A stretch of DNA of 64,000 nucleotides from Candidatus Carthagonibacter metallireducens (GTDB lineage: Bacteria > Gemmatimonadota > Gemmatimonadetes > Palauibacterales > Palauibacteraceae): NCBI GenBank assembly GCA_023554445.1, contig JAMJQQ010000119.1:1925-65924 (forward strand), given 5' to 3'. A program made the position numbers and the translations under genes. Under the pieces are notes generated by a model. The model worked only from the letters and a program-made list of their open reading frames with translations, was not told the DNA's origin and did not search any database. Shown here piece by piece: positions 1-64,000 of the stretch; the first letter of the stretch is position 1, and each line of letters opens with the position of its first letter.

Positions 1-1436
1 AGGGCCGCCACCAGTACACGCCAGAAGGGCTCTACGGACGGCACTTTCACGCGCTCGTCGGGCGAGTGCGGAAAGTCGATCTGAGGACCGAAGGAGATCA
101 TGTCCATCCCCGGGTACTTCTCGCCGATGATTCCGCACTCGAGTCCGGCGTGCACGGCTCCGACTTCGGGATTCTCCCCCGTCTCCGTCTCGTAGACGTC
201 AGCCATGACCGCCAGCACCTCGGACGATGTATCGGGCTTCCAGCCGGGGTAGCCGTCCTTTTCCTGCACTTCCGCCCCCGCCAGCGCGCCGATCGCCTGG
301 ATGCGCTGGCGAACGGCCGACAGAGCAGTCATCACCGAGCTCCGGGTGCTGGTCAGCACCTTCACCGCGTCCCCTGCGTCCTTTACGACCGCGAGATTCG
401 TGCTGGTCTCGACCAGGCCTTCAATGTCCGGGCTCATGCCGAGAACCCCGTGCGGCAAGGCCGTCACGAGCTCCAGCATCTTCCGCGTACCGGCGGCGTC
501 GATCGCGTCCGCCGGAAGCCCGACGTCCCCGACCTTCCAGGCGAAGCCCGGGTCGATCGACTGCAGCTCCGCCTTGATCGCCTCGAATTCGCATGCCAGG
601 AGTCCCCGGATCGTTTCTGCGGCACCCGCCGGCGCGACGATCACGGCGTCGGCTTCCCGGGGAATCGCGTTGTGCGCGTTGCCTCCCTTGAAGGAGGCCA
701 CCCGAAGCTCCTCGCGAAGCAGCGATGAGTAGAGAACCCGTCCCAGCAGCCGGACGGCATTTCCGCGCTGCAAGTGAATGTCGACGCCCGAATGGCCGCC
801 CTTCATCCCCTCGACCCGGATCGAGATGGCCTGCCAGTCGCCCGGAATTCCGGTACGGTTGACGGGCAGGGTCAGGTGAGTGTCCGCTCCTCCCGCACAC
901 CCGATCGTCAGGACGCCCTCCTCCTCCGAGTCCAGGTTGATCAGGCGCCTGCCCTGTAGCAGGTCCTCGGCAAGGCCACCCGCGCCGGTCAGGCCGGTTT
1001 CCTCGTCGATCGTGAACAGAAACTCGAGGGGGCCGTGGGCGATGTCGTCCGCCTCGAGGATCGCCAGCATGGCGGCCACCCCGATTCCGTTGTCGGAGCC
1101 GAGCGTCGTGCCGTCCGCGGTGAGATATTCGCCGTCCATTACTGGCCGGATCGCTTCCGTATCGAAGTCGAACTCCGTCTCGCTGTTCTTCTCCTGCACC
1201 ATGTCGAGGTGCGCCTGCAGCACGATGATCGGTGCGCCTTCCCGATCCGCCGTCCCCGGCTTGCGGACGACGACGTTGCCGACGGAGTCCACTACGTGAT
1301 CCAGCCCGGCCCCGTCCGCGATCGCCACTACGTGTGCCCGAGCGGCCTCCTCCTTCTTGGAACCGCGCGGGATGGTCAGAATCGTATCGAAATGGCCCCA
1401 GAGAGTCGTGGGCTGGAGCTCGGAAACGAACGACAT
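1..1436 (-). CDS. pepD: Aminoacyl-histidine (Xaa-His) dipeptidase, M20 family; C-terminal part runs off the window edge
   Basis: Reverse-strand translation from ATG 1436-1434 gives MSFVSELQPTTLWGHFDTILTIPRGSKKEE...GNVVVRKPGTADREG...VLQAHLDMV, a typical PepD/M20 N-terminus. Not in the ORF track because it has no stop inside the window. The plus-strand ORFs overlapping it are GC-bias artefacts. Confidence 0.8.
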   Translation of the reverse strand, partial: MSFVSELQPTTLWGHFDTILTIPRGSKKEEAARAHVVAIADGAGLDHVVDSVGNVVVRKPGTADREGAPIIVLQAHLDMVQEKNSETEFDFDTEAIRPVMDGEYLTADGTTLGSDNGIGVAAMLAILEADDIAHGPLEFLFTIDEETGLTGAGGLAEDLLQGRRLINLDSEEEGVLTIGCAGGADTHLTLPVNRTGIPGDWQAISIRVEGMKGGHSGVDIHLQRGNAVRLLGRVLYSSLLREELRVASFKGGNAHNAIPREADAVIVAPAGAAETIRGLLACEFEAIKAELQSIDPGFAWKVGDVGLPADAIDAAGTRKMLELVTALPHGVLGMSPDIEGLVETSTNLAVVKDAGDAVKVLTSTRSSVMTALSAVRQRIQAIGALAGAEVQEKDGYPGWKPDTSSEVLAVMADVYETETGENPEVGAVHAGLECGIIGEKYPGMDMISFGPQIDFPHSPDERVKVPSVEPFWRVLVAA

Positions 1437-1698
1437 GGCAGTGCTCCTTCGCTGAGTGGCAAGCTTGACCGCCCGCCGGCCGGATCGATCGTCCGGTGAC
1501 GGGCCCGTACCGGTCGGAACCGGACCCGGGACGATACAACGGACACTCGTTCGCGTCCACGGATCCTCGGTCGCCCCGCAACGGCCGCCGGCTGGCGGGC
1601 TCCGACCGCGGGATGCAACTTGCCCGGTCGCTGCGACACCCGGGATCGATCCAGGATCTCTCACGCCCAGAGCGCCGGCCCGTTCCGGTGGAGGCCCG

Positions 1699-3672
1699 AT
1701 GAGCGAACAGAAGCACGTACCCTACGTTCCCGTCACCACCGACATGGCAGAGCTGACCGTCAAGGCGGTAGCGCTCGGCGTGGTCATGGCGATCGTGCTG
1801 GGGGCGGCCAATGCGTACGTGGGCATGAAAGCGGGCCTCACGGTGGCTGCGGCCTTCCCCGCCGCTGTCGTGGCGATGGCCGTTCTGCGACCGTTCAACG
1901 GGACGATTCTCGAGGAGAACATCGCCCGCACCACGGCGTCCGTAGGGGAATCGCTGATGGCGGGAGCGATCTTCACGATTCCCGCGTTCGTGATCACCGG
2001 CGCCTGGGATACTCTCCGATACTGGGAGAGCACGGCGATCATGTTCATTGGCGGCGTGCTCGGCGTTCTGTTCGTGATCGTGCTGCGGCGTACGCTGGTC
2101 GTCGAGGCCGACCTCCCCTTTCCGGAGAGCGTGGCCGCGGCCGAAATCGTCAAAGCCGGGCAGGGCGGACAGACAGGCGCGAAGTACGTGGTCGCGGGCC
2201 TCGGTCTGGCAGCGTTCTGGGAGCTGTTCAAGAACAGCAACGGGATCCTGCTGATCAAGGAGAAGACGGAAGCGGTCGTCGAGTTCGGCCGCTCCAGCAT
2301 CGAGATCCTGGGCGTTCCCACGGAGTACCCGGGTGGAGGACTCTATCTTTCGAGCCCGGCGGCCTCTCCCATGCTCATGGGCGTGGGATACATCATCGGC
2401 CTCCGGCTCTCGGCCGTCGTCTTCGCCGGGGCCGTGATCGGCTGGCTGTTTCTCGTGCCGCTGGCGGTCTTTCTCAACCCGGCGCTCTCGGAGGCCGCGG
2501 CCGCCGATCCGGGCGGCATGATCGCACTCTCCGAGGACGTCTGGTTCAACCAGGTCAGGCCGCTGGCGGTCGGGACGATGATCGTGGCCGCCTTCTACAC
2601 CCTCTACAACCTGCGGGGGCCTCTGGTCTCGGGGATCCGCAAGGCGTTCGGGGACATCGGTTCGGCAGGCGACGGTGAGACGCGAGATCGGACGGACGTA
2701 GACCTCCCCTTCAGCCGTGTCATCCCGGCCATCGGTATCATGGCGATCGCCACCTTCTTCCTCTACTGGTATTTTGCGCAGAACATCGTCGGGGCGTTGA
2801 TTCTCACCGTCGTCATGGTGATTCTCGGTTTCCTGTTCGCTGCCGTGGCCGGCTACCTGGTCGGTTTGATCGGCAACTCCAACAATCCGATCTCGGGACT
2901 GACCCTGAGTGCCCTGCTGATCGCGGCGATCCTGATGGTCGCGATCGGACTCACCGACGTGCACGGCGTGGCCGCGGTCCTGGCGGTAGCGGGAGTCGTC
3001 TGCTGTGCGGCGGGAATAGCGGGTGACATGATGCAGGATCTGAAGGTCGGACACATTCTCGGCGGCACGCCCTGGCGGATGGAGGTCGGCGAGATCATCG
3101 GGGTCATAGGCGCTTCGCTGGTACTCGCGGTCGCCCTGAACGTCATGCACGGCGCGTACACGATCGGATCGGCGGAGCTTCCCGCCCCCCAGGCGGGATT
3201 GATGGCCCTGATCGCCAACGGCATCGTCGGGGGCGAAATGGCCTGGCCGCTGGTGATCGTCGGCATGTTCTTCGCCGTCGGACTGATCCTGGTCGAGGCC
3301 CCCGCACCGATGCTGATCGCAGTCGGAATGTATCTTCCTTTCTATTCGACGGCGGCGATCTTCGCCGGCGGACTGATTCACTGGGGCTTCACCCGCGCCC
3401 TCGACAGGCGCAACGCGACCGACGGCGAACGCACGGCGGCCACGAACAAGGGGATCCTGCTCTCCTCCGGGTTCATCGCCGGCGAATCGCTGATGGCCGT
3501 ACTGCTCGCCTTCCTGTTCATGGGTTCGGACTTCGTGCCCGCGATCGGGCGGACCCTGGAAGCTCTCACGCCATCGGGCGAACCGAGCTTTCTGCTGGGC
3601 CTGCTGATCTACCCGGTCGTCATCTGGCTTCTCGCCTGGCTGCCGCTCAAGGAAGTGGACGGGCGCGATTGA
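1699..3672 (+). CDS. OPT-family oligopeptide transporter
   Basis: ORF 1456..3672 has a junk N-terminus. A real start at ATG 1699 gives MSEQKHVPYVPVTT. The product is polytopic membrane protein with OPT-family hallmarks (AAFPAAVVAMAVLRPFNGTILEENI..., many TM segments, about 657 aa). Confidence 0.85.
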   Translation: MSEQKHVPYVPVTTDMAELTVKAVALGVVMAIVLGAANAYVGMKAGLTVAAAFPAAVVAMAVLRPFNGTILEENIARTTASVGESLMAGAIFTIPAFVITGAWDTLRYWESTAIMFIGGVLGVLFVIVLRRTLVVEADLPFPESVAAAEIVKAGQGGQTGAKYVVAGLGLAAFWELFKNSNGILLIKEKTEAVVEFGRSSIEILGVPTEYPGGGLYLSSPAASPMLMGVGYIIGLRLSAVVFAGAVIGWLFLVPLAVFLNPALSEAAAADPGGMIALSEDVWFNQVRPLAVGTMIVAAFYTLYNLRGPLVSGIRKAFGDIGSAGDGETRDRTDVDLPFSRVIPAIGIMAIATFFLYWYFAQNIVGALILTVVMVILGFLFAAVAGYLVGLIGNSNNPISGLTLSALLIAAILMVAIGLTDVHGVAAVLAVAGVVCCAAGIAGDMMQDLKVGHILGGTPWRMEVGEIIGVIGASLVLAVALNVMHGAYTIGSAELPAPQAGLMALIANGIVGGEMAWPLVIVGMFFAVGLILVEAPAPMLIAVGMYLPFYSTAAIFAGGLIHWGFTRALDRRNATDGERTAATNKGILLSSGFIAGESLMAVLLAFLFMGSDFVPAIGRTLEALTPSGEPSFLLGLLIYPVVIWLLAWLPLKEVDGRD

Positions 3673-3697
3673 GCCTGCACCGACGCGGAGCGACTGC

Positions 3698-4078
3698 ATG
3701 AGCCTCAGCCGCCCGTGGCGGCGGAAGCGCCGACACGAGGGGGTCAATCTGTTGCATCTCCGACCCATCCGGCAGGCCGACTGGACGGATGCCGACGGAC
3801 CGGTGATGCTGACCCGCTGGCACCCGAAGCGTCGCGGAGCGAAGGGGCTCACGGCGCGGCTCGACCACTGGCTCGGCACCCCGAAGCTGAAGCTCGACGA
3901 GACCGGCACCTTCGCGTGGCGCCGATTCGACGGAGAGACGACCGTAGGCGAGGTGGCGGCCGCGCTCCGCGACACGTACGGCGAAAGCGCCGAGCCCGTG
4001 GAACAGCGACTCGGCGCCTTCGTTCGTCTCCTGCACCGGGAGGGCTTGATCCGCTACGCGGAGCTCGACGCTCCCTGA
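3698..4078 (+). CDS. PqqD-family protein (RiPP-recognition-element-like peptide chaperone)
   Basis: The C-terminal roughly 90 aa (KLDETGTFAWRRFDGETTVGEVAAALRDTYGESAEPVEQRLGAFVRLLHREGLIRY) align with K. pneumoniae PqqD ([30 protein letters not shown]...FLQIACQQKWIEL). The true start may be the internal ATG near 3806. Confidence 0.7.
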   Translation: MSLSRPWRRKRRHEGVNLLHLRPIRQADWTDADGPVMLTRWHPKRRGAKGLTARLDHWLGTPKLKLDETGTFAWRRFDGETTVGEVAAALRDTYGESAEPVEQRLGAFVRLLHREGLIRYAELDAP

Positions 4079-4106
4079 GCGCACGATCGCGCCATCGACG
4101 GCAGCT

Positions 4107-5447
4107 TCAGACCACGTCCGACAGCGCCGGACGGAGAATCTCGATCGCACGATCAACATCCGCCTCTGAGAAGATCAGCGACGGTCGGAAGCGCAGAGAC
4201 CGGGGCCCGCACGTCAGCGTGGCCAGCCCGGCTTCCCAGCAACTCGTCCGGATCGCGTCGCGCGTCGCGCCGTCCGGGAGGTCGAAGGCGAGGAACAACC
4301 CGAGGCCGCGGGCGTTGCTCACCGTGCCCGGGAACTCCCTCTCCAACCCGGCGAGACGATCGAGGAAGTACGCCCCGACCCGCGCGGCATTGTCCACCAG
4401 GTCTTCATCCCGGATGATCTCGAGGTAGCGGGCACACCGGATCATGTCCACCAGGTTTCCTCCCCAGGTCGAATTGATCCGGGAGGAGAGGTGGAAGACG
4501 TTGTCATCCACCTCGTCGATTCGTCGTGTGGACATCATGCCGCAGACCTGCGTTTTCTTGCCGAAGGCAACCAGGTCGGGAGTCACGCCGAGCGCCTGGA
4601 ACGCCCACATCGCACCGGTCGTCCCCATCCCTGTCTGAACCTCGTCGAAGATCAGCAGCGCGTCCCGCTCGTCGGCGATCCTCCGAAGCTCCAACAGGAA
4701 CTCGGGCCGGAAGTGATTGTCCCCACCCTCACCCTGGATCGGCTCGATCAGAATCGCGGCGATGCCGTGCGGGTCCGAGTCGAAGGCGCGCTCGATTTCG
4801 GCGACCGCCGCCGCCTCGGCTGCCGCCGCCGTTTCCTCGTCGATCGGATACTTCACCTTCGGATTCGTGACCCGGGGCCAGTCGAACTTCGGGAACAGTG
4901 CGGTCTTGTTCGGATCGGTGTTCGTGACCGAGAGCGTGTATCCACTGCGGCCGTGAAATGCCTCCCTGAAGTGGAGGATGCGGTCTCCGCCGCCCTCGAT
5001 TCCCTGCTCCCGGTTCTTCCTGGCTTTCCAGTCGAAGGCCGCCTTCATCGCGTTCTCGACCGCGAGGGCTCCTCCGGCCACGAAGAACAGGTAGCGAAAC
5101 TCGTCGGGTACCGCGATCTCCCGGAAAGTGCGCACGAACGAGGCGAATTCGCGGGAATAGACATCGCTGTTCGCCGGGTTCTCGATCGCCGCGCGCATTA
5201 GAGTTTCCTGAAACTCCGGATCATCCAGTCCCGGGTGATTGTGCCCGATCGGAAGGGTCGCGAAGAAAGTGTAGCAGTCGATGTATTCCTTGCCCTCGAG
5301 CGCATCGACCATCGTCGAACCGTGCGAACGCTCGAGGTCGATGACGATATGAAAGCCATCCACGAGAATGTTCTCTTCCAGGGTCGGAAACACTTCCTCG
5401 GCCGGAAGCAGCGTGGAACCCGAAATCGTCTGAGATGGTGCGGGCAT
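4107..5447 (-). CDS. lat: Class-III PLP aminotransferase, probable L-lysine 6-aminotransferase
   Basis: The 446-aa product has the class-III aminotransferase fold (FHGRSGYTLS, IFDEVQTGMGTTG, LVAFGKKTQVCG). Its length and motifs resemble lysine epsilon-aminotransferase. Confidence 0.7.
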   Translation of the reverse strand: MPAPSQTISGSTLLPAEEVFPTLEENILVDGFHIVIDLERSHGSTMVDALEGKEYIDCYTFFATLPIGHNHPGLDDPEFQETLMRAAIENPANSDVYSREFASFVRTFREIAVPDEFRYLFFVAGGALAVENAMKAAFDWKARKNREQGIEGGGDRILHFREAFHGRSGYTLSVTNTDPNKTALFPKFDWPRVTNPKVKYPIDEETAAAAEAAAVAEIERAFDSDPHGIAAILIEPIQGEGGDNHFRPEFLLELRRIADERDALLIFDEVQTGMGTTGAMWAFQALGVTPDLVAFGKKTQVCGMMSTRRIDEVDDNVFHLSSRINSTWGGNLVDMIRCARYLEIIRDEDLVDNAARVGAYFLDRLAGLEREFPGTVSNARGLGLFLAFDLPDGATRDAIRTSCWEAGLATLTCGPRSLRFRPSLIFSEADVDRAIEILRPALSDVV

Positions 5448-5602
5448 GAGCCTCCTCCTTGGGGCGGTTGCGATATGGATGCCAAGCTACAAGTCCGGCC
5501 GGCCCCGGGACAGGACCGCCGATACGCGCGCCGCGGTGCCCCGGGGGGCCGATTCGAAGTGCCGATCGATCGGGTGCAGGAGCGGAGAGACGACCGCGTA
5601 AC

Positions 5603-5623
5603 TCATTCTGAACGTTACCGCTG
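5603..5623. promoter_or_regulatory. Perfect inverted repeat GTTACCGC-N5-GCGGTAAC, a candidate transcription-factor operator in the lat upstream region
   Basis: The sequence reads gaacGTTACCGCtggacGCGGTAACctg directly. It lies about 155 bp upstream of the lat start, in a 240-bp intergenic region. Confidence 0.4.
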
Positions 5624-5685
5624 GACGCGGTAACCTGATCTGCTTTAGATGCCGGCGCAAACGAGAGTCCTCGACGAGAACCCGG

Positions 5686-6324
5686 CTATGCGAGCCCCAC
5701 CGCTCCGAGGTGCGTGCTGACGACCTCCTCGACGGACTCCCCGTCCCAGATGCCGGGACCGACCGGGAGCTGCAACCCTTCGACGTTGCGAGAGAGCGAG
5801 GTGAGGGCACGCGCCATCTGCAGCATGGGATCCGCATCGAACTTGGAGCCGACGTACATGTCGAGCTGCGACGCGATCGGCTCTCCGATCAGTCGACGCA
5901 TTGCCTCGTTCGCCGCTGCGAGATCGGGACTGAACAGCCTCCGCCCGGTCTCGTTTTCATGTCGGTCGGACAGCGCCTGAAGCAGGGTCAGCGAGCAGTA
6001 CGCGTCGTCGAGAACCCCGAGCAGGCCCAGCCGATCGGGAATCATGTCTTCGGCCATAGCCCAGTATGACACGGCAGACTCGAGCACCGAGGACATTTCC
6101 GATTCGAGTCCAGCGATCCTCGCCGTCTCCATGCCGTCGCGGAACAGGCCGGGAACATGCCTCACGTAGTCCATGACGAAGCCGACGGCACCGTCGAGAT
6201 CAGCATCCCCTGCCTCCTGTCCGTGCTGCCTCGCGTGCTCCCACAGGGCGCGGCGCAGGCGTCCCGATCGCCCTTCGTCGCGCACTGCCTCCTCGATCTG
6301 AAGTTCAACCCGCTCGACGTCCAC
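5686..6324 (-). CDS. Hypothetical protein (212 aa), function unknown
   Basis: ORF of normal composition with no recognisable motifs. It is divergent from the M64 peptidase gene. Confidence 0.5.
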   Translation of the reverse strand: MDVERVELQIEEAVRDEGRSGRLRRALWEHARQHGQEAGDADLDGAVGFVMDYVRHVPGLFRDGMETARIAGLESEMSSVLESAVSYWAMAEDMIPDRLGLLGVLDDAYCSLTLLQALSDRHENETGRRLFSPDLAAANEAMRRLIGEPIASQLDMYVGSKFDADPMLQMARALTSLSRNVEGLQLPVGPGIWDGESVEEVVSTHLGAVGLA

Positions 6325-6515
6325 GCTCGATGCCTCCGTCTCTGTCTTCGACCGTCGCGCTGGTCGCGGTGCACGAATAGCTTATTCCCGGTCGCCGCGC
6401 CGGCGGCGCTCCTCGAATCCTTGACCGGATTCATGATATCACACGCTGAGGCGTACGGCTCGGGCTCCGCACCCCTTCGCAGAGTCTCGGGCCCGGCCGC
6501 CCGAGGAGTCCAACC

Positions 6516-7952
6516 ATGAGGTTGAGAATCCGTACGGCCCCCCTCGCGGTCCTTCTGACCCTCTGCCTCGGGTCGGCTGACCTGCGAGCCCAGAATCCCG
6601 AATTCCGCGAATACTTCGCCGATCGAACGATGCGCGTCGATTACTTCCACACGGGATCAGCGGAGCTGGAGGTGATCAGCCTCGACCGTGTGGTCTCCGA
6701 CGGTCCGTGGGCAGGACCCCGCGACCGGCTCGTCGACGAGTCGAACATGGGCAAGTTCCGCTTCGAGGTCCGGGACGCCGACAGCGGTGCTCTGCTGTAC
6801 TCGCGTGGCTTCGCATCGATCTACGGCGAGTGGGAGACTACGGCCGAAGCGGCGCAGCTGCAGAGGACGTTTCACGAGTCGTTGCGCTTCCCGTGGCCCC
6901 TGAGACCGATCAGGGTGATCCTGCACAGGCGGACCGGACCGCGCGCGTTCGCTCAGATCTGGGAGACCGTCGTCGATCCCGGGTCGAGGTTCATCAACGC
7001 CGCCGACAGAGGCCCGGGCGGTCCGGTGCACACGCTCTTTCAGAGCGGTCCGCCTTCCGAGAAGGTGGATCTCGTGCTCGTCGGCGAGGGATACACGCCC
7101 GAGCAGGAATCGAAGTTCCTGGCAGATGCCCGACGCCTGAGCGAAGCGCTGTTCGAGACCGAACCGTTTCGCGCCCGCAAGAGTGACTTCAACGTACTGG
7201 CCGTATTCGTGCCCGCCGAGCGCCCGGGCGTGAACAGACCGCATGTCGGAGAGTTCCGGCGCACCCCCCTGTCGACCGAGTTCAACATCTTCGATTCGGA
7301 GCGGTATCTGCTCACGCTCGACAATCGAGCCCTCAGGGAAGCCCTGTCCGGCGTGCCCTACGAGTTCGTCGAGATTCTCGTGAACGAGAAGCAATACGGC
7401 GGAGGCGGGATCTTCAATTTCCAGTCAACGGTGGCCGTCGATTCCGAGTTCGCCGATTACGTGTTCGTCCACGAATTCGGACACCATTTCGCCGGGCTCG
7501 CCGACGAGTACTACACCTCGGACGTGTCTTACGAAACGGGGGGTGAAACGCACCCGGAGCCATGGGAGCCCAACGTGACCGCCCTGCATGATCCCGAGGG
7601 GCTCAAGTGGGGAGACCTGGTCACGCCGAGCACCCCTATTCCCACTCCGTGGGGAAAAGAAGCATACGAGGAGCATTCCAACCGGATTCGGGCCCAGCGG
7701 AGGGCACTGGTTGAGCGCACGGCCCCCGAGTCGGAATTCGACGACCTGTTCGCCCGGCAGCGCGAGATCGAGAGGGAGCTGCTCTCGGCGATGCAGTTCG
7801 CGAATCGGGTGGGCGCATTCGAAGGGGCGATGTACGAGGCGCGAGGGCTGTACCGGTCCGAGATCGACTGCATCATGTTCACCCGGGCCGAGTTCTTCTG
7901 TCACGTATGCCGGCGGGCGATCCAGAGAATCATCGATCTCTACGCGGGCTGA
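6516..7952 (+). CDS. Secreted M64-family (IgA-peptidase-like) zinc metallopeptidase
   Basis: Has a signal peptide (MRLRIRTAPLAVLLTLCLGSADLRA) and an HEFGHHFAGLADEY zinc-binding motif. Overall similarity is to the Peptidase_M64 family. An RBS precedes the ATG. Confidence 0.8.
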   Translation: MRLRIRTAPLAVLLTLCLGSADLRAQNPEFREYFADRTMRVDYFHTGSAELEVISLDRVVSDGPWAGPRDRLVDESNMGKFRFEVRDADSGALLYSRGFASIYGEWETTAEAAQLQRTFHESLRFPWPLRPIRVILHRRTGPRAFAQIWETVVDPGSRFINAADRGPGGPVHTLFQSGPPSEKVDLVLVGEGYTPEQESKFLADARRLSEALFETEPFRARKSDFNVLAVFVPAERPGVNRPHVGEFRRTPLSTEFNIFDSERYLLTLDNRALREALSGVPYEFVEILVNEKQYGGGGIFNFQSTVAVDSEFADYVFVHEFGHHFAGLADEYYTSDVSYETGGETHPEPWEPNVTALHDPEGLKWGDLVTPSTPIPTPWGKEAYEEHSNRIRAQRRALVERTAPESEFDDLFARQREIERELLSAMQFANRVGAFEGAMYEARGLYRSEIDCIMFTRAEFFCHVCRRAIQRIIDLYAG

Positions 7953-7995
7953 ATCGGCTCGCGGGCTGCCCTCTGCGCTGCGGGTGAGCGATCGG

Positions 7996-8202
7996 CTACC
8001 ACTTGTCCTTGTCGACGAAGGTGGTGCGGATCACGATCCCGAGGATCCGATCGACCCGGAAGCAGCTCTTCCCGAAGCAGACCACCGGTGCGCCCTGGGC
8101 AAGAGCTTCCGCATAGATCCGCTTGGGATTCTCGCTGTCCGGCGCATCCACCATGATCGGGTGAACCGTATCGGGCCCCTGCACCAGTACCTGCAGTTCC
8201 AT
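7996..8202 (-). CDS. Small hypothetical protein (68 aa)
   Basis: An internal ATG at 8202 is preceded by a strong SD (GGAAGGAGTGACGATG) and gives MELQVLVQGPDTVHPIMVDAPDSENPKRIYAEALAQGAPVVCFGKSCF.... The longer 106-aa ORF has an Arg-rich, unlikely N-terminus. Confidence 0.45.
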   Translation of the reverse strand: MELQVLVQGPDTVHPIMVDAPDSENPKRIYAEALAQGAPVVCFGKSCFRVDRILGIVIRTTFVDKDKW

Positions 8203-8427
8203 CGTCACTCCTTCCGACCTCTGAGTCGGCTGAGAGGGAACGCCGCCGCGCCAGCGAGGCGACGGACCGGTAGCTTCCCGGGGCTGAACAAGATAGCGGC
8301 ACATGCCCCGCGGCATCCAGCCCGGAGGATCGTCACCGGGCCGTTCCTCGCGAACCCCGATTCACGTTAGATTGATCGGGCGCGAGCTTCGGCCGACCGG
8401 AATTCGCATTTCCCAGGGAGACCAGGC

Positions 8428-8961
8428 ATGCTCAGCTTCAACGAATGCTCCGGGTCCGGCCCAGATCGCGCCGCAGGCGCAGGTTCGATCGGCATTCTAC
8501 TAATTGGATTGGCGGTCGCCGCCTGCGCCTCCGCCGGAGGATTCCGCGAGACGAACCTCGACAACCTGGACCGCTTGAGAACCGGCATGACGCGGGATCA
8601 GGTTTTCGACGTAATGGGAACCGAGAGCGTGAGCGCGGCCGGCACCGAATCGGCGGGACCGGTGGGAATCGCGGAGGATACGCTGGGGGTGAACAGCCTT
8701 CAGGTCCCGATCGGTGGACCGAGGCCGGTGCTGCAGAACCCTCACCGCAACGAGGTCTACGAGGCGGATGGATCCGACTGGGAGGTCCTGTTCTACTACA
8801 CGCGCGTCTCCGCCGACGACGGACGGGTGACCGACGACGAGCTCACCCCAGTCGTGCTGCGAGACGGCACGCTCGTCGGCATCGGCTGGGAGTACTGGGC
8901 CGAACAGGCATCTCTGTACGCGATCCCCGCCCCGCTGCCGGAGTCCGAGGACGGGACCTGA
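8428..8961 (+). CDS. Lipoprotein with a BamE/SmpA-OmlA-like (DUF3192-like) domain
   Basis: Has a signal plus lipobox (LLIGLAVAACAS), an LRTGMTRDQVFDVMG motif typical of the SmpA_OmlA fold, and an RBS (AGGGAG). Confidence 0.55.
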   Translation: MLSFNECSGSGPDRAAGAGSIGILLIGLAVAACASAGGFRETNLDNLDRLRTGMTRDQVFDVMGTESVSAAGTESAGPVGIAEDTLGVNSLQVPIGGPRPVLQNPHRNEVYEADGSDWEVLFYYTRVSADDGRVTDDELTPVVLRDGTLVGIGWEYWAEQASLYAIPAPLPESEDGT

Positions 8962-8962
8962 A

Positions 8963-10741
8963 TCAACCGCCCAGAAGGGCTTCGATCTCGTCCATGATCA
9001 TCTCCATGCGCCGGAGAAGCGCCCGATACGGCTCCGGGTTGCCGAGGTCCACGCCGGCCCGGACCATCAGCTCGTACGGGTAGTCCGACCCTCCGGCTCG
9101 CAGCAGGTCGAGGAATCGCCCCCCTGCTCCGCTGTCCCCGGCGAGCAATTGCTCCGCCATCAGGGCGGATGCGGCTACGGAAGTAGCGTACTGGTATACA
9201 TAGAAGTTGTAGTAGAAATGCGGGATATAGGCCCATTCCACGGTGTAGGCGTCGTCTATGTCCACGACGCCCGCGTCATGCCCGTGATACCGTCGCACGA
9301 GTTCGCCGTACATGGCCGTCAGGCGGTCGCCCGACAGCGCCTCTCCCCCCTCGACGACTTCGTGAATCGCAAGTTCGTATTCTGCGAACATCGTCTGCCG
9401 GAAAAAGGTCCCGCGAAGGCCCTCCAGAGCATGACCGAGGAAGAAGATCCTCTCATCGTCGGTCTCCGATCGCTTCAGCAACCGATCCAGCAGGAGTGCC
9501 TCGATGAAAGTGGAGGCGACCTCAGCCGTGAAGATCGAGTAGCCGGCATTGACGAAATCCTGCGAACGGTTCGCGAGGCTCGAATGCAGCGCGTGTCCCC
9601 ATTCGTGGGCCAGGGTCGAGACGGAGCGATAGTCGTCCGTGAAATTCATCAGTACGTAGGGGTGGACATCGTAGACATGACCGTTCATGTACGCCCCCGG
9701 CCGTTTGCCGGGACGGGGGTAGACGTCCATCCACCCGCCGTCGAACCCCTGCTGAATGATCTCGATCGCTTCCGGACCGAGGGGTTCGACAGCCTCGAGA
9801 ACGATCGTCCGGGCCTCGTCGATGTCGAATCTCCGATCGGTCTTCACCAGCGGAGGGTAGATGTCGAAGTAGGCCAGCTGATCGATGCCCAGCAGTCGGG
9901 CCCTGAGACGGAAGTAGCGATGGAGGACCGGGAGACCCGCATTCGCTTCCTCGATCAGCGTGCGGTACACCCGCTCCGGGATATGGTCGGAATTCAGGGC
10001 TGCGGCCAGCGAGCTCGGGTACTTGCGGACGCGCGCCCGGAACAGGTCGCGCTTGACCTGACCGTACAGCGTCGCGCCAAAGGTGCGGGCGTACTCCTGC
10101 CACCTGGTCCAGAAGGCCTCGAACACGATTTCCCGGTCTTCCCGGATCGGCGAGGCTCGCAGCCGGGCGTAGGCCGACTGGTCCAGCCGTTCTTCCGAAC
10201 CGTCTGACAGCACGACCGTAGGCCACGGCATGTCGGCGTTGGCCAGCATTCCGTACACGGAGTAGGGTGAATCCGTAATCAGGCCGGCCGTCGCCACGAT
10301 CTCCTCTTCAGCCGGCGAAAGCGTGTGAGCTGCTCGCCTGAGGAGGTCATCCAGTCCGTGGGCGTAAACCTTCAGCGGAGCGAATTCCTCGAGCCAGGAT
10401 CGAACCGTCGCCTCACCGATTTCCAGTATCTCGGGGTCGACGAAGCTCGCTGCTTCCGACAGCGCGGTTCCCACCAGTCGCGCCCGCTGCTCCATCTCCG
10501 CCGTCTCCCCCAATCGCGTGTCCTCGTGATACCGCATCGAGGCGTACGAGGAAGCGCGGTAGAGTCGCTTCAGGCCGTCGTAGTACGAATCCAGACATTC
10601 GACGAGGACGCCGGGGCCCTCGGCCAGCCGCCCCCGGAAGGCCGAAATCCGTTCCGGCAGCTTGGCCAGTTCCGCGAGGTCCGCCTCCCAGTCCGACCGA
10701 TCCGGATAGATGTCCTCGAGCCGCCAGCGATCGACACTCAC
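8963..10741 (-). CDS. pepF: Oligoendopeptidase F (M3B family)
   Basis: HEWGHALH zinc motif and global PepF-like sequence. The start is placed at GTG 10741 (VSVDRWRLEDIYPDRSDWEADL), overlapping the upstream stop in GTGA. The ORF-track N-terminus overlaps the EVE gene and is Arg-rich junk. Confidence 0.8.
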   Translation of the reverse strand: MSVDRWRLEDIYPDRSDWEADLAELAKLPERISAFRGRLAEGPGVLVECLDSYYDGLKRLYRASSYASMRYHEDTRLGETAEMEQRARLVGTALSEAASFVDPEILEIGEATVRSWLEEFAPLKVYAHGLDDLLRRAAHTLSPAEEEIVATAGLITDSPYSVYGMLANADMPWPTVVLSDGSEERLDQSAYARLRASPIREDREIVFEAFWTRWQEYARTFGATLYGQVKRDLFRARVRKYPSSLAAALNSDHIPERVYRTLIEEANAGLPVLHRYFRLRARLLGIDQLAYFDIYPPLVKTDRRFDIDEARTIVLEAVEPLGPEAIEIIQQGFDGGWMDVYPRPGKRPGAYMNGHVYDVHPYVLMNFTDDYRSVSTLAHEWGHALHSSLANRSQDFVNAGYSIFTAEVASTFIEALLLDRLLKRSETDDERIFFLGHALEGLRGTFFRQTMFAEYELAIHEVVEGGEALSGDRLTAMYGELVRRYHGHDAGVVDIDDAYTVEWAYIPHFYYNFYVYQYATSVAASALMAEQLLAGDSGAGGRFLDLLRAGGSDYPYELMVRAGVDLGNPEPYRALLRRMEMIMDEIEALLGG

Positions 10742-11202
10742 GACGCCTCTCCGCGTGCCAGTTCGACGACCCGGTCGAAGTGTCGCCTGTCCACCGGTTG
10801 GACGGACAGCCTGCTCTTCCCGGTCACCAGCATCCCTTCGAGCGCCGGCTCGGCCTTCAACTCTGAAAGCGGCACGGGGCGAGGAAGCTCTTCGACGAAG
10901 GCGATGTCGACCATCCACCATCGGGGCTCCTCGGGACTCGACTTCGGGTCGAAGTAGCGGCTTTCCGGGTCCCACGAGGTGTGGTCCGGGTAAGCCTCCC
11001 TGCACACCCGCGCAATCCCGACGACGGAAGGAGGGTTCGCGTTGGAATGGTAGAACAGGACCGCATCGTCCTGCTGCATCTCGCGCATCAGGTTGCGCGC
11101 CTGGTAGTTACGCACGCCATCCCAGCATGTGGATCCGTCCCGTTCCAGATCGTCTATGGAGTAGGCGCCAGGCTCTGATTTCATCAGCCAGCAATTCGAC
11201 AT
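10738..11202 (-). CDS. EVE (PUA-like) domain protein
   Basis: The start MSNCWLMKSEPGAYSIDDL is typical of the EVE family (WLMKSEP...). The ATG at 11202 has an AAGGGA SD. Confidence 0.7.
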   Translation of the reverse strand: MSNCWLMKSEPGAYSIDDLERDGSTCWDGVRNYQARNLMREMQQDDAVLFYHSNANPPSVVGIARVCREAYPDHTSWDPESRYFDPKSSPEEPRWWMVDIAFVEELPRPVPLSELKAEPALEGMLVTGKSRLSVQPVDRRHFDRVVELARGEAS

Positions 11203-11369
11203 TGAAGCGCTCCCTTGGAGGTCACGTCCCACCGAACCCTCGGCGACCGCGAGGCGGCGCCGGAATCGGGCCGCGATCAGGATACGGGAAGGCCGCCGCG
11301 GCGCAACCTCGGTGCCGGGACTGTCCGGTCATTCCCGTGCGTCAAAGCCTCGGTTGAGGCTCGACAAAC

Positions 11370-11917
11370 TCAGGTATGCGGCGTGGTCGCGGACCCGGCA
11401 ACCAGCAGGGACGAGCATTCCGTGCAGAATCGCTCGCTCTTCAGGTCGACGTCTTCGACATAGGTGGAGGACGACATCACGCAGGATCTGTCCGGGCAAT
11501 GGACCAGCCCGAAGCCATGTCCGAGCTCATGTACGACTTCCTTGACCGCTCGATCGACCAGGAGTCGTTCGTCGGTGGGCAGACCATAGAACTCGGTGTG
11601 CAGACGCATCACAGACACGACGGCGGCCGGACCTCCCAGTTGGGCCTGCCCGAACACGAAGGTGAGCACGGGAATGAACAGATCCTCCGCCGTGATTCCG
11701 ACGATCCTGCCGCCCGAGGCGGGCAGATGGCGAAGCAGCTCCGCGAGCAGGAGCGTGGCGTGATATTGCTGCCGTTCGGGGGCATAGAAGGGCGCGAGAT
11801 CAATACCGAGGGGCTCGGCACGAACGAAATGGTCTGTCGCCGCGGCCACCCGACGGCGCAGTTCTTCCGACCACGTCGGCCGGAAGCTCCCCAGGTGCGC
11901 CAGCAGGATCTCCGGCT

Positions 11918-11921
<4 letters not shown>
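11370..11921 (-). CDS. Archaemetzincin (peptidase M54)
   Basis: Has HELGHGFGLVHCPDRSCVMS, the archaemetzincin HExxHxxGxxHC zinc plus Cys motif. It overlaps the RR gene stop by 4 nt. Confidence 0.75.
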
Positions 11922-13253
<1,332 letters not shown>

Positions 13254-13264
<11 letters not shown>

Positions 13265-14942
13265 CAGATCTCCTCGCGGCCGTACCGCTGCCGGCTGCGA
13301 CAGCGACCGATTCGAATTCCGGCCGGTAGGGCCGGGTGGGCTGCCTGGGCAGCCGCAGCGTGAAGGTGGTCCCCTTGCCGGGTGCCGAATCGACCAGAAT
13401 CTCTCCCCCATGCCGGCGAACGATTCCGAATACGACGGCCAGACCGAGCCCGACACCCTTGGTTTCGTTCTTCGTGCTGAAGAAGGGATCGAAGATGCGG
13501 TCCCTGACTTCGGGTGGAATGCCGGAGCCGATATCCGCTACGCCGAGTCGCACGAAGCGGTCGTCGGTCGGATCGGAACCCGTGGTCAGAGTGAGACTTC
13601 CCCCCTCCGGCATCGCCTCGATCGCGTTGATCATCAGCGCCAGCAGAGACTGGACGATCTGTTCGCCGTCGCAGACGACTTCGTCGTCCTCGAGGGCCAG
13701 GTCCGTCTGGAGCTCCACCTCGCTGAGCTGCATGTGATGGCCCATCAGGCTGATCGCATGATCGACCAGGGAATGAAGGTGCTCCGGGGCCAGTTCGTGC
13801 GTTCCTTCCCGCGCGTACGTGAGCAGGTCGCGCACGATGTTGCCGCAGCGGACCGACTCCGAACGGATCAGCTCGAGGTTCTCGAGCGTTCTCTCGCGGG
13901 CCTCACCCGGCGGCATCTCCCGCTCCACCTTGCGAGCCACCAGCCGCGAACAGGTAAGGATCCCGGAGAGCGGATTGTTCAGCTCGTGGGCGACGGTCGC
14001 CGCCATCTTGCCCAGTGAAGAGGTCTTTTCCACCTGCACCATCTGTTTGTGTATCGCAGCCAGTTCCTGCGTCTTGTCTCGTACCCTCTCGGCGAGAGTG
14101 TCGGACCAGTGCCTGAGTTCGTCGTTCGCCTGCTTCAGACTGCCGGCCATTCGATTGAAGGAGTCCGCCAGCTGTCCGAGCTCGTCGGTTCGTTCCTCGG
14201 GAATACGGATGTCGAGGTCGCCGGCCGCCAGCGCCTCCGTACCCTTGATCAACTGGCGAGTGGGCTGGTGCACACCACGGTGTACGATGAAGGCCAGGGC
14301 GGCTCCTAGCAGCAGGGCGATTGCCACTCCGATCGCGAGACTGGATCGCTCCGCCCGGAGCATCGCCGCATCCGTCTTGGCGAGGGACATCTGGACATCC
14401 AGTACGCCGAGCACCGTGTCATCCTGGTCATGCACGTGGCAGGCATCGGCACATCCCTGACGGTTCCGGATCGGCGTAATCAGTCGCAGTACTCGAAAGC
14501 CGGCTTCGTGCACGTGGATCTGGGAGAGATCCTCGATGCTGGGTGACGAAAGTGGGAGCTCCGTCTCATGGCAGGCGAAACACGCCTCCGCCTGCATGTC
14601 GACGCGGGTACCGAGCTCAGCCGAGTCTGAGGAGAACGCGACTTCTCCTCGCTTGTTGTAGATCCGGACTCCGACGACGTCCGGCCCCTCACCGAGGCTG
14701 CGAATCGCGTCGTTGATGTGCTGCCGGTTGTTCTCGGCCATCTCGGTGAGGAGGCTTCCCTCGAGGAAGGTGCTCGCCCGCTCCGCTCCGGAGAGCACCT
14801 CCTCCTGCACCACTCGCGTCCGAATCCAGTTGGCGATCTGGTGATTGCCGAGCAGAATCAGCAGTACGGCGCCGAGGAGCACGACGAAGAGGCGAGCGCT
14901 CAGGGACGAGCGGATTCTCGTGGGCCAGGACGAGGAGGCCAT
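13254..14942 (-). CDS. Sensor histidine kinase with a periplasmic sensor domain carrying CxxCH/CxxxCH motifs, then HAMP, HisKA and HATPase
   Basis: Two TM helices flank a roughly 170-aa periplasmic region containing EACFACHETE and GCADACHVHD. HAMP is followed by an H-box (VAHELNNPLSGI) and ATPase motifs. It is coupled to the RR by an 11-nt overlap. Confidence 0.85.
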
Positions 14943-15092
14943 GTGAGTCCTCTGTGTTTCGTAGGGGCCTGCCGCACCCGGGTCCGGTTGGCGCGGAGCG
15001 GGGCCCTCCGACGACCGCTCAGCGCAGCAGAATACGTGCCGAAGTCCAGCGGACGGGACTGACGCGGGAAGGTGCCTGCGTTTCCCTCGAGC

Positions 15093-15878
15093 TCAGAACA
15101 GGGCGTCGATCATGGCGGCGAAGCGGTCCGGTCCGAGTACTCTCTCGAGATCCAGCTGTGGCTCCCCTCCATCGGCCATGACGGCACCCAGCTGGAGGCG
15201 ATCCGAATCGAGCGCGCCGCGGATGTGACTCTTCAGGATTCGAAGCCTGCGCAGGTGCCAGATCAGCGCATCTTCTCCCCGGAACAGTCTCGGCACCTCG
15301 GAAGGCCGAACCGCCGCTCGGACGCGAAACAGCCAATTGTCGCGTCCATCCACGTGTCCCGACCCTCCGATCTCGTCCACCAGCGGTTCGTTGACCTCCG
15401 TAACGGTGCCTCCTACCGGAAGACGAATGGGGATCGCCCGCTCCGACCGAAGCAGCCAGCCGCACGTCTCGCCCTCTTCGAAGCTGACTCCGGTGCGAGG
15501 TGCGACGATTTCCTCGACGGGCTCCAGTATCCTCCAGACGCAGCCGACCAGGCCGACTTCGAGCTCGTTGGAATCGCCTGCTGGACGAGCCCACACACCG
15601 TCTCCTCCGTACCAACGACCGAGGTCCAGGCGACAGCCGGCCAGGAGTTGCGAGACAAACTGGCCCACTTCGGCCTCCAGACGCCGCTGAGTCTGGGACA
15701 GATTCGGACACCGCACCGCCGACTCATCGTCGATTGCGTGACCTCCGGAGAGGGCGTGATAGAGCTCACAGCTGTCACAATCGTATTCCCGGTCGCACGG
15801 ATGCATACCGAGCACCCCCGCCAGTGACCACACGCACGGGAGCTCCGAATTCGGATTCGCAGATTCGCTTCGATTCAT
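15093..15878 (-). CDS. GcvH-fold (glycine-cleavage-H-like) protein with an N-terminal Cys-rich region
   Basis: The C-terminal segment matches the GcvH pattern (VGLVGCVWRILEP...RLPVGGTVTEVNEPL...DGRDNWLFRVR) but lacks the lipoyl-Lys. The N-terminus has C-x5-C-x2-C (HPCDREYDCDSCELYH). It is paralogous to the 15930 and 18949 genes. Confidence 0.6.
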   Translation of the reverse strand: MNRSESANPNSELPCVWSLAGVLGMHPCDREYDCDSCELYHALSGGHAIDDESAVRCPNLSQTQRRLEAEVGQFVSQLLAGCRLDLGRWYGGDGVWARPAGDSNELEVGLVGCVWRILEPVEEIVAPRTGVSFEEGETCGWLLRSERAIPIRLPVGGTVTEVNEPLVDEIGGSGHVDGRDNWLFRVRAAVRPSEVPRLFRGEDALIWHLRRLRILKSHIRGALDSDRLQLGAVMADGGEPQLDLERVLGPDRFAAMIDALF

Positions 15879-15929
15879 CGGTCCCCCCTCGCCTGCTGGG
15901 ACGATCGGACGACTCAGCCGGTGCGCTTC

Positions 15930-16685
15930 TCAAGCCTTTACGTTCTCGTCTTCCGCGACATCCATCGGGGAGACGAGCAGGAAGCTGCGCACGATCTCCT
16001 CCCAGTCCTCGGGGGCGAGAGTTCGTGCCAGTCCAAATCGGGGCTCTCCTCCGTCGGCCAGTACGGCCCCGAGCGCGCTTTCCGGCGCGCTGACTGCGAG
16101 CCCCTGGAGCGACCGCTCCGCCATTTCCGCCCACGAGCGAGCCAGGCTGCCGGTGAGGAGGTTTCGACGCACAGGCTCGATGGAAGGAACACGCACCCTC
16201 ATCAACCAGCCATCGCCATACGGGTCTCGACTCGCCGTCGAGGGCTCGTCGATCACCCGATCATTGAGCTGAACCACCTCCCCGTCGACCGGCGAGACCA
16301 TCGGCAGTTCCCGCCCCCCGGCGGTAATCGTCCATGCCGGTCCGCCCGCACTCAGCCGTGTGCCTTCGGGCGGTAGCTGAATCCGGTCGGGCGGGCCGAT
16401 CAGACGGCGCGCAAAATCGTCCCAGCCGATCACGACCTCTCCGTCGCTTCCTGCCATGCGGGCCCAGGAGTGCCCCGGGTGAAAGAACACACCGTTGCCC
16501 GGAAGAGCGACCCCACGGAGAAGGCTTCTCCAGTCCGCCTCCCTCTCCCGATGTGACTCGGACACCGCAACTTTCGGCGCCCGAATGAGTTGCCAGGCGA
16601 CGGTGAGGAGCAGCAGGAAGCTGATGACGACGATGTATTCGATGCCCTTCGTTCCGAACAGCTCGGGCTGAACCATGGCGTACAT
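15930..16685 (-). CDS. Membrane-anchored GcvH-fold protein (no lipoyl-Lys)
   Basis: N-terminal TM helix. HSWARMAGSDGEVVIGWDDFARRLIG...PMVSPVDGEVVQLNDRV...DPYGDGWLMRVRV aligns with E. coli GcvH (HEW...VGIT.HAQ..LGD...P.SGE.V.VN...PY.GGW.FK.K). Confidence 0.65.
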   Translation of the reverse strand: MYAMVQPELFGTKGIEYIVVISFLLLLTVAWQLIRAPKVAVSESHREREADWRSLLRGVALPGNGVFFHPGHSWARMAGSDGEVVIGWDDFARRLIGPPDRIQLPPEGTRLSAGGPAWTITAGGRELPMVSPVDGEVVQLNDRVIDEPSTASRDPYGDGWLMRVRVPSIEPVRRNLLTGSLARSWAEMAERSLQGLAVSAPESALGAVLADGGEPRFGLARTLAPEDWEEIVRSFLLVSPMDVAEDENVKA

Positions 16686-16704
16686 GGCGAAGCGTCCTTT
16701 CCGT

Positions 16705-17964
16705 TCACGCCGCCGTGGCGGCAGAGGCGTCCGCGGGTCGTCCTTCCTGCGGCCGAACGTGGAAGTCCAGCACCGGCATCCGGTTGATGACCCATCGGAA
16801 CACCCAGATCTCGGCGGATATCACACCCAGCGTAACTACGATCTCCTGCCACGACGGTACGTATCGGACAGGCGCATTCCACTGGAACCCGATGACCGTG
16901 ACGTTCAGTCGATTGATGATGATCCCGACCAGCGTGAGAACCGCGGCCGATTTGATCCACCGCGTGTCCCTGCGACGAGCGCCGACCAAGAAGAGCACCG
17001 CCGGCAACGCGACGAGCCCGACGATTTCGAGGAGGTACCAGGCGCCCCAGCCCGTGCCCATCCATGCGGCCCTGCCCTGGTGCACGAAAGTGATCACCTG
17101 GACGCCGAGATACGCGAACATCGTCCCGGCACAGATGCGTGAGAGTCCGATCAGGATTCCATCGTGCCCCTCGCGCAACGGCTGGCCCAGCCGATCCCGA
17201 AACACCTTGTGGGTGATCGTTCCCTCGAAGATCACCATGGAGAGTCCGGCGAAGATGCTGGAGACCAGGAAGAGAATCGGGATGAACTCCGAGTACCAGA
17301 GGGGGTGAATCTTCGTCTCGGCCATCAGGTAGAGCGCTCCGAGCCCCGACTGGTGCAGGGTCGAAAGCGTGATACCCAGCACCACCGCACCCAGGGTCAG
17401 AGCGTGAAGGCGCTTTCGAAGCTTCGGCCAACCGGCCCATTCGGCGATCACCGGTGAGAACTCCACCAGCTCCGCCGTCATGTAGAGGAGGAAATGCCAG
17501 GCGACCAGGAATAGAACCGAGCTCACCCCGAAGGAATTGCCGATGATCGGGTTGATCACGTTCCATGGACGACCCAGGTCCAGGAGAAGGGCTCCGGCGT
17601 AGAAGACGTACGCGAGGAAGCCGTTGAGAACGGTCACCCGAACGATCGGCTCGTATTTCTCGAGGCGCAGAATGTAGACCATGAAGGTGATGACATAGGC
17701 GCCGCCCGCGAGAGCGACCCCTGTAACCACGTCGAATCCGATCCACAGCCCCCACGGAACATCCTGAGACAGATTCGTTATCGTGCCCAGTCCTCCCGCG
17801 AACCGGATCGTCAGGAGCACGATCGTCACCAGGATCAGGGCTCCCGTCACGATGTTGAACGGGGTCAGCACCGGCCCCCTGGGCTTGAGCTCACCGAGCA
17901 GGAAGCGACCGAATCCACGGATTCCGCCGGAAGGTCGTGTCTGGAGCGAAGTAATCGTCGCCAC
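16705..17964 (-). CDS. NrfD/PsrC-family polytopic membrane subunit (quinone-interacting anchor)
   Basis: 419-aa protein with about 10 TM segments and NrfD-family character. Its start abuts the FeS gene stop (17964/17966). Confidence 0.75.
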   Translation of the reverse strand: MATITSLQTRPSGGIRGFGRFLLGELKPRGPVLTPFNIVTGALILVTIVLLTIRFAGGLGTITNLSQDVPWGLWIGFDVVTGVALAGGAYVITFMVYILRLEKYEPIVRVTVLNGFLAYVFYAGALLLDLGRPWNVINPIIGNSFGVSSVLFLVAWHFLLYMTAELVEFSPVIAEWAGWPKLRKRLHALTLGAVVLGITLSTLHQSGLGALYLMAETKIHPLWYSEFIPILFLVSSIFAGLSMVIFEGTITHKVFRDRLGQPLREGHDGILIGLSRICAGTMFAYLGVQVITFVHQGRAAWMGTGWGAWYLLEIVGLVALPAVLFLVGARRRDTRWIKSAAVLTLVGIIINRLNVTVIGFQWNAPVRYVPSWQEIVVTLGVISAEIWVFRWVINRMPVLDFHVRPQEGRPADASAATAA

Positions 17965-17965
17965 G

Positions 17966-18862
17966 CTACACCTCCTCTCGCGTGTCGTCGCCCGAACGCC
18001 GTGTCGCCTCGCTGATCCCCAGAAGGAGAGGCGGTACGAGGGTGATCACGAAGGGAACCGCGTAGAGGAATTCTTTGGTGAGCGCCGGGACCGGCTCCAC
18101 GCCGACGTCCGATCGCAGTCCGATCTCCTCGAAGGGAACCGCGGAGAGGTAGAGCCAGCTCGTTCCACCGACTTCGTGCTCACCCCAGACTCGATGGACG
18201 TACTTGTCGGGCTCCGACCATATTCTCTTGTGGCCTTCCTCGAGCATCTCCGCCCGGGTTCCGAATTGTGTCGCCCCGGCCGGACAGCCCTCCACGCAGG
18301 CGGGGACTTCGCCCTCGTCCAGACGCGCGAAGCACATCTGACACTTCCTGATCCTGGGGTTCGCGCTGAAGTACTCGAACTTCGGCACGTCGAAGGGACA
18401 GGAGACCATGCAGTACCGGCACCCCATGCACTTGTCCGCTCGCCAGACCACAGGACCCTCAGAGGTCTTGTGCATGGCCTGAGTCAGGCAGGCCGAGGCA
18501 CAGGCCGGTGTCAGGCAGTGGAAGCACTGCGTCTTGACGCTGACTGTCCCCTTCGAGGTTTCGTACTGGTTCACGACGGTGAAGCGCGTGTCATCCGTCC
18601 GTCGCCGTGCGGAGAAGTCCACCTTCGGCTCAGGTTCCGGCAGATCGTTCTGGTTCGCGCAGGCGAGCTCGCACATGCGGCAACCCATGCACTTGGTCGT
18701 GTCCACGAGCACCGCCATGGGCTCGGCTGCCGGGTCGGTCGTCGCCTCCGGTAGAGATGTGGCCGCTCGTGCGACCTTCGAGTGCCCTCGCAGATCGCGG
18801 CCGACGGCCACTGATCCGCCCAGGACACACAACGACCGAACGACATCTCGTCTCTTCATCAC
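17966..18862 (-). CDS. Tat-exported four-cluster [4Fe-4S] ferredoxin subunit (NrfC/PsrB/HybA type)
   Basis: Twin-arginine signal (MMKRRDVVRSLCVLGGSVAV). Four Cys clusters: CMGCRMCELAC, CFHCLTPACASAC, CMGCRYCMVSCP, CQMC...CVEGCP. Confidence 0.8.
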   Translation of the reverse strand: MMKRRDVVRSLCVLGGSVAVGRDLRGHSKVARAATSLPEATTDPAAEPMAVLVDTTKCMGCRMCELACANQNDLPEPEPKVDFSARRRTDDTRFTVVNQYETSKGTVSVKTQCFHCLTPACASACLTQAMHKTSEGPVVWRADKCMGCRYCMVSCPFDVPKFEYFSANPRIRKCQMCFARLDEGEVPACVEGCPAGATQFGTRAEMLEEGHKRIWSEPDKYVHRVWGEHEVGGTSWLYLSAVPFEEIGLRSDVGVEPVPALTKEFLYAVPFVITLVPPLLLGISEATRRSGDDTREEV

Positions 18863-18948
18863 AGCCCCCTTATCGATCAGGGCGTAGCGGATCGAGGGCG
18901 GATGCCGGAATCAGGAGGAGCGTCCCGGATTCCGCCCGCATCCGAAGG

Positions 18949-19629
18949 TCAGGTGTGGAGAAAGCGGGCCTCGAATTCGGACCAGGCGTCGGCATCGAGT
19001 TCCGCCAGAGCGCCAACCGGTACCTCGCCTCCATCAGCGAGGGCCAGGCCCACCTCACCGTCGGCCAGGGCTCGCTGCAGGTATTCCCTGATTCTTCCGT
19101 AGCGGTCGCCTGCCCACTCCGTCGCAGGCGTTCCGATCATCCAGGAGGGCACGTCAAGCGCGAGGTCATCCGGCTGCACGCGGTACAACCAGGCACGATC
19201 GAGCGAATCGGCCTCATGGTCGGTCAGGCTCCCCGACGCAAATCGATTGCGTGCGGTGATCTTGCCACTGAGAGGTGCCCGGACCCGAGCTGACTTGTCG
19301 CCCGTACCTATTTCGAGGATCGGATCGCCGCGATCGAAGTGCTGGCCCGGCTCCGCGAGCGAGTACCGGGTCTGCTCCCCGACGAGGCCCTGGAGCATCG
19401 GGTGTACGCCGACTTCGACCGTTCCATCGGGAACGACGCGACTCCAGGTGAAGCCATTCTGGAGGAATATTCCCTCCGGTACCGATCCCACCCAATCCGT
19501 GAGCGGAGCCGGTCCCACACGAGCGCCGCCGGATTGCACCTCCAGCCGAGCGCGGCGAGGTCGCTCGATGAGGAGGTGATACCCTCCCAGCGCGACGACC
19601 ACGGTCATAAGAAAGGCTGCCGCAAGCAT
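18949..19629 (-). CDS. Membrane-anchored GcvH-fold protein (third paralog; keeps a Lys at the lipoyl position)
   Basis: N-terminal TM helix, then FTWSRVVPDGTVEVGVHPMLQGLVGE...ILEIGTGDKSARVRAPLSGKITARN...AWLYRV. The C-terminal LALADGGEVP motif is shared with the other two paralogs. Confidence 0.6.
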   Translation of the reverse strand: MLAAAFLMTVVVALGGYHLLIERPRRARLEVQSGGARVGPAPLTDWVGSVPEGIFLQNGFTWSRVVPDGTVEVGVHPMLQGLVGEQTRYSLAEPGQHFDRGDPILEIGTGDKSARVRAPLSGKITARNRFASGSLTDHEADSLDRAWLYRVQPDDLALDVPSWMIGTPATEWAGDRYGRIREYLQRALADGEVGLALADGGEVPVGALAELDADAWSEFEARFLHT

Positions 19630-20000
19630 GGTCTCCTCCCCTCTGATTCAATTCCGCCGGTCACCGCGCTCTTCGTCGTTTGGTCGCGCGGTCAACAGAT
19701 CCGACAGTTGCGGAGGTGAGTGGCAAGAGGGGGGCCGCACGGACAGAGTGTGCGGTGAGAGCTGGTAAGTCACCTACTGTTGGACCTTTACAATGCTCGA
19801 GATCGGCGGCGATGGGCAAGGACGTCAACAGGCTTTGTCGAATTATCCTACAGCCGGGTTGCCGCAATCCGTTCAAACTCGCCACGAAGCCCTTGAATTC
19901 AGCCACGCCCAGTTGTGGGATACTTCACCAGCCGTATGTGGAGGATTCCGACACCTGACAGGCAGGCCGGGCGACATGTCCGGGGAACCGAAACCGCCAC

Positions 20001-21290
20001 ATGCATGGCTGCCATCCCCTCTATCTGAGGACCATTGCGCGTTGCTGCCGGCAAGGCGCACTTTCGGCCGACACGACTCGGAGGCAAGCCGGACTTCCTT
20101 CTATCCGGTTACACGGGTTGACTGAGACGACGACCATACCGGAGCCGCGTGAACGTGGCCCCCTGGACCATCCCCTGGTTCGGGCGGCCCTGGTACTTCT
20201 GTTGCTCTACGTCTTTCTCGTCGGAGTCAACGGTCTCGGAGACGGATTCAAGTCGCTGGGAGCCGGGCTGCTCGACTCCTTCTTCCGTGCCACCGAGAAT
20301 CCCTTCATGGGGCTGATGGTCGGAGTTCTCGCAACGACCCTGGTGCAGAGCTCCTCTGTATCGACTTCCCTGATCGTTGGCCTCGTGGCGGCCCCGGCGA
20401 ATCCTCTCCCGCTGGCCAACGCCATCCCGATGGTCATGGGCGCCAACATCGGGACGACCGTGACGAACACCCTCGTCTCGATGGCTCACATGGGACGCCG
20501 TCAGGAATTCGAACGGGCATTCGCCGTGGCCACGTGCCACGACTTCTTCAACTTCCTGGCGGTAGCGATCTTCCTCCCGCTGGAGATGGCGACCGGCTAC
20601 CTGCAGAAGTCGGCGACCTGGCTGTCCGGGAAGCTGACGGGCATCGGGGGCGTCGAATACGACAGTCCGTTGAAGGGAGCTCTGAAGGCTACCGTCGCAC
20701 CCATCAAGGATGTGCTTCAGGCCATCCTGCCGACCGATCGCCTGGCGGCCGTGGCGCTGATTCTGGTCTCCGGCCTCCTGATTTACCTGGCCCTGATGCT
20801 GCTCGTGAAGACCATGCGCAGCTTCATGCAGGCCCGGGTAGAGACGATCGTGTCCCGTGGCCTGTACAAGGCGCCGGCCTTCGCGATCGTCGTCGGGATC
20901 GTGGTCACCGTCATGGTGCAGTCGAGCTCGATCACGACGTCGCTCCTCGTGCCCCTCGCTGGAGCCGGCCTGATCACCCTCGAGCAGGCCTTCCCGATCA
21001 CCATTGGCGCCAACATCGGTACGACCATCACGGCCGCTCTCGCGGCACTTGCGGCGACCGGCCCGAACGCGCGGTGGGGGATCACGATCGCCCTCGTTCA
21101 CTTCCTGTTCAACCTCTCGGCGACTCTCTTCATTTACCCGATTCCGAGGATCCGGGAGATCCCGCTGAACGCCGCGAGGAAGCTGGCGTCCATTGCGGTG
21201 GAATCGCGCAGGTGGGCGCTGATTTACGTGCTCGCATTGTTCTACGGAGTGCCGCTGCTGTTCGCGGGGCTCAATCACCTACTCAACTGA
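20001..21290 (+). CDS. Na+/phosphate cotransporter (PNaS/NptA family); true start probably later (TTG 20118)
   Basis: Has LGDGFKSLGAGLLDSFFRATENPFMGLMVGVLATTLVQSSSVSTSLIVGLVAA and an internal repeat with QSSSITTSLLVPLAGAG, the Na_Pi_cotrans signature. The first 40 aa of the ORF are non-hydrophobic junk. Confidence 0.8.
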   Translation: MHGCHPLYLRTIARCCRQGALSADTTRRQAGLPSIRLHGLTETTTIPEPRERGPLDHPLVRAALVLLLLYVFLVGVNGLGDGFKSLGAGLLDSFFRATENPFMGLMVGVLATTLVQSSSVSTSLIVGLVAAPANPLPLANAIPMVMGANIGTTVTNTLVSMAHMGRRQEFERAFAVATCHDFFNFLAVAIFLPLEMATGYLQKSATWLSGKLTGIGGVEYDSPLKGALKATVAPIKDVLQAILPTDRLAAVALILVSGLLIYLALMLLVKTMRSFMQARVETIVSRGLYKAPAFAIVVGIVVTVMVQSSSITTSLLVPLAGAGLITLEQAFPITIGANIGTTITAALAALAATGPNARWGITIALVHFLFNLSATLFIYPIPRIREIPLNAARKLASIAVESRRWALIYVLALFYGVPLLFAGLNHLLN

Positions 21291-21303
21291 AGCCGGGGAC
21301 AGC

Positions 21304-22023
21304 ATGCTGAAGGAACTGATCTCGCTGTTTCGATCCGACCAGCCGCTGCAGGAGATGGGAAAGAACTTCGCGGCGATGCTGAACCTGACGTACGAGATGA
21401 CGATACAGGCTGGCGAGATCTTCTTCGGTGGAGTGGTATCGCCCTCGGACAGCAACAGCCTGTACCAGCGCGATATCCAGGTGAACAAGCTGGAGCGCAG
21501 AATCCGCAAACAGGTGATCGCGCACCTTTCGCTCTCCGGCTCAACTCCCTCTCTCCCCTACTGCCTTCTGCTGGTCAGCCTCGTCAAGGATGTGGAGCGG
21601 ATCGGCGACTACGCGAAGAACCTCGCCGAAGTCAGGCAGTATCATCCGCTTCCGCTGCCCGACGACGAGTTCGTGGCTGAGTTGCAGGCCATCCGTGAGG
21701 GCGTCGAACAGTCGTTCGTCCAGAGCAGAGAGGTGTTCGTGGCGTCGGATCGGGAACGGGCGCTGGACCTGATCCGGGAGGGCCGAAGTCTGACACACCG
21801 GTGCGACATGCTCGTGGCGAGGGTCGCAGCGAGTGACTACGGAGCCCGCGACGCGACGGCGGTCGTCATGGGCGCTCGGTTCTACAAGCGGATCGCCGCG
21901 CACGTCCTGAACATTCTGTCGAGCGTAGTGATGCCTCTGCACAAGCTGGATTATTACGACGAGAAGGAGCTTCCGCCGGAATTCGCCGACCTCGAGGGAA
22001 CGGCTGACGACGAGGACGATTAG
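21304..22023 (+). CDS. PhoU-domain phosphate-transport regulator
   Basis: 239-aa protein with two PhoU-like repeats (DVERIGDYAKNLAE). It follows the Na/Pi transporter, as in NptA-PhoU pairs. Confidence 0.7.
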   Translation: MLKELISLFRSDQPLQEMGKNFAAMLNLTYEMTIQAGEIFFGGVVSPSDSNSLYQRDIQVNKLERRIRKQVIAHLSLSGSTPSLPYCLLLVSLVKDVERIGDYAKNLAEVRQYHPLPLPDDEFVAELQAIREGVEQSFVQSREVFVASDRERALDLIREGRSLTHRCDMLVARVAASDYGARDATAVVMGARFYKRIAAHVLNILSSVVMPLHKLDYYDEKELPPEFADLEGTADDEDD

Positions 22024-22136
22024 AGTCGGGGCGGCCGGATTCGGCGTCGCGGCCCACCCCCGACATTGAGCACGCACAGCGGGCGAACTACCGGCGCCCG
22101 GCCGCTAAGTTCGAGATGACGTCGATGACGAAGAAA

Positions 22137-22210
22137 TCGGGGCGGCCGGATTCGAACCGGCGACCCCCTGCTCCCAAAGCAGGTGCGCTACCGGACTGCG
22201 CCACGCCCCG
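22137..22210 (-). tRNA. tRNA-Pro (anticodon UGG)
   Basis: The reverse complement CGGGGCGTGGCGCAGTCCGGTAGCGCACCTGCTTTGGGAGCAGGGGGTCGCCGGTTCGAATCCGGCCGCCCCGA folds as a cloverleaf with a perfect 7-bp acceptor. The anticodon loop is TTTGGGA, the T-loop TTCGAAT, the discriminator A. CCA is not encoded. Confidence 0.9.
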
Positions 22211-22435
22211 ATGATGTGCTGTTCATCGATCCCCTGACGGGACCCCTGTTCGCCTGGCCCGCCGCCGGCGGGCTACTTGCTGCTTCAGCCGTGGCCTGAA
22301 CGGGTCCACAGCCAGAGTACGACACCAATCGCCACGACTGACAGTACTTCCGTCAACTCATCCTCCACTGGTGGTCTTCCTGGGCGCCCCGAAACTGGCG
22401 CAGCTCGAATCCGCACGCCAGCCCGACACCCGAAT

Positions 22436-24178
22436 TCACGTTCGCGCCGACCGCACCCGGCGGACGGCCGCGGCGCCCTCGAACAGTAGCCATAGTTCGA
22501 GTGCGAAGATCCCTCCCCCGACGACCAGAAGCATCGTCTGACTCTCACGAACGAACCGCAGAAGGTTGAGCACCATCGCCCAGGTCGTCATGAACAGCAG
22601 GAACCCCATAGGCACGACGGTGATCCAGATCGGCCGGCGGAGCCTGAAGAGGAATAGCGTCAGGATCAGCAGACTGAGCCCGGCCAGCAGCTGGTTCGTG
22701 GTGCCGAACAGAGGCCAGAGACGCATGCCACCCGCCCCCCGATCCAGTCCGAGCGCCAGAAGGCCGCAACTGGTGACCGCGATGAAGGTGGCCAGCCAGC
22801 GATTCTGGATCATCTTGATGCCGTACTCCGCACCCAGCTCCGCGATGATATAGCGCTGAAGACGGACGCTCGTGTCCAGGGTAGTGGCGGCGAAGCTGAT
22901 CACGACTACGGCCGCGAAGATCGTGGCGACGGCATGGGGAATGCCGATGCCTTCAGCCAGCACTCCGACGCCGTTCACGAATGCCGTCGTCGCTCCCGTC
23001 GAGGCGCTCGACCAGCTCGCGTAATGCTCCTGCCAGCCTTCTGCTCCGACGTAGAGCGCGAATCCCGCGGTGGTCGCGAGAATCGATGTCAGGGCGAGCG
23101 CCCCTTCTCCGAGCGCACCTCCATAGCCGACGTAACGAGCATCCGTCTCCCTGTCGAGCTGTTTGGAGGAGGTCCCCGAGGCCACGAGACCGTGGAATCC
23201 GCTGATCGCCCCGCACGCGATCGTGATGAACAGCAGGGGGAACCAGGACGGTGCGTCGGACGGCAGCGCGAGATTCACCGCGGGAGCCAGCACGGGTGGA
23301 TTCGTCACCAGCACCCCGAGGGAGATGATCCCCAGCGCGACGAACAGCTGGTGCCCGTTCACGTAGTCGCGCGGCTGCAGGAGGAGCCATACGGGAAGTA
23401 CACTGGCGACGAAGGTGTACGCGAACAGGATGAGGATCCAGCTGATCCGCCGGCCGTCGTTCGCCGCGGCTTGCGCCGCGGCAGCAGGGTCGCCCGAGGC
23501 CGCCGAGAGCTGCGCGCCGGTCGGTGCTAGACCGAAGAAGTCCGGCAGGGTGAAGGGCACGTACTGACCGAGCCAGATCAGGCCGTACAGGACCAGCAGC
23601 GCCCCGATCGACGGGGCCAGGATACCGGCACCCGTGCGGTAGATCAGCAGGCCCACCACGAGCGCCACGACGAGAGAACCCCAGACCGGGAGCACGGCTC
23701 CGGGATTGGCGAGAAACAGGTTCGCGATGATCACCGCGAACACGGCGTTCACCATCAGGAGCAGGAAGAAGATCAGCAGCAGGAAGAGCACCCGGGCCCT
23801 CGGCCCGACGATCTCCTCCGTCAGCGTCCCGATACTGTTTCCCCGATGCCGGACGGAGAGCCACAGGGTTCCGAAGTCGTGCACGGCTCCCGCGAAGATC
23901 GTCCCCAGCACCACCCAGAGGAATGCCGGCAGCCAGCCCCAGATCACCCCGATCGCCGGTCCGACGATGGGAGCCGCGCCCGCGACGGAGGTGAAATGGT
24001 GCCCGAACAACACGTGACGGTTCGTCGGCACGAAGTCGACTCCGTCCTCGAATTGATGGGCGGGGGTGACGAAGTCCGGGTCGAGTCGGTAGATCCGCTT
24101 CGCGATATAGCGCGAATAGACCAGGTAACCCGTGATGAACGCCGAGAAGCCGGTAACGAGGAGCGCGATGGCGCTCAT
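22436..24178 (-). CDS. cstA: Carbon starvation protein A (peptide/pyruvate transporter family)
   Basis: 580-aa polytopic protein with global CstA similarity (MSAIALLVTGFSAFITGYLVYSRYIAKRI...). Confidence 0.9.
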   Translation of the reverse strand: MSAIALLVTGFSAFITGYLVYSRYIAKRIYRLDPDFVTPAHQFEDGVDFVPTNRHVLFGHHFTSVAGAAPIVGPAIGVIWGWLPAFLWVVLGTIFAGAVHDFGTLWLSVRHRGNSIGTLTEEIVGPRARVLFLLLIFFLLLMVNAVFAVIIANLFLANPGAVLPVWGSLVVALVVGLLIYRTGAGILAPSIGALLVLYGLIWLGQYVPFTLPDFFGLAPTGAQLSAASGDPAAAAQAAANDGRRISWILILFAYTFVASVLPVWLLLQPRDYVNGHQLFVALGIISLGVLVTNPPVLAPAVNLALPSDAPSWFPLLFITIACGAISGFHGLVASGTSSKQLDRETDARYVGYGGALGEGALALTSILATTAGFALYVGAEGWQEHYASWSSASTGATTAFVNGVGVLAEGIGIPHAVATIFAAVVVISFAATTLDTSVRLQRYIIAELGAEYGIKMIQNRWLATFIAVTSCGLLALGLDRGAGGMRLWPLFGTTNQLLAGLSLLILTLFLFRLRRPIWITVVPMGFLLFMTTWAMVLNLLRFVRESQTMLLVVGGGIFALELWLLFEGAAAVRRVRSART

Positions 24179-25152
24179 CCGACCATTCCTCCCGCCGCCG
24201 GATCTCGAGTCGATCTGATGCTTCGCCCCAGTTCCCGGAGAGCCTCGAGGCCGACGACCTCCTTCGAGGCCGAAGGGACCTCCCAGCTCGACAGGTCCAT
24301 GTGCATAAGCGCGGAAAGTTCTGTCGGAACGGCCGCGAAAGCGTCGTCAGCCCGGTTGATGACCAGCCCGCCGATCGGAATCTGGTATTGGCGTAAAGTC
24401 TCGATCGCCCTTCGGGTCTCGAGAATCGGCAGCCGCTGGGGAGTGAGGACGAAGATGAAGGAAGTGTGCGCGTGATCCGTGAGGATTTCCCGAGCGCGCG
24501 AGAAGCGCTCGCGTCGATCCAGCAGTGCCTCGAGGACAGGATCCTTTGACTCTTCCAGTGATCCCGTGCCGGAGGAACCCCGCACCGACCGATCGCTGGC
24601 GGCCGCCGCGCCGGCCACGTTCCGCCACATGCGTCCGAGGGCACCGACCTTCCGCCTCCGCTGAATCATGCCCGACATCCAGGCGGTCATCAATTCGGGG
24701 AGTCCGAGCAGCCTCAGGGTGTGACCCGTCGGAGCCGTATCGAACACGATGTGCGCGTAGTCCGCCGATGCCTCCAGCACTCTCGCGAAGCGCTCGAACA
24801 GGGCTGCTTCCTCCGCACCGGGCGAGAGGCGGGCCACATCGATTTGCCGCTCCACTTCCGCCACCAGCCGGGGAGGCACCACATCCTCGGTGCGACGCTT
24901 CACTTCCTCGATGTAGCGCTCTGCCTCCACTGCGGGATCGAGCTCCATGGCGTCGAGCCCCTCGGCTACGCTTCGCGGTTCGTTGCCCAGCTCGAGCTCG
25001 AGAATGTCGCTCGTCGAGTGCGCCGGATCGGTCGAGACGAGCAAGGTGCGCCGACCGTCGTCAGCCGCTGCGAGAGAGGCGGCGGAGGCGATCGTGGTCT
25101 TGCCCACACCCCCCTTGCCGCCGAAGAAAGTGACCGGCCGGTTCAACAGCAT
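24175..25152 (-). CDS. ArsA/GET3-family P-loop ATPase
   Basis: The real start MLLNRPVTFFGGKGGVGKTT is at 25152 with a GGAGGGTGGG SD. It carries the ArsA signature DTAPTGHTLRLL. There is an ATGA overlap with cstA. Confidence 0.8.
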   Translation of the reverse strand: MLLNRPVTFFGGKGGVGKTTIASAASLAAADDGRRTLLVSTDPAHSTSDILELELGNEPRSVAEGLDAMELDPAVEAERYIEEVKRRTEDVVPPRLVAEVERQIDVARLSPGAEEAALFERFARVLEASADYAHIVFDTAPTGHTLRLLGLPELMTAWMSGMIQRRRKVGALGRMWRNVAGAAAASDRSVRGSSGTGSLEESKDPVLEALLDRRERFSRAREILTDHAHTSFIFVLTPQRLPILETRRAIETLRQYQIPIGGLVINRADDAFAAVPTELSALMHMDLSSWEVPSASKEVVGLEALRELGRSIRSTRDPAAGGMVG

Positions 25153-25493
25153 CGGAACCCACCCTCCGGAGCCTGCTCCATGCCGAGCCGCATGTGCCAC
25201 TCGTGGAAGCTCTCGATCGTGTCGGGCAACAGTTCGAGCGTGTAGAAGGAGACCGGGCTCGGAATCCCGAGCATGTCGGACATACCGAGAATGAGGAACA
25301 GGTCGCGCTGGCGCAGATACTCCCGGTGGATTTCCCTGCGGTAAGGCGCGACGTAGACACCTTCGTATATGTCGCGGGCGGCACGGAGTCTGAGGCGGAC
25401 CGTCGCCCACACCGCGGCCCTGTCCGCCGCGACGCGGTCCGCGTCTTCCGTCCGACGGTGATCCCCGGACTCTCCGCCGGTCGTGCCCCTCAT
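25143..25493 (-). CDS. Small hypothetical protein (about 116 aa), translationally coupled between the anti-sigma and the ArsA-like gene
   Basis: ATG 25493 overlaps the anti-sigma stop in ATGA. The C-terminal 70 aa are non-biased (DIYEGVYVAPYRREIHREYLRQRDLFLILGMSDMLGIPSPVSFYTLELLPDTIESFHEWHMRLG). Confidence 0.4.
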   Translation of the reverse strand: MRGTTGGESGDHRRTEDADRVAADRAAVWATVRLRLRAARDIYEGVYVAPYRREIHREYLRQRDLFLILGMSDMLGIPSPVSFYTLELLPDTIESFHEWHMRLGMEQAPEGGFRCC

Positions 25494-26431
25494 CGATTCG
25501 GACACGGTACTCTCTCGAACGACAACTCCGAGACGGAGTACGCGGCGTCCTCCGCGTCCCGATTCATCGAGCCCCGGTATACCCCTGCGAGTCGATCCTC
25601 TTCCACCCGGAGTCGAATTTCCAGCCCTGGGAATGCCACGATGATGCTGTCTGCCCCCAGTGGCCTCCACGAGGCCGTTGAAGGGGACATGACGCCTGCC
25701 TCGGCATCGGATTCGAATGTGCGTGAATCTTCGGCGACAAACGGATCGGGTTTCGCCTCCAGTCGGAACCAGGCCGTAACGCCGCCCGGCGAGTCCGTCG
25801 CAGAGCGCCAGCACCCGGCGACGCGTGGCGCAGACGCGAGCAGGGCCGGCGCGGGGTTGGCCTCGAGTCGTTCTCGGCCGGCCAGCTCGTCAGCGTCGAC
25901 TCGGGCCGGTTCGGTCGGAGCCTGCCTTAGCTCGGCCGGTTCCGCCTTCTGCCGCTCCGCCGCCTGTCGTGGCGCTTCCTCATCCGGCTCGGCATGCACC
26001 GCTTCCCTCTCGTACTCGAGCGTCGCCGGCAGATCGATGCCACGCCGATCCGACAGTTCACGCGCAAGGACCCCAGCGCTCACCGCCACCGCGATCGTGG
26101 CGGCCCAGGCAAGTCTCACCCGCGGCCCACGAGTCCAGCCGGAGCGACGCTTCGATCGCCCGCCCGCCGGGCGAACAGGTGCGTCACCCCCGGACCTGGC
26201 GGCCGATTCGAGCACCTGGAAGGCAGGCGGCGGCGGGAGGGGCGCATCGCTGGCGAGGAACATCGCGGAAACCGCAGCCTTCGAAGCCCTGGCTTCCTCC
26301 AGTCGGCGCAGGCATTGATCGCACTCTGCCAGGTGCCGCGCCACGGCCTCACCATCCATCCCGACGTCTGCATCGAGAGCGTCGTCGAGCCAGGCGTGCA
26401 GCACGCCATCCTCAATGTGCTGCATGGACAT
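25490..26431 (-). CDS. Anti-sigma factor (zf-HC2 type, single-pass membrane)
   Basis: The N-terminal HAWLDD...HLAECDQCLRRLEE is a zf-HC2 motif. It has one TM helix (AWAATIAVAVSAGVLA). It overlaps the ECF sigma gene by 20 nt. Confidence 0.75.
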   Translation of the reverse strand: MSMQHIEDGVLHAWLDDALDADVGMDGEAVARHLAECDQCLRRLEEARASKAAVSAMFLASDAPLPPPPAFQVLESAARSGGDAPVRPAGGRSKRRSGWTRGPRVRLAWAATIAVAVSAGVLARELSDRRGIDLPATLEYEREAVHAEPDEEAPRQAAERQKAEPAELRQAPTEPARVDADELAGRERLEANPAPALLASAPRVAGCWRSATDSPGGVTAWFRLEAKPDPFVAEDSRTFESDAEAGVMSPSTASWRPLGADSIIVAFPGLEIRLRVEEDRLAGVYRGSMNRDAEDAAYSVSELSFERVPCPNR

Positions 26432-26924
26432 CCTCGCCTCCCTCCAGCTCCGCGTAGGCGACGGCCAATTTTCGTCGAGCCCGGGACAGCGTCGTCCCTA
26501 CGGCCCCGGGTGACAGACCTGTCGCCTCGGCGATTTCGGCGTAGCTGAACCCTGCCTCGACCATCAGCAGGGATTCCCGCTCGCGCTCATTCAGTGAACC
26601 GAGAGCTTCTCGCACCCGATCACGAGTCTGCTGAATCGTCAGAATCTCATCGGGTGAAGGAGCGCCGCCTCCTGCGTCCGCCGCGACCAGGCGGAGCTTC
26701 TCTCTGCCACGAATCGCGCGCCGAGCCTCATCGCGAGTGAGATTGGCAGCGACCGTGAACAGCCAGGCTCGCGGCGAATCGGGAGTCCGCTCCTCTCCGA
26801 GTGCTCTGATGAATACCTCCTGCGCCAGTTCCTGCGCCCGCTCCGGGTCCCAGATCCGGCGGTCGATGTAACGGACGAGATCTCCCCAGACCTCGCGATA
26901 CAGGCTCGCCCATGGCTCGCTCAA
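26412..26924 (-). CDS. ECF-type RNA polymerase sigma factor (sigma-70 family, group 4)
   Basis: 170 aa with region 2 (AQEVFIRAL) and region 4 (GFSYAEIAEATGLSPGAVGTTLSRAR). Confidence 0.85.
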   Translation of the reverse strand: MSEPWASLYREVWGDLVRYIDRRIWDPERAQELAQEVFIRALGEERTPDSPRAWLFTVAANLTRDEARRAIRGREKLRLVAADAGGGAPSPDEILTIQQTRDRVREALGSLNERERESLLMVEAGFSYAEIAEATGLSPGAVGTTLSRARRKLAVAYAELEGGEDVHAAH

Positions 26925-27024
26925 CTGGCGTCTCTCGACCCTGATGACGCCCGGGATGCCCGATCCTGCACAACAAGGCCTGAACGGGAGCCGGACGGCA
27001 GCCCGAGCTTCGTGTCGGCAGTAC

Positions 27025-27636
27025 TCATGACAGCCAGGGACGGAGGCGTCGAATCGCGTCTGCCCGATGGCTGCGAGCAGCCTTTACCTCGGGCGGGAGC
27101 TGCCCGAAAGTCTGCGCCTCACCGTCGGGCAGGAAGAGAGGGTCGTATCCGAATCCGTTCGTGCCCGATTCCCGCTCGGAGATTCGGCCATGTACGGCTC
27201 CCCGGACGAGGAGCGAACGTCGATCGTCCACCAGCGCCAGTACACAGCGGTAGTGCGCACTACGGCCCTCGGCCCGGATGCGCGACAGCCGCTCGAGCAG
27301 CCACGCGTTGTTTGCCGCATCCTCGGTCCGACTCCCGCGAAACTCCGGTGGGGCGAACCTGCGGGAATACACCCCCGGAGCGCCGTCCAGCGCGTCCACA
27401 CAGAGTCCGGAGTCGTCGGCCACCGTCGCCAGTCCCGTCAGCTTTCGGTAGTAGCGCGCCTTCGCGAGTGCATTACCGTGAAACGTGTCATGGATCTCGA
27501 CGGATTCCTCTGCCGGGTGCGGCTCGACGCCGACGTCATCGAGTGAAACGACAGTCGCGGCAGTATCGTGCAGCAGGTCACGGATTTCATCGAGCTTGTG
27601 GGCGTTTCTGGTGGCGACGAGAAGCGTATTCGACAT
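27025..27636 (-). CDS. rdgB: Non-canonical purine NTP pyrophosphatase (dITP/XTP), RdgB/HAM1
   Basis: MSNTLLVATRNAHKLDEIRDLL...GTNGFGYDPLF is the Ham1 family signature. Confidence 0.9.
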   Translation of the reverse strand: MSNTLLVATRNAHKLDEIRDLLHDTAATVVSLDDVGVEPHPAEESVEIHDTFHGNALAKARYYRKLTGLATVADDSGLCVDALDGAPGVYSRRFAPPEFRGSRTEDAANNAWLLERLSRIRAEGRSAHYRCVLALVDDRRSLLVRGAVHGRISERESGTNGFGYDPLFLPDGEAQTFGQLPPEVKAARSHRADAIRRLRPWLS

Positions 27637-27657
27637 CGAGGTGGCGCCGGGCGGGGC

Positions 27658-28653
27658 TCAGGAACTCCCCACGGTCGCTACGGGACGGCTGGCTGTCGCA
27701 GCCTCGCCCGAGGGATCCGACCCGGCACCGGGATCGAAGCTCAGCACAAGCAGCAGCACCGGAAGATAAACCAGAGAGGTTCGGAACAGTCGCTGTGCAG
27801 ACGGAGAATCGGCCCGGGACCAGAATCGGAGAGCAGCGACCAGATAGGCCACTCCGAGCCCGATCGCCAGGAGCCCGTACAGGGCACCGGAGAGACCGAG
27901 AATCGCCGGAAGCAGGCTGGCAGGAATCAGGGCCAGCGCGTAGAGGACCGCCTGGGTTCGAGTCTGCTCCCCCGACGGATCGGTGACTCCGAGCATTCGC
28001 AGTCCGCCCCGCTGGTAGTCTTCGCGGAACATCCACGCGAGGGCGAGGAAGTGCGGCAGCTGCCAGAAAAACATGATCCCGAACAGAGCCCAGGCCCCGG
28101 GCCCCAGCTCACCACGCGCCGCGGTCCAGCCTCCCATGATCGGAAGCGCTCCCGGTATCGCCCCCACGAGGGTCGAGAGAGACGAGACCCGCTTCAGCGG
28201 CGTGTAGACAAGCACGTAACTCAGGAGCGCAATCGAGGCGAGGAGAGCCGTGAGCGTGTTCACGGCGACGGCGAGCAGTCCGATCCCCGCCAGCGAGATC
28301 GCTGCCGAGAAGAATCCGGCGGCGCGGGGAGTCACACGGCCCGTGGGAAGCGGCCGGTTGCGAGTTCGCTCCATCCGGGCATCCACGTCGCGTTCGATGA
28401 GCTGGTTCAGTGCACTGGTGCCACCGGCCACGAGGCCAATGCCCACCATCGTCAGCAGGAGCAGGCCGGGATCGGGATGCCCGCCGCTCGCAATCACGAA
28501 TCCCGCGGCGCTCGAAACGAGAACCATGGTGGTGATTCGGGGTTTCGTGAGCTGCAACAGATCTGCAGGCCGATTGAGTGCCGCGCCGGAGCCCGCGAGA
28601 CTCCCGGAGGTCGCTTCGCGTATCCGTTCTTCCTGGTCCGTCTGCTTCAACAT
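27658..28653 (-). CDS. ctaB: Protoheme IX farnesyltransferase (heme O synthase)
   Basis: UbiA-family membrane protein with LTKPRITTMVLVSSAAGF...NQLIERDVDARMERTRNRPLPTGRV, typical of CtaB/CyoE. Confidence 0.85.
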   Translation of the reverse strand: MLKQTDQEERIREATSGSLAGSGAALNRPADLLQLTKPRITTMVLVSSAAGFVIASGGHPDPGLLLLTMVGIGLVAGGTSALNQLIERDVDARMERTRNRPLPTGRVTPRAAGFFSAAISLAGIGLLAVAVNTLTALLASIALLSYVLVYTPLKRVSSLSTLVGAIPGALPIMGGWTAARGELGPGAWALFGIMFFWQLPHFLALAWMFREDYQRGGLRMLGVTDPSGEQTRTQAVLYALALIPASLLPAILGLSGALYGLLAIGLGVAYLVAALRFWSRADSPSAQRLFRTSLVYLPVLLLVLSFDPGAGSDPSGEAATASRPVATVGSS

Positions 28654-28695
28654 CTTCCCGACCTTCGTTGGGGACAGCCTGACGCGCGTCCGTAT

Positions 28696-29220
28696 TTACT
28701 CGTTCGTGCCCGGCTCACGCAACGCGGCGCCGCGAACTCTCCCGATCAGATCGCTGGTCGATCGACCCTGTTCGAGGTCGATGAGTCGGACCTCTCCCCC
28801 GGCCTCCAGTACCGCCCGCGCGCCGGCGATTTCCTCGATCCGGTAGTCCGCGCCCTTCACCAGCACGTCGGGAAGCAACCGTTCGATCAACGCCGCGGGC
28901 GTGTCGTCCTCGAAGATCGTTACGGCATCCACGCAACGCAGCGCCGCCAGGATCCGTGCCCTGTCCTCCGCCGTCTGAACCGGTCGTCCCGGTCCCTTGA
29001 GCCGATTCGTGGATTGGTCGGAATTGACGGCCACGACGAGTCGGTCGCCACAACCACGCGCCGCTTCCAACGACGTCACGTGCCCGCTGTGAAGCAGATC
29101 GAACACCCCGTTGCTGAAGACCAGCCGGTAACCGCGCGGCCTCCCGTACCTGCCGATGAACTCCTCATTGGAGAGCACCCGGGACGAGGAGTCCTCGTAC
29201 CCGTCCGAATCCCCGGTCAA
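28696..29220 (-). CDS. D-glycero-beta-D-manno-heptose-1-phosphate adenylyltransferase (HldE domain II as a separate gene)
   Basis: VFSNGVFDLLHSGHVTSLEAARGCGDRLVVAVNSDQSTNRLKGPGRPV aligns with the E. coli HldE C-terminal domain (VMTNGVFDILHAGHVSYL...VAVNSDASTKRLKG). Confidence 0.85.
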   Translation of the reverse strand: MTGDSDGYEDSSSRVLSNEEFIGRYGRPRGYRLVFSNGVFDLLHSGHVTSLEAARGCGDRLVVAVNSDQSTNRLKGPGRPVQTAEDRARILAALRCVDAVTIFEDDTPAALIERLLPDVLVKGADYRIEEIAGARAVLEAGGEVRLIDLEQGRSTSDLIGRVRGAALREPGTNE

Positions 29221-30680
29221 AACAGGGTCTCGTTCATGTCTCCACCGAGTGCGCTCGTCGCCTCCGAGGGTGACGAAGGCGGTTTGCGCGCAAACAGGAC
29301 CTTCAATGCCGGCGGCACGATGAAGGTGGAGAGAATCACCATGATCAGGATCGCGCTGTACACCGACGAGGAGAGGATGCCGGCCGTGAGTCCGATCGAG
29401 GCGAAGATCAACCCCACCTCGCCTCGCGGAACCATGCCCACGCCCACGAGCAGCTTCGAGGTATCCGAGCGGGTGACTCCGAAGCCCGAGACCAGCTTGC
29501 CGATGATCGCGACCACCGTGAGGATCAGTCCGACGAACAGCACCCCGAGATCGAAGTCCTCGCTGCCCGGTATGAACAGGCGCACGTTCACCGGCGCCCC
29601 TACCGCCACGAAGAAGATCGGCGTGAAGATGTCCGCTACCGGCTCGATCCGCTCAACGACCGCATCGAACTGGTTGGTCGAAGAGAGCACGAGACCAGCC
29701 GCGAAAGCTCCGATGATCATCGCTGATCCGGCCAGGTCGGCGAGCGCCGCTATGGCCAGCGCGAAGCAGAAGGCCGCGACGAGCAGGACGCCACGCGTGC
29801 GCATCCGGTCGACGAAGTCGAAAATCGCCGGAGCGAATCTGGTCCCGAGCACTACGGCGAGCACGAGGAATCCGACCGCGAACAGGAAGATTTTGCCCAC
29901 CGAGAGGACGCCCAGGGCGGCCCCTCCGACCATTCCGGACACCACTGCGAGAATCACGATGCCGAGTACGTCGTCGATCACCGCTGCGCCAATGATGATT
30001 CGCGCTTCCGGCGTGTGCATCCGATTCAGGTCGGAAAGCACCCGTGCGGTTATGCCCACCGAGGTGGCCGTGAGTGTCGCACCGACGAAGATGGCGACGA
30101 CCGTGAAGGTCACGCCCTCAGGGTGGACACCGATCGAAGGGTTGGCATAGTACCAGTAGAGGAACCCGAGCAGGAACGGTAAGAAGACCCCGATAAGAGC
30201 GACCCGTACCGCCGTCGGTCCGACCCGGAACATTTCCTTCAGGTCGGTCTCGAGGCCGATCTCGAACAACAGCAGCACGACACCGATCTCGGCGAGGACG
30301 TGAACGATTTCATACAGATCGCCCTGCGCCGGAATCACCCCAAGCACGCTAGCGCCGAGGATCACGCCCGCCACCAGTTCGCCGAGGACAGCGGGTTGTC
30401 CACGGCGCTCGGCCAGTTCCCCGAGAACCTTGGCACTGACCAGAATCGCGATCAGAACGAAGAAGACGTCCCGGATACGGGGACCGTGACCATTCTCGCC
30501 CTCCGCGTGCGCCGGCTCTCCAGCTTCGGAATGGTCCTGGTCGGTCGCTTGAGGAGTCGCGTGCTCCTGGACCTCGGCTGCAGGCGTGGATTGCTCGATC
30601 GGGGTCGAATCGGGAGCCGAGCGGAGCAGTCCGGAGCCGGGGCCACCGACTAGCACGGCAAGCCCGAGCAACAGAAGCAT
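29217..30680 (-). CDS. Cation:proton antiporter (CPA2, KefB/NapA-like)
   Basis: Polytopic protein. A start at ATG 30680 gives MLLLLGLAVLVGG. The ORF-track start at 30749 adds an Arg-rich extension. Confidence 0.75.
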   Translation of the reverse strand: MLLLLGLAVLVGGPGSGLLRSAPDSTPIEQSTPAAEVQEHATPQATDQDHSEAGEPAHAEGENGHGPRIRDVFFVLIAILVSAKVLGELAERRGQPAVLGELVAGVILGASVLGVIPAQGDLYEIVHVLAEIGVVLLLFEIGLETDLKEMFRVGPTAVRVALIGVFLPFLLGFLYWYYANPSIGVHPEGVTFTVVAIFVGATLTATSVGITARVLSDLNRMHTPEARIIIGAAVIDDVLGIVILAVVSGMVGGAALGVLSVGKIFLFAVGFLVLAVVLGTRFAPAIFDFVDRMRTRGVLLVAAFCFALAIAALADLAGSAMIIGAFAAGLVLSSTNQFDAVVERIEPVADIFTPIFFVAVGAPVNVRLFIPGSEDFDLGVLFVGLILTVVAIIGKLVSGFGVTRSDTSKLLVGVGMVPRGEVGLIFASIGLTAGILSSSVYSAILIMVILSTFIVPPALKVLFARKPPSSPSEATSALGGDMNETLF

Positions 30681-30742
30681 CAGCCTGAAAGGTCGGGGTC
30701 CCGACCGGCCGTTCGACCCCACCCGGCCGGATCCTCTGCGGC

Positions 30743-31262
30743 CTACCACTGGGACTGCGCTCCGTCGACGATCTTCTGAACCAGGTCTCTGATCGCCAGC
30801 TCCTGACCTCGCGTTTCGAGCTCGGTCTCGGGTGTGTATTCTCCGATACCTGTCACAGATCCCCCGCTCCAGATGATCTCGTTTCGCGTGTTGTCGATGA
30901 TCTCGACCCTCGCCGACAGCCGGATCCGACGCTGAAACACCTCCGCGCCGACCTCTTCCTGACTGGCGAAGTTCACCGCCGTGTCGTCGTACCGTGACAG
31001 GGTCGTGAGCACCGTCGCATCCGCTGACTCCTCTGGTCCGAGCTGGGCCCCGAGGCGTCCGGTGGCCGCATCCAGCAGCTCCTGCGTGACCTGCTCGGTC
31101 AGCGCGAACTGGGTCGTCTGGTTGTCGACCGGTGCCACGTAGATCGTCTCCACGTGCGAAGGCAGGCCTCCGCCACCGGAGAACGTGTAATTGCAGCCGC
31201 TCAGCGCCGCCAGCGCCAGCAACCCACTCGCGCCGATTCTATTGCGTGTACGGAAGCGCATA
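30743..31262 (-). CDS. Outer-membrane lipoprotein, possibly LptE-like
   Basis: Start MRFRTRNRIGASGLLALAALSGC at 31262 has a lipobox. At about 172 aa it has an LptE-like size and composition. Sequence similarity is not strong. Confidence 0.5.
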
Positions 31263-31925
31263 AATTTCACCGGGATGTCGGGCCACCGGACTCTGTACCT
31301 CCTCGATCTCCCATCGCACCCGGCTGGGGCGCTCGAAATCACGATACTCGGCCTGGACTGGCCAGGTACCCGTTTCCGACCATTCCACCCGAACACGTCG
31401 AAGCACCCTGTCGCGCCGCCGTTCCTCCACCGATCCGAGCCTTCCTCCCTCCAGGTGATACACGAACGTCCGATCGCCGACGGGTCCATAGACGAGGACC
31501 GAGTCTGCGCCGTTCACGAAGGCCCGTGGCGCTGGACCGGAGTCCGGTCGGAACATGCCTGCCATCGCGAAGATGAACGGTCGCGGGGGCACGTCCACGT
31601 CTTCGATCTGGCCCCGCGACGTCAGACGGCCGGCGGCACTGGCGATCGCCATCGCCACGTCGCCGGATGTGAACAGGTCGATTCTCAGGCTGTCGGGAGG
31701 ATTGAAGCGCCCCACACCCTCGCCTTCGACATCCCCACGACGATCACCGTAGCGCCACGCGAATCGGAGATTCGCCGGCGCCTCCACACCTGGTTCCGAG
31801 ACGAGGCGAGCAGCGATCGCTGCCGGATCGTCGAGCGGGATCCCGCTCTCCACGGACGTGGCACAGGCCACGACCAATGGCGTCGAGGCGAGCACTCCGA
31901 GTCGGCGCAGCGATCTCATGTTCAA
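31239..31925 (-). CDS. Lipoprotein, hypothetical (possibly LolB-like or DUF4292-like)
   Basis: Has a signal plus lipobox (MNMRSLRRLGVLASTPLVVAC). No catalytic motifs. Confidence 0.5.
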   Translation of the reverse strand: MNMRSLRRLGVLASTPLVVACATSVESGIPLDDPAAIAARLVSEPGVEAPANLRFAWRYGDRRGDVEGEGVGRFNPPDSLRIDLFTSGDVAMAIASAAGRLTSRGQIEDVDVPPRPFIFAMAGMFRPDSGPAPRAFVNGADSVLVYGPVGDRTFVYHLEGGRLGSVEERRRDRVLRRVRVEWSETGTWPVQAEYRDFERPSRVRWEIEEVQSPVARHPGEIYALPYTQ

Positions 31926-31959
31926 CGTGCGGCCAAGCTACCGGCGCCACAAAACCGGG

Positions 31960-32394
31960 TCAAGAAATCGGATCCGCGCAGAGATCTGCGAGGATCCGCA
32001 TGGCAGAGTCCGGCATGCGGCGAGGACGGAGACCGGCGTCGGTGCAAACCAGTGTGGTCGATCCGCTGGCGAGGCGCACGCCGTCATCGGCTCTTATCGC
32101 CTCGTACCCGAAGGTTACCGACCGGCTGCGCACCTCCACCACGCGCGTGAGGATCTCGACACGCTCGTCGTAGCCGGCGCCTTTTCGGTAGCTGAGTTCG
32201 GCGCGAGCGACGGGGAGCAGAATCCCACTCCTCTCCAGCTCGGCATACGAGAGGCCGTTCATGCGCATCAACTCCGTTCGGCCCAGTTCGAACCATGCCA
32301 GGTAGTTCATGTGGTGGGCGTGGCCCATCTGGTCGGTCTCGGCATACCTGACCCGGATTTCGGTCCGGCTGCCCGGGATCTCCTGATCTTCCAT
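31960..32394 (-). CDS. Acyl-CoA thioesterase (hotdog fold, YbgC / 4HBT family)
   Basis: Internal start MEDQEIPGSRTEIRVRYAETDQMGHAHHMNYLAWFELGRTELMR at 32394. The long ORF-track N-terminus is junk. Confidence 0.75.
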   Translation of the reverse strand: MEDQEIPGSRTEIRVRYAETDQMGHAHHMNYLAWFELGRTELMRMNGLSYAELERSGILLPVARAELSYRKGAGYDERVEILTRVVEVRSRSVTFGYEAIRADDGVRLASGSTTLVCTDAGLRPRRMPDSAMRILADLCADPIS

Positions 32395-32457
32395 CGCGCG
32401 CGGCACTCCTCTCCACACCTGTCGCCTGATTCTCGAACCGCCTCTATACTGTCGCAG

Positions 32458-33285
32458 ATGGACCCGAATGGCACGCTGATCGTCTCGGACGCCCACCTCG
32501 GCGCCGCCCCCGCCGACCACGAGGCGGCCTTCCTTCGCTTTCTCGAAAGCGTGGTCGACCGCACCCGTGACCTTGTGATCAACGGCGACCTGTTCGATTT
32601 CTGGTTCGAATACGGAACGGTCATTCAACGGCGGCATTTTCCGGTCCTCAAGATCCTCCGGTCCCTGGTCGAGTCGGGCGTCCGCGTTCGACTCGTGGCC
32701 GGCAATCACGATTTCTGGGGAGGCTCGTTCCTCACCGATCAGATCGGCCTGGAGCTCGTCGAAGGGCCGGTTCGAACCGAGATCGGGGGACGTCCGGCCC
32801 TCCTGGCCCACGGCGATGGTCTCGGCAGCGGCGACCTCGGATACAAGGCCCTGAAGCGGGTGATCCGTGGACGCCCGGCTCGCAGCGCATTTCGTTGGCT
32901 GCATCCTGACCTCGCGGCCGGGATCATCCGGCTGGTCAGCCGCACTGAGAGTCGGCATGGGCGGACGCCGGATGCAGAATCGCTGGGCAGGGCGGGCCGG
33001 CTTCACGAGTGGGCGGCCGATCGTCTCGCGGAAGATCCGGACCTGCAGGTCGTGGCCCTCGCTCACTGCCACGTTCCCGAGATCCGCGAAATCCTGCCCG
33101 GGCGGTTCTACGTCAACTCCGGAGACTGGGTTCAGCATTGCAGCTGGGCCGAATTCAGTCCCGACGGGGTGCGCGTGCTGGGGCTCGCCGGCTCCGGTTC
33201 GGATGACGCGACCGAGGTGCTGTATGAGGTGGTCTACCCGTCAGGGCCCGACCGGAATGCTGTATTGGAAGGCGGCTCCGGGTGA
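32458..33285 (+). CDS. lpxH: UDP-2,3-diacylglucosamine hydrolase-like metallophosphoesterase
   Basis: MDPNGTLIVSDAHLGAAP...VINGDLFDFWFEYG...LVAGNHDFW, the LpxH/calcineurin-like phosphoesterase motifs. Confidence 0.7.
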   Translation: MDPNGTLIVSDAHLGAAPADHEAAFLRFLESVVDRTRDLVINGDLFDFWFEYGTVIQRRHFPVLKILRSLVESGVRVRLVAGNHDFWGGSFLTDQIGLELVEGPVRTEIGGRPALLAHGDGLGSGDLGYKALKRVIRGRPARSAFRWLHPDLAAGIIRLVSRTESRHGRTPDAESLGRAGRLHEWAADRLAEDPDLQVVALAHCHVPEIREILPGRFYVNSGDWVQHCSWAEFSPDGVRVLGLAGSGSDDATEVLYEVVYPSGPDRNAVLEGGSG

Positions 33286-33805
33286 GCCATCGGGAGGCGG
33301 GACGACTTCACCCGTGAAATCCCAGAGTTGTGCCGACACCCAGGCATCGACTCCAGCGAACAGAGCCCAGAAGACGGCCAGGGTCGCCCAGTCTTCGAAC
33401 TGGGCTTCCCTCGCGGCAATCAAGTCCTCGTCGAGGGGGTTCGATCGTTTCGCCGCGTTCAGCTTCGCATTCGTCTTCAGGAGCATCCATAGACTGCCTG
33501 CCTCCATCGCGAAGTAGAACGCGCCGCGTCCCGGCTGGTCTACCGAGATCTGGCCCCAGCCCGGCAGAATCAGCGATCGAAAGAAGGCTCCCGTCGGGCT
33601 GACCGGCGGGGTGGGACCTGCGCTGTCGGCCGGGGCCTCCTGCCGGACGGGCGACGTGAGTTGCTCGGCGGCCGACGCCTCGAGAGGAGCTTCGGAAGCG
33701 GCGAGGGAATCGGCGCGGCCGGGCGGATCGGTTTCCTGACCACGTAGTGATCCCGTCGGAAAGGCGACCAGAAGGAAAGCGAGAAAACCGACCGACCGCC
33801 TGCAT
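33241..33805 (-). pseudogene. DUF5683-like secreted protein with an apparent frameshift at an (ACCG)3 tetranucleotide repeat just after the start codon
   Basis: ATG 33805 (MQAVG...) is out of frame with the downstream signal-peptide ORF (...VGFLAFLLVAFPTGSLRGQ...LILPGWGQISVDQPGRGAFYFAMEAGSLWMLL). Removing one cggt unit (33787-33798) joins them. There is no in-frame canonical start downstream of tRNA-Sec. Confidence 0.5.
33787..33798. repeat. (ACCG)3 tetranucleotide repeat at the frameshift point
   Basis: Plus strand reads accgaccgaccg. Confidence 0.9.
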
Positions 33806-33850
33806 CGGGCGAGCTGCCTCCCTGCCGGCTCGCAGGCCGCGCTCTCCCTA

Positions 33851-33944
33851 CGGGAGCGCGTGGGAATCGAACCCACCCGGGACGCTGTTCGCACCCCGAA
33901 ACGGTTTTGAAGACCGCTGGCGACACCAGCCGCCATCCGCCCCC
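33851..33944 (-). tRNA. selC: tRNA-Sec (selC), anticodon UCA
   Basis: The reverse complement is GGGGGCGG-AT-GGCGGC-TGGT-GTCGCC-A-GCGGT-CTTCAAA-ACCGT-[24-nt variable arm]-GTGGG-TTCGATT-CCCAC-GCGCTCCC-G. It has an 8-bp acceptor (7 pairs plus one mismatch), 6-bp D-stem, 4-nt D-loop, UCA anticodon, long variable arm, 5-bp T-stem and discriminator G, the 8/5 bacterial tRNA-Sec architecture. The T-arm closely resembles E. coli selC. Confidence 0.8.
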
Positions 33945-33984
33945 CTGCGCTCAGCCGAATTGCTCCTCCTCGACCCCGGGGCCG

Positions 33985-34371
33985 TCAGGGCAGCCGGGCG
34001 ACGACGTCGATCTCGACACGCGCCCCGGCAGGCAAGGCTCCCGCTTCGATGGTCGAGCGAGCCGGATAGGGTTCTGTGAAGTGCTCGGCATAGATCTCGT
34101 TGAGTTCGGCGAAGTCCGCCATGTCGGCCACGTAGACCGTGGTCTTCACGACGTCCCCGAAGCCGGCCCCGGCCGCGGCCAGGACCGCCGCCAGGTTCTC
34201 GAACACCCGGTATGCCTGCTCCCGGAGTCCGGGTGCCACGAGCTGGCCGGTCGACGGATCGAGTCCGATCTGACCCGCCGAGAAAAGAAATCCCCCGGCC
34301 ACGCAAGCCTGCGAATACGGGCCGATGGCCGCCGGCGCACCATCGGTGTGCAGCGCTTCGACGTGATGCAT
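33985..34371 (-). CDS. ridA: RidA/YjgF-family reactive-intermediate (enamine/imine) deaminase
   Basis: 128 aa with APAAIGPYSQA...VKTTVYV...ARSTIEA, the RidA signature. Confidence 0.9.
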   Translation of the reverse strand: MHHVEALHTDGAPAAIGPYSQACVAGGFLFSAGQIGLDPSTGQLVAPGLREQAYRVFENLAAVLAAAGAGFGDVVKTTVYVADMADFAELNEIYAEHFTEPYPARSTIEAGALPAGARVEIDVVARLP

Positions 34372-34390
34372 CTTCTGTCCTCCCGCCGGT

Positions 34391-36043
34391 TCAGAAAAGT
34401 CCTTCGATCGTCCCGTCCGGATGCACCTGCATCGCCTCTGCAGCGGGCTTTGCAGACAGTCCCGGCATCACCATTACATCCCCAGTCAGGGCTACGATGA
34501 ACCCGGCACCAGCGGAGATCCGAAACTCGCGGACAGTGATATCGAATCCGCTGGGCCTGCCCTGCAGGGTCGGATCGTCGCTGAGAGAATACTGCGTCTT
34601 GGCGATACAGACCGGGAGGTTGCCCAGACCGTTATCCACGATTCGCTGGGCCTCCTTCTCGGCCGACGGCAGGATGTTGACCCCGTCGGCTCCATAGACA
34701 TTTTCAGCGACCGATTCGATTTTCTCACGCAGGGTCGTGTCAAGATCGTACAGAGGCCGGAAATCGGCCTCGCCCTCGTCGAGGACGCCGAGCACCTTTT
34801 CGGCCAGCTCGATCCCGCCTTCGCCTCCGCGCGCCCATATGTCGCAGTCTGCGGCCCTCACCCCCCGCTCTTCGCAGAACGAGACGACCGCCTGAACCTC
34901 CTCGTCGGTGTCACTCGAGAACCGATTGACCGCGACGACGACAGGTACTCCGAACTGCACCAGGTTGTCGATGTGCGCCCCGAGGTTGTCGAGCCCGGCC
35001 CCGAGTCCAGCCGGTCCGCCGCCACCCGCCTTCTCGGCGTGGTGCTTCATCGCCCGTATCGTGGCCACCAGAACCGTTGCCTCGGGCCGTATCTCGCCCA
35101 TGCGGCACTTGATGTCGAAGAACTTCTCGGCGCCGAGGTCGGATCCGAAACCGGCCTCGGTGACCACGATGTCTCCGAGCGTCATCCCGGCATGTGTCGC
35201 GATCACCGAGTTGCATCCATGCGCAATGTTGGCGAACGGGCCGCCGTGCACGAGCGCCGGGCCACCCTCGATGGTCTGCACGAGATTCGGCCACAGGGCC
35301 TCCTTCATCAGCAGTCCCTGCGCCCCGGCCACGTTCAGATCCCCGGCTCGAACCAGGGTACCGTCGCGCCGGGCCCCGAGGACGATATTGGCGACACGCG
35401 TCTCGAAGTCCGCCAGATCGGACGCCAGACAGAAGATCGCCATGATCTCGGATGCCGCCGTGATCGACCAGCCCTCCTCACGCGGGATGCCTCCATTCAC
35501 CCCGCCGAGTCCGATGACGGCGCTGCGCAGAGCGCGATCGTTCATGTCTATCGCGCGCTTCCAGTTGATGCGTCGGACGTCGAGATCCAGTGAGTTGCCG
35601 CGGAACAGGTTGTTGTCCATCACGGCCGAGAGAAGGGAGTGCGCCGAGGTGATCGCGTGAAAATCCCCGGTGAAGTGCAGGTTGATCTCATCCATGGGAA
35701 GGACCTGGGAATACCCGCCACCCGCAGCTCCCCCCTTGATACCGAAGACGGGTCCGAGGGAAGGCTCCCGCAGGCAGAGCATGGTCTTCTTCTCGAGTCG
35801 ACGCAGCGCCTGCGCCAGGCCGACTGCGACCGTCGACTTGCCCTCACCCGCCGGCGTCGGCGTCATACCGGTCACCAGCACCACCTTGCCGCTTCTCTCC
35901 CGCCCCTCGAGCGCCCGCGGGTCGATCTTGGCCACGTAGTGACCATACGGGCGCAAATCGTCGTCGGAGAGATCGATCTCGGCGGCCACATCCCGGATCG
36001 GACGCAGAACTGCCTTCTGGGCAATCTCGATATCTGAGGGCAT
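34391..36043 (-). CDS. fhs: Formate-tetrahydrofolate ligase
   Basis: Start MPSDIEIAQ at 36043 with an AAAGGAAAT SD. Full-length FTHFS similarity (GEGKSTV, PALVHGGPFANIAHGCNS). Confidence 0.9.
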   Translation of the reverse strand: MPSDIEIAQKAVLRPIRDVAAEIDLSDDDLRPYGHYVAKIDPRALEGRERSGKVVLVTGMTPTPAGEGKSTVAVGLAQALRRLEKKTMLCLREPSLGPVFGIKGGAAGGGYSQVLPMDEINLHFTGDFHAITSAHSLLSAVMDNNLFRGNSLDLDVRRINWKRAIDMNDRALRSAVIGLGGVNGGIPREEGWSITAASEIMAIFCLASDLADFETRVANIVLGARRDGTLVRAGDLNVAGAQGLLMKEALWPNLVQTIEGGPALVHGGPFANIAHGCNSVIATHAGMTLGDIVVTEAGFGSDLGAEKFFDIKCRMGEIRPEATVLVATIRAMKHHAEKAGGGGPAGLGAGLDNLGAHIDNLVQFGVPVVVAVNRFSSDTDEEVQAVVSFCEERGVRAADCDIWARGGEGGIELAEKVLGVLDEGEADFRPLYDLDTTLREKIESVAENVYGADGVNILPSAEKEAQRIVDNGLGNLPVCIAKTQYSLSDDPTLQGRPSGFDITVREFRISAGAGFIVALTGDVMVMPGLSAKPAAEAMQVHPDGTIEGLF

Positions 36044-36071
36044 CTCGATTTCCTTTCGGTTGGACCGGGAT

Positions 36072-37151
36072 TCAGTCCCGGCGGGCGAGCTCTTCCAGCA
36101 ACTCTTCCCTGGTGACCGGCACCGCGCCGATGCGTCCGACTTCGATCCCGGCGGCCACGTTGGCCAACGCAGCCGCCTCGGGCAGCTCTGCCGCACCTAT
36201 CAACGAGGTGGCGATGGTCGCGATCACGGTGTCACCTGCGCCGGTGACATCAAACACTTCTCGCGCTCTGGACGGTATCCTGCATTGCCCGGGGCGATCA
36301 TGCGAGAGCAGAACCATGCCTTCCTCGCCCAGCGTCAGCAGTAGATTCTCGCAGCCCAGACGATCGAGGAGTGGTCGCAGGTCGCGCTCGGCGCTCGGTG
36401 CCCGCTCGAGCCCGAGAGCCGCAGCCAGTTCCCGGACGTTCGGTTTGAACAGCCAGGCCCCCTGGAAGTCGAAAAAATGGCGCAGCTTCGGATCGACGAC
36501 TGACGGAATCCCCAGGCGACGCGCTTCCCGCAGAAGAACTCCGGACAATTCCGGAGACAGTACGCCCTTGTCGTAGTCCTCTAGAACGAGAACATCCGCG
36601 GCCTCGAGCGCTGCCAGCGACTTCGCCTCCAGCTCCGACGCCACCTCAGAATCGACCGGTGCCGCCGACTCCCGGTCGATACGGAGGATCTGCTGGTGGC
36701 GTGCCAGGATGCGGGTCTTTTCGGTCGTCGGGCGGGTCGTGTCGGTGACGAGGTCCGCGACGGGGACGCCGTGCGCTGTCAGCAGCTGCCGAACAGCCTG
36801 GCCCGATCGATCATCACCGACCGTCGCGACGATTCGGCATTGGGCCCCTAGGGCGACGACGCCTGCCGCCACGTTCGCAGCTCCACCGAGCGCCTCGCGT
36901 TCATTGGCGACGTGCACCACGGGCACCGGAGCCTCGGGAGAGATGCGATCGACGCTGCCCTCGAGGTAGCGATCCAGCATCGCGTCGCCCACGACCAGCA
37001 CCGTGCCGCCAGTCGCGGCATCGAGCAAAGAACGCGCCCGGGTGCTTCCGAGTCGAGCCTCGTAATCCGTCACGGTCCGCCTTGCGAAGGGTCGGGATCT
37101 CCGGTAATCTGCGGCCACCCGTCGGCAGGATCGTAACACCTTGCCGGGCAA
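36072..37151 (-). CDS. D-glycero-beta-D-manno-heptose-7-phosphate kinase (HldE domain I / RfaE1, PfkB family)
   Basis: VLVVGDAMLDRYLEG...ISPEAPVPVVHV...GGAANVA...DVTGAGDTV aligns with the E. coli HldE N-terminal domain. The start may be GTG 37073; the ORF track begins at TTG 37151. Confidence 0.85.
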   Translation of the reverse strand: MPGKVLRSCRRVAADYRRSRPFARRTVTDYEARLGSTRARSLLDAATGGTVLVVGDAMLDRYLEGSVDRISPEAPVPVVHVANEREALGGAANVAAGVVALGAQCRIVATVGDDRSGQAVRQLLTAHGVPVADLVTDTTRPTTEKTRILARHQQILRIDRESAAPVDSEVASELEAKSLAALEAADVLVLEDYDKGVLSPELSGVLLREARRLGIPSVVDPKLRHFFDFQGAWLFKPNVRELAAALGLERAPSAERDLRPLLDRLGCENLLLTLGEEGMVLLSHDRPGQCRIPSRAREVFDVTGAGDTVIATIATSLIGAAELPEAAALANVAAGIEVGRIGAVPVTREELLEELARRD

Positions 37152-37244
37152 CGCGCTCGGGAGGTTCGAACCGGACTTTCGGCCGCGAAGTTAGCGGGCA
37201 CGCGGGGGAGAGTCAAAGCCGGAGCGCACCTCGAGTCCAACCGC

Positions 37245-38075
37245 ATGATCGTTCGGAAAGCCGCCCTCACCCCGGTGCGCTATGCGGGCAGTTCCTTGCG
37301 GGAGCTCGCCTGGCACACGCAGCGCTACTTCACCCTCCTCTGGCGATCCATCCACGGCACGGTCACACGTCCGTTCTACGGTAAGGACCTCGCGGTGCAG
37401 CTGGACTCGATTGGTGTCGGATCGATCGGGATCGTGATTCTGACGGGTCTGTTCACGGGGATGGTGCTCGCACTCCAGTCGGCGGTCGAGATGCGTCAGT
37501 TCGGAGCGACCATTTACATCGGTCGCCTGGTGGGCGCCAGTACGGTCCGTGAGCTCGGGCCTGTCCTCACCGCCCTCATGGTCACAGGCCGAGCAGGTTC
37601 CGGGATCGCTGCAGAGCTCGGGGCGATGCGGGTCACGGAACAGATCGACGCTCTGAACACGATGGGAGTTGACCCGGTCCGCAAACTCGTGGTGCCGCGG
37701 TTCGTGGCATGTCTGATCGCTCTGCCCCTGCTGACGATCATAACTGACCTGGTGGCGATCTTCGGAGGCCTGCTGATCGCGGTGGTCAAGCTCGACTTGA
37801 CCTTCGACCTGTACATGCGCTCGGTCTACTCCACGCTGGCCCAGAACGGCTTTCTGCTGCGCTACATCCCGATCGACTTCGTGTCCGGTCTCAGCAAGCC
37901 GCTCTTCTTCGGTGCGATCATCGCGATCACCTCGTGTTATTACGGGCTCTCGACTCGCGGCGGCACGGAGGGCGTGGGACGAGCGGCGACAGGAGCGGTC
38001 GTCACTTCGTCGATCTTCATCCTCGCGACGGACTACTTCCTCACGCAGCTGATCATCGGGTTGTTCATCGAATGA
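37245..38075 (+). CDS. mlaE: Phospholipid ABC transporter permease MlaE
   Basis: 276-aa MlaE/Ttg2B-family permease (SIGVGSIGIVILTGLFTGMVLALQS). Confidence 0.85.
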   Translation: MIVRKAALTPVRYAGSSLRELAWHTQRYFTLLWRSIHGTVTRPFYGKDLAVQLDSIGVGSIGIVILTGLFTGMVLALQSAVEMRQFGATIYIGRLVGASTVRELGPVLTALMVTGRAGSGIAAELGAMRVTEQIDALNTMGVDPVRKLVVPRFVACLIALPLLTIITDLVAIFGGLLIAVVKLDLTFDLYMRSVYSTLAQNGFLLRYIPIDFVSGLSKPLFFGAIIAITSCYYGLSTRGGTEGVGRAATGAVVTSSIFILATDYFLTQLIIGLFIE

Positions 38076-38911
38076 GCGGCACGCGGGACCTTCTCTGGGA
38101 CTCGGGACACCTGCGACTCGAGCGGGAGGAGGCACGACGCCTGATGGAGGAAGGCGGCGCGCCCAGCCCGCAGTCCTCGGACGACCCCCTGATCTCGCTG
38201 AAGGATCTCGATCTTCGATTCGGCGATCATGTCGTCCTCGATGGGATCTCGCTGGACGTCTGGTCAGGCGAGACGGTGTGCATCCTCGGAGGATCGGGAG
38301 CGGGGAAGTCGACCATCCTGAGGCTGATTCTAGGGTTGATCAAGCCGAACGGTGGACAGATTCTCGTCAGAGGCCGGGATGTTGCGACCGCCTCGCGCGA
38401 GGAATTGCTCGAGCTCCGCAAGGACATGGGGATGGTGTTCCAGGAGGCCGCGCTGTTCGACTCGCTCACCGTCTACGACAACGTGGCCTTCTATCTGCAC
38501 GAGCACGAGGATCTGCCGGAGGAGGAGGTCGCGCGCCGCGTGGACGAGTCACTCCGCATGGTGGATCTCGACCCGGAACAGGTCGAAGACTTGCTGCCGG
38601 CCGAGCTCAGTGGAGGCATGAAGAAGCGGGTCGGGATCGCTCGCGCCCTGATTCACCAGCCGTCGATCCTGCTCTACGACGAGCCGACCAGTGGACTCGA
38701 CCCGATCACGACCCGAACGATCGACGACCTGGTGCTCAAGCTGCAGCGTGAACTCGGGGTAACGAGCGTCGTGGTGACGCACGACATCCGCTCGGCCTTC
38801 CGGATCGGCAACCGTGTGGCTCTATTGTTCGGCGGCGAGATCGTCTTCCAGGGCACCCCGGAAGAAATGATGGAATCCGGCGATGGGTATGTACGTGAAT
38901 TCCTGCACTGA
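38072..38911 (+). CDS. mlaF: Phospholipid ABC transporter ATP-binding protein MlaF
   Basis: ATG 38072 overlaps the mlaE stop in ATGA. Has Walker A (GGSGAGKST) and signature (LSGGMKKRV). Confidence 0.85.
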   Translation: MSGTRDLLWDSGHLRLEREEARRLMEEGGAPSPQSSDDPLISLKDLDLRFGDHVVLDGISLDVWSGETVCILGGSGAGKSTILRLILGLIKPNGGQILVRGRDVATASREELLELRKDMGMVFQEAALFDSLTVYDNVAFYLHEHEDLPEEEVARRVDESLRMVDLDPEQVEDLLPAELSGGMKKRVGIARALIHQPSILLYDEPTSGLDPITTRTIDDLVLKLQRELGVTSVVVTHDIRSAFRIGNRVALLFGGEIVFQGTPEEMMESGDGYVREFLH

Positions 38912-38914
38912 GCA

Positions 38915-39895
38915 ATGAAGCGCGGTTCTCCGATCACCTGGGAACAGGTGCGTGTGGGTCTTCTGATCCTTCTGGCCCTCGGCATCCTGTCCGCCGCCGT
39001 GTTTCTCGTCGGCAATACGGGAAACGTCTTCGGGAGTCGCTATCAACTCGCGACGCTGGTGCGCTCGGCCGCCGGGCTGGTTCCCGGGGCATCCGTCCAG
39101 CTGGCCGGACAGACTGTCGGGCAGGTAGACCGGATCGAGTTGATTCCGCCCGACCTGCGAACCGACGATGGGAACGCAGTCGAAATCTGGATGGCGATCG
39201 ACGAGGACGTCAGGGAGCAGATTCGCACCGATTCGCGAGCACAGGTCCGTACACAGGGTCTGCTCGGAGACAAGCTGATCGATATCGAGCCCGGTTCGGC
39301 AGCGGCTCGGGTGCTCGTGGATGGGGACACGATCCCATCATCCACTTCCGTCGATTACGACGCCCTGATCGCAGAAGGCGCGGGAGCCGTCGGAGAGCTT
39401 CTCGAGATCACGGAAGACCTGTCCGAGTTGACCAGCGGGCTTCTGGAGGGAGAAGGATCTCTCGGCCGGCTGATTACCGACGATGCTCTGTACCTTCGAG
39501 TCGTCTCGCTGGCGGCGAACCTCGATTCCGTTCTCTCGGTGGCAGCGTCACCCGAGGCTCCGCTCATGCAGATGCTGACCGATGATTCCCTTTACGCGTC
39601 GGTTCGAGCGGCTGCGGATGCAATGGAGGAGATCATCGGCTCGGTCGCCGACGGTGAAGGAACGCTTGGACGTCTGATCGGGTCCGATTCGCTGTATGCG
39701 GCGCTGATCGGGTCCGTCCGCACGACCGATTCACTGCTGACGCGGCTCGCGGACGGCCAGGGATCCGCGGGACAGCTGCTCACCGACGATGCGCTGTACG
39801 AAGAGCTTCTGAAGACGGTGACCGACCTGAATGCGCTGCTCGCCGCCATCCGCGACGATCCCGAGCGTTACGTCCCGCCCGTATCGATCTTCTGA
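38915..39895 (+). CDS. mlaD: MCE-family substrate-binding protein MlaD, with a C-terminal repeat extension
   Basis: N-terminal TM plus MCE domain, then five or more repeats of the G(S/T)LGRLI..D.LY motif. Confidence 0.8.
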   Translation: MKRGSPITWEQVRVGLLILLALGILSAAVFLVGNTGNVFGSRYQLATLVRSAAGLVPGASVQLAGQTVGQVDRIELIPPDLRTDDGNAVEIWMAIDEDVREQIRTDSRAQVRTQGLLGDKLIDIEPGSAAARVLVDGDTIPSSTSVDYDALIAEGAGAVGELLEITEDLSELTSGLLEGEGSLGRLITDDALYLRVVSLAANLDSVLSVAASPEAPLMQMLTDDSLYASVRAAADAMEEIIGSVADGEGTLGRLIGSDSLYAALIGSVRTTDSLLTRLADGQGSAGQLLTDDALYEELLKTVTDLNALLAAIRDDPERYVPPVSIF

Positions 39896-39946
39896 CCGAT
39901 CTGTTCGAAGCCGAGGTTCGGGCCGGCCCTGTTCTGACGACGCCGC

Positions 39947-40465
39947 TCAGTCTTCGTGTCGTGCCAGATCGTGGATGGTCGCAAGGCTGAGAATCCGATA
40001 TCGGACACGTCCGCCCGGCAGGGTGATCTCGGCCTCTTCTCCACCCGATTTTCCAAGCAGTGCTTTGCCGATTGGCGACGCCATCGAGATCTCGGAATTC
40101 TCGAGGTTGATCACATCCCCGAATGCGAGGGTGTAGGTCTCGGTCACCTCATCGTCGAGATCCAGAACCTCGACCTTCGATCCGAAGCCGACCCGGTCCT
40201 GAGGGATCTCGTCGAGATCGATCTCCGAGATCTCCGACAACCGGCGTGAGATGTAATCGAGCCGGGCCCGCACGAGCTGCTGCCGCTCGAGCGCAGCCGC
40301 ATACTCGGAGTTTTCCCGCAGGTCGCCGAGCGCCACCGCCTTCTCGATCTCTCCGGGCAGAGTGACGTTCAGCTCGTGAAGAAGCGCCTCCGCTTCACCG
40401 TTCAGTTTGTCGATCAGTTCGTCAAGCACCGTTCGTCCGTTCAGTTCCTGGTCGGAGCGACCCAC
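39947..40465 (-). CDS. greA: Transcription elongation factor GreA
   Basis: GTG start at 40465 (MGRSDQELNG...). Has the GreA coiled-coil and FKBP-like domains (GDLRENSEYAAA...). Confidence 0.85.
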   Translation of the reverse strand: MGRSDQELNGRTVLDELIDKLNGEAEALLHELNVTLPGEIEKAVALGDLRENSEYAAALERQQLVRARLDYISRRLSEISEIDLDEIPQDRVGFGSKVEVLDLDDEVTETYTLAFGDVINLENSEISMASPIGKALLGKSGGEEAEITLPGGRVRYRILSLATIHDLARHED

Positions 40466-40474
40466 GCTCCCCGT

Positions 40475-40513
40475 AATGAAAACGCCGCGGGACGCATCCA
40501 GGGCGCCCCGCGG
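40475..40513 (-). terminator. Intrinsic terminator hairpin downstream of ssrA
   Basis: Minus strand reads CCGCGGG-N14-CCCGCGG followed by CGTTTTCATT. It lies immediately 3' of the tmRNA end and about 10 nt before the greA start. Confidence 0.5.
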
Positions 40514-40526
40514 TTCGAATGTCTGA

Positions 40527-40884
40527 TGGAGGTGCCGGGACTTGCACCCGGGTCCGCGAATCCTTCTTCCTCGGCATCTACGTGCGTATTCGGGGATCTC
40601 GTCTCGCGTCAGGCAGGGCTCCCCAACGGCCCGCCTTCAGCCAGCCACTACGGCTTTCGCCATCTCACCGGCTGCGGTCGCGGCGTCCGCCTCCGGCCAG
40701 CCCGATTTGCGACGTCCCTGGGACCGCCTCGGGCCGGGCGAATCCTGGGACGGGACGCGTTAGTTACGCGGCCAGCGCCATGTTGTCATTGGCACCTGAA
40801 AATTTTCCCGGTGTTTTACGAGGCCCGAGAACCTCGGCACGCTTCCTCGGATTCCAGTAAACACGTCGAATCTGAATCACCCCC
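40527..40884 (-). ncRNA. ssrA: tmRNA (ssrA), about 358 nt, tag peptide ANDNMALAA
   Basis: The minus strand 5' end GGGGGUGAUUCAGAUUCGACG matches the E. coli ssrA 5' end GGGGCUGAUUCUGGAUUCGACG. ...GCCUCGUAAAA... precedes the tag ORF GCC AAU GAC AAC AUG GCG CUG GCC GCG UAA (40793..40764). The 3' end GGACCCGGGUGCAAGUCCCGGCACCUCCA is a tRNA-like T-arm plus acceptor pairing with the 5' GGGGGUG. Confidence 0.9.
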
Positions 40885-40902
40885 ACGAATTCTCAAACAG
40901 CG

Positions 40903-40932
40903 ATAAAAAGCGGACCGCAATAAAGGGTCCGC
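40903..40932. other. GC-rich hairpin with a flanking A/T tract, immediately upstream of the ssrA 5' end
   Basis: Plus strand AAAAAGCGGACC-gcaataaag-GGTCCGC. On the minus strand it is followed by UUUUUA. It may be a terminator or insulator between divergent ssrA and ptsN transcription units, or part of the ssrA precursor leader. Confidence 0.35.
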
Positions 40933-41017
40933 TTCTGCTCCAAACACTAGTCTGCGCGCTTTGTTCCGTCAATTCGACCCGGGGATCGAGATGTCGAGGC
41001 AGGCGGCATCCCGTCTT

Positions 41018-41047
41018 TTGACAGTCGTTTCGTGTCTCCGGTATGTT
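41018..41047 (+). promoter_or_regulatory. Sigma-70-type promoter TTGACA-N18-TATGTT upstream of ptsN
   Basis: Direct read: cgtcttTTGACAgtcgtttcgtgtctccggTATGTTgcag. It lies about 75 nt upstream of the ptsN ATG. Confidence 0.5.
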
Positions 41048-41124
41048 GCAGGTTGCACTCCACCGTCGGTGGGGATTCAAACGATTCGAGGGTCTTGCGC
41101 CCTTTCGTGCCAGGGAGCCGATAC

Positions 41125-41586
41125 ATGCAGCAGATGCAACTCCGCGACTTCTTTTCGGAAGACGCGATCAAGCTGGATCTCGAAGCCGAGACCAAGGATG
41201 AGGCACTGAAGGAACTGGTGGGTCTTCTCGGTCTGGACGAGAAGTCTCAGGCGATCCTGTTCAAGATGCTGAAGCGCCGGGAGAACCTGGGATCGACGGG
41301 AATCGGCCGCCGGATTGCGATTCCCCATTGCCGGTCACTGGTCGTAAATCGCCTCAGAGTAGCTTTCGGCCGCAAGCCGGGCGGTCTCGATTTCGATGCG
41401 ATCGACAAGAAACCCGTTCAGAACATTTTCCTGATCGTAGCCCCGCCGCTCGAGGTGTCCAACCAGTACCTGCCGGTTCTGGGCAAGATCGCTCAGTTCG
41501 GCAAGGAGTCCGACATTCCGGAGCGCCTCGCGGCGATCGAGACACCGGAGGAGTTCCTCGCTCTGCTGGAGGAAAAAGGAGTCTGA
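41125..41586 (+). CDS. ptsN: PTS IIA-like nitrogen-regulatory protein (EIIA-Ntr)
   Basis: Start MQQMQLRDFFSEDAIKLDLEAETKDEALKELVGLL is at ATG 41125 with an AGGGAG SD. It has the mannitol/fructose-type IIA fold with a phosphorylatable His (IAIPHC). Confidence 0.8.
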   Translation: MQQMQLRDFFSEDAIKLDLEAETKDEALKELVGLLGLDEKSQAILFKMLKRRENLGSTGIGRRIAIPHCRSLVVNRLRVAFGRKPGGLDFDAIDKKPVQNIFLIVAPPLEVSNQYLPVLGKIAQFGKESDIPERLAAIETPEEFLALLEEKGV

Positions 41587-41590
41587 ATCC

Positions 41591-41947
41591 ATGCACCCGC
41601 AGCTCGAGCTTCTCCTGGAGCTCCAGGATCTGAAGACCCAGCGGAGGTCGCTCGCCGAGGACGGACTCTCGGAGGTCGAGTCGGCTGTGTTCGAATTGCG
41701 CCCCTCCGAGGCACTCGAGATTCTGGATGGAAAGATCGAGGAACTGGCAGGGCGTCTGGAGGCACCGGTCCGTGCCCGGTTTTCGGAAGTGTCACAGTCG
41801 CTGGGCCGGGCGGTGGCACCCGTGTTGAACGGGATCTGCTACGGCTGTTTCGTGGCGATCCCGACAGCATGGTCCTCCGAGGTCAGCCGGAATGATCGGA
41901 TCAACGTCTGTGATCACTGCGGCAGATTTCTCTACTACGTGGATTGA
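41591..41947 (+). CDS. C4-type zinc-ribbon domain protein (zf-RING_7 / DUF164-like, short form)
   Basis: Coiled-coil N-terminus, then CYGCFVAIPTAWSSEV...NVCDHCGRFLYYV. Confidence 0.6.
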   Translation: MHPQLELLLELQDLKTQRRSLAEDGLSEVESAVFELRPSEALEILDGKIEELAGRLEAPVRARFSEVSQSLGRAVAPVLNGICYGCFVAIPTAWSSEVSRNDRINVCDHCGRFLYYVD

Positions 41948-41954
41948 GAATCCT

Positions 41955-43853
41955 CTACTCCGACGGCTGATCGGACGCCACCCGGCCGGAACCCGTCCGA
42001 CGCGTCACACCGGTGCGATCGAGGTACTCGAGAAGGGGAATCACCTCGCGCCGCGACAGGTTGAATTCCGAACCGAAGGCGGCCGGTGAGGCCGGCACCG
42101 AGTCCGCCAGCACCCGCATCGCTCCCTCCCGCAAGCGCTCCACTTGCTCAGCTGTCAGGAAGAGTTGCGGCGTAAGGGACACGACCCTTCCCTCGCGCTC
42201 GAGCAGCCGGAGCAGGTCGTGCAGCAGCGCCCGGTCCAGGCCGTGCGCTTCCTCGATCCTTGCGGGCGAGGGTGGTGCCAGACCACCGCCTGCCAGCGCC
42301 CCGTAGACTGCAATCTTCGCCTGTTCCTCTGCATCTGTCAGTCTCGGGCGATGATCCGGGATTCGGACCAGGGGGCCTTCCCGAACGACCCGTCCTTCCG
42401 ACTCGAGGGCCCTCAGGACTTCTTCCAGCAGCGGACTCGCGTACCGGTCCGCACCCATCGAGCGCACGCTTTCGAGTGGGACACCAGGCTGCCGGGGCGA
42501 CCCCGCATGAGCATTCCGAATTGACTCGAGCACCGCTTCACGCGCCTCGTCCACGATATCCGTGGCGAAGAGCCTGTCGGACAGCACCACCGCGTTCCCG
42601 GGGCCTTCATCCGGATTGACTGGAAACCCGGTGTGCAGCGCCAGCGCTGACCGGTCGATCCCCTGACCGGCCGCGAGGCGAACTGCGATTTCAGTCGCCT
42701 CGTCGGGCTTCGCGTCGAGCAGTCGCATCCAGCTCGTGGCAGACGCTCGCCAGCGACGGGTCGGAGCCAACTCGGCGACCCGGCCGCCGCCGATCGTCCG
42801 CATCGGAGAGACGCGCCGAAGGACGAATCGATCACGGACCCGCAATGGGATCGGATCCCGTGTCACGAGAACCGCCGCTGCGGACTCTCCTGGCGCGAGT
42901 GTCCCACCGTCCTGGAGTAGTACGCGGGCCAACGTCTCACTGGTTCCGTGGTAAAGCCTCACGCGGTCCGCGTGATCCAGCCCTTCGACGGCCGCGGGCA
43001 GCAGGCGAATCCTAGCGCCGAACCTCCGAACCGCCCGCCAGCCGGAGTCTGAGACAACCATGTCACCCGATTCAACGCGCTCCAGCGGGAGGCCGGCCAG
43101 CGACAGCGCGCAGCGGGAGGCAGGTCCGACCGTTTCCACGTCTGTCCCGAATCGCTGGATTCCTCGCACTCGGGCCCGGCCCCCCGACGGCAGCAGCTGC
43201 ACGGCTTCGCCTCGCGCCACCGAGCCACTCCAGACGGATCCGGTGACCACGGTGCCGGCCCCGGGAATCGTGAACGCCCTGTCGATCGGAAGCCGGAAGA
43301 GATCGGTCTTCGGTCGCTCGACGACCTCGGAGGCTGTCTCGATCAGGGCCTCACGCAACGCCTCGAGGCCCTCTCCGGTCAGGACCGAGATCGGCAGTAT
43401 CGGCCAGTCGGAGTCCGAACCGAACCGCTGGAGTTCCTCCCGTACGGCGTCCAGAACGAGGCCCTGCCAATCGGCATCGACGCGGTCGATCTTCGACAGC
43501 GCGACGACACCGCGGCGAATTCCCAGGAGTTCGGCGACGTCCAGATGTTCAAGGGTCTGGGGCATCGGCCCCTCATCGGCCGCGACGACGAGAAGCAGAC
43601 GGTCGATGCCCGAGGCGCCGGCCAGCATCGTTCGCATGAAGTCCTCGTGGCCCGGGACGTCGACGAGCTCGATCTGTGGCCCCCGATCTACCGAGACGGG
43701 AGCGAAGCCCAGCTCGATGGTCAGTCCCCGACGCTTTTCCTCGACGAGTCGGTCGGGATCGATACCTGTGAGAGCTCTCACGAGGGAGCTCTTTCCATGG
43801 TCTACGTGCCCGGCCGTGCCGACGATCACGGAGCCTGAACCGGAGTCAGGCAT
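41955..43853 (-). CDS. selB: Selenocysteine-specific translation elongation factor SelB
   Basis: N-terminal GTPase (IVGTAGHVDHGKSSLVRALTG, DVPGHEDF). Its 632-aa length and the C-terminal winged-helix region are typical of SelB rather than EF-Tu. Confidence 0.85.
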   Translation of the reverse strand: MPDSGSGSVIVGTAGHVDHGKSSLVRALTGIDPDRLVEEKRRGLTIELGFAPVSVDRGPQIELVDVPGHEDFMRTMLAGASGIDRLLLVVAADEGPMPQTLEHLDVAELLGIRRGVVALSKIDRVDADWQGLVLDAVREELQRFGSDSDWPILPISVLTGEGLEALREALIETASEVVERPKTDLFRLPIDRAFTIPGAGTVVTGSVWSGSVARGEAVQLLPSGGRARVRGIQRFGTDVETVGPASRCALSLAGLPLERVESGDMVVSDSGWRAVRRFGARIRLLPAAVEGLDHADRVRLYHGTSETLARVLLQDGGTLAPGESAAAVLVTRDPIPLRVRDRFVLRRVSPMRTIGGGRVAELAPTRRWRASATSWMRLLDAKPDEATEIAVRLAAGQGIDRSALALHTGFPVNPDEGPGNAVVLSDRLFATDIVDEAREAVLESIRNAHAGSPRQPGVPLESVRSMGADRYASPLLEEVLRALESEGRVVREGPLVRIPDHRPRLTDAEEQAKIAVYGALAGGGLAPPSPARIEEAHGLDRALLHDLLRLLEREGRVVSLTPQLFLTAEQVERLREGAMRVLADSVPASPAAFGSEFNLSRREVIPLLEYLDRTGVTRRTGSGRVASDQPSE

Positions 43854-44583
43854 CTGCCGGACCCAGAAACTCCAGCGACCGGATCTGCAGATCTTCGGCG
43901 ACGTGGATTCGGATGAATTCCTTCAGCAATCGGACATGCCGGGCCGAGATCCCGGGCACAGCGATGTCACCGTCGACGGCGAGCTTCCTGAACACCGCGA
44001 GCTCCGCCGGCTCGAGCAGGTCACCTGAAGCTGAGCAGTCGGTACAGAGAACGCCCCCCTCCCGCGTGTCGAATCGCGCACGCTCGGAGTCATCGACCTC
44101 CCGGCCGCACGAGAGGCAGCGATTCAGGGCCGGCTCGAATCCGAGGACGCGAACGAGCTCCCAGATTCTCGCGACCGACACTGCAGTGACGGTCCGGGGC
44201 GGCGCCTGAACCAGGTCATCGAGCCCGCGCCGGAGAGCCGAGAACACACGTTCGTCCCTCTCGGCGGGGGCCAGCCGCAGCACGAGCTCGGCCAGCACGG
44301 AAGCTCCGGCGAAACGTTCCATGTCGGAGCCGAGAGACTGGCGGGATCGCACGAGATCGAAGCCGGACAGCGTGTGAAGATCCCGGTTCGGCTTCAGATA
44401 CAGGGTCGCCTTCCCTTCCACGAACGGCTCCAGCACACCGCTCATGCGGCTCTTCGGCCGGAGCGCACCGCGCGCGAGGGCAGAAAGCGGACCGTGGTCG
44501 AACGTCAGCAGGCGGAGAATCTTGCTGGTGTCGCCGAACCGGTAGGTCTGCAGAACCAGGCAGGACGTCGTGACGATGGGCAC
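43846..44583 (-). CDS. recO: DNA repair protein RecO
   Basis: 245 aa with the RecO N-terminal OB fold and a C-terminal zinc motif (CLSCGRE...CTDC). Confidence 0.8.
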   Translation of the reverse strand: MPIVTTSCLVLQTYRFGDTSKILRLLTFDHGPLSALARGALRPKSRMSGVLEPFVEGKATLYLKPNRDLHTLSGFDLVRSRQSLGSDMERFAGASVLAELVLRLAPAERDERVFSALRRGLDDLVQAPPRTVTAVSVARIWELVRVLGFEPALNRCLSCGREVDDSERARFDTREGGVLCTDCSASGDLLEPAELAVFRKLAVDGDIAVPGISARHVRLLKEFIRIHVAEDLQIRSLEFLGPADA

Positions 44584-44636
44584 GGCGCAAAGCTAAGAAC
44601 CGGATGCCGGGGCGGCAATTACGACCGGGACGAAGC

Positions 44637-45800
44637 TCAGTCCCGAACTCCGATGTCCGTCGTTCCGAATCCCGAACCGGTCTCCGAGATCGCCGTGCCG
44701 TCGGGATTGAGCAGCAGCATCCTGCCCGGGGCGTCGGTACGGAACGTGGAACATACGATCCGCCCGTCGGGCAGCGCCGTTGCGGTCCAACAATCGACCC
44801 GAGCATCGGATCCGTCTCGGGTCTCGACTGGATTCGAGGGCCCACGATCGAAGCTGCCGCTCTGCGGATCGAACCGCAGCAGAGCCAGTGACAGGTAATC
44901 CTCGGTCGTCGTGACATAGACCTTTCCGTCGGCTCCGAGCGCCAGGTTCACGCCATTCGCATCGAGCGTTCGGCTCGATATGACCTGACGCGAGTCGGGA
45001 TCTATGGTGACCAGCGCCCCGTCGGAATTCGGGGCGAAGGTGGTCGGATCGAAGGTTCCGCCGGCCAGGACGATCAGACGGTTCCCTGCGAGCAGCGCGT
45101 CCGCCGGGTTCGGCGCGTCGGCGGGAAGCTCGATCACGGCCAGAGGCGCGCCCGCCCGGCTCAGAACGACGACGCGCCCCCTGCCGAGCGGCTCGTAGGT
45201 TCCGCCATCGTCGTCGAGGTTCGCATCGATCGCGAAGAGCTCGTCTCCAGCGGGCACGACGCGTTCGACGAAGGTCCCCACATCGGTCGCGACGGTCGTG
45301 GCCACGCCGGCGCCCGGCGATAACCTGTACACGGCGTCGCTGCCCCGTCCGCCCACCCACAGAACGCCTTCCGGATCGAATCCCGCCCGCGAGGGATTCA
45401 CCAGGGCCGGCTCGGGTCCGGGAAACACCGCTTCCGCGACCAAGCCATCGGACAGATCGACGAGCACCACGCGACTGCCGCCGAAACTGCTTACGGTGCT
45501 CGCAGCGATCGAACCGTGGAGTGCCACTCCCACCCCGTCGAAACCGGCGCCGAGATCCACCGGAGACCCGGCAGGAATGACGGAATTGCCGCTGACCCGA
45601 AACGGAGCGAGGGTCTGCCCGGTCGAATTGAGAGCCACGAGGTCTGCTTCGACACCGGGAGTCGGACCGGTGGGTTCGTCGTCACCGCACCCGGCGGGGA
45701 GCCCGGCGAGCAGGAGAATCGAAACGACAGTGAATCGGTCGCGGGCAAGCCACCGTACGAGACGGAAATGAGACCCTGCAGCTCGAGGAGCGTCCGACAT
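44637..45800 (-). CDS. Lipoprotein with beta-propeller-like repeats; putative surface B12-binding accessory protein (BtuG-like)
   Basis: Start MSDAPRAAGSHFRLVRWLARDRFTVVSILLLAGLPAGCGDD at 45800 with a GGAAAGGA SD and lipobox. Repeated Gly/Asp-rich blade-like segments. It is the last gene of the riboswitch-led B12 uptake operon, directly after the TonB-dependent receptor. Confidence 0.6.
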   Translation of the reverse strand: MSDAPRAAGSHFRLVRWLARDRFTVVSILLLAGLPAGCGDDEPTGPTPGVEADLVALNSTGQTLAPFRVSGNSVIPAGSPVDLGAGFDGVGVALHGSIAASTVSSFGGSRVVLVDLSDGLVAEAVFPGPEPALVNPSRAGFDPEGVLWVGGRGSDAVYRLSPGAGVATTVATDVGTFVERVVPAGDELFAIDANLDDDGGTYEPLGRGRVVVLSRAGAPLAVIELPADAPNPADALLAGNRLIVLAGGTFDPTTFAPNSDGALVTIDPDSRQVISSRTLDANGVNLALGADGKVYVTTTEDYLSLALLRFDPQSGSFDRGPSNPVETRDGSDARVDCWTATALPDGRIVCSTFRTDAPGRMLLLNPDGTAISETGSGFGTTDIGVRD

Positions 45801-45856
45801 GTGGCTGTCCTTTCCCGGGCCGATCGTCGAATCCCGTAACAGCGAAGTGGATGGCA

Positions 45857-47734
45857 TCAGCGATATCTGACCGTGAGCGAGAGGCGACGTCCAGGCTCGG
45901 GGTGCAGCTCCACGAGCTCGTAGTAACGATCGAGCAGGTTGTCGACCCTGCCCTCGACCTCGAAGCCGGCAACCCCGAGCGTGGGTTTCCAGGCGACAGC
46001 GAAATCCGCGGTCGCGAATCCCGGTAGCGACCGGGTGCCGGCGACCGTCGTGGTTCGCGATCCTGTCCAGCGGACCCAGGCCCGGATCGAGAGACGCGTC
46101 GACCACCGCTGGAGACCGAGCGTCGCCGCGGTGCCGGGGCGATACGGCACGGGATTCTGATTCGACCCGAATCCGAGTCGGCTGTGATCCAGGGTGGCGG
46201 CTGCGCTCAATCCCCAGCCGGCCGAGCGGGTTCGCTGCGTAGAAACCTCGACCGAGCCTTCGACCCCGTAGCTGACCAGCCTGTCCAGGTTGCGAGGCGT
46301 CCACAGGGCCGCCGCGCTCGCCAGCCATACGATCGGATCTTCGGTCTGCCGGTACCAGCCGGAGATTCCTCCGGACAGTTCGTATCCGCCCGCGTCACTG
46401 CTTCCCTCCAGGCCCATCTCTGCGTCGAGAATGACACGCTCGGGCTCGAGATCCGGATTCGAGCGAACGCGCAATCCCGGCGAGAAATTCAGATCTGCGA
46501 GGGTCGGCATGCGAAATGCCTGTCCTGCCCTGGCACGCAGGGCGATGCGTGAGCCGACGGGGACGCGCAGCCCGATCTCCGGGCTCACCGCCGCCCCTTC
46601 GGCCGTGCCGTCGATCGAAATGGCCGGACGCACGAGAAATGACTCGACAGAGAAGGAGCGGGCCGCCGACCCGCCGATCATCAGCCGCCGGACCTCTCCG
46701 GAGAGGTCATCGCCCTCGAGGCTCTCCAGCGAAAAGCGGCCGGCCAGTTCCAGCCTCTCCGGGCCTCCGGTCCTCGTCTCGACTCCGGCACCGAGAATCC
46801 GCGCGTCCCGAGTGGTGGTCTGCCCACCGCCTGTCCCCATATCCCAGTCGGAGGTGGACCAACCGAACCGTCCGGATATCCCGATACGGCTTCCCTCCCA
46901 CCCCAGCGAGGCGACCGCTCTTCCCTCCTTCCACCGCGCCCTGTCGAACAGTCGGTTCCCCATGGGACCCGGGCTCCCTCGCTCGACGGCATCGTACCGG
47001 AACCCGAGGCGGGTTCGCCCGCGCGAAGCGGAGGACGCGATCGAGAAGCGCGAGCCGTCGGTATTCGTGCGTGTTTCGACGGGAGAACCCGGAACCAGGC
47101 GATTCTCGAAGGAAAAGTCGTTCTCGGCGTGGTCCGCCGAGATCGAGAGTGAGGCCCTGCCAGCGGTTCCCGATCCGGCGACCTGAACCTCGCCTCCGAA
47201 GCCCCCGAACGACGACACCCGGAGTGCGCCTGTCGCCTCGGACGCGCGCGCTTCTCGGGAGCTGAGGAGCAATACGCCTGCCATCGCTCCGGTACCGTAG
47301 CGTGCGGAAGAGGCGCCGCGAACGAGCGTCGCCGAACTGAGCGTCCCGATAGGGACCGTCGACAGATCCGCCCGCCCGGTCATCGGATCGTTCAGCGGAT
47401 GTCCGTCGAGCAGGACGAGAACGCCCTCCGGGCGACTGCCCCGAACGCTGATGAACTCCCCTCCCGCCAGCGCCGAGCCTCTCGTGGAGGATCCGGAAAC
47501 GCTCGACAGCCACTCGCCGAGATCGCGCCACGGGACCGGTGCACCGTCGAACTGCACCTCCGACACGGACCGAGTGAGAGACTCATCCCCAGGCCGCCAG
47601 CGAACGGTCGCTTCGATGGCGGGGAGCACCAGGGGATCGGCAGGTCGATCCTCCTCTTGCGTCAGACCGCTCCCAGGAATCGCGATGACCAGGGCAATAC
47701 ACCCGGTGAGAGAGCGGAACGGCCGCCGCCTCAT
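45857..47734 (-). CDS. TonB-dependent outer-membrane receptor (BtuB-like)
   Basis: Signal peptide, plug domain (VRGSRPEGVLVLLDGHPLND) and beta-barrel. It lies in an operon with a B12 riboswitch. Confidence 0.85.
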   Translation of the reverse strand: MRRRPFRSLTGCIALVIAIPGSGLTQEEDRPADPLVLPAIEATVRWRPGDESLTRSVSEVQFDGAPVPWRDLGEWLSSVSGSSTRGSALAGGEFISVRGSRPEGVLVLLDGHPLNDPMTGRADLSTVPIGTLSSATLVRGASSARYGTGAMAGVLLLSSREARASEATGALRVSSFGGFGGEVQVAGSGTAGRASLSISADHAENDFSFENRLVPGSPVETRTNTDGSRFSIASSASRGRTRLGFRYDAVERGSPGPMGNRLFDRARWKEGRAVASLGWEGSRIGISGRFGWSTSDWDMGTGGGQTTTRDARILGAGVETRTGGPERLELAGRFSLESLEGDDLSGEVRRLMIGGSAARSFSVESFLVRPAISIDGTAEGAAVSPEIGLRVPVGSRIALRARAGQAFRMPTLADLNFSPGLRVRSNPDLEPERVILDAEMGLEGSSDAGGYELSGGISGWYRQTEDPIVWLASAAALWTPRNLDRLVSYGVEGSVEVSTQRTRSAGWGLSAAATLDHSRLGFGSNQNPVPYRPGTAATLGLQRWSTRLSIRAWVRWTGSRTTTVAGTRSLPGFATADFAVAWKPTLGVAGFEVEGRVDNLLDRYYELVELHPEPGRRLSLTVRYR

Positions 47735-48543
47735 CTCGGTCGCCCACCAGCATTCGAGTCCCCATCCGGCGCTACGGGAATGGCGAACCGCCCCAGCTCG
47801 CCGAGGTCCCGCACGTCCACCGCGCAGCCGAATGCCGCACCCAGCCGCTCTGCCGTGAACACTTCCTGCGGCGTGCCTGTGGCGGCCACACGTCCATCCG
47901 ACAACAGCACGACCCGATCCGAAAACCGGCTGGCGAGGTTCAAGTGATGCGTGACAGTAATCGTCGTAAGCGACTTTTCCCTCGTCAGTTGGGCAATCTG
48001 ACGAAAGGTGTTGTACTCGTGGGCGAGGTCGAGGTGCGCGACCGGCTCGTCCAGCAGCAGCGTGTCAGCCTGCTGCGCCAGGGCCCGAGCCAATCGTGCC
48101 CGCTGCAGCTCGCCCGCCGACAGGGTGAACAGATAGCGCTCGGAGAACTCATCGAGCCCGACTTCCCGGAGGGATGTCGCCACGATGTCCCGGTCGGAGT
48201 CACCGGCGGGACGCCAGGACCCCAGATGAGGATGCCGCCCCATGGCTACGAGCTCGCGCACTTTCAGCGGAAAGGCGAATTCCTCCGTCGCCGATACGAG
48301 CGCCACGCGCCGCGCCAGCTCCCGCCGCGGCCATTCCATGCTGGGCCGCCCCTCGAAGCGCGCCTGTCCGGAGTCGGGGCGGAGGATTCCGAGCAGGGCG
48401 CGCAGCAACGTGCTCTTCCCTGCTCCATTGGGCCCGAGCACCGAGGTATGTACGCCCGGTTCGAAGACCAGGCTGACATCGCGAAGCGCCGGCTCTCCCG
48501 CTTCGCCGTAGCGGACGGTCAGGTTCTCCACCTGGAAGCTCAA
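47731..48543 (-). CDS. ABC transporter ATP-binding protein (FecE/BtuD/HmuV type)
   Basis: TTG 48543 gives (M)SFQVENLTVRYG. Has Walker A (GPNGAGKST) and signature (LSAGELQRARLARAL). Confidence 0.8.
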   Translation of the reverse strand: MSFQVENLTVRYGEAGEPALRDVSLVFEPGVHTSVLGPNGAGKSTLLRALLGILRPDSGQARFEGRPSMEWPRRELARRVALVSATEEFAFPLKVRELVAMGRHPHLGSWRPAGDSDRDIVATSLREVGLDEFSERYLFTLSAGELQRARLARALAQQADTLLLDEPVAHLDLAHEYNTFRQIAQLTREKSLTTITVTHHLNLASRFSDRVVLLSDGRVAATGTPQEVFTAERLGAAFGCAVDVRDLGELGRFAIPVAPDGDSNAGGRPR

Positions 48544-49532
48544 GTCGATCCACCCCGGGTGCGAAGCAGGACGAGGAAGAAGGGAACGCCGAGAAACGCC
48601 GTGACCACACCGATCGGGATCTCGACAGGTCCTCCAATGACCCTCGCGGCCGTATCCACGACCAGGAGCGCGGCTCCGCCGGCGAGGAAGCACGTGGGGA
48701 TCAGTCCGCGATGTGCACTGCCCCAGACCATCCGCACGGCATGTGGAACGACCAGTCCCACGAATCCGATGACGCCCGCGACGCTCACGGTGACAGCGGC
48801 CAGCAGCGATGCCAGGAAGAACGCGATCCGCTTGATCCGCTCGACCTCGGTCCCGATCGCGGCTGCCGTTTCTTCGCCGAGCGCAAGGGCATCGAGGTGT
48901 CGTCCGAGTCCCCACGCGGCGGCGGATGCCGGAATTGCCCAGGCGGCGAGGACCGCCACCATCCGCCAGGAAAATCCAGACAGGCTGCCGAGGGTCCAGA
49001 AGAAAGCTGACCGCAGTGTCTCGGCAGGCGAGAAGACCAGAATGAGAGTGATGCACGCCCCGAAGAAAGCGCTGACGACGACCCCGGCCAGGATGAGGAC
49101 CCGCGTGTCGAGTCGGTCGGATACGCGGGCGACGGCGAACACGATGGCGATGGCCAGCAGTCCGCCGATCAGTGCCGCGACGGGAAGCAGAAAGCCCCCG
49201 AGCCTGCCCAGGCCGAGAGCCAGCGCTCCGACCGCGGCGAGCGCCGCACCGGAGGAAACGCCGAGCAGGTAGGGCTCGGCCAGGGGATTCCGGAGTAGCG
49301 CCTGGAAGACGGCCCCCGAAACGGCGAGCGACGCCCCGACGAGCACGGCTCCGAATACTCGTGGCAACCGCAAGTCGATTACGATCCGGCGCGCGATCTG
49401 GTCTCCGCCGCTTCCGAAAGCGCCGACTACCTCGCCCGGAGAGAGACCCGCCGGACCGACCATCGTGCCGACGGCAGCGCCCCCGAACAGTAGAGCCAGG
49501 AGAACCAGGTAGCGGGCTCCCGAGTTCACCAC
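48540..49532 (-). CDS. FecCD-family ABC permease (BtuC/HmuU type)
   Basis: 330-aa polytopic permease with FecCD-family motifs. Confidence 0.85.
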   Translation of the reverse strand: MVNSGARYLVLLALLFGGAAVGTMVGPAGLSPGEVVGAFGSGGDQIARRIVIDLRLPRVFGAVLVGASLAVSGAVFQALLRNPLAEPYLLGVSSGAALAAVGALALGLGRLGGFLLPVAALIGGLLAIAIVFAVARVSDRLDTRVLILAGVVVSAFFGACITLILVFSPAETLRSAFFWTLGSLSGFSWRMVAVLAAWAIPASAAAWGLGRHLDALALGEETAAAIGTEVERIKRIAFFLASLLAAVTVSVAGVIGFVGLVVPHAVRMVWGSAHRGLIPTCFLAGGAALLVVDTAARVIGGPVEIPIGVVTAFLGVPFFLVLLRTRGGST

Positions 49533-50428
49533 TGCAGCTCCGGGTGGAGAACCTCGGCCAGCGCCCGGGCCGCTTTCCCGATTCTCGGACCGAGTCGGTG
49601 CAGCAGTCCCGCATCCACCGACCGGACCCGCCCGTCTCGCACCGAAGGTATGACCGCCCAGCCCGGGCGTGTTGCAGGGTCGGCAGGCATTCCGTCGGGC
49701 ATGATCGGAACGAGGATCAGCTGCGGTGACCGGACTACGATGGCCTCCAACGAGACCTGCGGTGACGGCGCCGCCAGGTCCCCGAAGACGTTTTCACCAC
49801 CTGCTATCGACACGAGAGTGTCCAGATAGCTGCCCGCGCCCACAGTTATCGCAGGTGGCCAGGCTACGTCGTAATAGACGCGAGTTCGGGGCAGGTCACG
49901 AGTCGCGCGAGCCACTTCCGCGAGATCGAACTCGATCGAGGCCCACAACGACTCCGCGGTGCTCTTGCGTCCGAGCAGGTCCCCCAACCGCAGAACGTTG
50001 CGCTGTAGATCGTCGAGGTCATCGATCCGGATTGCCAGGACGGCGATATCGAGCCGCTCGAATTGGTCCACGGACCGAGCGTTGTCGGAGCCCGCATAGA
50101 GGATCACGAGGTCCGGATTCCGTGCGATCACGCTCTCGGCATCCGGGCGAAGCGCGTCCCCGACGCTGGGGACGGACCTCACCTCCGGCGGTTGATCATC
50201 CCAGGTCGAGCGACCCGCAACGCTACCTCCGGCCCCGAGCGCGTAGAGCACTTCAGTGATGGCCGGAACGAGGGATACGATACGCGTCGGCGCATCGGGC
50301 AGGCTAATGTCCCTGCCCAGGTCGTCGGTCAAGCGGACCTGAGCGGCGATCGATGGCGCCAGCGCATGCAACAGCAGGATGACGCCCAACAGCGCGATCG
50401 TCGATCGCTCCGCAAAGCGGTACGCCAA
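49526..50428 (-). CDS. Periplasmic substrate-binding protein (TroA/BtuF-like, cobalamin/siderophore class)
   Basis: A start at TTG 50428 immediately after the riboswitch terminator gives (M)AYRFAERSTIALLGVILLLHALAPSIAAQ. The ORF-track start at 50476 would put the terminator hairpin inside the coding sequence. Confidence 0.7.
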   Translation of the reverse strand: MAYRFAERSTIALLGVILLLHALAPSIAAQVRLTDDLGRDISLPDAPTRIVSLVPAITEVLYALGAGGSVAGRSTWDDQPPEVRSVPSVGDALRPDAESVIARNPDLVILYAGSDNARSVDQFERLDIAVLAIRIDDLDDLQRNVLRLGDLLGRKSTAESLWASIEFDLAEVARATRDLPRTRVYYDVAWPPAITVGAGSYLDTLVSIAGGENVFGDLAAPSPQVSLEAIVVRSPQLILVPIMPDGMPADPATRPGWAVIPSVRDGRVRSVDAGLLHRLGPRIGKAARALAEVLHPELQW

Positions 50429-50459
50429 AAAAACCCGTCCTTTCTTCAGAAAGGCCGGG
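50427..50459 (-). terminator. Riboswitch expression-platform hairpin plus U7 tract (terminator and/or SD sequestrator)
   Basis: Minus strand reads CCCGGCCUUUC-ugaa-GAAAGGACGGG-UUUUUUU-UUG(start). The AAGGA inside the 3' arm is a likely SD. Confidence 0.6.
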
Positions 50460-50479
50460 CATGACCGAGCCAGCAAAGA

Positions 50480-50690
50480 TTGCCTGCCTCGCCCACACCC
50501 TTCCCGCGAAGAGCGTCAGTGGGCAGGGAGGGGCTCGTCTCCTGGCTCGAGAGAACCGGCGGGTGCCGGGCTCCCTCTCACAGTGGCGGGGCCGCGTCGG
50601 ATTCTCACCGACTTCCGTGGGCCCGATCCCTGATGCACGAAGGCTGAGTTTAGCGAGAGATTTCGGGAATCCGCAAGAGCCCTGACCGGG
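50480..50690 (-). ncRNA. Cobalamin (AdoCbl) riboswitch
   Basis: Minus strand reads ...CACGGAAGUCGGUGAGAAUCCGACGCGGCCCCGCCACUGUGAGAGGGAGCCCGGC..., matching the Cbl riboswitch core GGGAAnnGGUGnnAAUCC...CGGnCCCGCCACUGU (B12 box GCCACUG at 50581-50587). It sits upstream of the btuF-like/permease/ATPase/TonB-receptor operon. Confidence 0.8.
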
Positions 50691-50711
50691 TGCGTTCTGC
50701 CATCTTTGCGA

Positions 50712-51698
50712 TCAAGTCGAAGGAGGTCTCGCCAGCCGGTAAGAAATGGCGGCTGCCCCCAGCAACGCAACTCCGATCAGGCCCGCGATCAGCACGGGGC
50801 CCCAGGCGACGGGCTCGGACTCGATCGTCAAGCCGACCGACTCTCCCGGCTCTAGGTCGGAGGCCACGAATCGCCGTGCTTCCGATCCCGGCGGCAGTTC
50901 GCCGAGTTCGCCGGGCCTCAACCCGCGCAGGCCGTCCTCCCCGACACCCACCAGGATCAGCTCGAACCGCTCGGTCGGGTACTCGATCGGAAAGTCCAGC
51001 TCCGTTCCCTCGATGAAGTACCCGTAGGAGAGGCGCATTCCGTTTGGCGGCAGCGTGGCCCTGGCTTCGACCCTTCCATCCGACTCGGTAATCGATTCGG
51101 GCGAGTTACCCCCCTCTATGGGGGCCCAGGACTGATAGCCACGCGGCAGGAGCATCGACCAGATCGGAATCGAGGCATCCGTTGTCCGCAGTGCGCGTCC
51201 GGGGGTGCCGGCTACGTCGACGATTTCGCCGACCTGAAGGAGGCCGTGCGCCGTCGGGCTCACCACCACGTGCCGCAGCAGCACGGGGTTATTCGTAACG
51301 GGCGCCTCGATGGACTCGACCTCGTGCACGTAGATGGCGTAGGGGTCGGGCGCCTCCACTCCGGCGTGCAGTATCGGACCGAAGTAGCTGACTCCACCGC
51401 GCACGGAAGCGGCAGCATAGAGAATCTCCGGATTCTCCGCTTCCTCGATCGTCAGACGAAACCGCCCGGAGGCGTCAGCCGTCGTGGAATCTACGACCTC
51501 GCCGGAGACCGAGGTGATGCGGTGAAGCAGCACCACGGCCCCTGACACGGCCGTGGAATCGGCGGCCGAGTAGACGGTACCGCGGATCTCCTGCGCAGGG
51601 ATCGCCGCGGCCGAAGCGGCGAGCATGACGAGCAGCAACGGGACAAGGGCGTGACCGCTGCCTTTGCGACCAGGAACAACAATCCGGGTCCCGATCAA
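50712..51698 (-). CDS. Carboxypeptidase-regulatory-like (CarbopepD_reg) domain protein with a C-terminal membrane anchor
   Basis: Signal peptide, then IRGTVYSAADSTAVSGAVVLLHRI...ADASGRFRL (CarboxypepD_reg-like beta-sandwich) and a C-terminal TM (VLIAGLIGVALLGAAAI). Confidence 0.55.
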   Translation of the reverse strand: MIGTRIVVPGRKGSGHALVPLLLVMLAASAAAIPAQEIRGTVYSAADSTAVSGAVVLLHRITSVSGEVVDSTTADASGRFRLTIEEAENPEILYAAASVRGGVSYFGPILHAGVEAPDPYAIYVHEVESIEAPVTNNPVLLRHVVVSPTAHGLLQVGEIVDVAGTPGRALRTTDASIPIWSMLLPRGYQSWAPIEGGNSPESITESDGRVEARATLPPNGMRLSYGYFIEGTELDFPIEYPTERFELILVGVGEDGLRGLRPGELGELPPGSEARRFVASDLEPGESVGLTIESEPVAWGPVLIAGLIGVALLGAAAISYRLARPPST

Positions 51699-52285
51699 GG
51701 TACGAATTTCCCGAAGTCCTCGGGGTCGAGGCCCTTCAGGTATTCCCGCAGACTCTCGCCCGTCGGCCGTGCTTCTCCCTCACTCGCCCCAGCAGGTTCG
51801 GACTCGCCTTCCGGAGGCATCCAGGGCGGGACGGGATCGTCCTCGTCCGGCTGATCGATTTCGAGTTGGGTACGGCCGAGAAGTCCCGCCGACGCGAAGA
51901 TCGGAGCCGCAGCCCTGAGAGCCAGGGCGACACTGTCGCTGGGGCGGGAATCGATCGAGATCATCTCTCCGTTCCGACGAAACACCAGCGACGCGAAATA
52001 GGTGTTCTCCTCGACGCGCGTGATGAGCACGCGCACGAGCTCGCTGCCGAGACTGCCTACGATGGTGCTCACCAGGTCGTGGGTGAGGGGACGACTGAAC
52101 TTGATGCCCGCCAGTTCCATGGCGATGGCACTGGCCTCCGCCGGACCGATCCAGATCGGCAGCAGACGCTCTCCTTCCACCTCCCGGAGAATGACGACAG
52201 GCGTATTGGATGCCTTGTCGAGCCCGAGGCTCGCGACCTCGACCCGCACCAGATCTCCGGATCCCATTCCTCCGCCCTCGCTCAT
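51695..52285 (-). CDS. Bifunctional nuclease (BFN / DUF151 domain) protein
   Basis: Start MSEGGGMGSGDLVRVEVASLGLDKASNTPVVILREVEGERLLPIWIGPAEA at 52285 with a GGGAG SD. This is the DUF151 signature. Confidence 0.65.
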   Translation of the reverse strand: MSEGGGMGSGDLVRVEVASLGLDKASNTPVVILREVEGERLLPIWIGPAEASAIAMELAGIKFSRPLTHDLVSTIVGSLGSELVRVLITRVEENTYFASLVFRRNGEMISIDSRPSDSVALALRAAAPIFASAGLLGRTQLEIDQPDEDDPVPPWMPPEGESEPAGASEGEARPTGESLREYLKGLDPEDFGKFVP

Positions 52286-52304
52286 GCGCTCCCGGTTTCC
52301 ACGC

Positions 52305-53696
<1,392 letters not shown>

Positions 53697-54836
53697 TCAG
53701 ACGGCCGAAAGCAGGTCCTTGATCCGGTCCGTACGCTCCCACGAGAATGCGCCGTCCTTGCGAGGCTTTCGCCCGAAATGCCCGTACGACGCGGTCTGGC
53801 GATAGATCGGCCTCCGCAGTCCGAGCGCGTCGATGATCGCAGACGGCCTGAGGTCGAAGACCTTGCGCACCACACGGACCATATCCTCATCCGGCATCGC
53901 CCCCGTGCCGTAGCTGTTGACCATCACGGACACAGGACGTGAGACGCCGATCGCGTAGGCCACCTGGATTTCCACTTCCCGGGCGAGACCCGAGGCGACC
54001 AGGTTCTTGGCCACCCATCGAGCGGCATAACTGGCCGAACGATCCACCTTCGTCGGATCCTTGCCGCTGAACGCTCCCCCTCCGTGACTGCCCAGGCCTC
54101 CATACGTGTCCACGATGATCTTGCGGCCCGTCACCCCGGCATCTCCGTGCGGCCCACCCGTAACGAATCGGCCTGTAGGATTTATGTGGTAATGGAGGCC
54201 CTTCCGCTTCGGCATCAGCGCTTCCGGGATTTCCGGGTGGATGACGTGCTCCTTGATCGCGCTTTCCAGTTCCTCCTTGCCGACCGACGGGTCGTGCTGC
54301 GCGGACAGCACCACGGTCCGGACACAGAGAGGCGTACCCTCGTCGTATTCGACCGTTACCTGAGCCTTCCCGTCCGGCCGAAGCCAGGGAAGCGTTCCCT
54401 CGCGTCGTACCTTCGCCAGGCGACGCGTCAGGGCGTGCGCGATGGCGATCGGTACGGGCATCATGCCCACGGTCTCGTTGGTCGCGTAGCCGAACATCAT
54501 GCCCTGGTCCCCGGCTCCGCCCCTTCCGACCCCACGGCTGATGTCGCCCGACTGGCGTCCGATGGAAGTGAGGACCGCGCAGGATCGGTGGCTGAAGCCG
54601 AAATGCTCGTCGTCGTACCCGATCTCGCGAACGGTTTCGCGCGCGATCGCACCGAAATCCGGATGGGCCGAGGTCGTGATCTCCCCTGCCAGGACGATGA
54701 GGCCCGTGGAGACGAGCGTTTCGCAGGCGACTCGGGCGTCTTCATCCTCGGTGAGGATGGCGTCCAGAACGGCGTCCGAGATCTGGTCGGCGATCTTGTC
54801 GGGGTGGCCTTCGGTGACCGACTCCGACGTGAACAT
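53697..54836 (-). CDS. metK: S-adenosylmethionine synthetase
   Basis: Start [28 protein letters not shown] at 54836. Has [12 protein letters not shown] and [16 protein letters not shown]. Confidence 0.9.
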
Positions 54837-54930
54837 GTGGTGATTTCTCTGCGACACGTTCTCTCTCTTTGTCCCTTGATGATTGAGGCGCGAAGCTACG
54901 GGCGTGCAGAGGGCCCGGCAAGCGAAATCG

Positions 54931-56694
54931 TCAGCCCTCGAGGACGGTTCCACCCACCTTGAGGGCACCCGTTCGGTCGAGGTATTCCTGTACGATCCCA
55001 CGGACGTCCTCGCCGCTCTCGCAGCGAGCATTCCCCGCACAGAGCGCTACGAGATCGGAAACCGAAAGGTGCCGGATCAGCTCCCGGATCTCGGCCAGCG
55101 AGGAGAGCGATACGCTGAATTTCCGATACCCGAGGCCGAGGAGTACCGCGACACCGATGGGGTCGGCCGACAATTCTCCGCAGACGGACAGGTCCAGGTG
55201 GTGGTGCTCGCATGCTTCGACAACGCGGGCGTAGAGACGGATCAGCGCCGGGTGAAGCGGATCGTAGAGCTCGGCGACCTTCGGATTCCCCCGATCGGCT
55301 GCGAGCACGTATTGCGTCAGGTCGTTCGTGCCGAGGCTTACGAAATCAACGTAGGGGGCGAGCAGGTCGAGTGTTTCGACGGCAGCGGGGGTCTCGACCA
55401 TCAGACCGACCGGGACTCCACCGCTTCCTGGCTCCTTGCCCAGGGCACCGTACGTCGATTCGAGGTGCTCTCGGGTCCGGATCAGTTCGTCCGCCGATGT
55501 CACGAGCGGGACGAGCAGCCGGACGTTGCCATGGTCCGCCGCTCGCACGGCCGCTCGAAGCTGATTCTGGAACAACTCCGGCTCGTCCAGACAAACCCTT
55601 ATCGCACGCCAGCCGAGGTACGGGTTGTCCTCCTGTTTCATCGACATGAATTGCGGGTACTTGTCGCCACCGATGTCGAAGGTGCGGATTGTCACCTCAC
55701 GCCCGGGAAATGCCTCTACAACCGAGCGGTAGGCATCGAATTGCTCCTCCTCGGACGGAATCTCCCGGTGTCCGATCACGAGGAATTCGGTGCGAAGCAG
55801 GCCGACCCCCTCGGCGCCCAGACGAATCGCTTCGTCGATCTCGAACGGCTGATCCAGGTTCGCCTGGACCACCGTGTGAACTCCGTCGACGGTCTCGGTC
55901 GGCTTTGCGGCCAGCTCGGCCAGGATCTTCCTGCGAACCTGAAGCTGGGCGAGCGCACGATTGTGCGACTCGATCTCGGCCGGTGTCGGATCGACGATCA
56001 ATCGCCCCGACTTGCCGTCGACGAGCAGTTCACACCCGTCGGCGATCCTGGCGAGCTGCGGCCCCACGTCGACGACGGCTGGAATTCCGAGCGAGCGCGC
56101 AATGAGAACGCTGTGTGAGCCTCGAGTACCGGCCGCCGTGATCATCCCTAGCACCCGGTCGGGACGCATGCGAACCGCCACGCTGGGAGCGATATCGTGA
56201 GCCACGACGATCGACGGTTCCTCGTCGTCCGACATCTCCAGCCCGGGTGCCGGATGGCCGAGCAGGCAGGAGAGCACGTTTCCACGGACGTCTCGCAGGT
56301 CGGCCAGCCGATCCATCACCATGGCGTGAACCGACTCCATCATCTGGACGCGCTGCTCGAGCAACTGCATCTCGAATGCGCGCTCCGCGCTGAGCAGGTT
56401 CTCCCGAATATACGCTTCCGTACCCGCCACCAGGTCCGGATCCTCGATCATCCACGCCTGAGACTCGAACACCTTTCCTTCGAATCCTCCCAGTAGCTCC
56501 GTCGTCTCGTGCTGAAGCTCTACGAGCCGCGAGAGGGCCTCTGCCCGAGCCCTGTGGAAACGCTCGATCTCACGGTCCACTTCGGCCGTGGCGATCGAAG
56601 TGTGCGGGATCGACGGGATCTCCCAGCTGATGTGCCTGACCGGGCCCAGCGCACGACCGGGAGAGGCGCCCACGCCTTCGAGCAACAGACTCAT
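54931..56694 (-). CDS. ptsI: Phosphoenolpyruvate-protein phosphotransferase (PTS Enzyme I)
   Basis: 587 aa with the HPr-binding N-terminus, the phospho-His domain ([22 protein letters not shown]) and the PEP-utilising domain. Confidence 0.9.
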
Positions 56695-57023
56695 GATCGA
56701 GCCCCCGGTTCGTCGACTGCGGAGCCGTAGTCGATCTCGCCTTCCCCGAATCCGGACTCGACGAGCAGCGAAAGCTCCCGGATCGCGCCGGGCGCATCGA
56801 CACCCTCTGCCCGGATCCGAAGCTGGGAACCGAACTCGGCTGCCAGCATCATCACGCCCATTATGCTCTTACCGTTTACCTCGAGGCCGTCCTTCTCGAC
56901 CGTGATGTTCGATGCGAACCGCGATGAGAGCTTGACGAACTCCGCGGCCGGTCGGGCATGGAGCCCGAGCCGGTTCGGAACCCGAACCGTATTCTCGGCA
57001 ATGGAGTCGCCGTTACCTCTCAT
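56691..57023 (-). CDS. ptsH: Phosphocarrier protein HPr (with a short acidic C-terminal extension)
   Basis: ATG 57023 with an AAGGGA SD. Has VPNRLGLHARPAAEF (His-15 region) and GKSIMGVMML (Ser-46 region). ATGA overlap with ptsI. Confidence 0.85.
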   Translation of the reverse strand: MRGNGDSIAENTVRVPNRLGLHARPAAEFVKLSSRFASNITVEKDGLEVNGKSIMGVMMLAAEFGSQLRIRAEGVDAPGAIRELSLLVESGFGEGEIDYGSAVDEPGARS

Positions 57024-57056
57024 CTCGTTCCCTTCGGACAAGTTCTGGATCTCCTC

Positions 57057-57815
57057 TCACCCGATCAGTGCCGCTACGACGAGCCACGCGACTGGAATGG
57101 CGAGTACCAGGGCCGCCGCGACTCGACCCGCACGTCGCGGCCAGCGAAATGCCACAAGCGCTACGAACGCAGCGACGGCGGCCAGACCGCCAAAGAAACC
57201 GTTCCACTCGACCACATCCAGGACGCTGCGACTCAGAAGAACCGCATCCAGACCCAGCAGAAACAGAATCAAGGGTGCGAGGCGTCGCGGAACCCATTCG
57301 AGCCAGCTCTCGTGGAGCGCCTTGCCCACGCCCAGACCTTCCCGCCAGCCGCTCCGAAAGCCCCAGACGCGGATCGCGATGTGACCGGCGTTGAAGGTGA
57401 GCAGAAACAGGGCCACCGACCAGAGGGGATCCACCCCCAGGCCGAATGCGGCAATCGCAGACAGCAGGCACACGGGACGCCATGCAGCCCAGATCAGGCG
57501 ATCTCCCACGGTGCCGAGTGGGCCGCGAAGCGCGGTCCGGAACCTCTCGATGCTCGCGCTGCTCTCGCCGTCCAACTCGGCACGGGCCAGTGCCCCCGCT
57601 GCCAACCCGGCCAGATACGGGTGCGAATTGAAGGCCGATTGGTGCCTCGCTACCGATTCGCTGAGGCGAACGGGATCCCCCGCATGTATCCGTCGCAGAA
57701 GAGGAAGCATCGTGAAGGCCATACCGCCGCCGATCATGGTGCGGTAGTTCCACGACCCCTGCACGGCGAAGCTCCTCCACCAGGCCGACCACAGGTCCTT
57801 GCGAAGAGGTCTCAT
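57057..57815 (-). CDS. PTS mannose-family EIID component
   Basis: Has FNSHPYLAGLAAGA, the EIID signature, on a polytopic protein. Confidence 0.75.
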   Translation of the reverse strand: MRPLRKDLWSAWWRSFAVQGSWNYRTMIGGGMAFTMLPLLRRIHAGDPVRLSESVARHQSAFNSHPYLAGLAAGALARAELDGESSASIERFRTALRGPLGTVGDRLIWAAWRPVCLLSAIAAFGLGVDPLWSVALFLLTFNAGHIAIRVWGFRSGWREGLGVGKALHESWLEWVPRRLAPLILFLLGLDAVLLSRSVLDVVEWNGFFGGLAAVAAFVALVAFRWPRRAGRVAAALVLAIPVAWLVVAALIG

Positions 57816-57819
57816 GCCC

Positions 57820-58524
57820 TCATCCCGCCATTCCCACGGCTATGGCCCCGGCGACCGCACCGACGAGCAACAGCGGCCATCCCCGCAGTCCCGTCGAACT
57901 CGTGCGCCCCCCGGCTCCCGCCGATGCGGCCATGGCGGTGACCAGCATCGCGGCTCCCCAGGCGGTAGCCCTGCCGGATGCAGGTTGGCCTACCGACCAG
58001 GCGGCTGCCAGAACCGCCGGTGCGACGAATCCCGCCGTCAGGAGAGCCCCTCGCACGGCGTCCAGACGAAGTGCCAGACGATGTCTGCGTTCCAGCAGGG
58101 CCGGTCGTGCGGCAAGCTCAGCGGCATTCGACATCAGCCGCTCGTTCCCGCGCCTCCTCAGCTGAACCGTCACCGCTCCGATCCAGCCGACCGCCCACCC
58201 GGCGAGGATGGCTGCGACGAGGGCTCCCAGGGAGGCTCCCCCGGCAGCCGCGTATGCGGCTCCAGCCACGAGACCGGCCGGACCGGAATCCGGGTACCGG
58301 GCAGCCCCGAATGGCGGGTGCCGCAGGCTCATCAATTCGAGGACGGCTCCCACCAGGAACCCGGATGCCGGATCGCCGAGCAACCAGCCGCCGAGTGTGC
58401 CCGAGACCAGGGGGCGTGAGACCATCACTTGTGGCCACGAGACCGCGTCCATTGCCAGAATTCCGCCGAGAACGACGAGAATCAGCCAGCCGGCGGTATG
58501 CAGCGGTATCTCAGCCAGCGGCAC
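57820..58524 (-). CDS. PTS mannose-family EIIC component
   Basis: Polytopic 234-aa protein of ManY/SorA-like character (LELMSLRHPPFGAA). Confidence 0.7.
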   Translation of the reverse strand: MPLAEIPLHTAGWLILVVLGGILAMDAVSWPQVMVSRPLVSGTLGGWLLGDPASGFLVGAVLELMSLRHPPFGAARYPDSGPAGLVAGAAYAAAGGASLGALVAAILAGWAVGWIGAVTVQLRRRGNERLMSNAAELAARPALLERRHRLALRLDAVRGALLTAGFVAPAVLAAAWSVGQPASGRATAWGAAMLVTAMAASAGAGGRTSSTGLRGWPLLLVGAVAGAIAVGMAG

Positions 58525-58999
58525 GAACGAGCTCCTCGAACGGCACCTCGCGCGCGGAGGGAAGATCTCGGGCGCTCACGTGTCTGCACCGGTCCTCGAT
58601 CTTTCTGAGATCCGCGATCTCGTCGGGCGACAGATGAACGTATGGCAGGACTCGACGCCGCTCTGCCCCCGCATGAAGGCCTCCCAGATTCACCCGGCGG
58701 CCGTCCAGGATCCCGGCCTCCGCCAGGCTTCGCATCGTCGACGGGGAGCGTGTGAGCAGTGCACCCCGACCCGGGAGGGCGTCGAGTTCCTCGAATCGTT
58801 CGATTGCCTCTTCGAGACCTACGAAGAGAGCATCGACTCCCTCGGGAAGTCCGGCGGCGTAGAGGTCCTTCTCCCACTCGCTCGCCGCGACCTCATCGTC
58901 CACGATCACGTAGTATTCGAGCTCGAGTCGCATGCCCCATCCCACGATCACCTGGCCGTGGAGCAGTCGCTCATCGATGCGAAACAGGTCAAGCGCCAT
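58511..58999 (-). CDS. PTS mannose-family EIIB component
   Basis: MALDLFRIDERLLHGQVIVGW is the sorbose-type EIIB signature with its phospho-His. The start could also be 59011 or 59026. Confidence 0.75.
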   Translation of the reverse strand: MALDLFRIDERLLHGQVIVGWGMRLELEYYVIVDDEVAASEWEKDLYAAGLPEGVDALFVGLEEAIERFEELDALPGRGALLTRSPSTMRSLAEAGILDGRRVNLGGLHAGAERRRVLPYVHLSPDEIADLRKIEDRCRHVSARDLPSAREVPFEELVRAAG

Positions 59000-59387
59000 C
59001 GCTGGACTCATGATCGGAGAGGACACGGATTCCGTCGTGTCCCTTCTCTGCCGCTCGGTTCGCCAGCTCGGCCGGGGGCATATCCCTGTGGAAGAGGAAA
59101 TCGAGCAGCATTGGAAGATTGACGCCCGTCACCACCGCGAACGAGTCCCGCCTTCGTCCGACCGCACGGCTGGCGAGGGTGCAACTCCCGCTGGCGAGGT
59201 CGGTGAACACCACCACCGGACCGGTGCGTGTCGGTCCCTCGACCCGGTCGCGGAGCTCATCGGGGCCGCAATCCTCGTTGGAGATCGGAATCAGCGCGCC
59301 ATGAATCCCCGCGATTCCCTCCGCCGCCTCCACGAGGGCCGCCGCGAGTCGTCCATGCGCAACGACCACGCCCGTCGTCGGACTCAC
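58989..59387 (-). CDS. PTS mannose-family EIIA component
   Basis: GVVVAHGRLAAALVEAAEGIAG is the EIIA-Man fold with its phospho-His. Confidence 0.75.
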   Translation of the reverse strand: MSPTTGVVVAHGRLAAALVEAAEGIAGIHGALIPISNEDCGPDELRDRVEGPTRTGPVVVFTDLASGSCTLASRAVGRRRDSFAVVTGVNLPMLLDFLFHRDMPPAELANRAAEKGHDGIRVLSDHESSDGA

Positions 59388-60343
59388 TCGTAGTCCTCCT
59401 CCAGGTAGTCGCGCACCGGTTGCATCATGGCGCGGAGATTCTGCTCGAACAGCCTGGCCGAGTCGACCCCGGCGTAGCGCAGGAGGTGTCGCATCGCCAC
59501 CACCTCGCTGATGACCGTGATGTTCTTGCCCGGGTTCAGGGGAATGACCACCCGCGGGATCTCAACCCCCAGGATATCCGTGGTCTCCTGCACCAGTCCC
59601 GTCCGGTCGTACGTCGCTTCGTCGCTCCAGTGCTCGAGCTGCACGACGACCTCGATCCGCTTCTGCTGCCGCACGGATCTTATTCCGAACAGCGCCCGTA
59701 CATCGATGATTCCAATTCCGCGGATCTCCATGTGGAACTGCTGATGCTCGATCGCTCGGCCGATCAGCACGTCCACCCCTCGTCTGCGAACCAATACGAC
59801 ATCGTCGGCAACCAGCCGGTGTCCCCGCTCGACGAGATCCAGCACGCACTCGCTCTTGCCGATCCCGCTCTGACCTACGAACAGAAGTCCGACGCCGTAC
59901 ACGTCGGCCAGCGATCCGTGGATCGCGGTCGACGGAGCGAATTCGTCTTCCAGAAAAGGCTTGATACGCTGGAAGAACTCGCCCGTCTTCAGTGATGAGC
60001 GAAGCAGCGGAACCGCATGCTCCTCCGCCAGTTCCACGAGTTCGTCCGGCAGTTCGAGTCCCTTGGTGACGATGATGCACGGTCGATCGTGCCGCATGAA
60101 GGCTCGGAGCACTTCAGCCCGCTCACTCGCCTCCAGCGAATGGAGGTACATGATCTCCGTCTCGCCCAGAACTTGAGATCGGCGCCTAGGCAGGCGTTCG
60201 GCGAACCCCGCGAGGACGAGACCCGGGCTCGAGATGTCGGCACCCGTGATCTTTCTATCCAGTCCTGATTCGCCGGCTACGACCTCCAGTTGGAGAAGGT
60301 CGCCCCGCCGAGCCAGCAATTCCGCTACGGTCAGCGCGGTCAC
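59384..60343 (-). CDS. hprK: HPr kinase/phosphorylase
   Basis: 319 aa with Walker A (GQSGIGKSE) and global HprK similarity. Confidence 0.9.
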   Translation of the reverse strand: MTALTVAELLARRGDLLQLEVVAGESGLDRKITGADISSPGLVLAGFAERLPRRRSQVLGETEIMYLHSLEASERAEVLRAFMRHDRPCIIVTKGLELPDELVELAEEHAVPLLRSSLKTGEFFQRIKPFLEDEFAPSTAIHGSLADVYGVGLLFVGQSGIGKSECVLDLVERGHRLVADDVVLVRRRGVDVLIGRAIEHQQFHMEIRGIGIIDVRALFGIRSVRQQKRIEVVVQLEHWSDEATYDRTGLVQETTDILGVEIPRVVIPLNPGKNITVISEVVAMRHLLRYAGVDSARLFEQNLRAMMQPVRDYLEEDYE

Positions 60344-60681
60344 TCTTCCGGCTCGTCCAGGGTGGCAGTTAGGCTCGAGCCGGGCGGCGCCTTGTGATTC
60401 CGGCGGCGTTCCCGCTCTTTTCGCGCGCGTCTCGAGAGTCGGTCGTAGAGTCGATCCACGGCGGTGCGTATTTCCGATGCTTCGGCCTTTGCGACGACCG
60501 GTCCGCTGCCATCCACGCTCATCACCGCTTCGGCGATGCTGCGAGTCTTCTCCTCCGCCAGAATCACTTCAATCCGTGAAGCACGCGGCTCGAACTTCGA
60601 CAGGCGCTCGAATCTCTCGTCGATGTGCTCTCGGATCGCGTCGGTGACGTCCACGTTCCGGCCGGAGATGATAATCTGCAT
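60340..60681 (-). CDS. hpf: Ribosome hibernation-promoting factor (HPF/RaiA, sigma-54 modulation protein family)
   Basis: MQIIISGRNVDVTDAIREHIDERFERLSKFE is the canonical HPF N-terminus. Confidence 0.9.
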   Translation of the reverse strand: MQIIISGRNVDVTDAIREHIDERFERLSKFEPRASRIEVILAEEKTRSIAEAVMSVDGSGPVVAKAEASEIRTAVDRLYDRLSRRARKERERRRNHKAPPGSSLTATLDEPEE

Positions 60682-60699
60682 CGCGTCCCTCCCTCCAGT

Positions 60700-61806
60700 T
60701 CACACTACCTTACGCAGAACGGCCTCTGTCTCATCGGCTGTCTGGTCCCAGGTGAATCTCGCTGCATGCCCGATCGCGCCCTGTCCGAGCCGGTCCCGAA
60801 GCGCCGGGTCAGCTGCCAGCCTGCCGATCGCATCGGCCCACTTCTCGACGTCGCCGTGCGGGACCAGGTACCCGGAAACACCGTCCAGGACCGATTCGCG
60901 CAGTCCTGGCGCGTCGCTGGCGAGCGAAGGTGTCCCGCACGCAGCCGCTTCTATGTTGCTGATGCCCCACCCCTCTTTCGGCGAAGGATAAACGTGAGCC
61001 CAGGCGCGACGCATCAGTTCCCGCTTCTCCTCCTCCGTAACGTACCCCGCGAAGGTCACGAGGTCTCTCAGCGCCAGGGAATCGACGAGCGTCTCGAGAC
61101 GCTGACGATCTTCCCCCTGCCCGGCGATCCGGAACTGTACCGCGGCTCCCCGGTCTCGAAGCAGGGCCAGCGCTCGCAAGACGATGTCGACGCTCTTGTA
61201 TCGCTGCAGTCGACCCGCATAGACGATCGTCGGCTCGGCTAATCGCTCTGAAAACTGAGCCGGGCGAAAGAAACCGTGGTCGATCCCGGGGTAGCTCACC
61301 GAGATCCGATCCCGCTGGAATCCACGCTCCACCAGATCGTCCGACGTGCTCTCCGAAATCACCAGTACCGGGATCTCGGCGTAGGCTGCAGGCATGAGTT
61401 TCTCGGCCGTCCACACCACAGCGGCGACCGGTGGCAGTTCCTGCCTGAATGCCGTCGCCCCGAACAGGTGAGGAACGAGTGCAACGACCGGAAGTGACGA
61501 CCACTGCTTGCAGAACAACGGACACTTGTTGATGTCCTCCACGATCACGTCGAATTCGCGTCCTGCTTCGAGCCTGTCCTTGAAGGCCGAGAGTGCGTGA
61601 AGCGCGAAGGTGTATCGAGTTCCGGCACGGACGACTCGCATTCCGTCGAGCCGCGTCTCTGTCGGAGCACCCGTCCACCCTGAGCAGAGGAGAGTAACAT
61701 CGTGCCCCCTGGCCGCGAGTCGTCCGAAAATCTCGTGCAGATGGATCTCCGCTCCACCCGCCCTCGGGTTCTCCCGATCCTGCCAGTTCACCACGAGAAT
61801 CCGCAC
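60700..61806 (-). CDS. Glycosyltransferase family 4 (GT-B, group 1)
   Basis: 368 aa with the C-terminal EGWGISNIEAAACGTPSLAS donor-binding motif. Confidence 0.85.
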   Translation of the reverse strand: MRILVVNWQDRENPRAGGAEIHLHEIFGRLAARGHDVTLLCSGWTGAPTETRLDGMRVVRAGTRYTFALHALSAFKDRLEAGREFDVIVEDINKCPLFCKQWSSLPVVALVPHLFGATAFRQELPPVAAVVWTAEKLMPAAYAEIPVLVISESTSDDLVERGFQRDRISVSYPGIDHGFFRPAQFSERLAEPTIVYAGRLQRYKSVDIVLRALALLRDRGAAVQFRIAGQGEDRQRLETLVDSLALRDLVTFAGYVTEEEKRELMRRAWAHVYPSPKEGWGISNIEAAACGTPSLASDAPGLRESVLDGVSGYLVPHGDVEKWADAIGRLAADPALRDRLGQGAIGHAARFTWDQTADETEAVLRKVV

Positions 61807-61817
61807 GCGACGTGTCG

Positions 61818-62246
61818 TCAGAGCTTCTGGTTCCGGCCTCTGGCGACGGCGTCCAGAACGCCGTTGACGAAGCGGGGACTCTCCTCCGTACCATACCGCT
61901 CCGCGAGCCTGATTGCCTCGTGAATTGCGACTCTTGTCGGCACGTCCGGGATCGTCAGCAACTCCGTCGTCGCAAGTCGCAGAATGCTCCGGTCGATCGC
62001 GGTCAGTCGTTCCAACCGCCAGTTCGCGAGGTTCCCCTGAATTCTGCTGTCCACTTCAGGCAGGTGTTCGGCAAGCGAGGCAAGTAGCGATTCCGCATAT
62101 GGGCGGTATCTGTGCGAAATGCTCCGCAACGCGAAATTCCGCTCCGCGAAGGAGGGCAGAGCCAGTTCACCGTCGGAGACATCCCACGCATAGAGCATTT
62201 GCAGGGCCCAGCTTCGCGCTCGCGACCGCGGGTTGAAACCGCTCAT
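61818..62246 (-). CDS. nusB: Transcription antitermination factor NusB
   Basis: Start MSGFNPRSRARSWALQMLYAWD at 62246, overlapping the ribH stop in ATGA. Confidence 0.85.
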   Translation of the reverse strand: MSGFNPRSRARSWALQMLYAWDVSDGELALPSFAERNFALRSISHRYRPYAESLLASLAEHLPEVDSRIQGNLANWRLERLTAIDRSILRLATTELLTIPDVPTRVAIHEAIRLAERYGTEESPRFVNGVLDAVARGRNQKL

Positions 62247-62713
62247 TCGAGGCCGGCGGCGAGCCGGCACATGTCGAGAACCGCTTGCGCGGCCTCTTCT
62301 CCCTTGTTGCCCTTCACACCCCCCGAGCGCGCCCGCGCCTGGTCGGCCGTATCGGTGGTCAGCAGTCCGAATCCGATCGGAATGCCGTACTCGCGCGCGA
62401 GTGTCTCCAGCCCCCGGGTCGCTCCCAGCGAGACATACTCGAAGTGCGGCGTCTCTCCCCGGATGACGCAGCCGAGAGCGATCACGCCATCGAGATTCCC
62501 CCGCCGCAACAGCCATGACACGCAGAGCGGAATTTCCCAGGCCCCGGGAACACGGTAGACGGCGATGCGCTCTTCCTCCACTCCAGCCCCGAGTAGCGTC
62601 TGAATCGCCGCTTCCTGCATCGACCGCGTGACGGCCTCGTTGAATCGGCTGACTACGAGCGCGATCCGCAGCCGGGCCGACGACGAGGACGGCCCCGAAA
62701 ACGCCGCATTCAC
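62243..62713 (-). CDS. ribH: 6,7-dimethyl-8-ribityllumazine synthase
   Basis: GTG 62713 gives (M)NAAFSGPSSSSARLRIALVVSRFNEAVT. RibH fold (GAWEIP, GETPHFEYV). GTGA overlap with ribBA. Confidence 0.85.
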   Translation of the reverse strand: MNAAFSGPSSSSARLRIALVVSRFNEAVTRSMQEAAIQTLLGAGVEEERIAVYRVPGAWEIPLCVSWLLRRGNLDGVIALGCVIRGETPHFEYVSLGATRGLETLAREYGIPIGFGLLTTDTADQARARSGGVKGNKGEEAAQAVLDMCRLAAGLE

Positions 62714-63951
62714 GACGAGCCGAGCAGGTGCCCGAGCTTGTCCCGCTTGGCCTTGAGGTACTCGTGATTCAACTCGGTCACATCCGCCTCCAGGGCGACC
62801 CGTCCCGTGACCTCGAGACCGAATCCCTCGAGCCCGCTGAGTTTCTTCGGGTTGTTGGTGAGCAGACGGATCCGCTGCAGCCCCAGGTCCAGGAGGATCT
62901 GTGCCCCGATGCCGTAGTTCCGCAGATCTGCGGGAAAACCGAGGTGCTCGTTCGCCTCGACCGTGTCGAGTCCGCGATCCTGGAGCTCGTAGGCCTTCAG
63001 CTTGTTCAGGAGTCCGATCCCGCGGCCTTCCTGATCGAGATACACGATCACGCCGCGCCCTTCCGCCGCTACCTGACGCATCGCCGACTGAAGCTGCGAC
63101 TGACAGTCGCATCGCTCCGAGCCGAATACGTCTCCGGTGAGGCACTTGGAATGAACGCGCACCAGGACGTCGTCCTCGCCCTCGACCTCTCCCATGACCA
63201 GGGCGATGTGCTCGCGCGAGTCCACGTCGTTCCTGTATCCAACCACGCGGAACTCCCCGAAAGGCGTGGGCAGACTCGCCTCCGCAACGCGGTGCACGAG
63301 TCGCTCGTGGCCGAGCCGATACGAGATCAGGTCTGCGACGGTGACGAACGGGAGACCGTGCTGCTTCGAGAACACCTCGAGTTCCGGTCGACGGGCCATG
63401 GTGCCATCCGCGTTGAGGATCTCGCAGATGACGCCGGCGGGCGCACAGTCGGCGAGCCGCGCGATATCGACCGACGCTTCCGTCTGCCCGACTCGCTGAA
63501 GCACGCCGCCACGCTTGGCGCGAAGCGGAAAGATATGACCAGGACGGATCAGATCAGACGGACTCGAGTCCGGATCTACCGCCACCTGGATCGTTCGTGC
63601 CCTGTCAGCGGCGCTGATCCCCGTCGACACACCCTGTTCGATCGTGGCATCGATCGAAACGGTGAACGCCGTACCGTTCGGGTCGGAATTGCGACCGTCC
63701 GACATCAGCGGCAGGTCCAGTCTGTCGGCGATCTCGGGATCGAGAGTCAGGCAGACCAGTCCGCGGCCGTGTGTCGCCATGAAGTTGATGATCTCGGGCG
63801 TCACCTTCTCGGCAGCGCAGACGAGGTCCCCTTCGTTCTCCCGGTCTTCGTCATCGGCAATGATGACGAGACCTCCCTCCCGAATCTGTCGAATCGCTTC
63901 TACTACTTTCATATCTGCAGACGACTGCACGAATCCACTCCCGGATGTCAT
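62710..63951 (-). CDS. ribBA: Bifunctional 3,4-dihydroxy-2-butanone-4-phosphate synthase / GTP cyclohydrolase II
   Basis: DHBP synthase motifs (DDEDRENEGD) and GTP cyclohydrolase II motifs (CDCQSQL zinc site, VYLDQEGRGIGL). ATG 63951 overlaps an upstream stop in ATGA. Confidence 0.9.
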   Translation of the reverse strand: MTSGSGFVQSSADMKVVEAIRQIREGGLVIIADDEDRENEGDLVCAAEKVTPEIINFMATHGRGLVCLTLDPEIADRLDLPLMSDGRNSDPNGTAFTVSIDATIEQGVSTGISAADRARTIQVAVDPDSSPSDLIRPGHIFPLRAKRGGVLQRVGQTEASVDIARLADCAPAGVICEILNADGTMARRPELEVFSKQHGLPFVTVADLISYRLGHERLVHRVAEASLPTPFGEFRVVGYRNDVDSREHIALVMGEVEGEDDVLVRVHSKCLTGDVFGSERCDCQSQLQSAMRQVAAEGRGVIVYLDQEGRGIGLLNKLKAYELQDRGLDTVEANEHLGFPADLRNYGIGAQILLDLGLQRIRLLTNNPKKLSGLEGFGLEVTGRVALEADVTELNHEYLKAKRDKLGHLLGSS

Positions 63952-64000
63952 TTCGATTGCGTGCGCCGCGCGGCACCTGCGGCCGTGGCGGCGATGGCCT
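63948..64000 (-). CDS. 3' end of an upstream coupled gene (partial; possibly another rib operon gene)
   Basis: A TGA at 63948-63950 overlaps the ribBA ATG in ATGA. Only about 17 codons are visible. Confidence 0.25.
   Translation of the reverse strand, partial: AIAATAAGAARRTQSK

Follow-up and report, generated by a model that had tools for sequence, protein, structure and literature searches.

A two-motif haem-c-type single-Cache sensor kinase as a putative redox input to an NrfCD-like gene cluster in Candidatus Carthagonibacter metallireducens

Within the 64,000 nucleotides of Candidatus Carthagonibacter metallireducens DNA analysed here (the window), a gene on the minus strand encodes a sensor histidine kinase that is best read as an NtrB-type kinase joined to a periplasmic single-Cache sensor of the haem-c kind (sCache_heme, PF21563-like) in a two-haem variant. 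Evidence from fold, homology, conservation, gene order and promoters supports a view already outlined in an initial annotation of this DNA, where a sensor of the haem-c type feeds an NtrB/NtrC-type pair linked to an NrfCD-like module. Haem-c Cache sensors form a large family that has been recognised only recently, and the family of haem sensors to which the kinase belongs is known but little studied. The fixed genomic partners and recognisable sigma-54 promoters of this kinase would make of it a concrete and testable circuit, in which a quinone-linked module is set against periplasmic redox state. Such a circuit could be relevant to non-model anaerobes and facultative bacteria, and offers a functional handle on an uncharacterised cluster of HmcBC-like, GcvH-like and archaemetzincin genes. 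The features discussed are collected in Table 1.

Table 1. Positions of the kinase, its neighbours and their candidate functional sites in the window
Feature	Position	Strand	Remarks
GcvH-like protein a, N-terminal TM anchor	18949..19629	minus	
HmcB/HybA/NrfC-like protein, four-cluster ferredoxin domains, Tat-like RRDVV N-terminus, C-terminal TM anchor	17966..18862	minus	
HmcC/HybB/NrfD-like integral membrane subunit, quinone-interacting kind	16705..17964	minus	
GcvH-like protein b, TM-anchored	15930..16685	minus	
GcvH-like protein c, Cys-rich N-terminus	15093..15878	minus	
Sensor histidine kinase, 562 aa: TM1, sCache domain with two haem motifs, TM2, HAMP, HisKA, HATPase_c	13254..14942	minus	
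Periplasmic sensor domain, residues 38-199, single Cache fold	14346..14831	minus	AF2, Foldseek, family profile
M68, invariant Met, N-terminal helix	14739..14741	minus	100% of 215 sequences; aligned to GSU0935 Met60
Haem motif 1, C121-F-A-C124-H125, extra segment between beta2 and beta3	14568..14582	minus	CxxCH in 84/84 loci
Haem motif 2, C164-A-D-A-C168-H169 (Cx3CH)	14436..14453	minus	Aligned to GSU0935 Cys140/Cys143/His144
H171, CH-x-H pattern, candidate distal ligand of haem 1	14430..14432	minus	93% conserved; 82/84 loci
Sigma-54-dependent response regulator: REC (D56), AAA+ with GAFTGA at 221, HTH_8	11918..13264	minus	
Archaemetzincin (peptidase M54)	11370..11921	minus	NF033823 157 bits, cut-off 145; start overlaps regulator stop
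-24/-12 element cGGCACgtattcTGC, starting 99 nt upstream of the kinase ATG	15027..15041	minus	Conserved island in Gemmatimonadota alignment
Degenerate -24/-12 element cGGCcCccctcTTGC, about 100 nt upstream of the first GcvH-like gene	19723..19737	minus	2 mismatches

The periplasmic sensor domain and its two haem motifs

The open reading frame of the kinase starts at an ATG preceded by an AGAGGA ribosome-binding site. Hydropathy places TM1 at about residues 17-37 and TM2 at about residues 200-222, and Pfam delimits a HAMP domain (residues 221-271) immediately C-terminal to TM2. The HisKA domain carries its phosphoacceptor H-box at H319, within HELNNP, and a HATPase_c domain is also present. Positive residues N-terminal to TM1, together with a HAMP domain right after TM2, argue for a periplasmic location of the loop between both helices. 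This loop holds the two Cys/His motifs, EACFACHETE (residues 119-128) and GCADACHVHD (residues 163-172), just as the initial annotation had placed them.

Such motifs are rare in this DNA. Among 336 six-frame open reading frames of at least 100 aa (75,559 aa), exactly one CxxCH and one Cx3-4CH occur in the window, both of them in the kinase loop, and the composition predicts only about 0.0017 CxxCH by chance per 160 aa. Conservation of the Cys and His residues among relatives, on which the first proposal of a haem sensor had been made to depend, holds in the alignments: the pair is kept at 84/84 related genome loci and in 244/260 homologous proteins, the other 16 having a single motif and being probably fragments. 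The description of the pair as CxxCH plus CxxxCH fits this kinase, which has both, but the Cx3CH spacing is merely local, a variant of one Gemmatimonadota clade, and Cx4CH is the family norm found in most relatives. From these sequence features we infer that c-type haem is covalently attached at both motifs. Cytochrome c maturation genes and rpoN are both absent from the 64,000-nt window.

The AF2 model of the sensor domain is a single Cache fold (pLDDT 85.6, pTM 0.80), where pLDDT is lowest, 67-77, exactly at both motif segments. Its best Foldseek matches are the sCache domains of WalK, KinD, DctB and CitA, together with 3b42 and 3b47 (E-values from 6e-6 to 3e-3). A single-sequence search of the PDB returned only a cytochrome c555, matched through a chance CxxCH and discarded, so that a family profile was required for homology to known structures to emerge. 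Compared with the PDB, a profile of 123 family sequences retrieves 3b42_A (GSU0935) at E=7.7e-6 and 3b47_A at E=1.4e-3, and its alignment sets M68 in register with residue M26 of the 3b42 chain, which corresponds to Met60. In GSU0935, Met60 is the distal haem ligand (PMC8396549).

With regard to family assignment, PF21563 is the nearest Pfam family. The kinase scores 19.3 bits against it as a whole protein and 23.8 bits as the domain alone, below the gathering threshold of 27 and with an alignment confined to the C-terminal third of the model, and PF21563 matches 79/123 family members (E<=0.01). The DUF3365/Tll0287-like label of the initial annotation does not survive as such, since an HMM search with PF11845 gives no match to the kinase at E<=1 and matches only 2/123 family members (E<=0.01). 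The label is nevertheless right at the superfamily level, because a 2026 preprint (PMC12889525), in which a Tll0287-like profile retrieves GSU0582 and GSU0935, pools all of them into one family, sCache_heme. The kinase shows the features of sCache_heme/PF21563 proteins, namely an extracytoplasmic inter-TM domain, the Cache fold, homology, a motif before the last beta-strand and a Met in the N-terminal helix. The domains of sCache_heme carry one haem each, whereas the kinase sensor has two motifs.

The family to which the kinase belongs is extensive, with 1757 clusters at 50% identity (E<=1e-3), and occurs in Gemmatimonadota, Ignavibacteriota, Bacteroidota, Calditrichota, Acidobacteriota and Thermodesulfobacteriota. 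Its members are labelled in databases only as "ATP-binding protein" or "NtrC family sensor kinase".

Gene neighbourhood and sigma-54 promoters

The gene order confirms that the kinase sits directly downstream of the module with the NrfC/NrfD-like pair. The proteins of this pair score best against HmcB/HybA (317, equivalog cut-off 420) and HmcC/HybB (398, cut-off 550), in both cases below the cut-off. The pairing of the kinase with a sigma-54 activator is equally borne out: the start of the regulator overlaps the kinase stop by 11 nt, and the two proteins show the domains of an NtrB/NtrC-type system, with an H-box and HATPase_c on one side, and REC, AAA+ with GAFTGA and HTH_8 on the other.

The order GcvH-like, HmcB/NrfC-like, HmcC/NrfD-like, GcvH-like, kinase, sigma-54 regulator and archaemetzincin is kept across several phyla. 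Related loci (84) were retrieved with family-specific peptide patterns, a 5-sequence alignment serving the locus search where the 123-sequence alignment was too diverse, and the resulting synteny figures therefore describe the orthologous subfamily and not all 1757 relatives. Of the 45 fully flanked loci, 39 have NrfC, 39 NrfD, 40 a GcvH-like gene, 44 the regulator and 39 the M54 archaemetzincin following the regulator. No papers came up in literature searches that paired NrfD with either archaemetzincin or GcvH. Peptidases had been suggested to be co-transcribed with the kinase, and this stands for the archaemetzincin, which goes with the kinase and is conserved alongside it. It does not stand for the M3 oligopeptidase, which follows a separate EVE-domain gene that has a conserved -35/-10-like promoter to itself, and which is missing from the cluster outside Gemmatimonadota.

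The regulon had been expected to show up as TGGCAC-N5-TTGC promoters. Mapping of this exact consensus in the window gave 0 matches, and a scan of the whole window with 2 mismatches found 18 sites against 14.8 expected, which is no enrichment. The -24/-12 signature GG-N10-GC is nonetheless present at the candidate targets, in conserved islands upstream of the kinase and of the gene for GcvH-like protein a, where cGGCcCccctcTTGC aligns in register with the TGGCAY-N5-TTGCC of relatives. At -330..+15 of the kinase start, a -24/-12 site occurs in 35/79 loci against 5.4 expected. It is only their position and cross-species conservation that make these two sigma-54 sites credible. Upstream of the EVE gene, a third match of sigma-54 type (11317..11303) was set aside, as its GGCAC half is not kept in relatives. 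The conserved blocks in this region are GGTTGCG and CGTATCCT, which are -35/-10-like, and EVE and PepF are therefore probably outside the regulon. A comparison of the three promoter regions for a common upstream activator site gave just scattered 10-mers, and scans for sigma-70 promoters and terminators yielded nothing useful.

A proposed redox circuit and its alternatives

The reading that we favour, and regard on balance as probable, is that a two-haem periplasmic redox sensor kinase drives its own operon and the NrfCD operon, much like GSU0599/BccR with cbcBA. Haem A would be bound to C121/C124, with H125 as proximal and probably H171 as distal ligand, an arrangement that would make of it a low-spin electron-relay haem. 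Haem B would be bound to C164/C168, with H169 as proximal ligand and, as in GSU0935, a labile distal Met (M68) offered by the helix that continues TM1. Periplasmic carriers could then reduce or oxidise the haems and alter the Met ligation and spin state of haem B, which would shift the N-terminal helix and, through TM1/TM2 and HAMP, set autophosphorylation at H319. After phosphoryl transfer to D56, the regulator would switch on two sigma-54 promoters, that of the gcvH-like/hmcBC-like operon and, in positive autoregulation, that of its own operon. The circuit would in this way adjust a quinone-linked electron-transfer module to the redox state of the periplasm.

The same domain could also be read as a gas sensor, where a haem-c Cache responds to a diatomic ligand, above all NO, that takes the place of the labile Met on haem B, redox not being the physiological signal. 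GSU0582 and GSU0935 take up NO whether oxidised or reduced, and CO in the reduced form, Met60 being displaced (PMC8396549). M68 is invariant, and signalling-linked sCache_heme members act as selective NO sensors (PMC12889525). The latter source argues that these members are NO sensors and not redox sensors, which we counted against a redox reading. We still consider gas sensing unlikely here, as the conserved neighbours are an iron-sulfur/NrfD module, GcvH-like proteins and a metalloprotease, with none for NO detoxification or denitrification, and the conserved second haem motif suits an electron relay better than ligand binding. That the domain binds no haem at all seems very improbable. Two pairs of conserved Cys would in principle suffice for a metal site (Zn or Fe-S) or for redox-active disulfides, with some other role for the neighbouring His, but such a site clashes with the invariant His directly after each Cys pair, with the alignment of motif 2 to the thioether-bonded Cys140/Cys143/His144 of crystallised GSU0935 and of the invariant Met to its distal ligand, and with spacings of 2-4 residues, the range reported for Geobacter sensors (PMC8396549).

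A different role for the neighbours is also conceivable. Subunits of the HybA/HmcB type normally require a periplasmic partner, and the two haems of the kinase could serve the HmcB/NrfC-like subunit in that role, as its dedicated redox partner. Together, NrfD, NrfC and the kinase would report the redox state of menaquinone, and NrfCD would be part of the sensor, instead of or besides its target. In favour of this wiring, the kinase-NrfCD linkage extends across phyla, the Tat-like signal has the NrfC-like protein facing the periplasm, the positive-inside rule suggests a cytoplasmic position for the GcvH-like domains, and the kinase is the sole CxxCH ORF of the cluster in 38/44 loci, chance CxxCH in NrfC-like proteins aside. 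We find it quite unlikely all the same: nothing indicates physical contact between the NrfC-like protein and the kinase, the sigma-54 promoter conserved upstream of the NrfCD operon in Gemmatimonadota suits a regulatory target equally, NrfCD is absent nearby in 6/45 fully flanked loci, and small cytochromes, encoded in a few loci, are possible alternative partners. It is with the same reserve that we would entertain the seven-gene cluster as a single undescribed redox-sensing device, in which NrfD/NrfC wire the menaquinone pool directly to the kinase haems, and the membrane-anchored, non-lipoylated GcvH-like proteins and the archaemetzincin are obligatory parts.

Relation to known sensors and membrane modules

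The closest structural references for the kinase, here preferably read as a redox sensor, are GSU0935 and GSU0582 of Geobacter sulfurreducens (PDB 3b42, 3b47; PF21563). They share with its sensor the inter-TM location, a Cache/PAS-like fold, a haem motif on the short helix that precedes the final strand, a distal Met (aligned to M68) in the N-terminal helix and a HAMP domain next. These Geobacter proteins are chemoreceptors with one CxxCH haem that signal to a chemotaxis module, whereas the output here is a histidine kinase, whose sensor adds a CxxCH in an enlarged beta2-beta3 segment, Cx3CH at the homologous site and the histidine of the CH-x-H pattern. Tll0287/DUF3365 and the Pseudomonas sCache_heme proteins resemble the kinase in being extracytoplasmic Cache folds (PMC12889525; bioRxiv 10.64898/2026.05.25.727664). 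They carry their CxxCH on an inserted helix, and some members are fused to HAMP and signalling modules, but they differ in having one haem, in the Cys/His ligation of the Tll0287 type and in signalling members that were characterised as NO binders.

Sensors with two motifs and the signature CX2-4CH, of the GSU0599, GSU0591, Adeh_2011 and Adeh_3383 type, were noted in 2006 (Londer 2006, as described in PMC3831638 and PMC8396549), and the kinase therefore adds to an already known kind of sensor. It fits that description, with a GSU0935/GSU0582-homologous domain and one additional CX2-4CH motif. The searchable literature gave no experiment on haem in any two-motif member, and the members found with biochemical data are one-haem proteins.

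Among membrane modules, the neighbouring pair recalls HmcBC of Desulfovibrio and HybAB of E. coli hydrogenase 2, which likewise combine an NrfD-type membrane subunit with an iron-sulfur subunit that is exported by Tat and anchored at its C-terminus. The present cluster is without the HmcA cytochrome, a hydrogenase and HmcDEF, and has three GcvH-like genes in their place.

The nearest parallel for the whole circuit could be GSU0599, a two-component protein of G. sulfurreducens compared here by its published description, which also has two haem-c motifs in a periplasmic sensor (PMC8396549, PMC3831638). Searches found no characterisation of GSU0599, and the term "histidine kinase" has 0 occurrences in the main text of bioRxiv 10.1101/2021.04.15.440034. 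By locus number GSU0599 adjoins BccR (GSU0598), as the kinase adjoins its sigma-54 regulator. BccR is a sigma-54 regulator that, acting at a sigma-54 promoter, switches on the cbcBA operon for an inner-membrane quinone oxidoreductase as potential falls (bioRxiv 10.1101/2021.04.15.440034). The target of BccR is the bc-type cytochrome CbcBA, whereas the candidate target here is the HmcBC/NrfCD-like pair with its GcvH-like proteins, and the archaemetzincin beside the kinase, of which none is reported at GSU0599/BccR, further sets the two systems apart.

Motifs and conservation of the sensor domain

An AGAGGA ribosome-binding site precedes the ATG of the sensor histidine kinase, for which hydropathy indicates transmembrane (TM) helices at about residues 17-37 and 200-222, followed by the Pfam domains HAMP (221-271), HisKA (310-379) and HATPase_c (425-534). 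Because the N-terminus is positively charged and HAMP lies immediately past the second helix, the loop between the helices must be periplasmic. ORF translation and hydropathy located in this loop the CxxCH and CxxxCH motifs reported there by the initial annotation, C121-F-A-C-H125 (motif 1) and C164-A-D-A-C-H169 (motif 2), with C121, C124, C164 and C168 as the sole cysteines within residues 1-330. These motifs are not due to chance: the window holds 336 six-frame ORFs of 100 aa or more (75,559 aa), which contain one CxxCH and one Cx3-4CH in total, both within the kinase loop, and composition predicts about 0.0017 CxxCH per 160 aa.

Relatives near and far from a word-index search all carry both motifs, and a profile search across 1.84 billion cluster representatives returned 1757 relatives at E<=1e-3, 251 of them at E<=1e-30. 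Among 260 retrieved family proteins, 233 combine CxxCH with Cx4CH, seven CxxCH with Cx3CH and four CxxCH with a second CxxCH, and the 16 with a single motif are probably fragments. Far from being unconserved among orthologs, the Cys and His residues recur as both motifs in 84/84 related loci of species-representative genomes. Since the Cx3CH form is limited to the 10 Gemmatimonadota loci nearest the window among these 84, the CxxxCH first noticed is a lineage-specific one-residue deletion of the family-wide Cx4CH. The nearest genomes are Gemmatimonadota metagenome-assembled genomes, with sensor-domain identities of 82-90%, which places the window in this phylum.

Over 215 aligned domains, M68 is 100% and H171 (in a CH-x-H pattern) 93% conserved, and R93, G99, S104, R141, R150, P157, N160, G179 and D182 are near-invariant in the family. 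The family arginine at position 141 (97% conserved) is Gln141 in the kinase (residues 141-145, about 14508..14522), and in the Gemmatimonadota clade a His-rich I-H-V-H segment replaces I-F/Y-x-x near these residues; haem propionate contacts or ligands may therein differ in a clade-specific manner.

Relationship to haem-c Cache sensors

The suggestion of a DUF3365/Tll0287-like domain holds in part. The Pfam model of that name (PF11845) does not match the kinase, whose sole sensor-domain match is PF21563 (Mcp40H-20_sensor; 19.3 bits with the whole protein, 23.8 with the domain by itself, threshold 27); PF21563 matches 79/123 family members, whereas PF11845 matches 2/123 (E<=0.01). In a 2026 preprint, however, the Geobacter haem-c chemoreceptor sensors GSU0582 and GSU0935 are retrieved by a Tll0287-like profile and all are grouped as sCache_heme, a haem-c single-Cache family with strictly conserved CxxCH (PMC12889525), so the label is right for the superfamily and wrong for the Pfam model. 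The terms “two heme” and “diheme” are absent from the main text of that preprint, the searchable literature yielded no characterisation of any sensor with two haem motifs, and database labels of family members are generic only.

Among all PDB sequences, the best match of the family profile is the GSU0935 periplasmic sensor (3b42, E=7.7e-6), followed by GSU0582 (3b47, E=1.4e-3). Profile alignments place motif 2 onto C-Q-S-C-H of GSU0935, and the invariant M68 onto its chain residue M26. The haem ligands of GSU0935 are Cys140, Cys143, His144 and Met60 (PMC8396549) and its chain-to-protein offset is 34; hence C164, C168 and H169 match the haem attachment site in position, and M68 the distal ligand. 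A non-haem site formed by the kinase cysteines is unlikely, because the motif is in register with a crystallised haem site.

In the confident AlphaFold2 model of the domain (123-sequence alignment, pLDDT 85.6, pTM 0.80), a long N-terminal helix is followed by another helix and a pair of strands; the helical segment that bears motif 1 comes next, then two more strands, the short helix of motif 2, the final strand and a C-terminal helix. Foldseek against the PDB retrieved the single-Cache sensors WalK, KinD, DctB and CitA, together with 3b42 and 3b47. Both motif segments are the lowest-confidence parts (pLDDT 67-77), as expected because the cofactor is absent from the model. Judged by its sequence, the kinase is a further member of an already known two-haem branch of haem-c Cache sensors; the original finding is real, and its interpretation essentially right.

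The gene cluster and its promoters

The most interesting lead is the conserved gene cluster around the kinase. Five same-strand genes lie upstream, encoding a TM-anchored GcvH-like protein, an HmcB/HybA/NrfC-like ferredoxin whose N-terminus bears a Tat-like RRDVV and whose C-terminus an anchor, a membrane protein of HmcC/HybB/NrfD-like type and two further GcvH-like proteins. Downstream, the sigma-54 activator previously proposed as partner is borne out by its GAFTGA and HTH_8 features and by a start 11 nt ahead of the kinase stop, which it overlaps; the archaemetzincin (M54) gene in turn overlaps the regulator stop.

Features of the kinase region and related loci
Feature	Position	Strand	Basis or remark
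Conserved seven-gene cluster	11370..19737	-	loci L001-L084
cGGCcC-N5-TTGCC, upstream of first GcvH-like gene	19737..19723	-	alignment with relatives
GcvH-like proteins a, b, c (226-261 aa)	18949..19629, 15930..16685, 15093..15878	-	
cGGCACgtattcTGC, sigma-54-type element upstream of kinase	15041..15027	-	conserved island
Sensor histidine kinase, 562 aa	13254..14942	-	ORF translation
Regulator: REC (D56), sigma-54 AAA+ with GAFTGA, HTH_8	11918..13264	-	domain matches
Archaemetzincin (M54)	11370..11921	-	NF033823 above cut-off
EVE-domain gene	10738..11202	-	ATG at 11202
M3 oligopeptidase F	GTG start at 10741	-	
Small c-type cytochrome genes	L002 5534..5839; L003 5036..5641; L076 about 9509..9892		

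The order GcvH-like, HmcB/NrfC-like, HmcC/NrfD-like, one or two GcvH-like, two-haem-motif kinase, sigma-54 regulator and archaemetzincin occurs in at least six phyla (loci of Gemmatimonadota, Ignavibacteriota, Bacteroidota, Calditrichota, Acidobacteriota, Kryptoniota and Thermodesulfobacteriota) and again in metagenome contigs; in Calditrichota the NrfCD block is adjacent yet on the opposite strand. Among 45 fully flanked loci, the regulator accompanies the kinase in 44, GcvH-like genes in 40, and NrfC, NrfD and M54 in 39 each, counts that describe the orthologous subfamily, since the loci were retrieved with family-specific peptide patterns. Searches of the literature for NrfD with GcvH or with archaemetzincin returned no papers, and no description of the cluster and its promoters turned up in the searchable literature.

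All three GcvH-like proteins score far under GcvH cut-offs, and b and c have no Lys at the expected lipoyl-lysine site. In two of the proteins, positive residues follow an N-terminal TM anchor, which makes a cytoplasmic location of the domain probable; the N-terminus of the third is rich in Cys (C-x12-C-x6-C-x2-C). The archaemetzincin, translationally coupled to the regulator, is a constant two-component partner; besides HELGHxxGxxH, it contains segments rich in Cys (HCPDRSC, FCTEC), a possible second site for metal binding. A few distant loci carry a gene for a small c-type cytochrome, either beside the one for the NrfC-like protein or immediately before the kinase gene; its product could serve the module as an alternative periplasmic partner. 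Na/Pi cotransporter and PhoU-domain genes (20001..22023, +) diverge from the cluster, likewise in the syntenic contig L001.

The sigma-54 consensus that the initial annotation proposed to map is absent in exact form from the window. GG-N10-GC elements (<=2 mismatches, -330 to +15 relative to the kinase start) occur in 35/79 loci versus 5.4 expected, with a perfect TGGCACG-N4-TTGC upstream of the kinase at several. In alignments of Gemmatimonadota relatives, cGGCACgtattcTGC is conserved while the surrounding spacer has diverged, and TGGCAY-N5-TTGCC forms another island, some 100 nt before the first of the GcvH-like genes. From these islands, both the kinase and the GcvH-like/NrfCD operons are very probably sigma-54 dependent, with the co-encoded activator as the obvious candidate regulator of both.

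In the interval 8963..11232 (-), a 680-aa “peptidase” ORF (8963..11005) merges two genes, EVE and M3, a split also called in L001; both lie outside the cluster beyond Gemmatimonadota. A third sigma-54-like match, upstream of the EVE gene, was dropped as not conserved in relatives. The blocks that it overlaps (about 11270..11310, -), GGTTGCG and CGTATCCT, are conserved in Gemmatimonadota relatives and look like -35/-10 elements.

A possible mechanism and its alternatives

Sequence homology links the kinase sensor firmly to a haem-c Cache sensor that exchanges its Met ligand with redox state, NO or CO, and the sigma-54 circuit is tied to a quinone-linked module. The haem at motif 2 (C164/C168/H169, M68) would act as the switch, M68 lying on a helix continuous with the first TM helix, and that at motif 1 (C121/C124/H125, possibly with H171) as a relay. 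A redox change would move the helix and, through HAMP, control phosphorylation of H319 and then D56, upon which the regulator would activate the hmcBC-like operon and its own.

Sensing of NO or another gas is the function favoured for signalling sCache_heme members (PMC12889525), but the kinase has no NO-related genes in its neighbourhood. The sensor could conceivably also be “wired”, the NrfC-like subunit passing electrons directly to or from the kinase haems; the kinase is the sole CxxCH-bearing ORF of the cluster in 38/44 loci.

A comparison comes from Geobacter, where GSU0599 presumably adjoins BccR (GSU0598), judging by locus number. GSU0599 is listed as a two-component protein with two haem motifs (PMC8396549), and BccR, acting at a sigma-54 promoter, turns on the quinone oxidoreductase CbcBA when the potential drops (bioRxiv 10.1101/2021.04.15.440034). 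BccR/CbcBA is the nearest functional precedent: a sigma-54 regulator switching a quinone-linked operon.

Follow-up and report, generated by a model that had tools for sequence, protein, structure and literature searches.

What does a membrane-bound pair of redox subunits do when no catalytic partner is encoded beside it? Complexes of the NrfD type (Psr, Nrf, Hyb, Qrc, Dsr and ACIII) have a central role in anaerobic respiration, and NrfD proteins carry no redox cofactor; we know of no such complex with subunits of the GcvH fold or with a regulated cytoplasmic cap. The question is raised by a window of 64,000 nucleotides from Candidatus Carthagonibacter metallireducens (GCA_023554445.1 JAMJQQ010000119.1:1925-65924), the whole stretch of DNA analyzed here, in which a sequence-only reading had recognized three GcvH-fold paralogs beside an orphan, quinone-linked membrane module of the NrfC/NrfD type. 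That description is supported: five co-directional genes (g1 to g5) occupy 15093-19629 on the minus strand, and, as had also been claimed, neither a catalytic subunit nor a cytochrome c gene is encoded elsewhere in the window. The combination of NrfC/NrfD with GcvH-like proteins had been thought uncharacterized, and no published description of it was found in the searched literature.

Of the two subunits at the core of the module, g2 (17966..18862, minus strand; 298 aa) has the features of a periplasmic, Tat-exported, C-tail-anchored ferredoxin: an RRDVV Tat motif, 16 cysteines in four [4Fe-4S]-type groups, a match to Pfam Fer4_11 (6e-19) and a C-terminal TM helix (aa 265-283). The earlier assignment as an exported four-cluster ferredoxin thus stands. 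All 16 cysteines are kept in 36/36 orthologs and the RR motif in 34/36; the nearest PDB sequence is FdnH (6.8e-34). Directly 3′ lies g3 (16705..17964, minus strand), again as anticipated an NrfD-family membrane subunit (419 aa; Pfam NrfD, 3.4e-15), with ∼10 TM helices and without cofactor motifs. This gene order, together with the twin-arginine signal, the C-terminal TM helix and the four Cys groups, places the pair among the tail-anchored ferredoxin/HybB-like modules. From its sequence, g2 is predicted to sit on the periplasmic face of the cofactor-less g3.

The best NCBIfam matches are to the Hmc complex: g2 scores 317 bits against HmcB (cut-off 420) and g3 scores 398 bits against HmcC (cut-off 550). 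Second best are HybA for g2 (206 bits, cut-off 263) and HybB for g3 (268 bits, cut-off 450), the corresponding subunits of E. coli hydrogenase-2. In E. coli HybB, mutation of R89, Y99, E148 or H184 reduces H2 oxidation (PMC8076601). All four residues are kept in 41/41 family members, the g3 of the window included, as are D109, E291 and R329; g3 retains the residues required for quinone-coupled activity in HybB. This conservation, and the rank of the Hyb matches, would also be expected if g2 and g3 were the HybA/HybB-type anchor of a periplasmic group 1c [NiFe] hydrogenase encoded elsewhere, the GcvH-like genes being accessory or unrelated; indeed, hydrogenases of groups 1c and 1f have been reported in sediment Palauibacterales, the apparent order of these MAGs (PMC10469786). 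However, both Hyb scores fall under their cut-offs and the Hmc scores are higher; no hydrogenase genes adjoin the pair in the window, and the locus has additional cytoplasmic subunits that HybA/HybB lack. The surroundings of related loci tell against a hydrogenase anchor too: among the 25 most frequent neighbor families of ∼55 neighborhoods there is no hydrogenase or molybdopterin subunit, whereas c7/c3 cytochromes recur, sometimes fused to g4. Moreover, linkage between the NrfD gene and the GcvH-like genes is tight across the phyla: the median gap from the NrfD gene to the next GcvH-like gene is 18.5 nt. We regard the hydrogenase anchor as improbable.

The ∼55 related loci that carry the gene set belong to Gemmatimonadota, Desulfobacterota, Myxococcota, Acidobacteriota, Bacteroidota, Ignavibacteriota/Chlorobiota, Calditrichota, Planctomycetota and Eisenbacteria, so that the arrangement is kept across many genomes. 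A g4 profile matches 867 clusters (50% identity) at E<=1e-30, and the module is widespread in phyla of sediment and soil. In at least 9 loci the module itself contains genes for small c7/c3 cytochromes with 3–4 haems; a Pfam census of 138 neighbors counted 12 of family Cytochrome_C7 and 10 of Cytochrom_CIII, and an ORF with 16 CxxCH motifs adjoins the module in one locus only (L013).

These partners strengthen the likeness to Hmc (HmcABCDEF of Desulfovibrio; also Nhc and Ohc), which shares the tail-anchored periplasmic four-cluster ferredoxin, the HybB-like NrfD protein and, judged from the related loci, multihaem c-type cytochromes on the periplasmic side. The differences are nonetheless substantial. 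The window lacks HmcA, the 16-haem cytochrome, and HmcD/E/F (HmcE being a cytochrome b and HmcF an HdrD-like protein); their place is taken, on the cytoplasmic side, by three GcvH-fold proteins without the lysine. Where Hmc has the regulators Rrf1/Rrf2, the module has a putative di-haem kinase, a sigma-54 activator and an archaemetzincin. A second comparison is with the modules of tail-anchored ferredoxin and HybB-like quinol oxidase that often occur with periplasmic c-type cytochromes (Gallego-Parrilla et al. 2024, PMC10924467). Their two-gene core, Tat signal and C-tail are those of g2 and g3, but that study reports no conserved flanking genes and makes no mention of GcvH-like proteins, whereas the flanks here (GcvH-like paralogs, kinase, sigma-54 activator and M54 protease) are strongly conserved. 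An adjoining gene for a periplasmic c-type cytochrome, absent in the window, is present or fused in related loci.

What, then, are the three GcvH-like proteins? All are encoded on the minus strand. g1 (18949..19629; 226 aa) begins with a TM helix (aa 3-21) followed by RPRRAR; g4 (15930..16685; 251 aa) has a short periplasmic N-terminus, in which the motif TKGIEY is invariant, and then a TM helix; g5 (15093..15878; 261 aa) is a soluble paralog with no predicted TM helix and an N-terminal Cys4 motif. The claim that two of the three carry an N-terminal anchor is thus correct, with one helix each. The GcvH fold itself is genuine: the three proteins score 35.1, 61.2 and 22.6 bits (the last being g5) against Pfam GCV_H, all above the cut-off of 22.2 (g1, 1.4e-8). 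It is central, however, rather than C-terminal as first described, and is followed in all three paralogs by an extension of ∼70 aa with an invariant DGG motif. None is a glycine cleavage H protein by the NCBIfam GcvH equivalog (23–59 bits against cut-offs of 115–117), and the gene list of the window has no gcvT or gcvP near the module.

In alignment with E. coli GcvH, the residues that the paralogs have in the column of the lipoyl-lysine are D, G and E. Loss of the lysine from two of them had been recognized, but its supposed retention in g1 does not hold: the Lys of GDKSA is one residue out of line with the lipoyl column, at +1, and orthologs, the 56%-identical protein of locus L012 among them, alternate between Lys and Arg there. 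A lysine at the lipoylation position is not conserved in any of the three paralog families, and a lipoate or sulfur relay is consequently unsupported. Such a relay, in which GcvH/LbpA-like carriers feed a Psr/Soe/Ttr-like membrane module, had been proposed by analogy with LbpA proteins, which are known to function with sHdr sulfur oxidation (PMC6067878). The genuine fold and the Lys near the hairpin tip of one paralog could be cited for it. But the window list and the top 25 neighbor families contain no lipoate ligase, sHdr, molybdopterin or sulfurtransferase families, the recurrent partners are c7/c3 cytochromes and not sulfur enzymes, and the GcvH domains are predicted to be cytoplasmic, on the opposite side of the membrane from the Fe-S subunit. 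Largely refuted on these grounds, the relay is now a very remote prospect. In comparison with the H protein, the sHdr-associated LbpA and GcvH-L, the paralogs stand apart in being membrane-anchored or Cys4-bearing as well as lysine-less, in their DGG extension, and in having no macrodomain/SirTM neighbors.

The cytoplasmic placement draws on three kinds of fusion. In Bacteroidota orthologs of g1 the TM helix is preceded by a signal peptide and a PstS-like domain on the periplasmic side; a periplasmic cytochrome c is fused to a g4-type protein encoded directly after an NrfD ortholog 64% identical to g3; and in P0192 a receiver domain is fused to the GcvH+DGG unit. Together with the positive-inside bias of the TM helices, these argue that the GcvH domains of all three paralogs lie in the cytoplasm, across the membrane from the periplasmic Fe-S protein. 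The Cys motif of g5, first noted as C-x5-C-x2-C, is real and extends to C15-x12-C28-x5-C34-x2-C37; C28, C34 and C37 never vary, and C15 hardly does, in Gemmatimonadota, Calditrichota, Bacteroidota, Eisenbacteria and delta lineages. It is a candidate metal or Fe-S site, in a region that matches no Pfam family and falls in an N-terminus of low confidence in the AF2 model. Because NrfD proteins have no redox cofactor, it is not obvious how electrons could pass between such a cytoplasmic site and the periplasmic clusters.

From gene order, fusions and topology we infer that the GcvH-like proteins may serve the NrfD protein in the cytoplasm as docking or regulatory subunits rather than as cofactor carriers: a constant GcvH+DGG unit would be joined to variable N-terminal inputs (a bare TM helix, a Cys4 site, a receiver domain, or a cytochrome or binding domain in the periplasm). 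There is a functional analogy, and no more than that, with NqrA and the RnfC N-terminal barrel-sandwich hybrid domains, where a membrane redox complex likewise has a cofactor-less biotinyl/lipoyl-like barrel facing the cytoplasm. The fold of a classic swinging-arm carrier would here be reused without its cofactor.

The unit does not end at 15093 but reaches downstream to a protease gene. First comes a sensor histidine kinase (13254..14942, minus strand) with TM1, a periplasmic domain, TM2, HAMP, HisKA and HATPase (Pfam). The CFACH (aa 121-125) and CADACH (aa 164-169) motifs ascribed to it both lie between its two TM helices, and the combination CxxCH plus C-x3/4-CH, ∼43 residues apart, recurs in 43 of 46 kinase orthologs. 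The protein also weakly matches the haem-containing Mcp40H-20 sensor profile, and the motifs make it a candidate di-haem c-type sensor. The sigma-54-dependent response regulator noted earlier does follow the kinase (11918..13264, minus strand), with REC, AAA+ sigma-54 interaction and Fis-type HTH domains (Sigma54_activat 1.9e-70; Response_reg 2.6e-33), and such an activator adjoins the module in ∼42 loci. Its stop is overlapped by 4 nt by the start of a gene for a 183 aa archaemetzincin-family Zn metalloprotease (Peptidase_M54, Pfam PF07998; 11370..11921, minus strand). This protein scores 157 bits against NCBIfam archmetzin (cut-off 145), matches PDB 2x7m (1.6e-30) and carries HELGHGFGLVH-C-x4-C-x-M-x16-C-xx-C, the archaemetzincin motif with x16 where the consensus HEXXHXXGXXHCX4CXMX17CXXC has X17 (PMC3427221). 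The M54 gene adjoins the regulator in 34 of 42 loci, and in six of the other eight a contig end intervenes. As a whole, the stretch from kinase to archaemetzincin (11370-14942) co-occurs with g1–g5-type genes in ∼40 loci of at least eight phyla. Together the eight genes form a conserved and apparently undescribed module, probably a respiratory one.

Promoter-like sites of the sigma-54 (-24/-12) type were sought with a GG-N10-GC scan. One, CGGCCCCCCTCTTGCC (19722..19737, minus strand), lies 108 nt 5′ of g1, the first gene; with a score of 8 of 11 it is a weak match alone, but in the diverged intergenic region of L012 its aligned counterpart is TGGCATCGCCCTTGCC, and in many loci a similar site precedes the leading gene of the module, an enrichment over the background of 0.076 per kb. 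A second, CGGCACGTATTCTGCT (15026..15041, minus strand; score 9), lies 99 nt 5′ of the kinase gene, and the same site is kept in L012 (CGGCACGCATTCTGCT) and L044. No sigma-70-like promoter was found in the region. An activator of REC, AAA+ and HTH domains with predicted -24/-12 sites at its target is the composition of a sigma-54 two-component system. Neither the archaemetzincin gene nor the sigma-54 promoters had figured in the sequence-only reading.

Taken as a whole, the gene content and predicted topology tip the balance slightly towards a self-contained respiratory module in the membrane, of Hmc/Nhc/Hyb type and under sigma-54 control, which would link periplasmic cytochromes with quinone and in which the GcvH-like proteins would be cytoplasmic docking or regulatory subunits. 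Through g2, small multihaem c-type cytochromes of the periplasm would exchange electrons with the quinone pool. Since the window holds no cytochrome c gene, this redox partner is taken from other genomes; in the present one it would be encoded elsewhere. The di-haem kinase would sense the periplasmic redox state and, via the sigma-54 activator, switch the operon on from the -24/-12 promoters, while the co-transcribed archaemetzincin would process or control some component of the system. Because the module probably feeds or drains periplasmic multihaem cytochromes, it is relevant to extracellular and cytochrome-based electron transfer in poorly studied lineages.

The constant association with regulators also suits a different use of the same parts: a transmembrane device mainly for redox or ligand signaling and not for energy conservation. 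Here the NrfCD pair would report the redox state of the quinone or the periplasm, the GcvH-like+DGG proteins would relay it in the cytoplasm, and the archaemetzincin would act by regulated proteolysis, cutting for example an exposed DGG loop. The GcvH+DGG unit is indeed paired with sensor-like inputs (the receiver of P0192, the periplasmic PstS-like domain of Bacteroidota, cytochrome c and Cys-rich motifs), the trio of kinase, activator and M54 protease is nearly universal, and in both predicted models the DGG motif falls in low-confidence, probably flexible loops. In contrast, g3 has the full HybB set of quinone/proton-coupling residues and g2 all four clusters, which fits a working electron-transfer enzyme, and the kinase, with a haem sensor domain of its own, needs no additional sensor. 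We think a device mainly for signaling unlikely.

We tentatively suggest, as a possibility that is itself doubtful, that the lysine-less GcvH domain with its DGG extension is an unrecognized cytoplasmic adaptor or effector of NrfD complexes, with interchangeable inputs, that may be matured or switched by a dedicated archaemetzincin, perhaps through a cut in the exposed DGG loop. If true, it would give NrfD complexes their first described layer of post-translational control and bacterial archaemetzincins, the biology of which is, to our knowledge, essentially unknown, their first physiological role. The module in any case gives these proteases a fixed genetic context, testable in cultured carriers such as Maribellus luteus and Anaeromyxobacter. 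In a few loci, GcvH-like TM proteins stand apart from any adjoining Fe-S or NrfD gene.

Eight tightly spaced genes occupy the minus strand of the window between 11370 and 19737. Five of these, at 15093-19629, had been described from sequence alone, and the assignments stand: one four-cluster ferredoxin with a Tat motif, one NrfD protein and three GCV_H-domain proteins, two of them (g1 and g4) anchored in the membrane. The first GcvH-like protein, g1 (18949-19629), has a single N-terminal TM helix followed by the GCV_H domain; the ferredoxin g2 (17966-18862) has an RRDVV twin-arginine motif, 16 cysteines forming four ferredoxin-type groups and a C-terminal TM helix; g3 (16705-17964) is an NrfD-family protein with ~10 TM helices; g4 (15930-16685) again combines a TM helix with GCV_H; and g5 (15093-15878) is soluble, with a Cys motif (Cys4) and GCV_H. 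As a unit the five genes are conserved, but the unit was drawn too small: genes encoding a sensor kinase (13254-14942), a sigma-54 activator (11918-13264) and a Peptidase_M54 protein (11370-11921, with a 4-nt overlap with the activator stop codon) also belong to it. The window sequence matches Gemmatimonadota MAGs that bear the label "marine benthic group" (GCA_023553945 and relatives). Some public assemblies annotate g5 as a 191-aa product starting downstream of the Cys4 motif (L001 12297-12872, L003 9949-10524); the 261-aa start is supported by retention of this motif across phyla.

Related loci were recovered by scanning one genome per species with a g4 profile and then running phmmer locally. 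In ~55 loci, one to three GcvH-like genes adjoin orthologs of g2 and g3; the gene neighborhood recurs across many phyla: Gemmatimonadota, Desulfobacterota and other "delta" lineages, Anaeromyxobacter, Acidobacteriota, Bacteroidota, Ignavibacteriota/Chlorobiota, Calditrichota, Planctomycetota and Eisenbacteria. Cultured carriers include Anaeromyxobacter PSR-1, A. terrae and Maribellus luteus (Bacteroidota). The g4 profile itself matches 867 clusters (50% identity) at E≤1e-30 among 1.84 billion representatives. Thirteen loci, spread over several phyla, combine all three paralog types (the g4 type with TKGxEY, the TM-only type and the Cys4 type), and the median spacing between the NrfD gene and the next GcvH-like gene is 18.5 nt. 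The kinase and sigma-54 activator accompany the module in ~42 loci; the Peptidase_M54 gene adjoins the activator in 34 of 42, and six of the eight exceptions lie at a contig edge. The eight-gene set is conserved. A few loci (L028, L039, L047 and L064) carry g4-type GcvH-like TM proteins without adjoining Fe-S or NrfD genes; the neighbors of these stand-alone genes are unrelated housekeeping genes.

The membrane core is of a familiar type. Every one of the 16 cluster cysteines in g2 is kept in 36 of 36 orthologs, and alignment with E. coli HybB shows that the g3 family keeps R89, Y99, E148 and H184 in 41 of 41 sequences, residues whose replacement in HybB leads to less hydrogen oxidation (summarized in PMC8076601). 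D109, E291 and R329 are likewise kept in 41/41 g3-family sequences, and E155, K198 and H200 in at least 38 of 41. NCBIfam models rank HmcB/HmcC first for g2/g3 and HybA/HybB next, all under the equivalog cut-offs. Best but subthreshold matches, together with the retained residues, place the pair in a distinct clade of Hmc/Hyb type, probably competent in quinone chemistry judging from its residues. A PDB sequence search with g3 gave no match.

Group 1c hydrogenases are carried by sediment Palauibacterales (PMC10469786), which makes it possible that g2/g3 serve as a Hyb-type hydrogenase anchor; however, the NCBIfam scores favor Hmc, and hydrogenase genes are not among the recurrent neighbor families of the related loci. 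The window itself encodes no hydrogenase, no molybdoenzyme and, besides the kinase, no cytochrome c. A Pfam census of 138 non-module neighbors within 700 nt of the modules returned Peptidase_M54 (19 members), Cytochrome_C7 (12), Cytochrom_CIII (10) and Cytochrom_c3_2 (8), with no hydrogenase or molybdopterin family among the 25 neighbor families listed. The earlier remark that a catalytic subunit is missing is borne out.

Cytochromes recur in the related loci. In at least nine, cytochromes with three to four haems and a signal peptide are encoded inside the module, one of them scoring above the c7 triheme-domain cut-off with weak resemblance to QrcA. P0171 and P0201 are fusions in which a g4-type protein carries, immediately ahead of its FATKGxEY motif and TM helix, a signal peptide and a multihaem cytochrome domain. 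Directly 5′ of the P0171 gene lies the gene of an NrfD ortholog 64% identical to g3. Given these in-module cytochromes and fusions, a small multihaem cytochrome c is the most likely periplasmic partner. At L013, from an uncultured Gemmatimonadaceae MAG, the g1 ortholog is directly preceded by an ORF with 16 CxxCH motifs (8-1381, incomplete at the contig end), an Hmc-like arrangement.

g2 is periplasmic: its Tat signal and C-tail are as in HybA/HmcB (PMC10924467). The GcvH-like domains are placed on the other side of the membrane by four kinds of evidence. Residues flanking the TM helix in g1 and the g4 family obey the positive-inside rule: the g1 helix precedes an RPRRAR stretch, and in the g4 family the N-side averages 0.8 K/R and 2.0 D/E, the C-side 2.8 K/R and 1.0 D/E. 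The g1-type proteins of Bacteroidota consist, in order, of a signal peptide, a ~300-aa periplasmic PstS-like domain, a TM helix, RKRR and the GcvH-like domain, and the cytochrome c fusions put the g4-type N-terminus in the periplasm. A further protein, P0192, joins a receiver domain to a GcvH-like domain without a TM helix; the P0192 gene lies within the L093 module, where M54, activator and kinase genes are present as well. The flanks and three independent kinds of fusion together assign the GcvH-like domains to the cytoplasm. Between its GcvH-like genes and its M54/activator/kinase genes, this L093 variant (240-10298) with the receiver fusion encodes MTHFR, a DUF5981 (PF12225) protein, a small Fer4_8/17 protein and a cytochrome c3.

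The sequence-only reading held that g1 keeps the lipoyl-lysine and raised a sulfur/thiol relay as one possibility. In an alignment to E. coli GcvH, the residue at the lipoyl-lysine position is D in g1, G in g4 and E in g5; the Lys of the g1 GDKSA motif falls one residue downstream (+1), where K and R alternate in 15 g1-type orthologs, with R in the closest relative, L012 (56% identical). The GcvH domain has no conserved Lys in either the g4 family (35 sequences) or the g5 family (27 sequences). A lipoyl-carrier role is therefore unlikely for all three paralogs. With the lysine lost and the GcvH domains cytoplasmic as opposed to periplasmic g2, lysine conservation and topology essentially exclude a lipoate or sulfur relay.

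What the three paralogs share beyond the GcvH fold is a C-terminal extension of ~70 residues in which a DGG motif is invariant (in the window, LADGGEP). This motif falls in low-confidence loops in both structure models, and the Cys4 region is also of low confidence in the AF2 model of g5. On this constant GcvH+DGG unit the N-terminal inputs vary: a bare TM helix, Cys4, a CPFLE-type module, a receiver domain, a periplasmic binding domain or a cytochrome c. The Cys-rich N-termini match no family of a Pfam set that lacks PF28260, an entry listed for some homologs. In delta-type lineages Cys4 is replaced by a second, unrelated Cys-rich module, CPFLE-x8/10-C-K-A-...-C-...-C, sometimes duplicated and also without a Pfam match, in the soluble GcvH-like paralogs of L020, L023, L025, L026, L031, L039 and L045. 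The 1391-aa protein P0222 (L094 3234-7409) combines three GCV_H domains with FAD_binding_4/FAD-oxidase_C, an Fe-S dicluster and two CCG domains, the non-GCV_H parts forming a GlcD-like FAD oxidase and an HdrD/GlpC-like Fe-S/CCG module; on this short contig its gene adjoins UbiA prenyltransferase and PAS/GAF kinase genes. The varied inputs and the P0222 fusion suggest an adaptor or effector, which fits the unit better than a carrier. We propose that the GcvH+DGG units would dock onto the NrfD subunit from the cytoplasmic side in a structural or regulatory capacity, and that the module would shuttle electrons between quinone and periplasmic cytochromes, in one direction or the other. A purely signaling role for the cytoplasmic half is a serious alternative.

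The kinase has a ~170-aa periplasmic domain between two TM helices, and the CFACH and CADACH motifs noted earlier do lie within it. A CxxCH with a C-x3/4-CH ~43 residues on occurs in 43 of 46 orthologs, a pattern that points to a di-haem c sensor, which would sense periplasmic redox state; a PDB sequence search with the sensor domain gave no useful match. Putative sigma-54-type sites lie 108 nt upstream of g1 (CGGCCCCCCTCTTGCC) and 99 nt upstream of the kinase gene (CGGCACGTATTCTGCT). The former aligns with TGGCATCGCCCTTGCC in the L012 intergenic region, which is diverged elsewhere, and many loci have comparable sites ahead of their first module gene (background 0.076 per kb). A sigma-70 scan found no sigma-70-like promoter in the module region. 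An inverted-repeat search for an activator site upstream of g1 gave only the palindrome TTGACCGCGCGACCAA (minus strand, 19680-19695), which sits downstream of the putative promoter and before the g1 start codon. A 9-mer conserved in both the window and L012, AATTCGACA, is located farther upstream.

The Peptidase_M54 product scores 157 bits against the NCBIfam archaemetzincin model (cut-off 145), matches PDB 2x7m at 1.6e-30 and contains the signature HExxHxxGxxH-C-x4-C-x-M-x16-C-xx-C (consensus motif from PMC3427221). The archaemetzincin would act on some component of the module system.

Among described systems, the Hmc/Nhc/Ohc complexes and the modules reported by Gallego-Parrilla et al. 2024 (PMC10924467) come closest. 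In the latter, flanking genes are not conserved and GcvH-like proteins are unmentioned, whereas the window module has conserved GcvH-like and regulatory flanks. A review of NrfD proteins (PMC8076601) does not mention glycine cleavage proteins; in the full-text literature searched, GcvH combined with NrfD or Hmc, or with polysulfide reductase and sigma-54, gave nothing relevant, and "GcvH-like" denotes GcvH-L and LbpA only. New, then, are the conserved cytoplasmic GcvH-fold subunits and a regulatory cassette dedicated to the module, made up of the di-haem kinase, the sigma-54 activator and the archaemetzincin.

A Na/Pi cotransporter gene and a PhoU gene lie upstream of the module in divergent orientation, both in the window (20001-22023, plus strand) and in the Gemmatimonadota relatives L012, L044 and L056. 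A phosphate or oxyanion link of the module is possible. The periplasmic PstS-like domain of the Bacteroidota g1-type protein (L084 6879-8546) is of the PBP_like_2 family, and at L011 a PBP_like_2 gene (1167-1991) adjoins the kinase gene.
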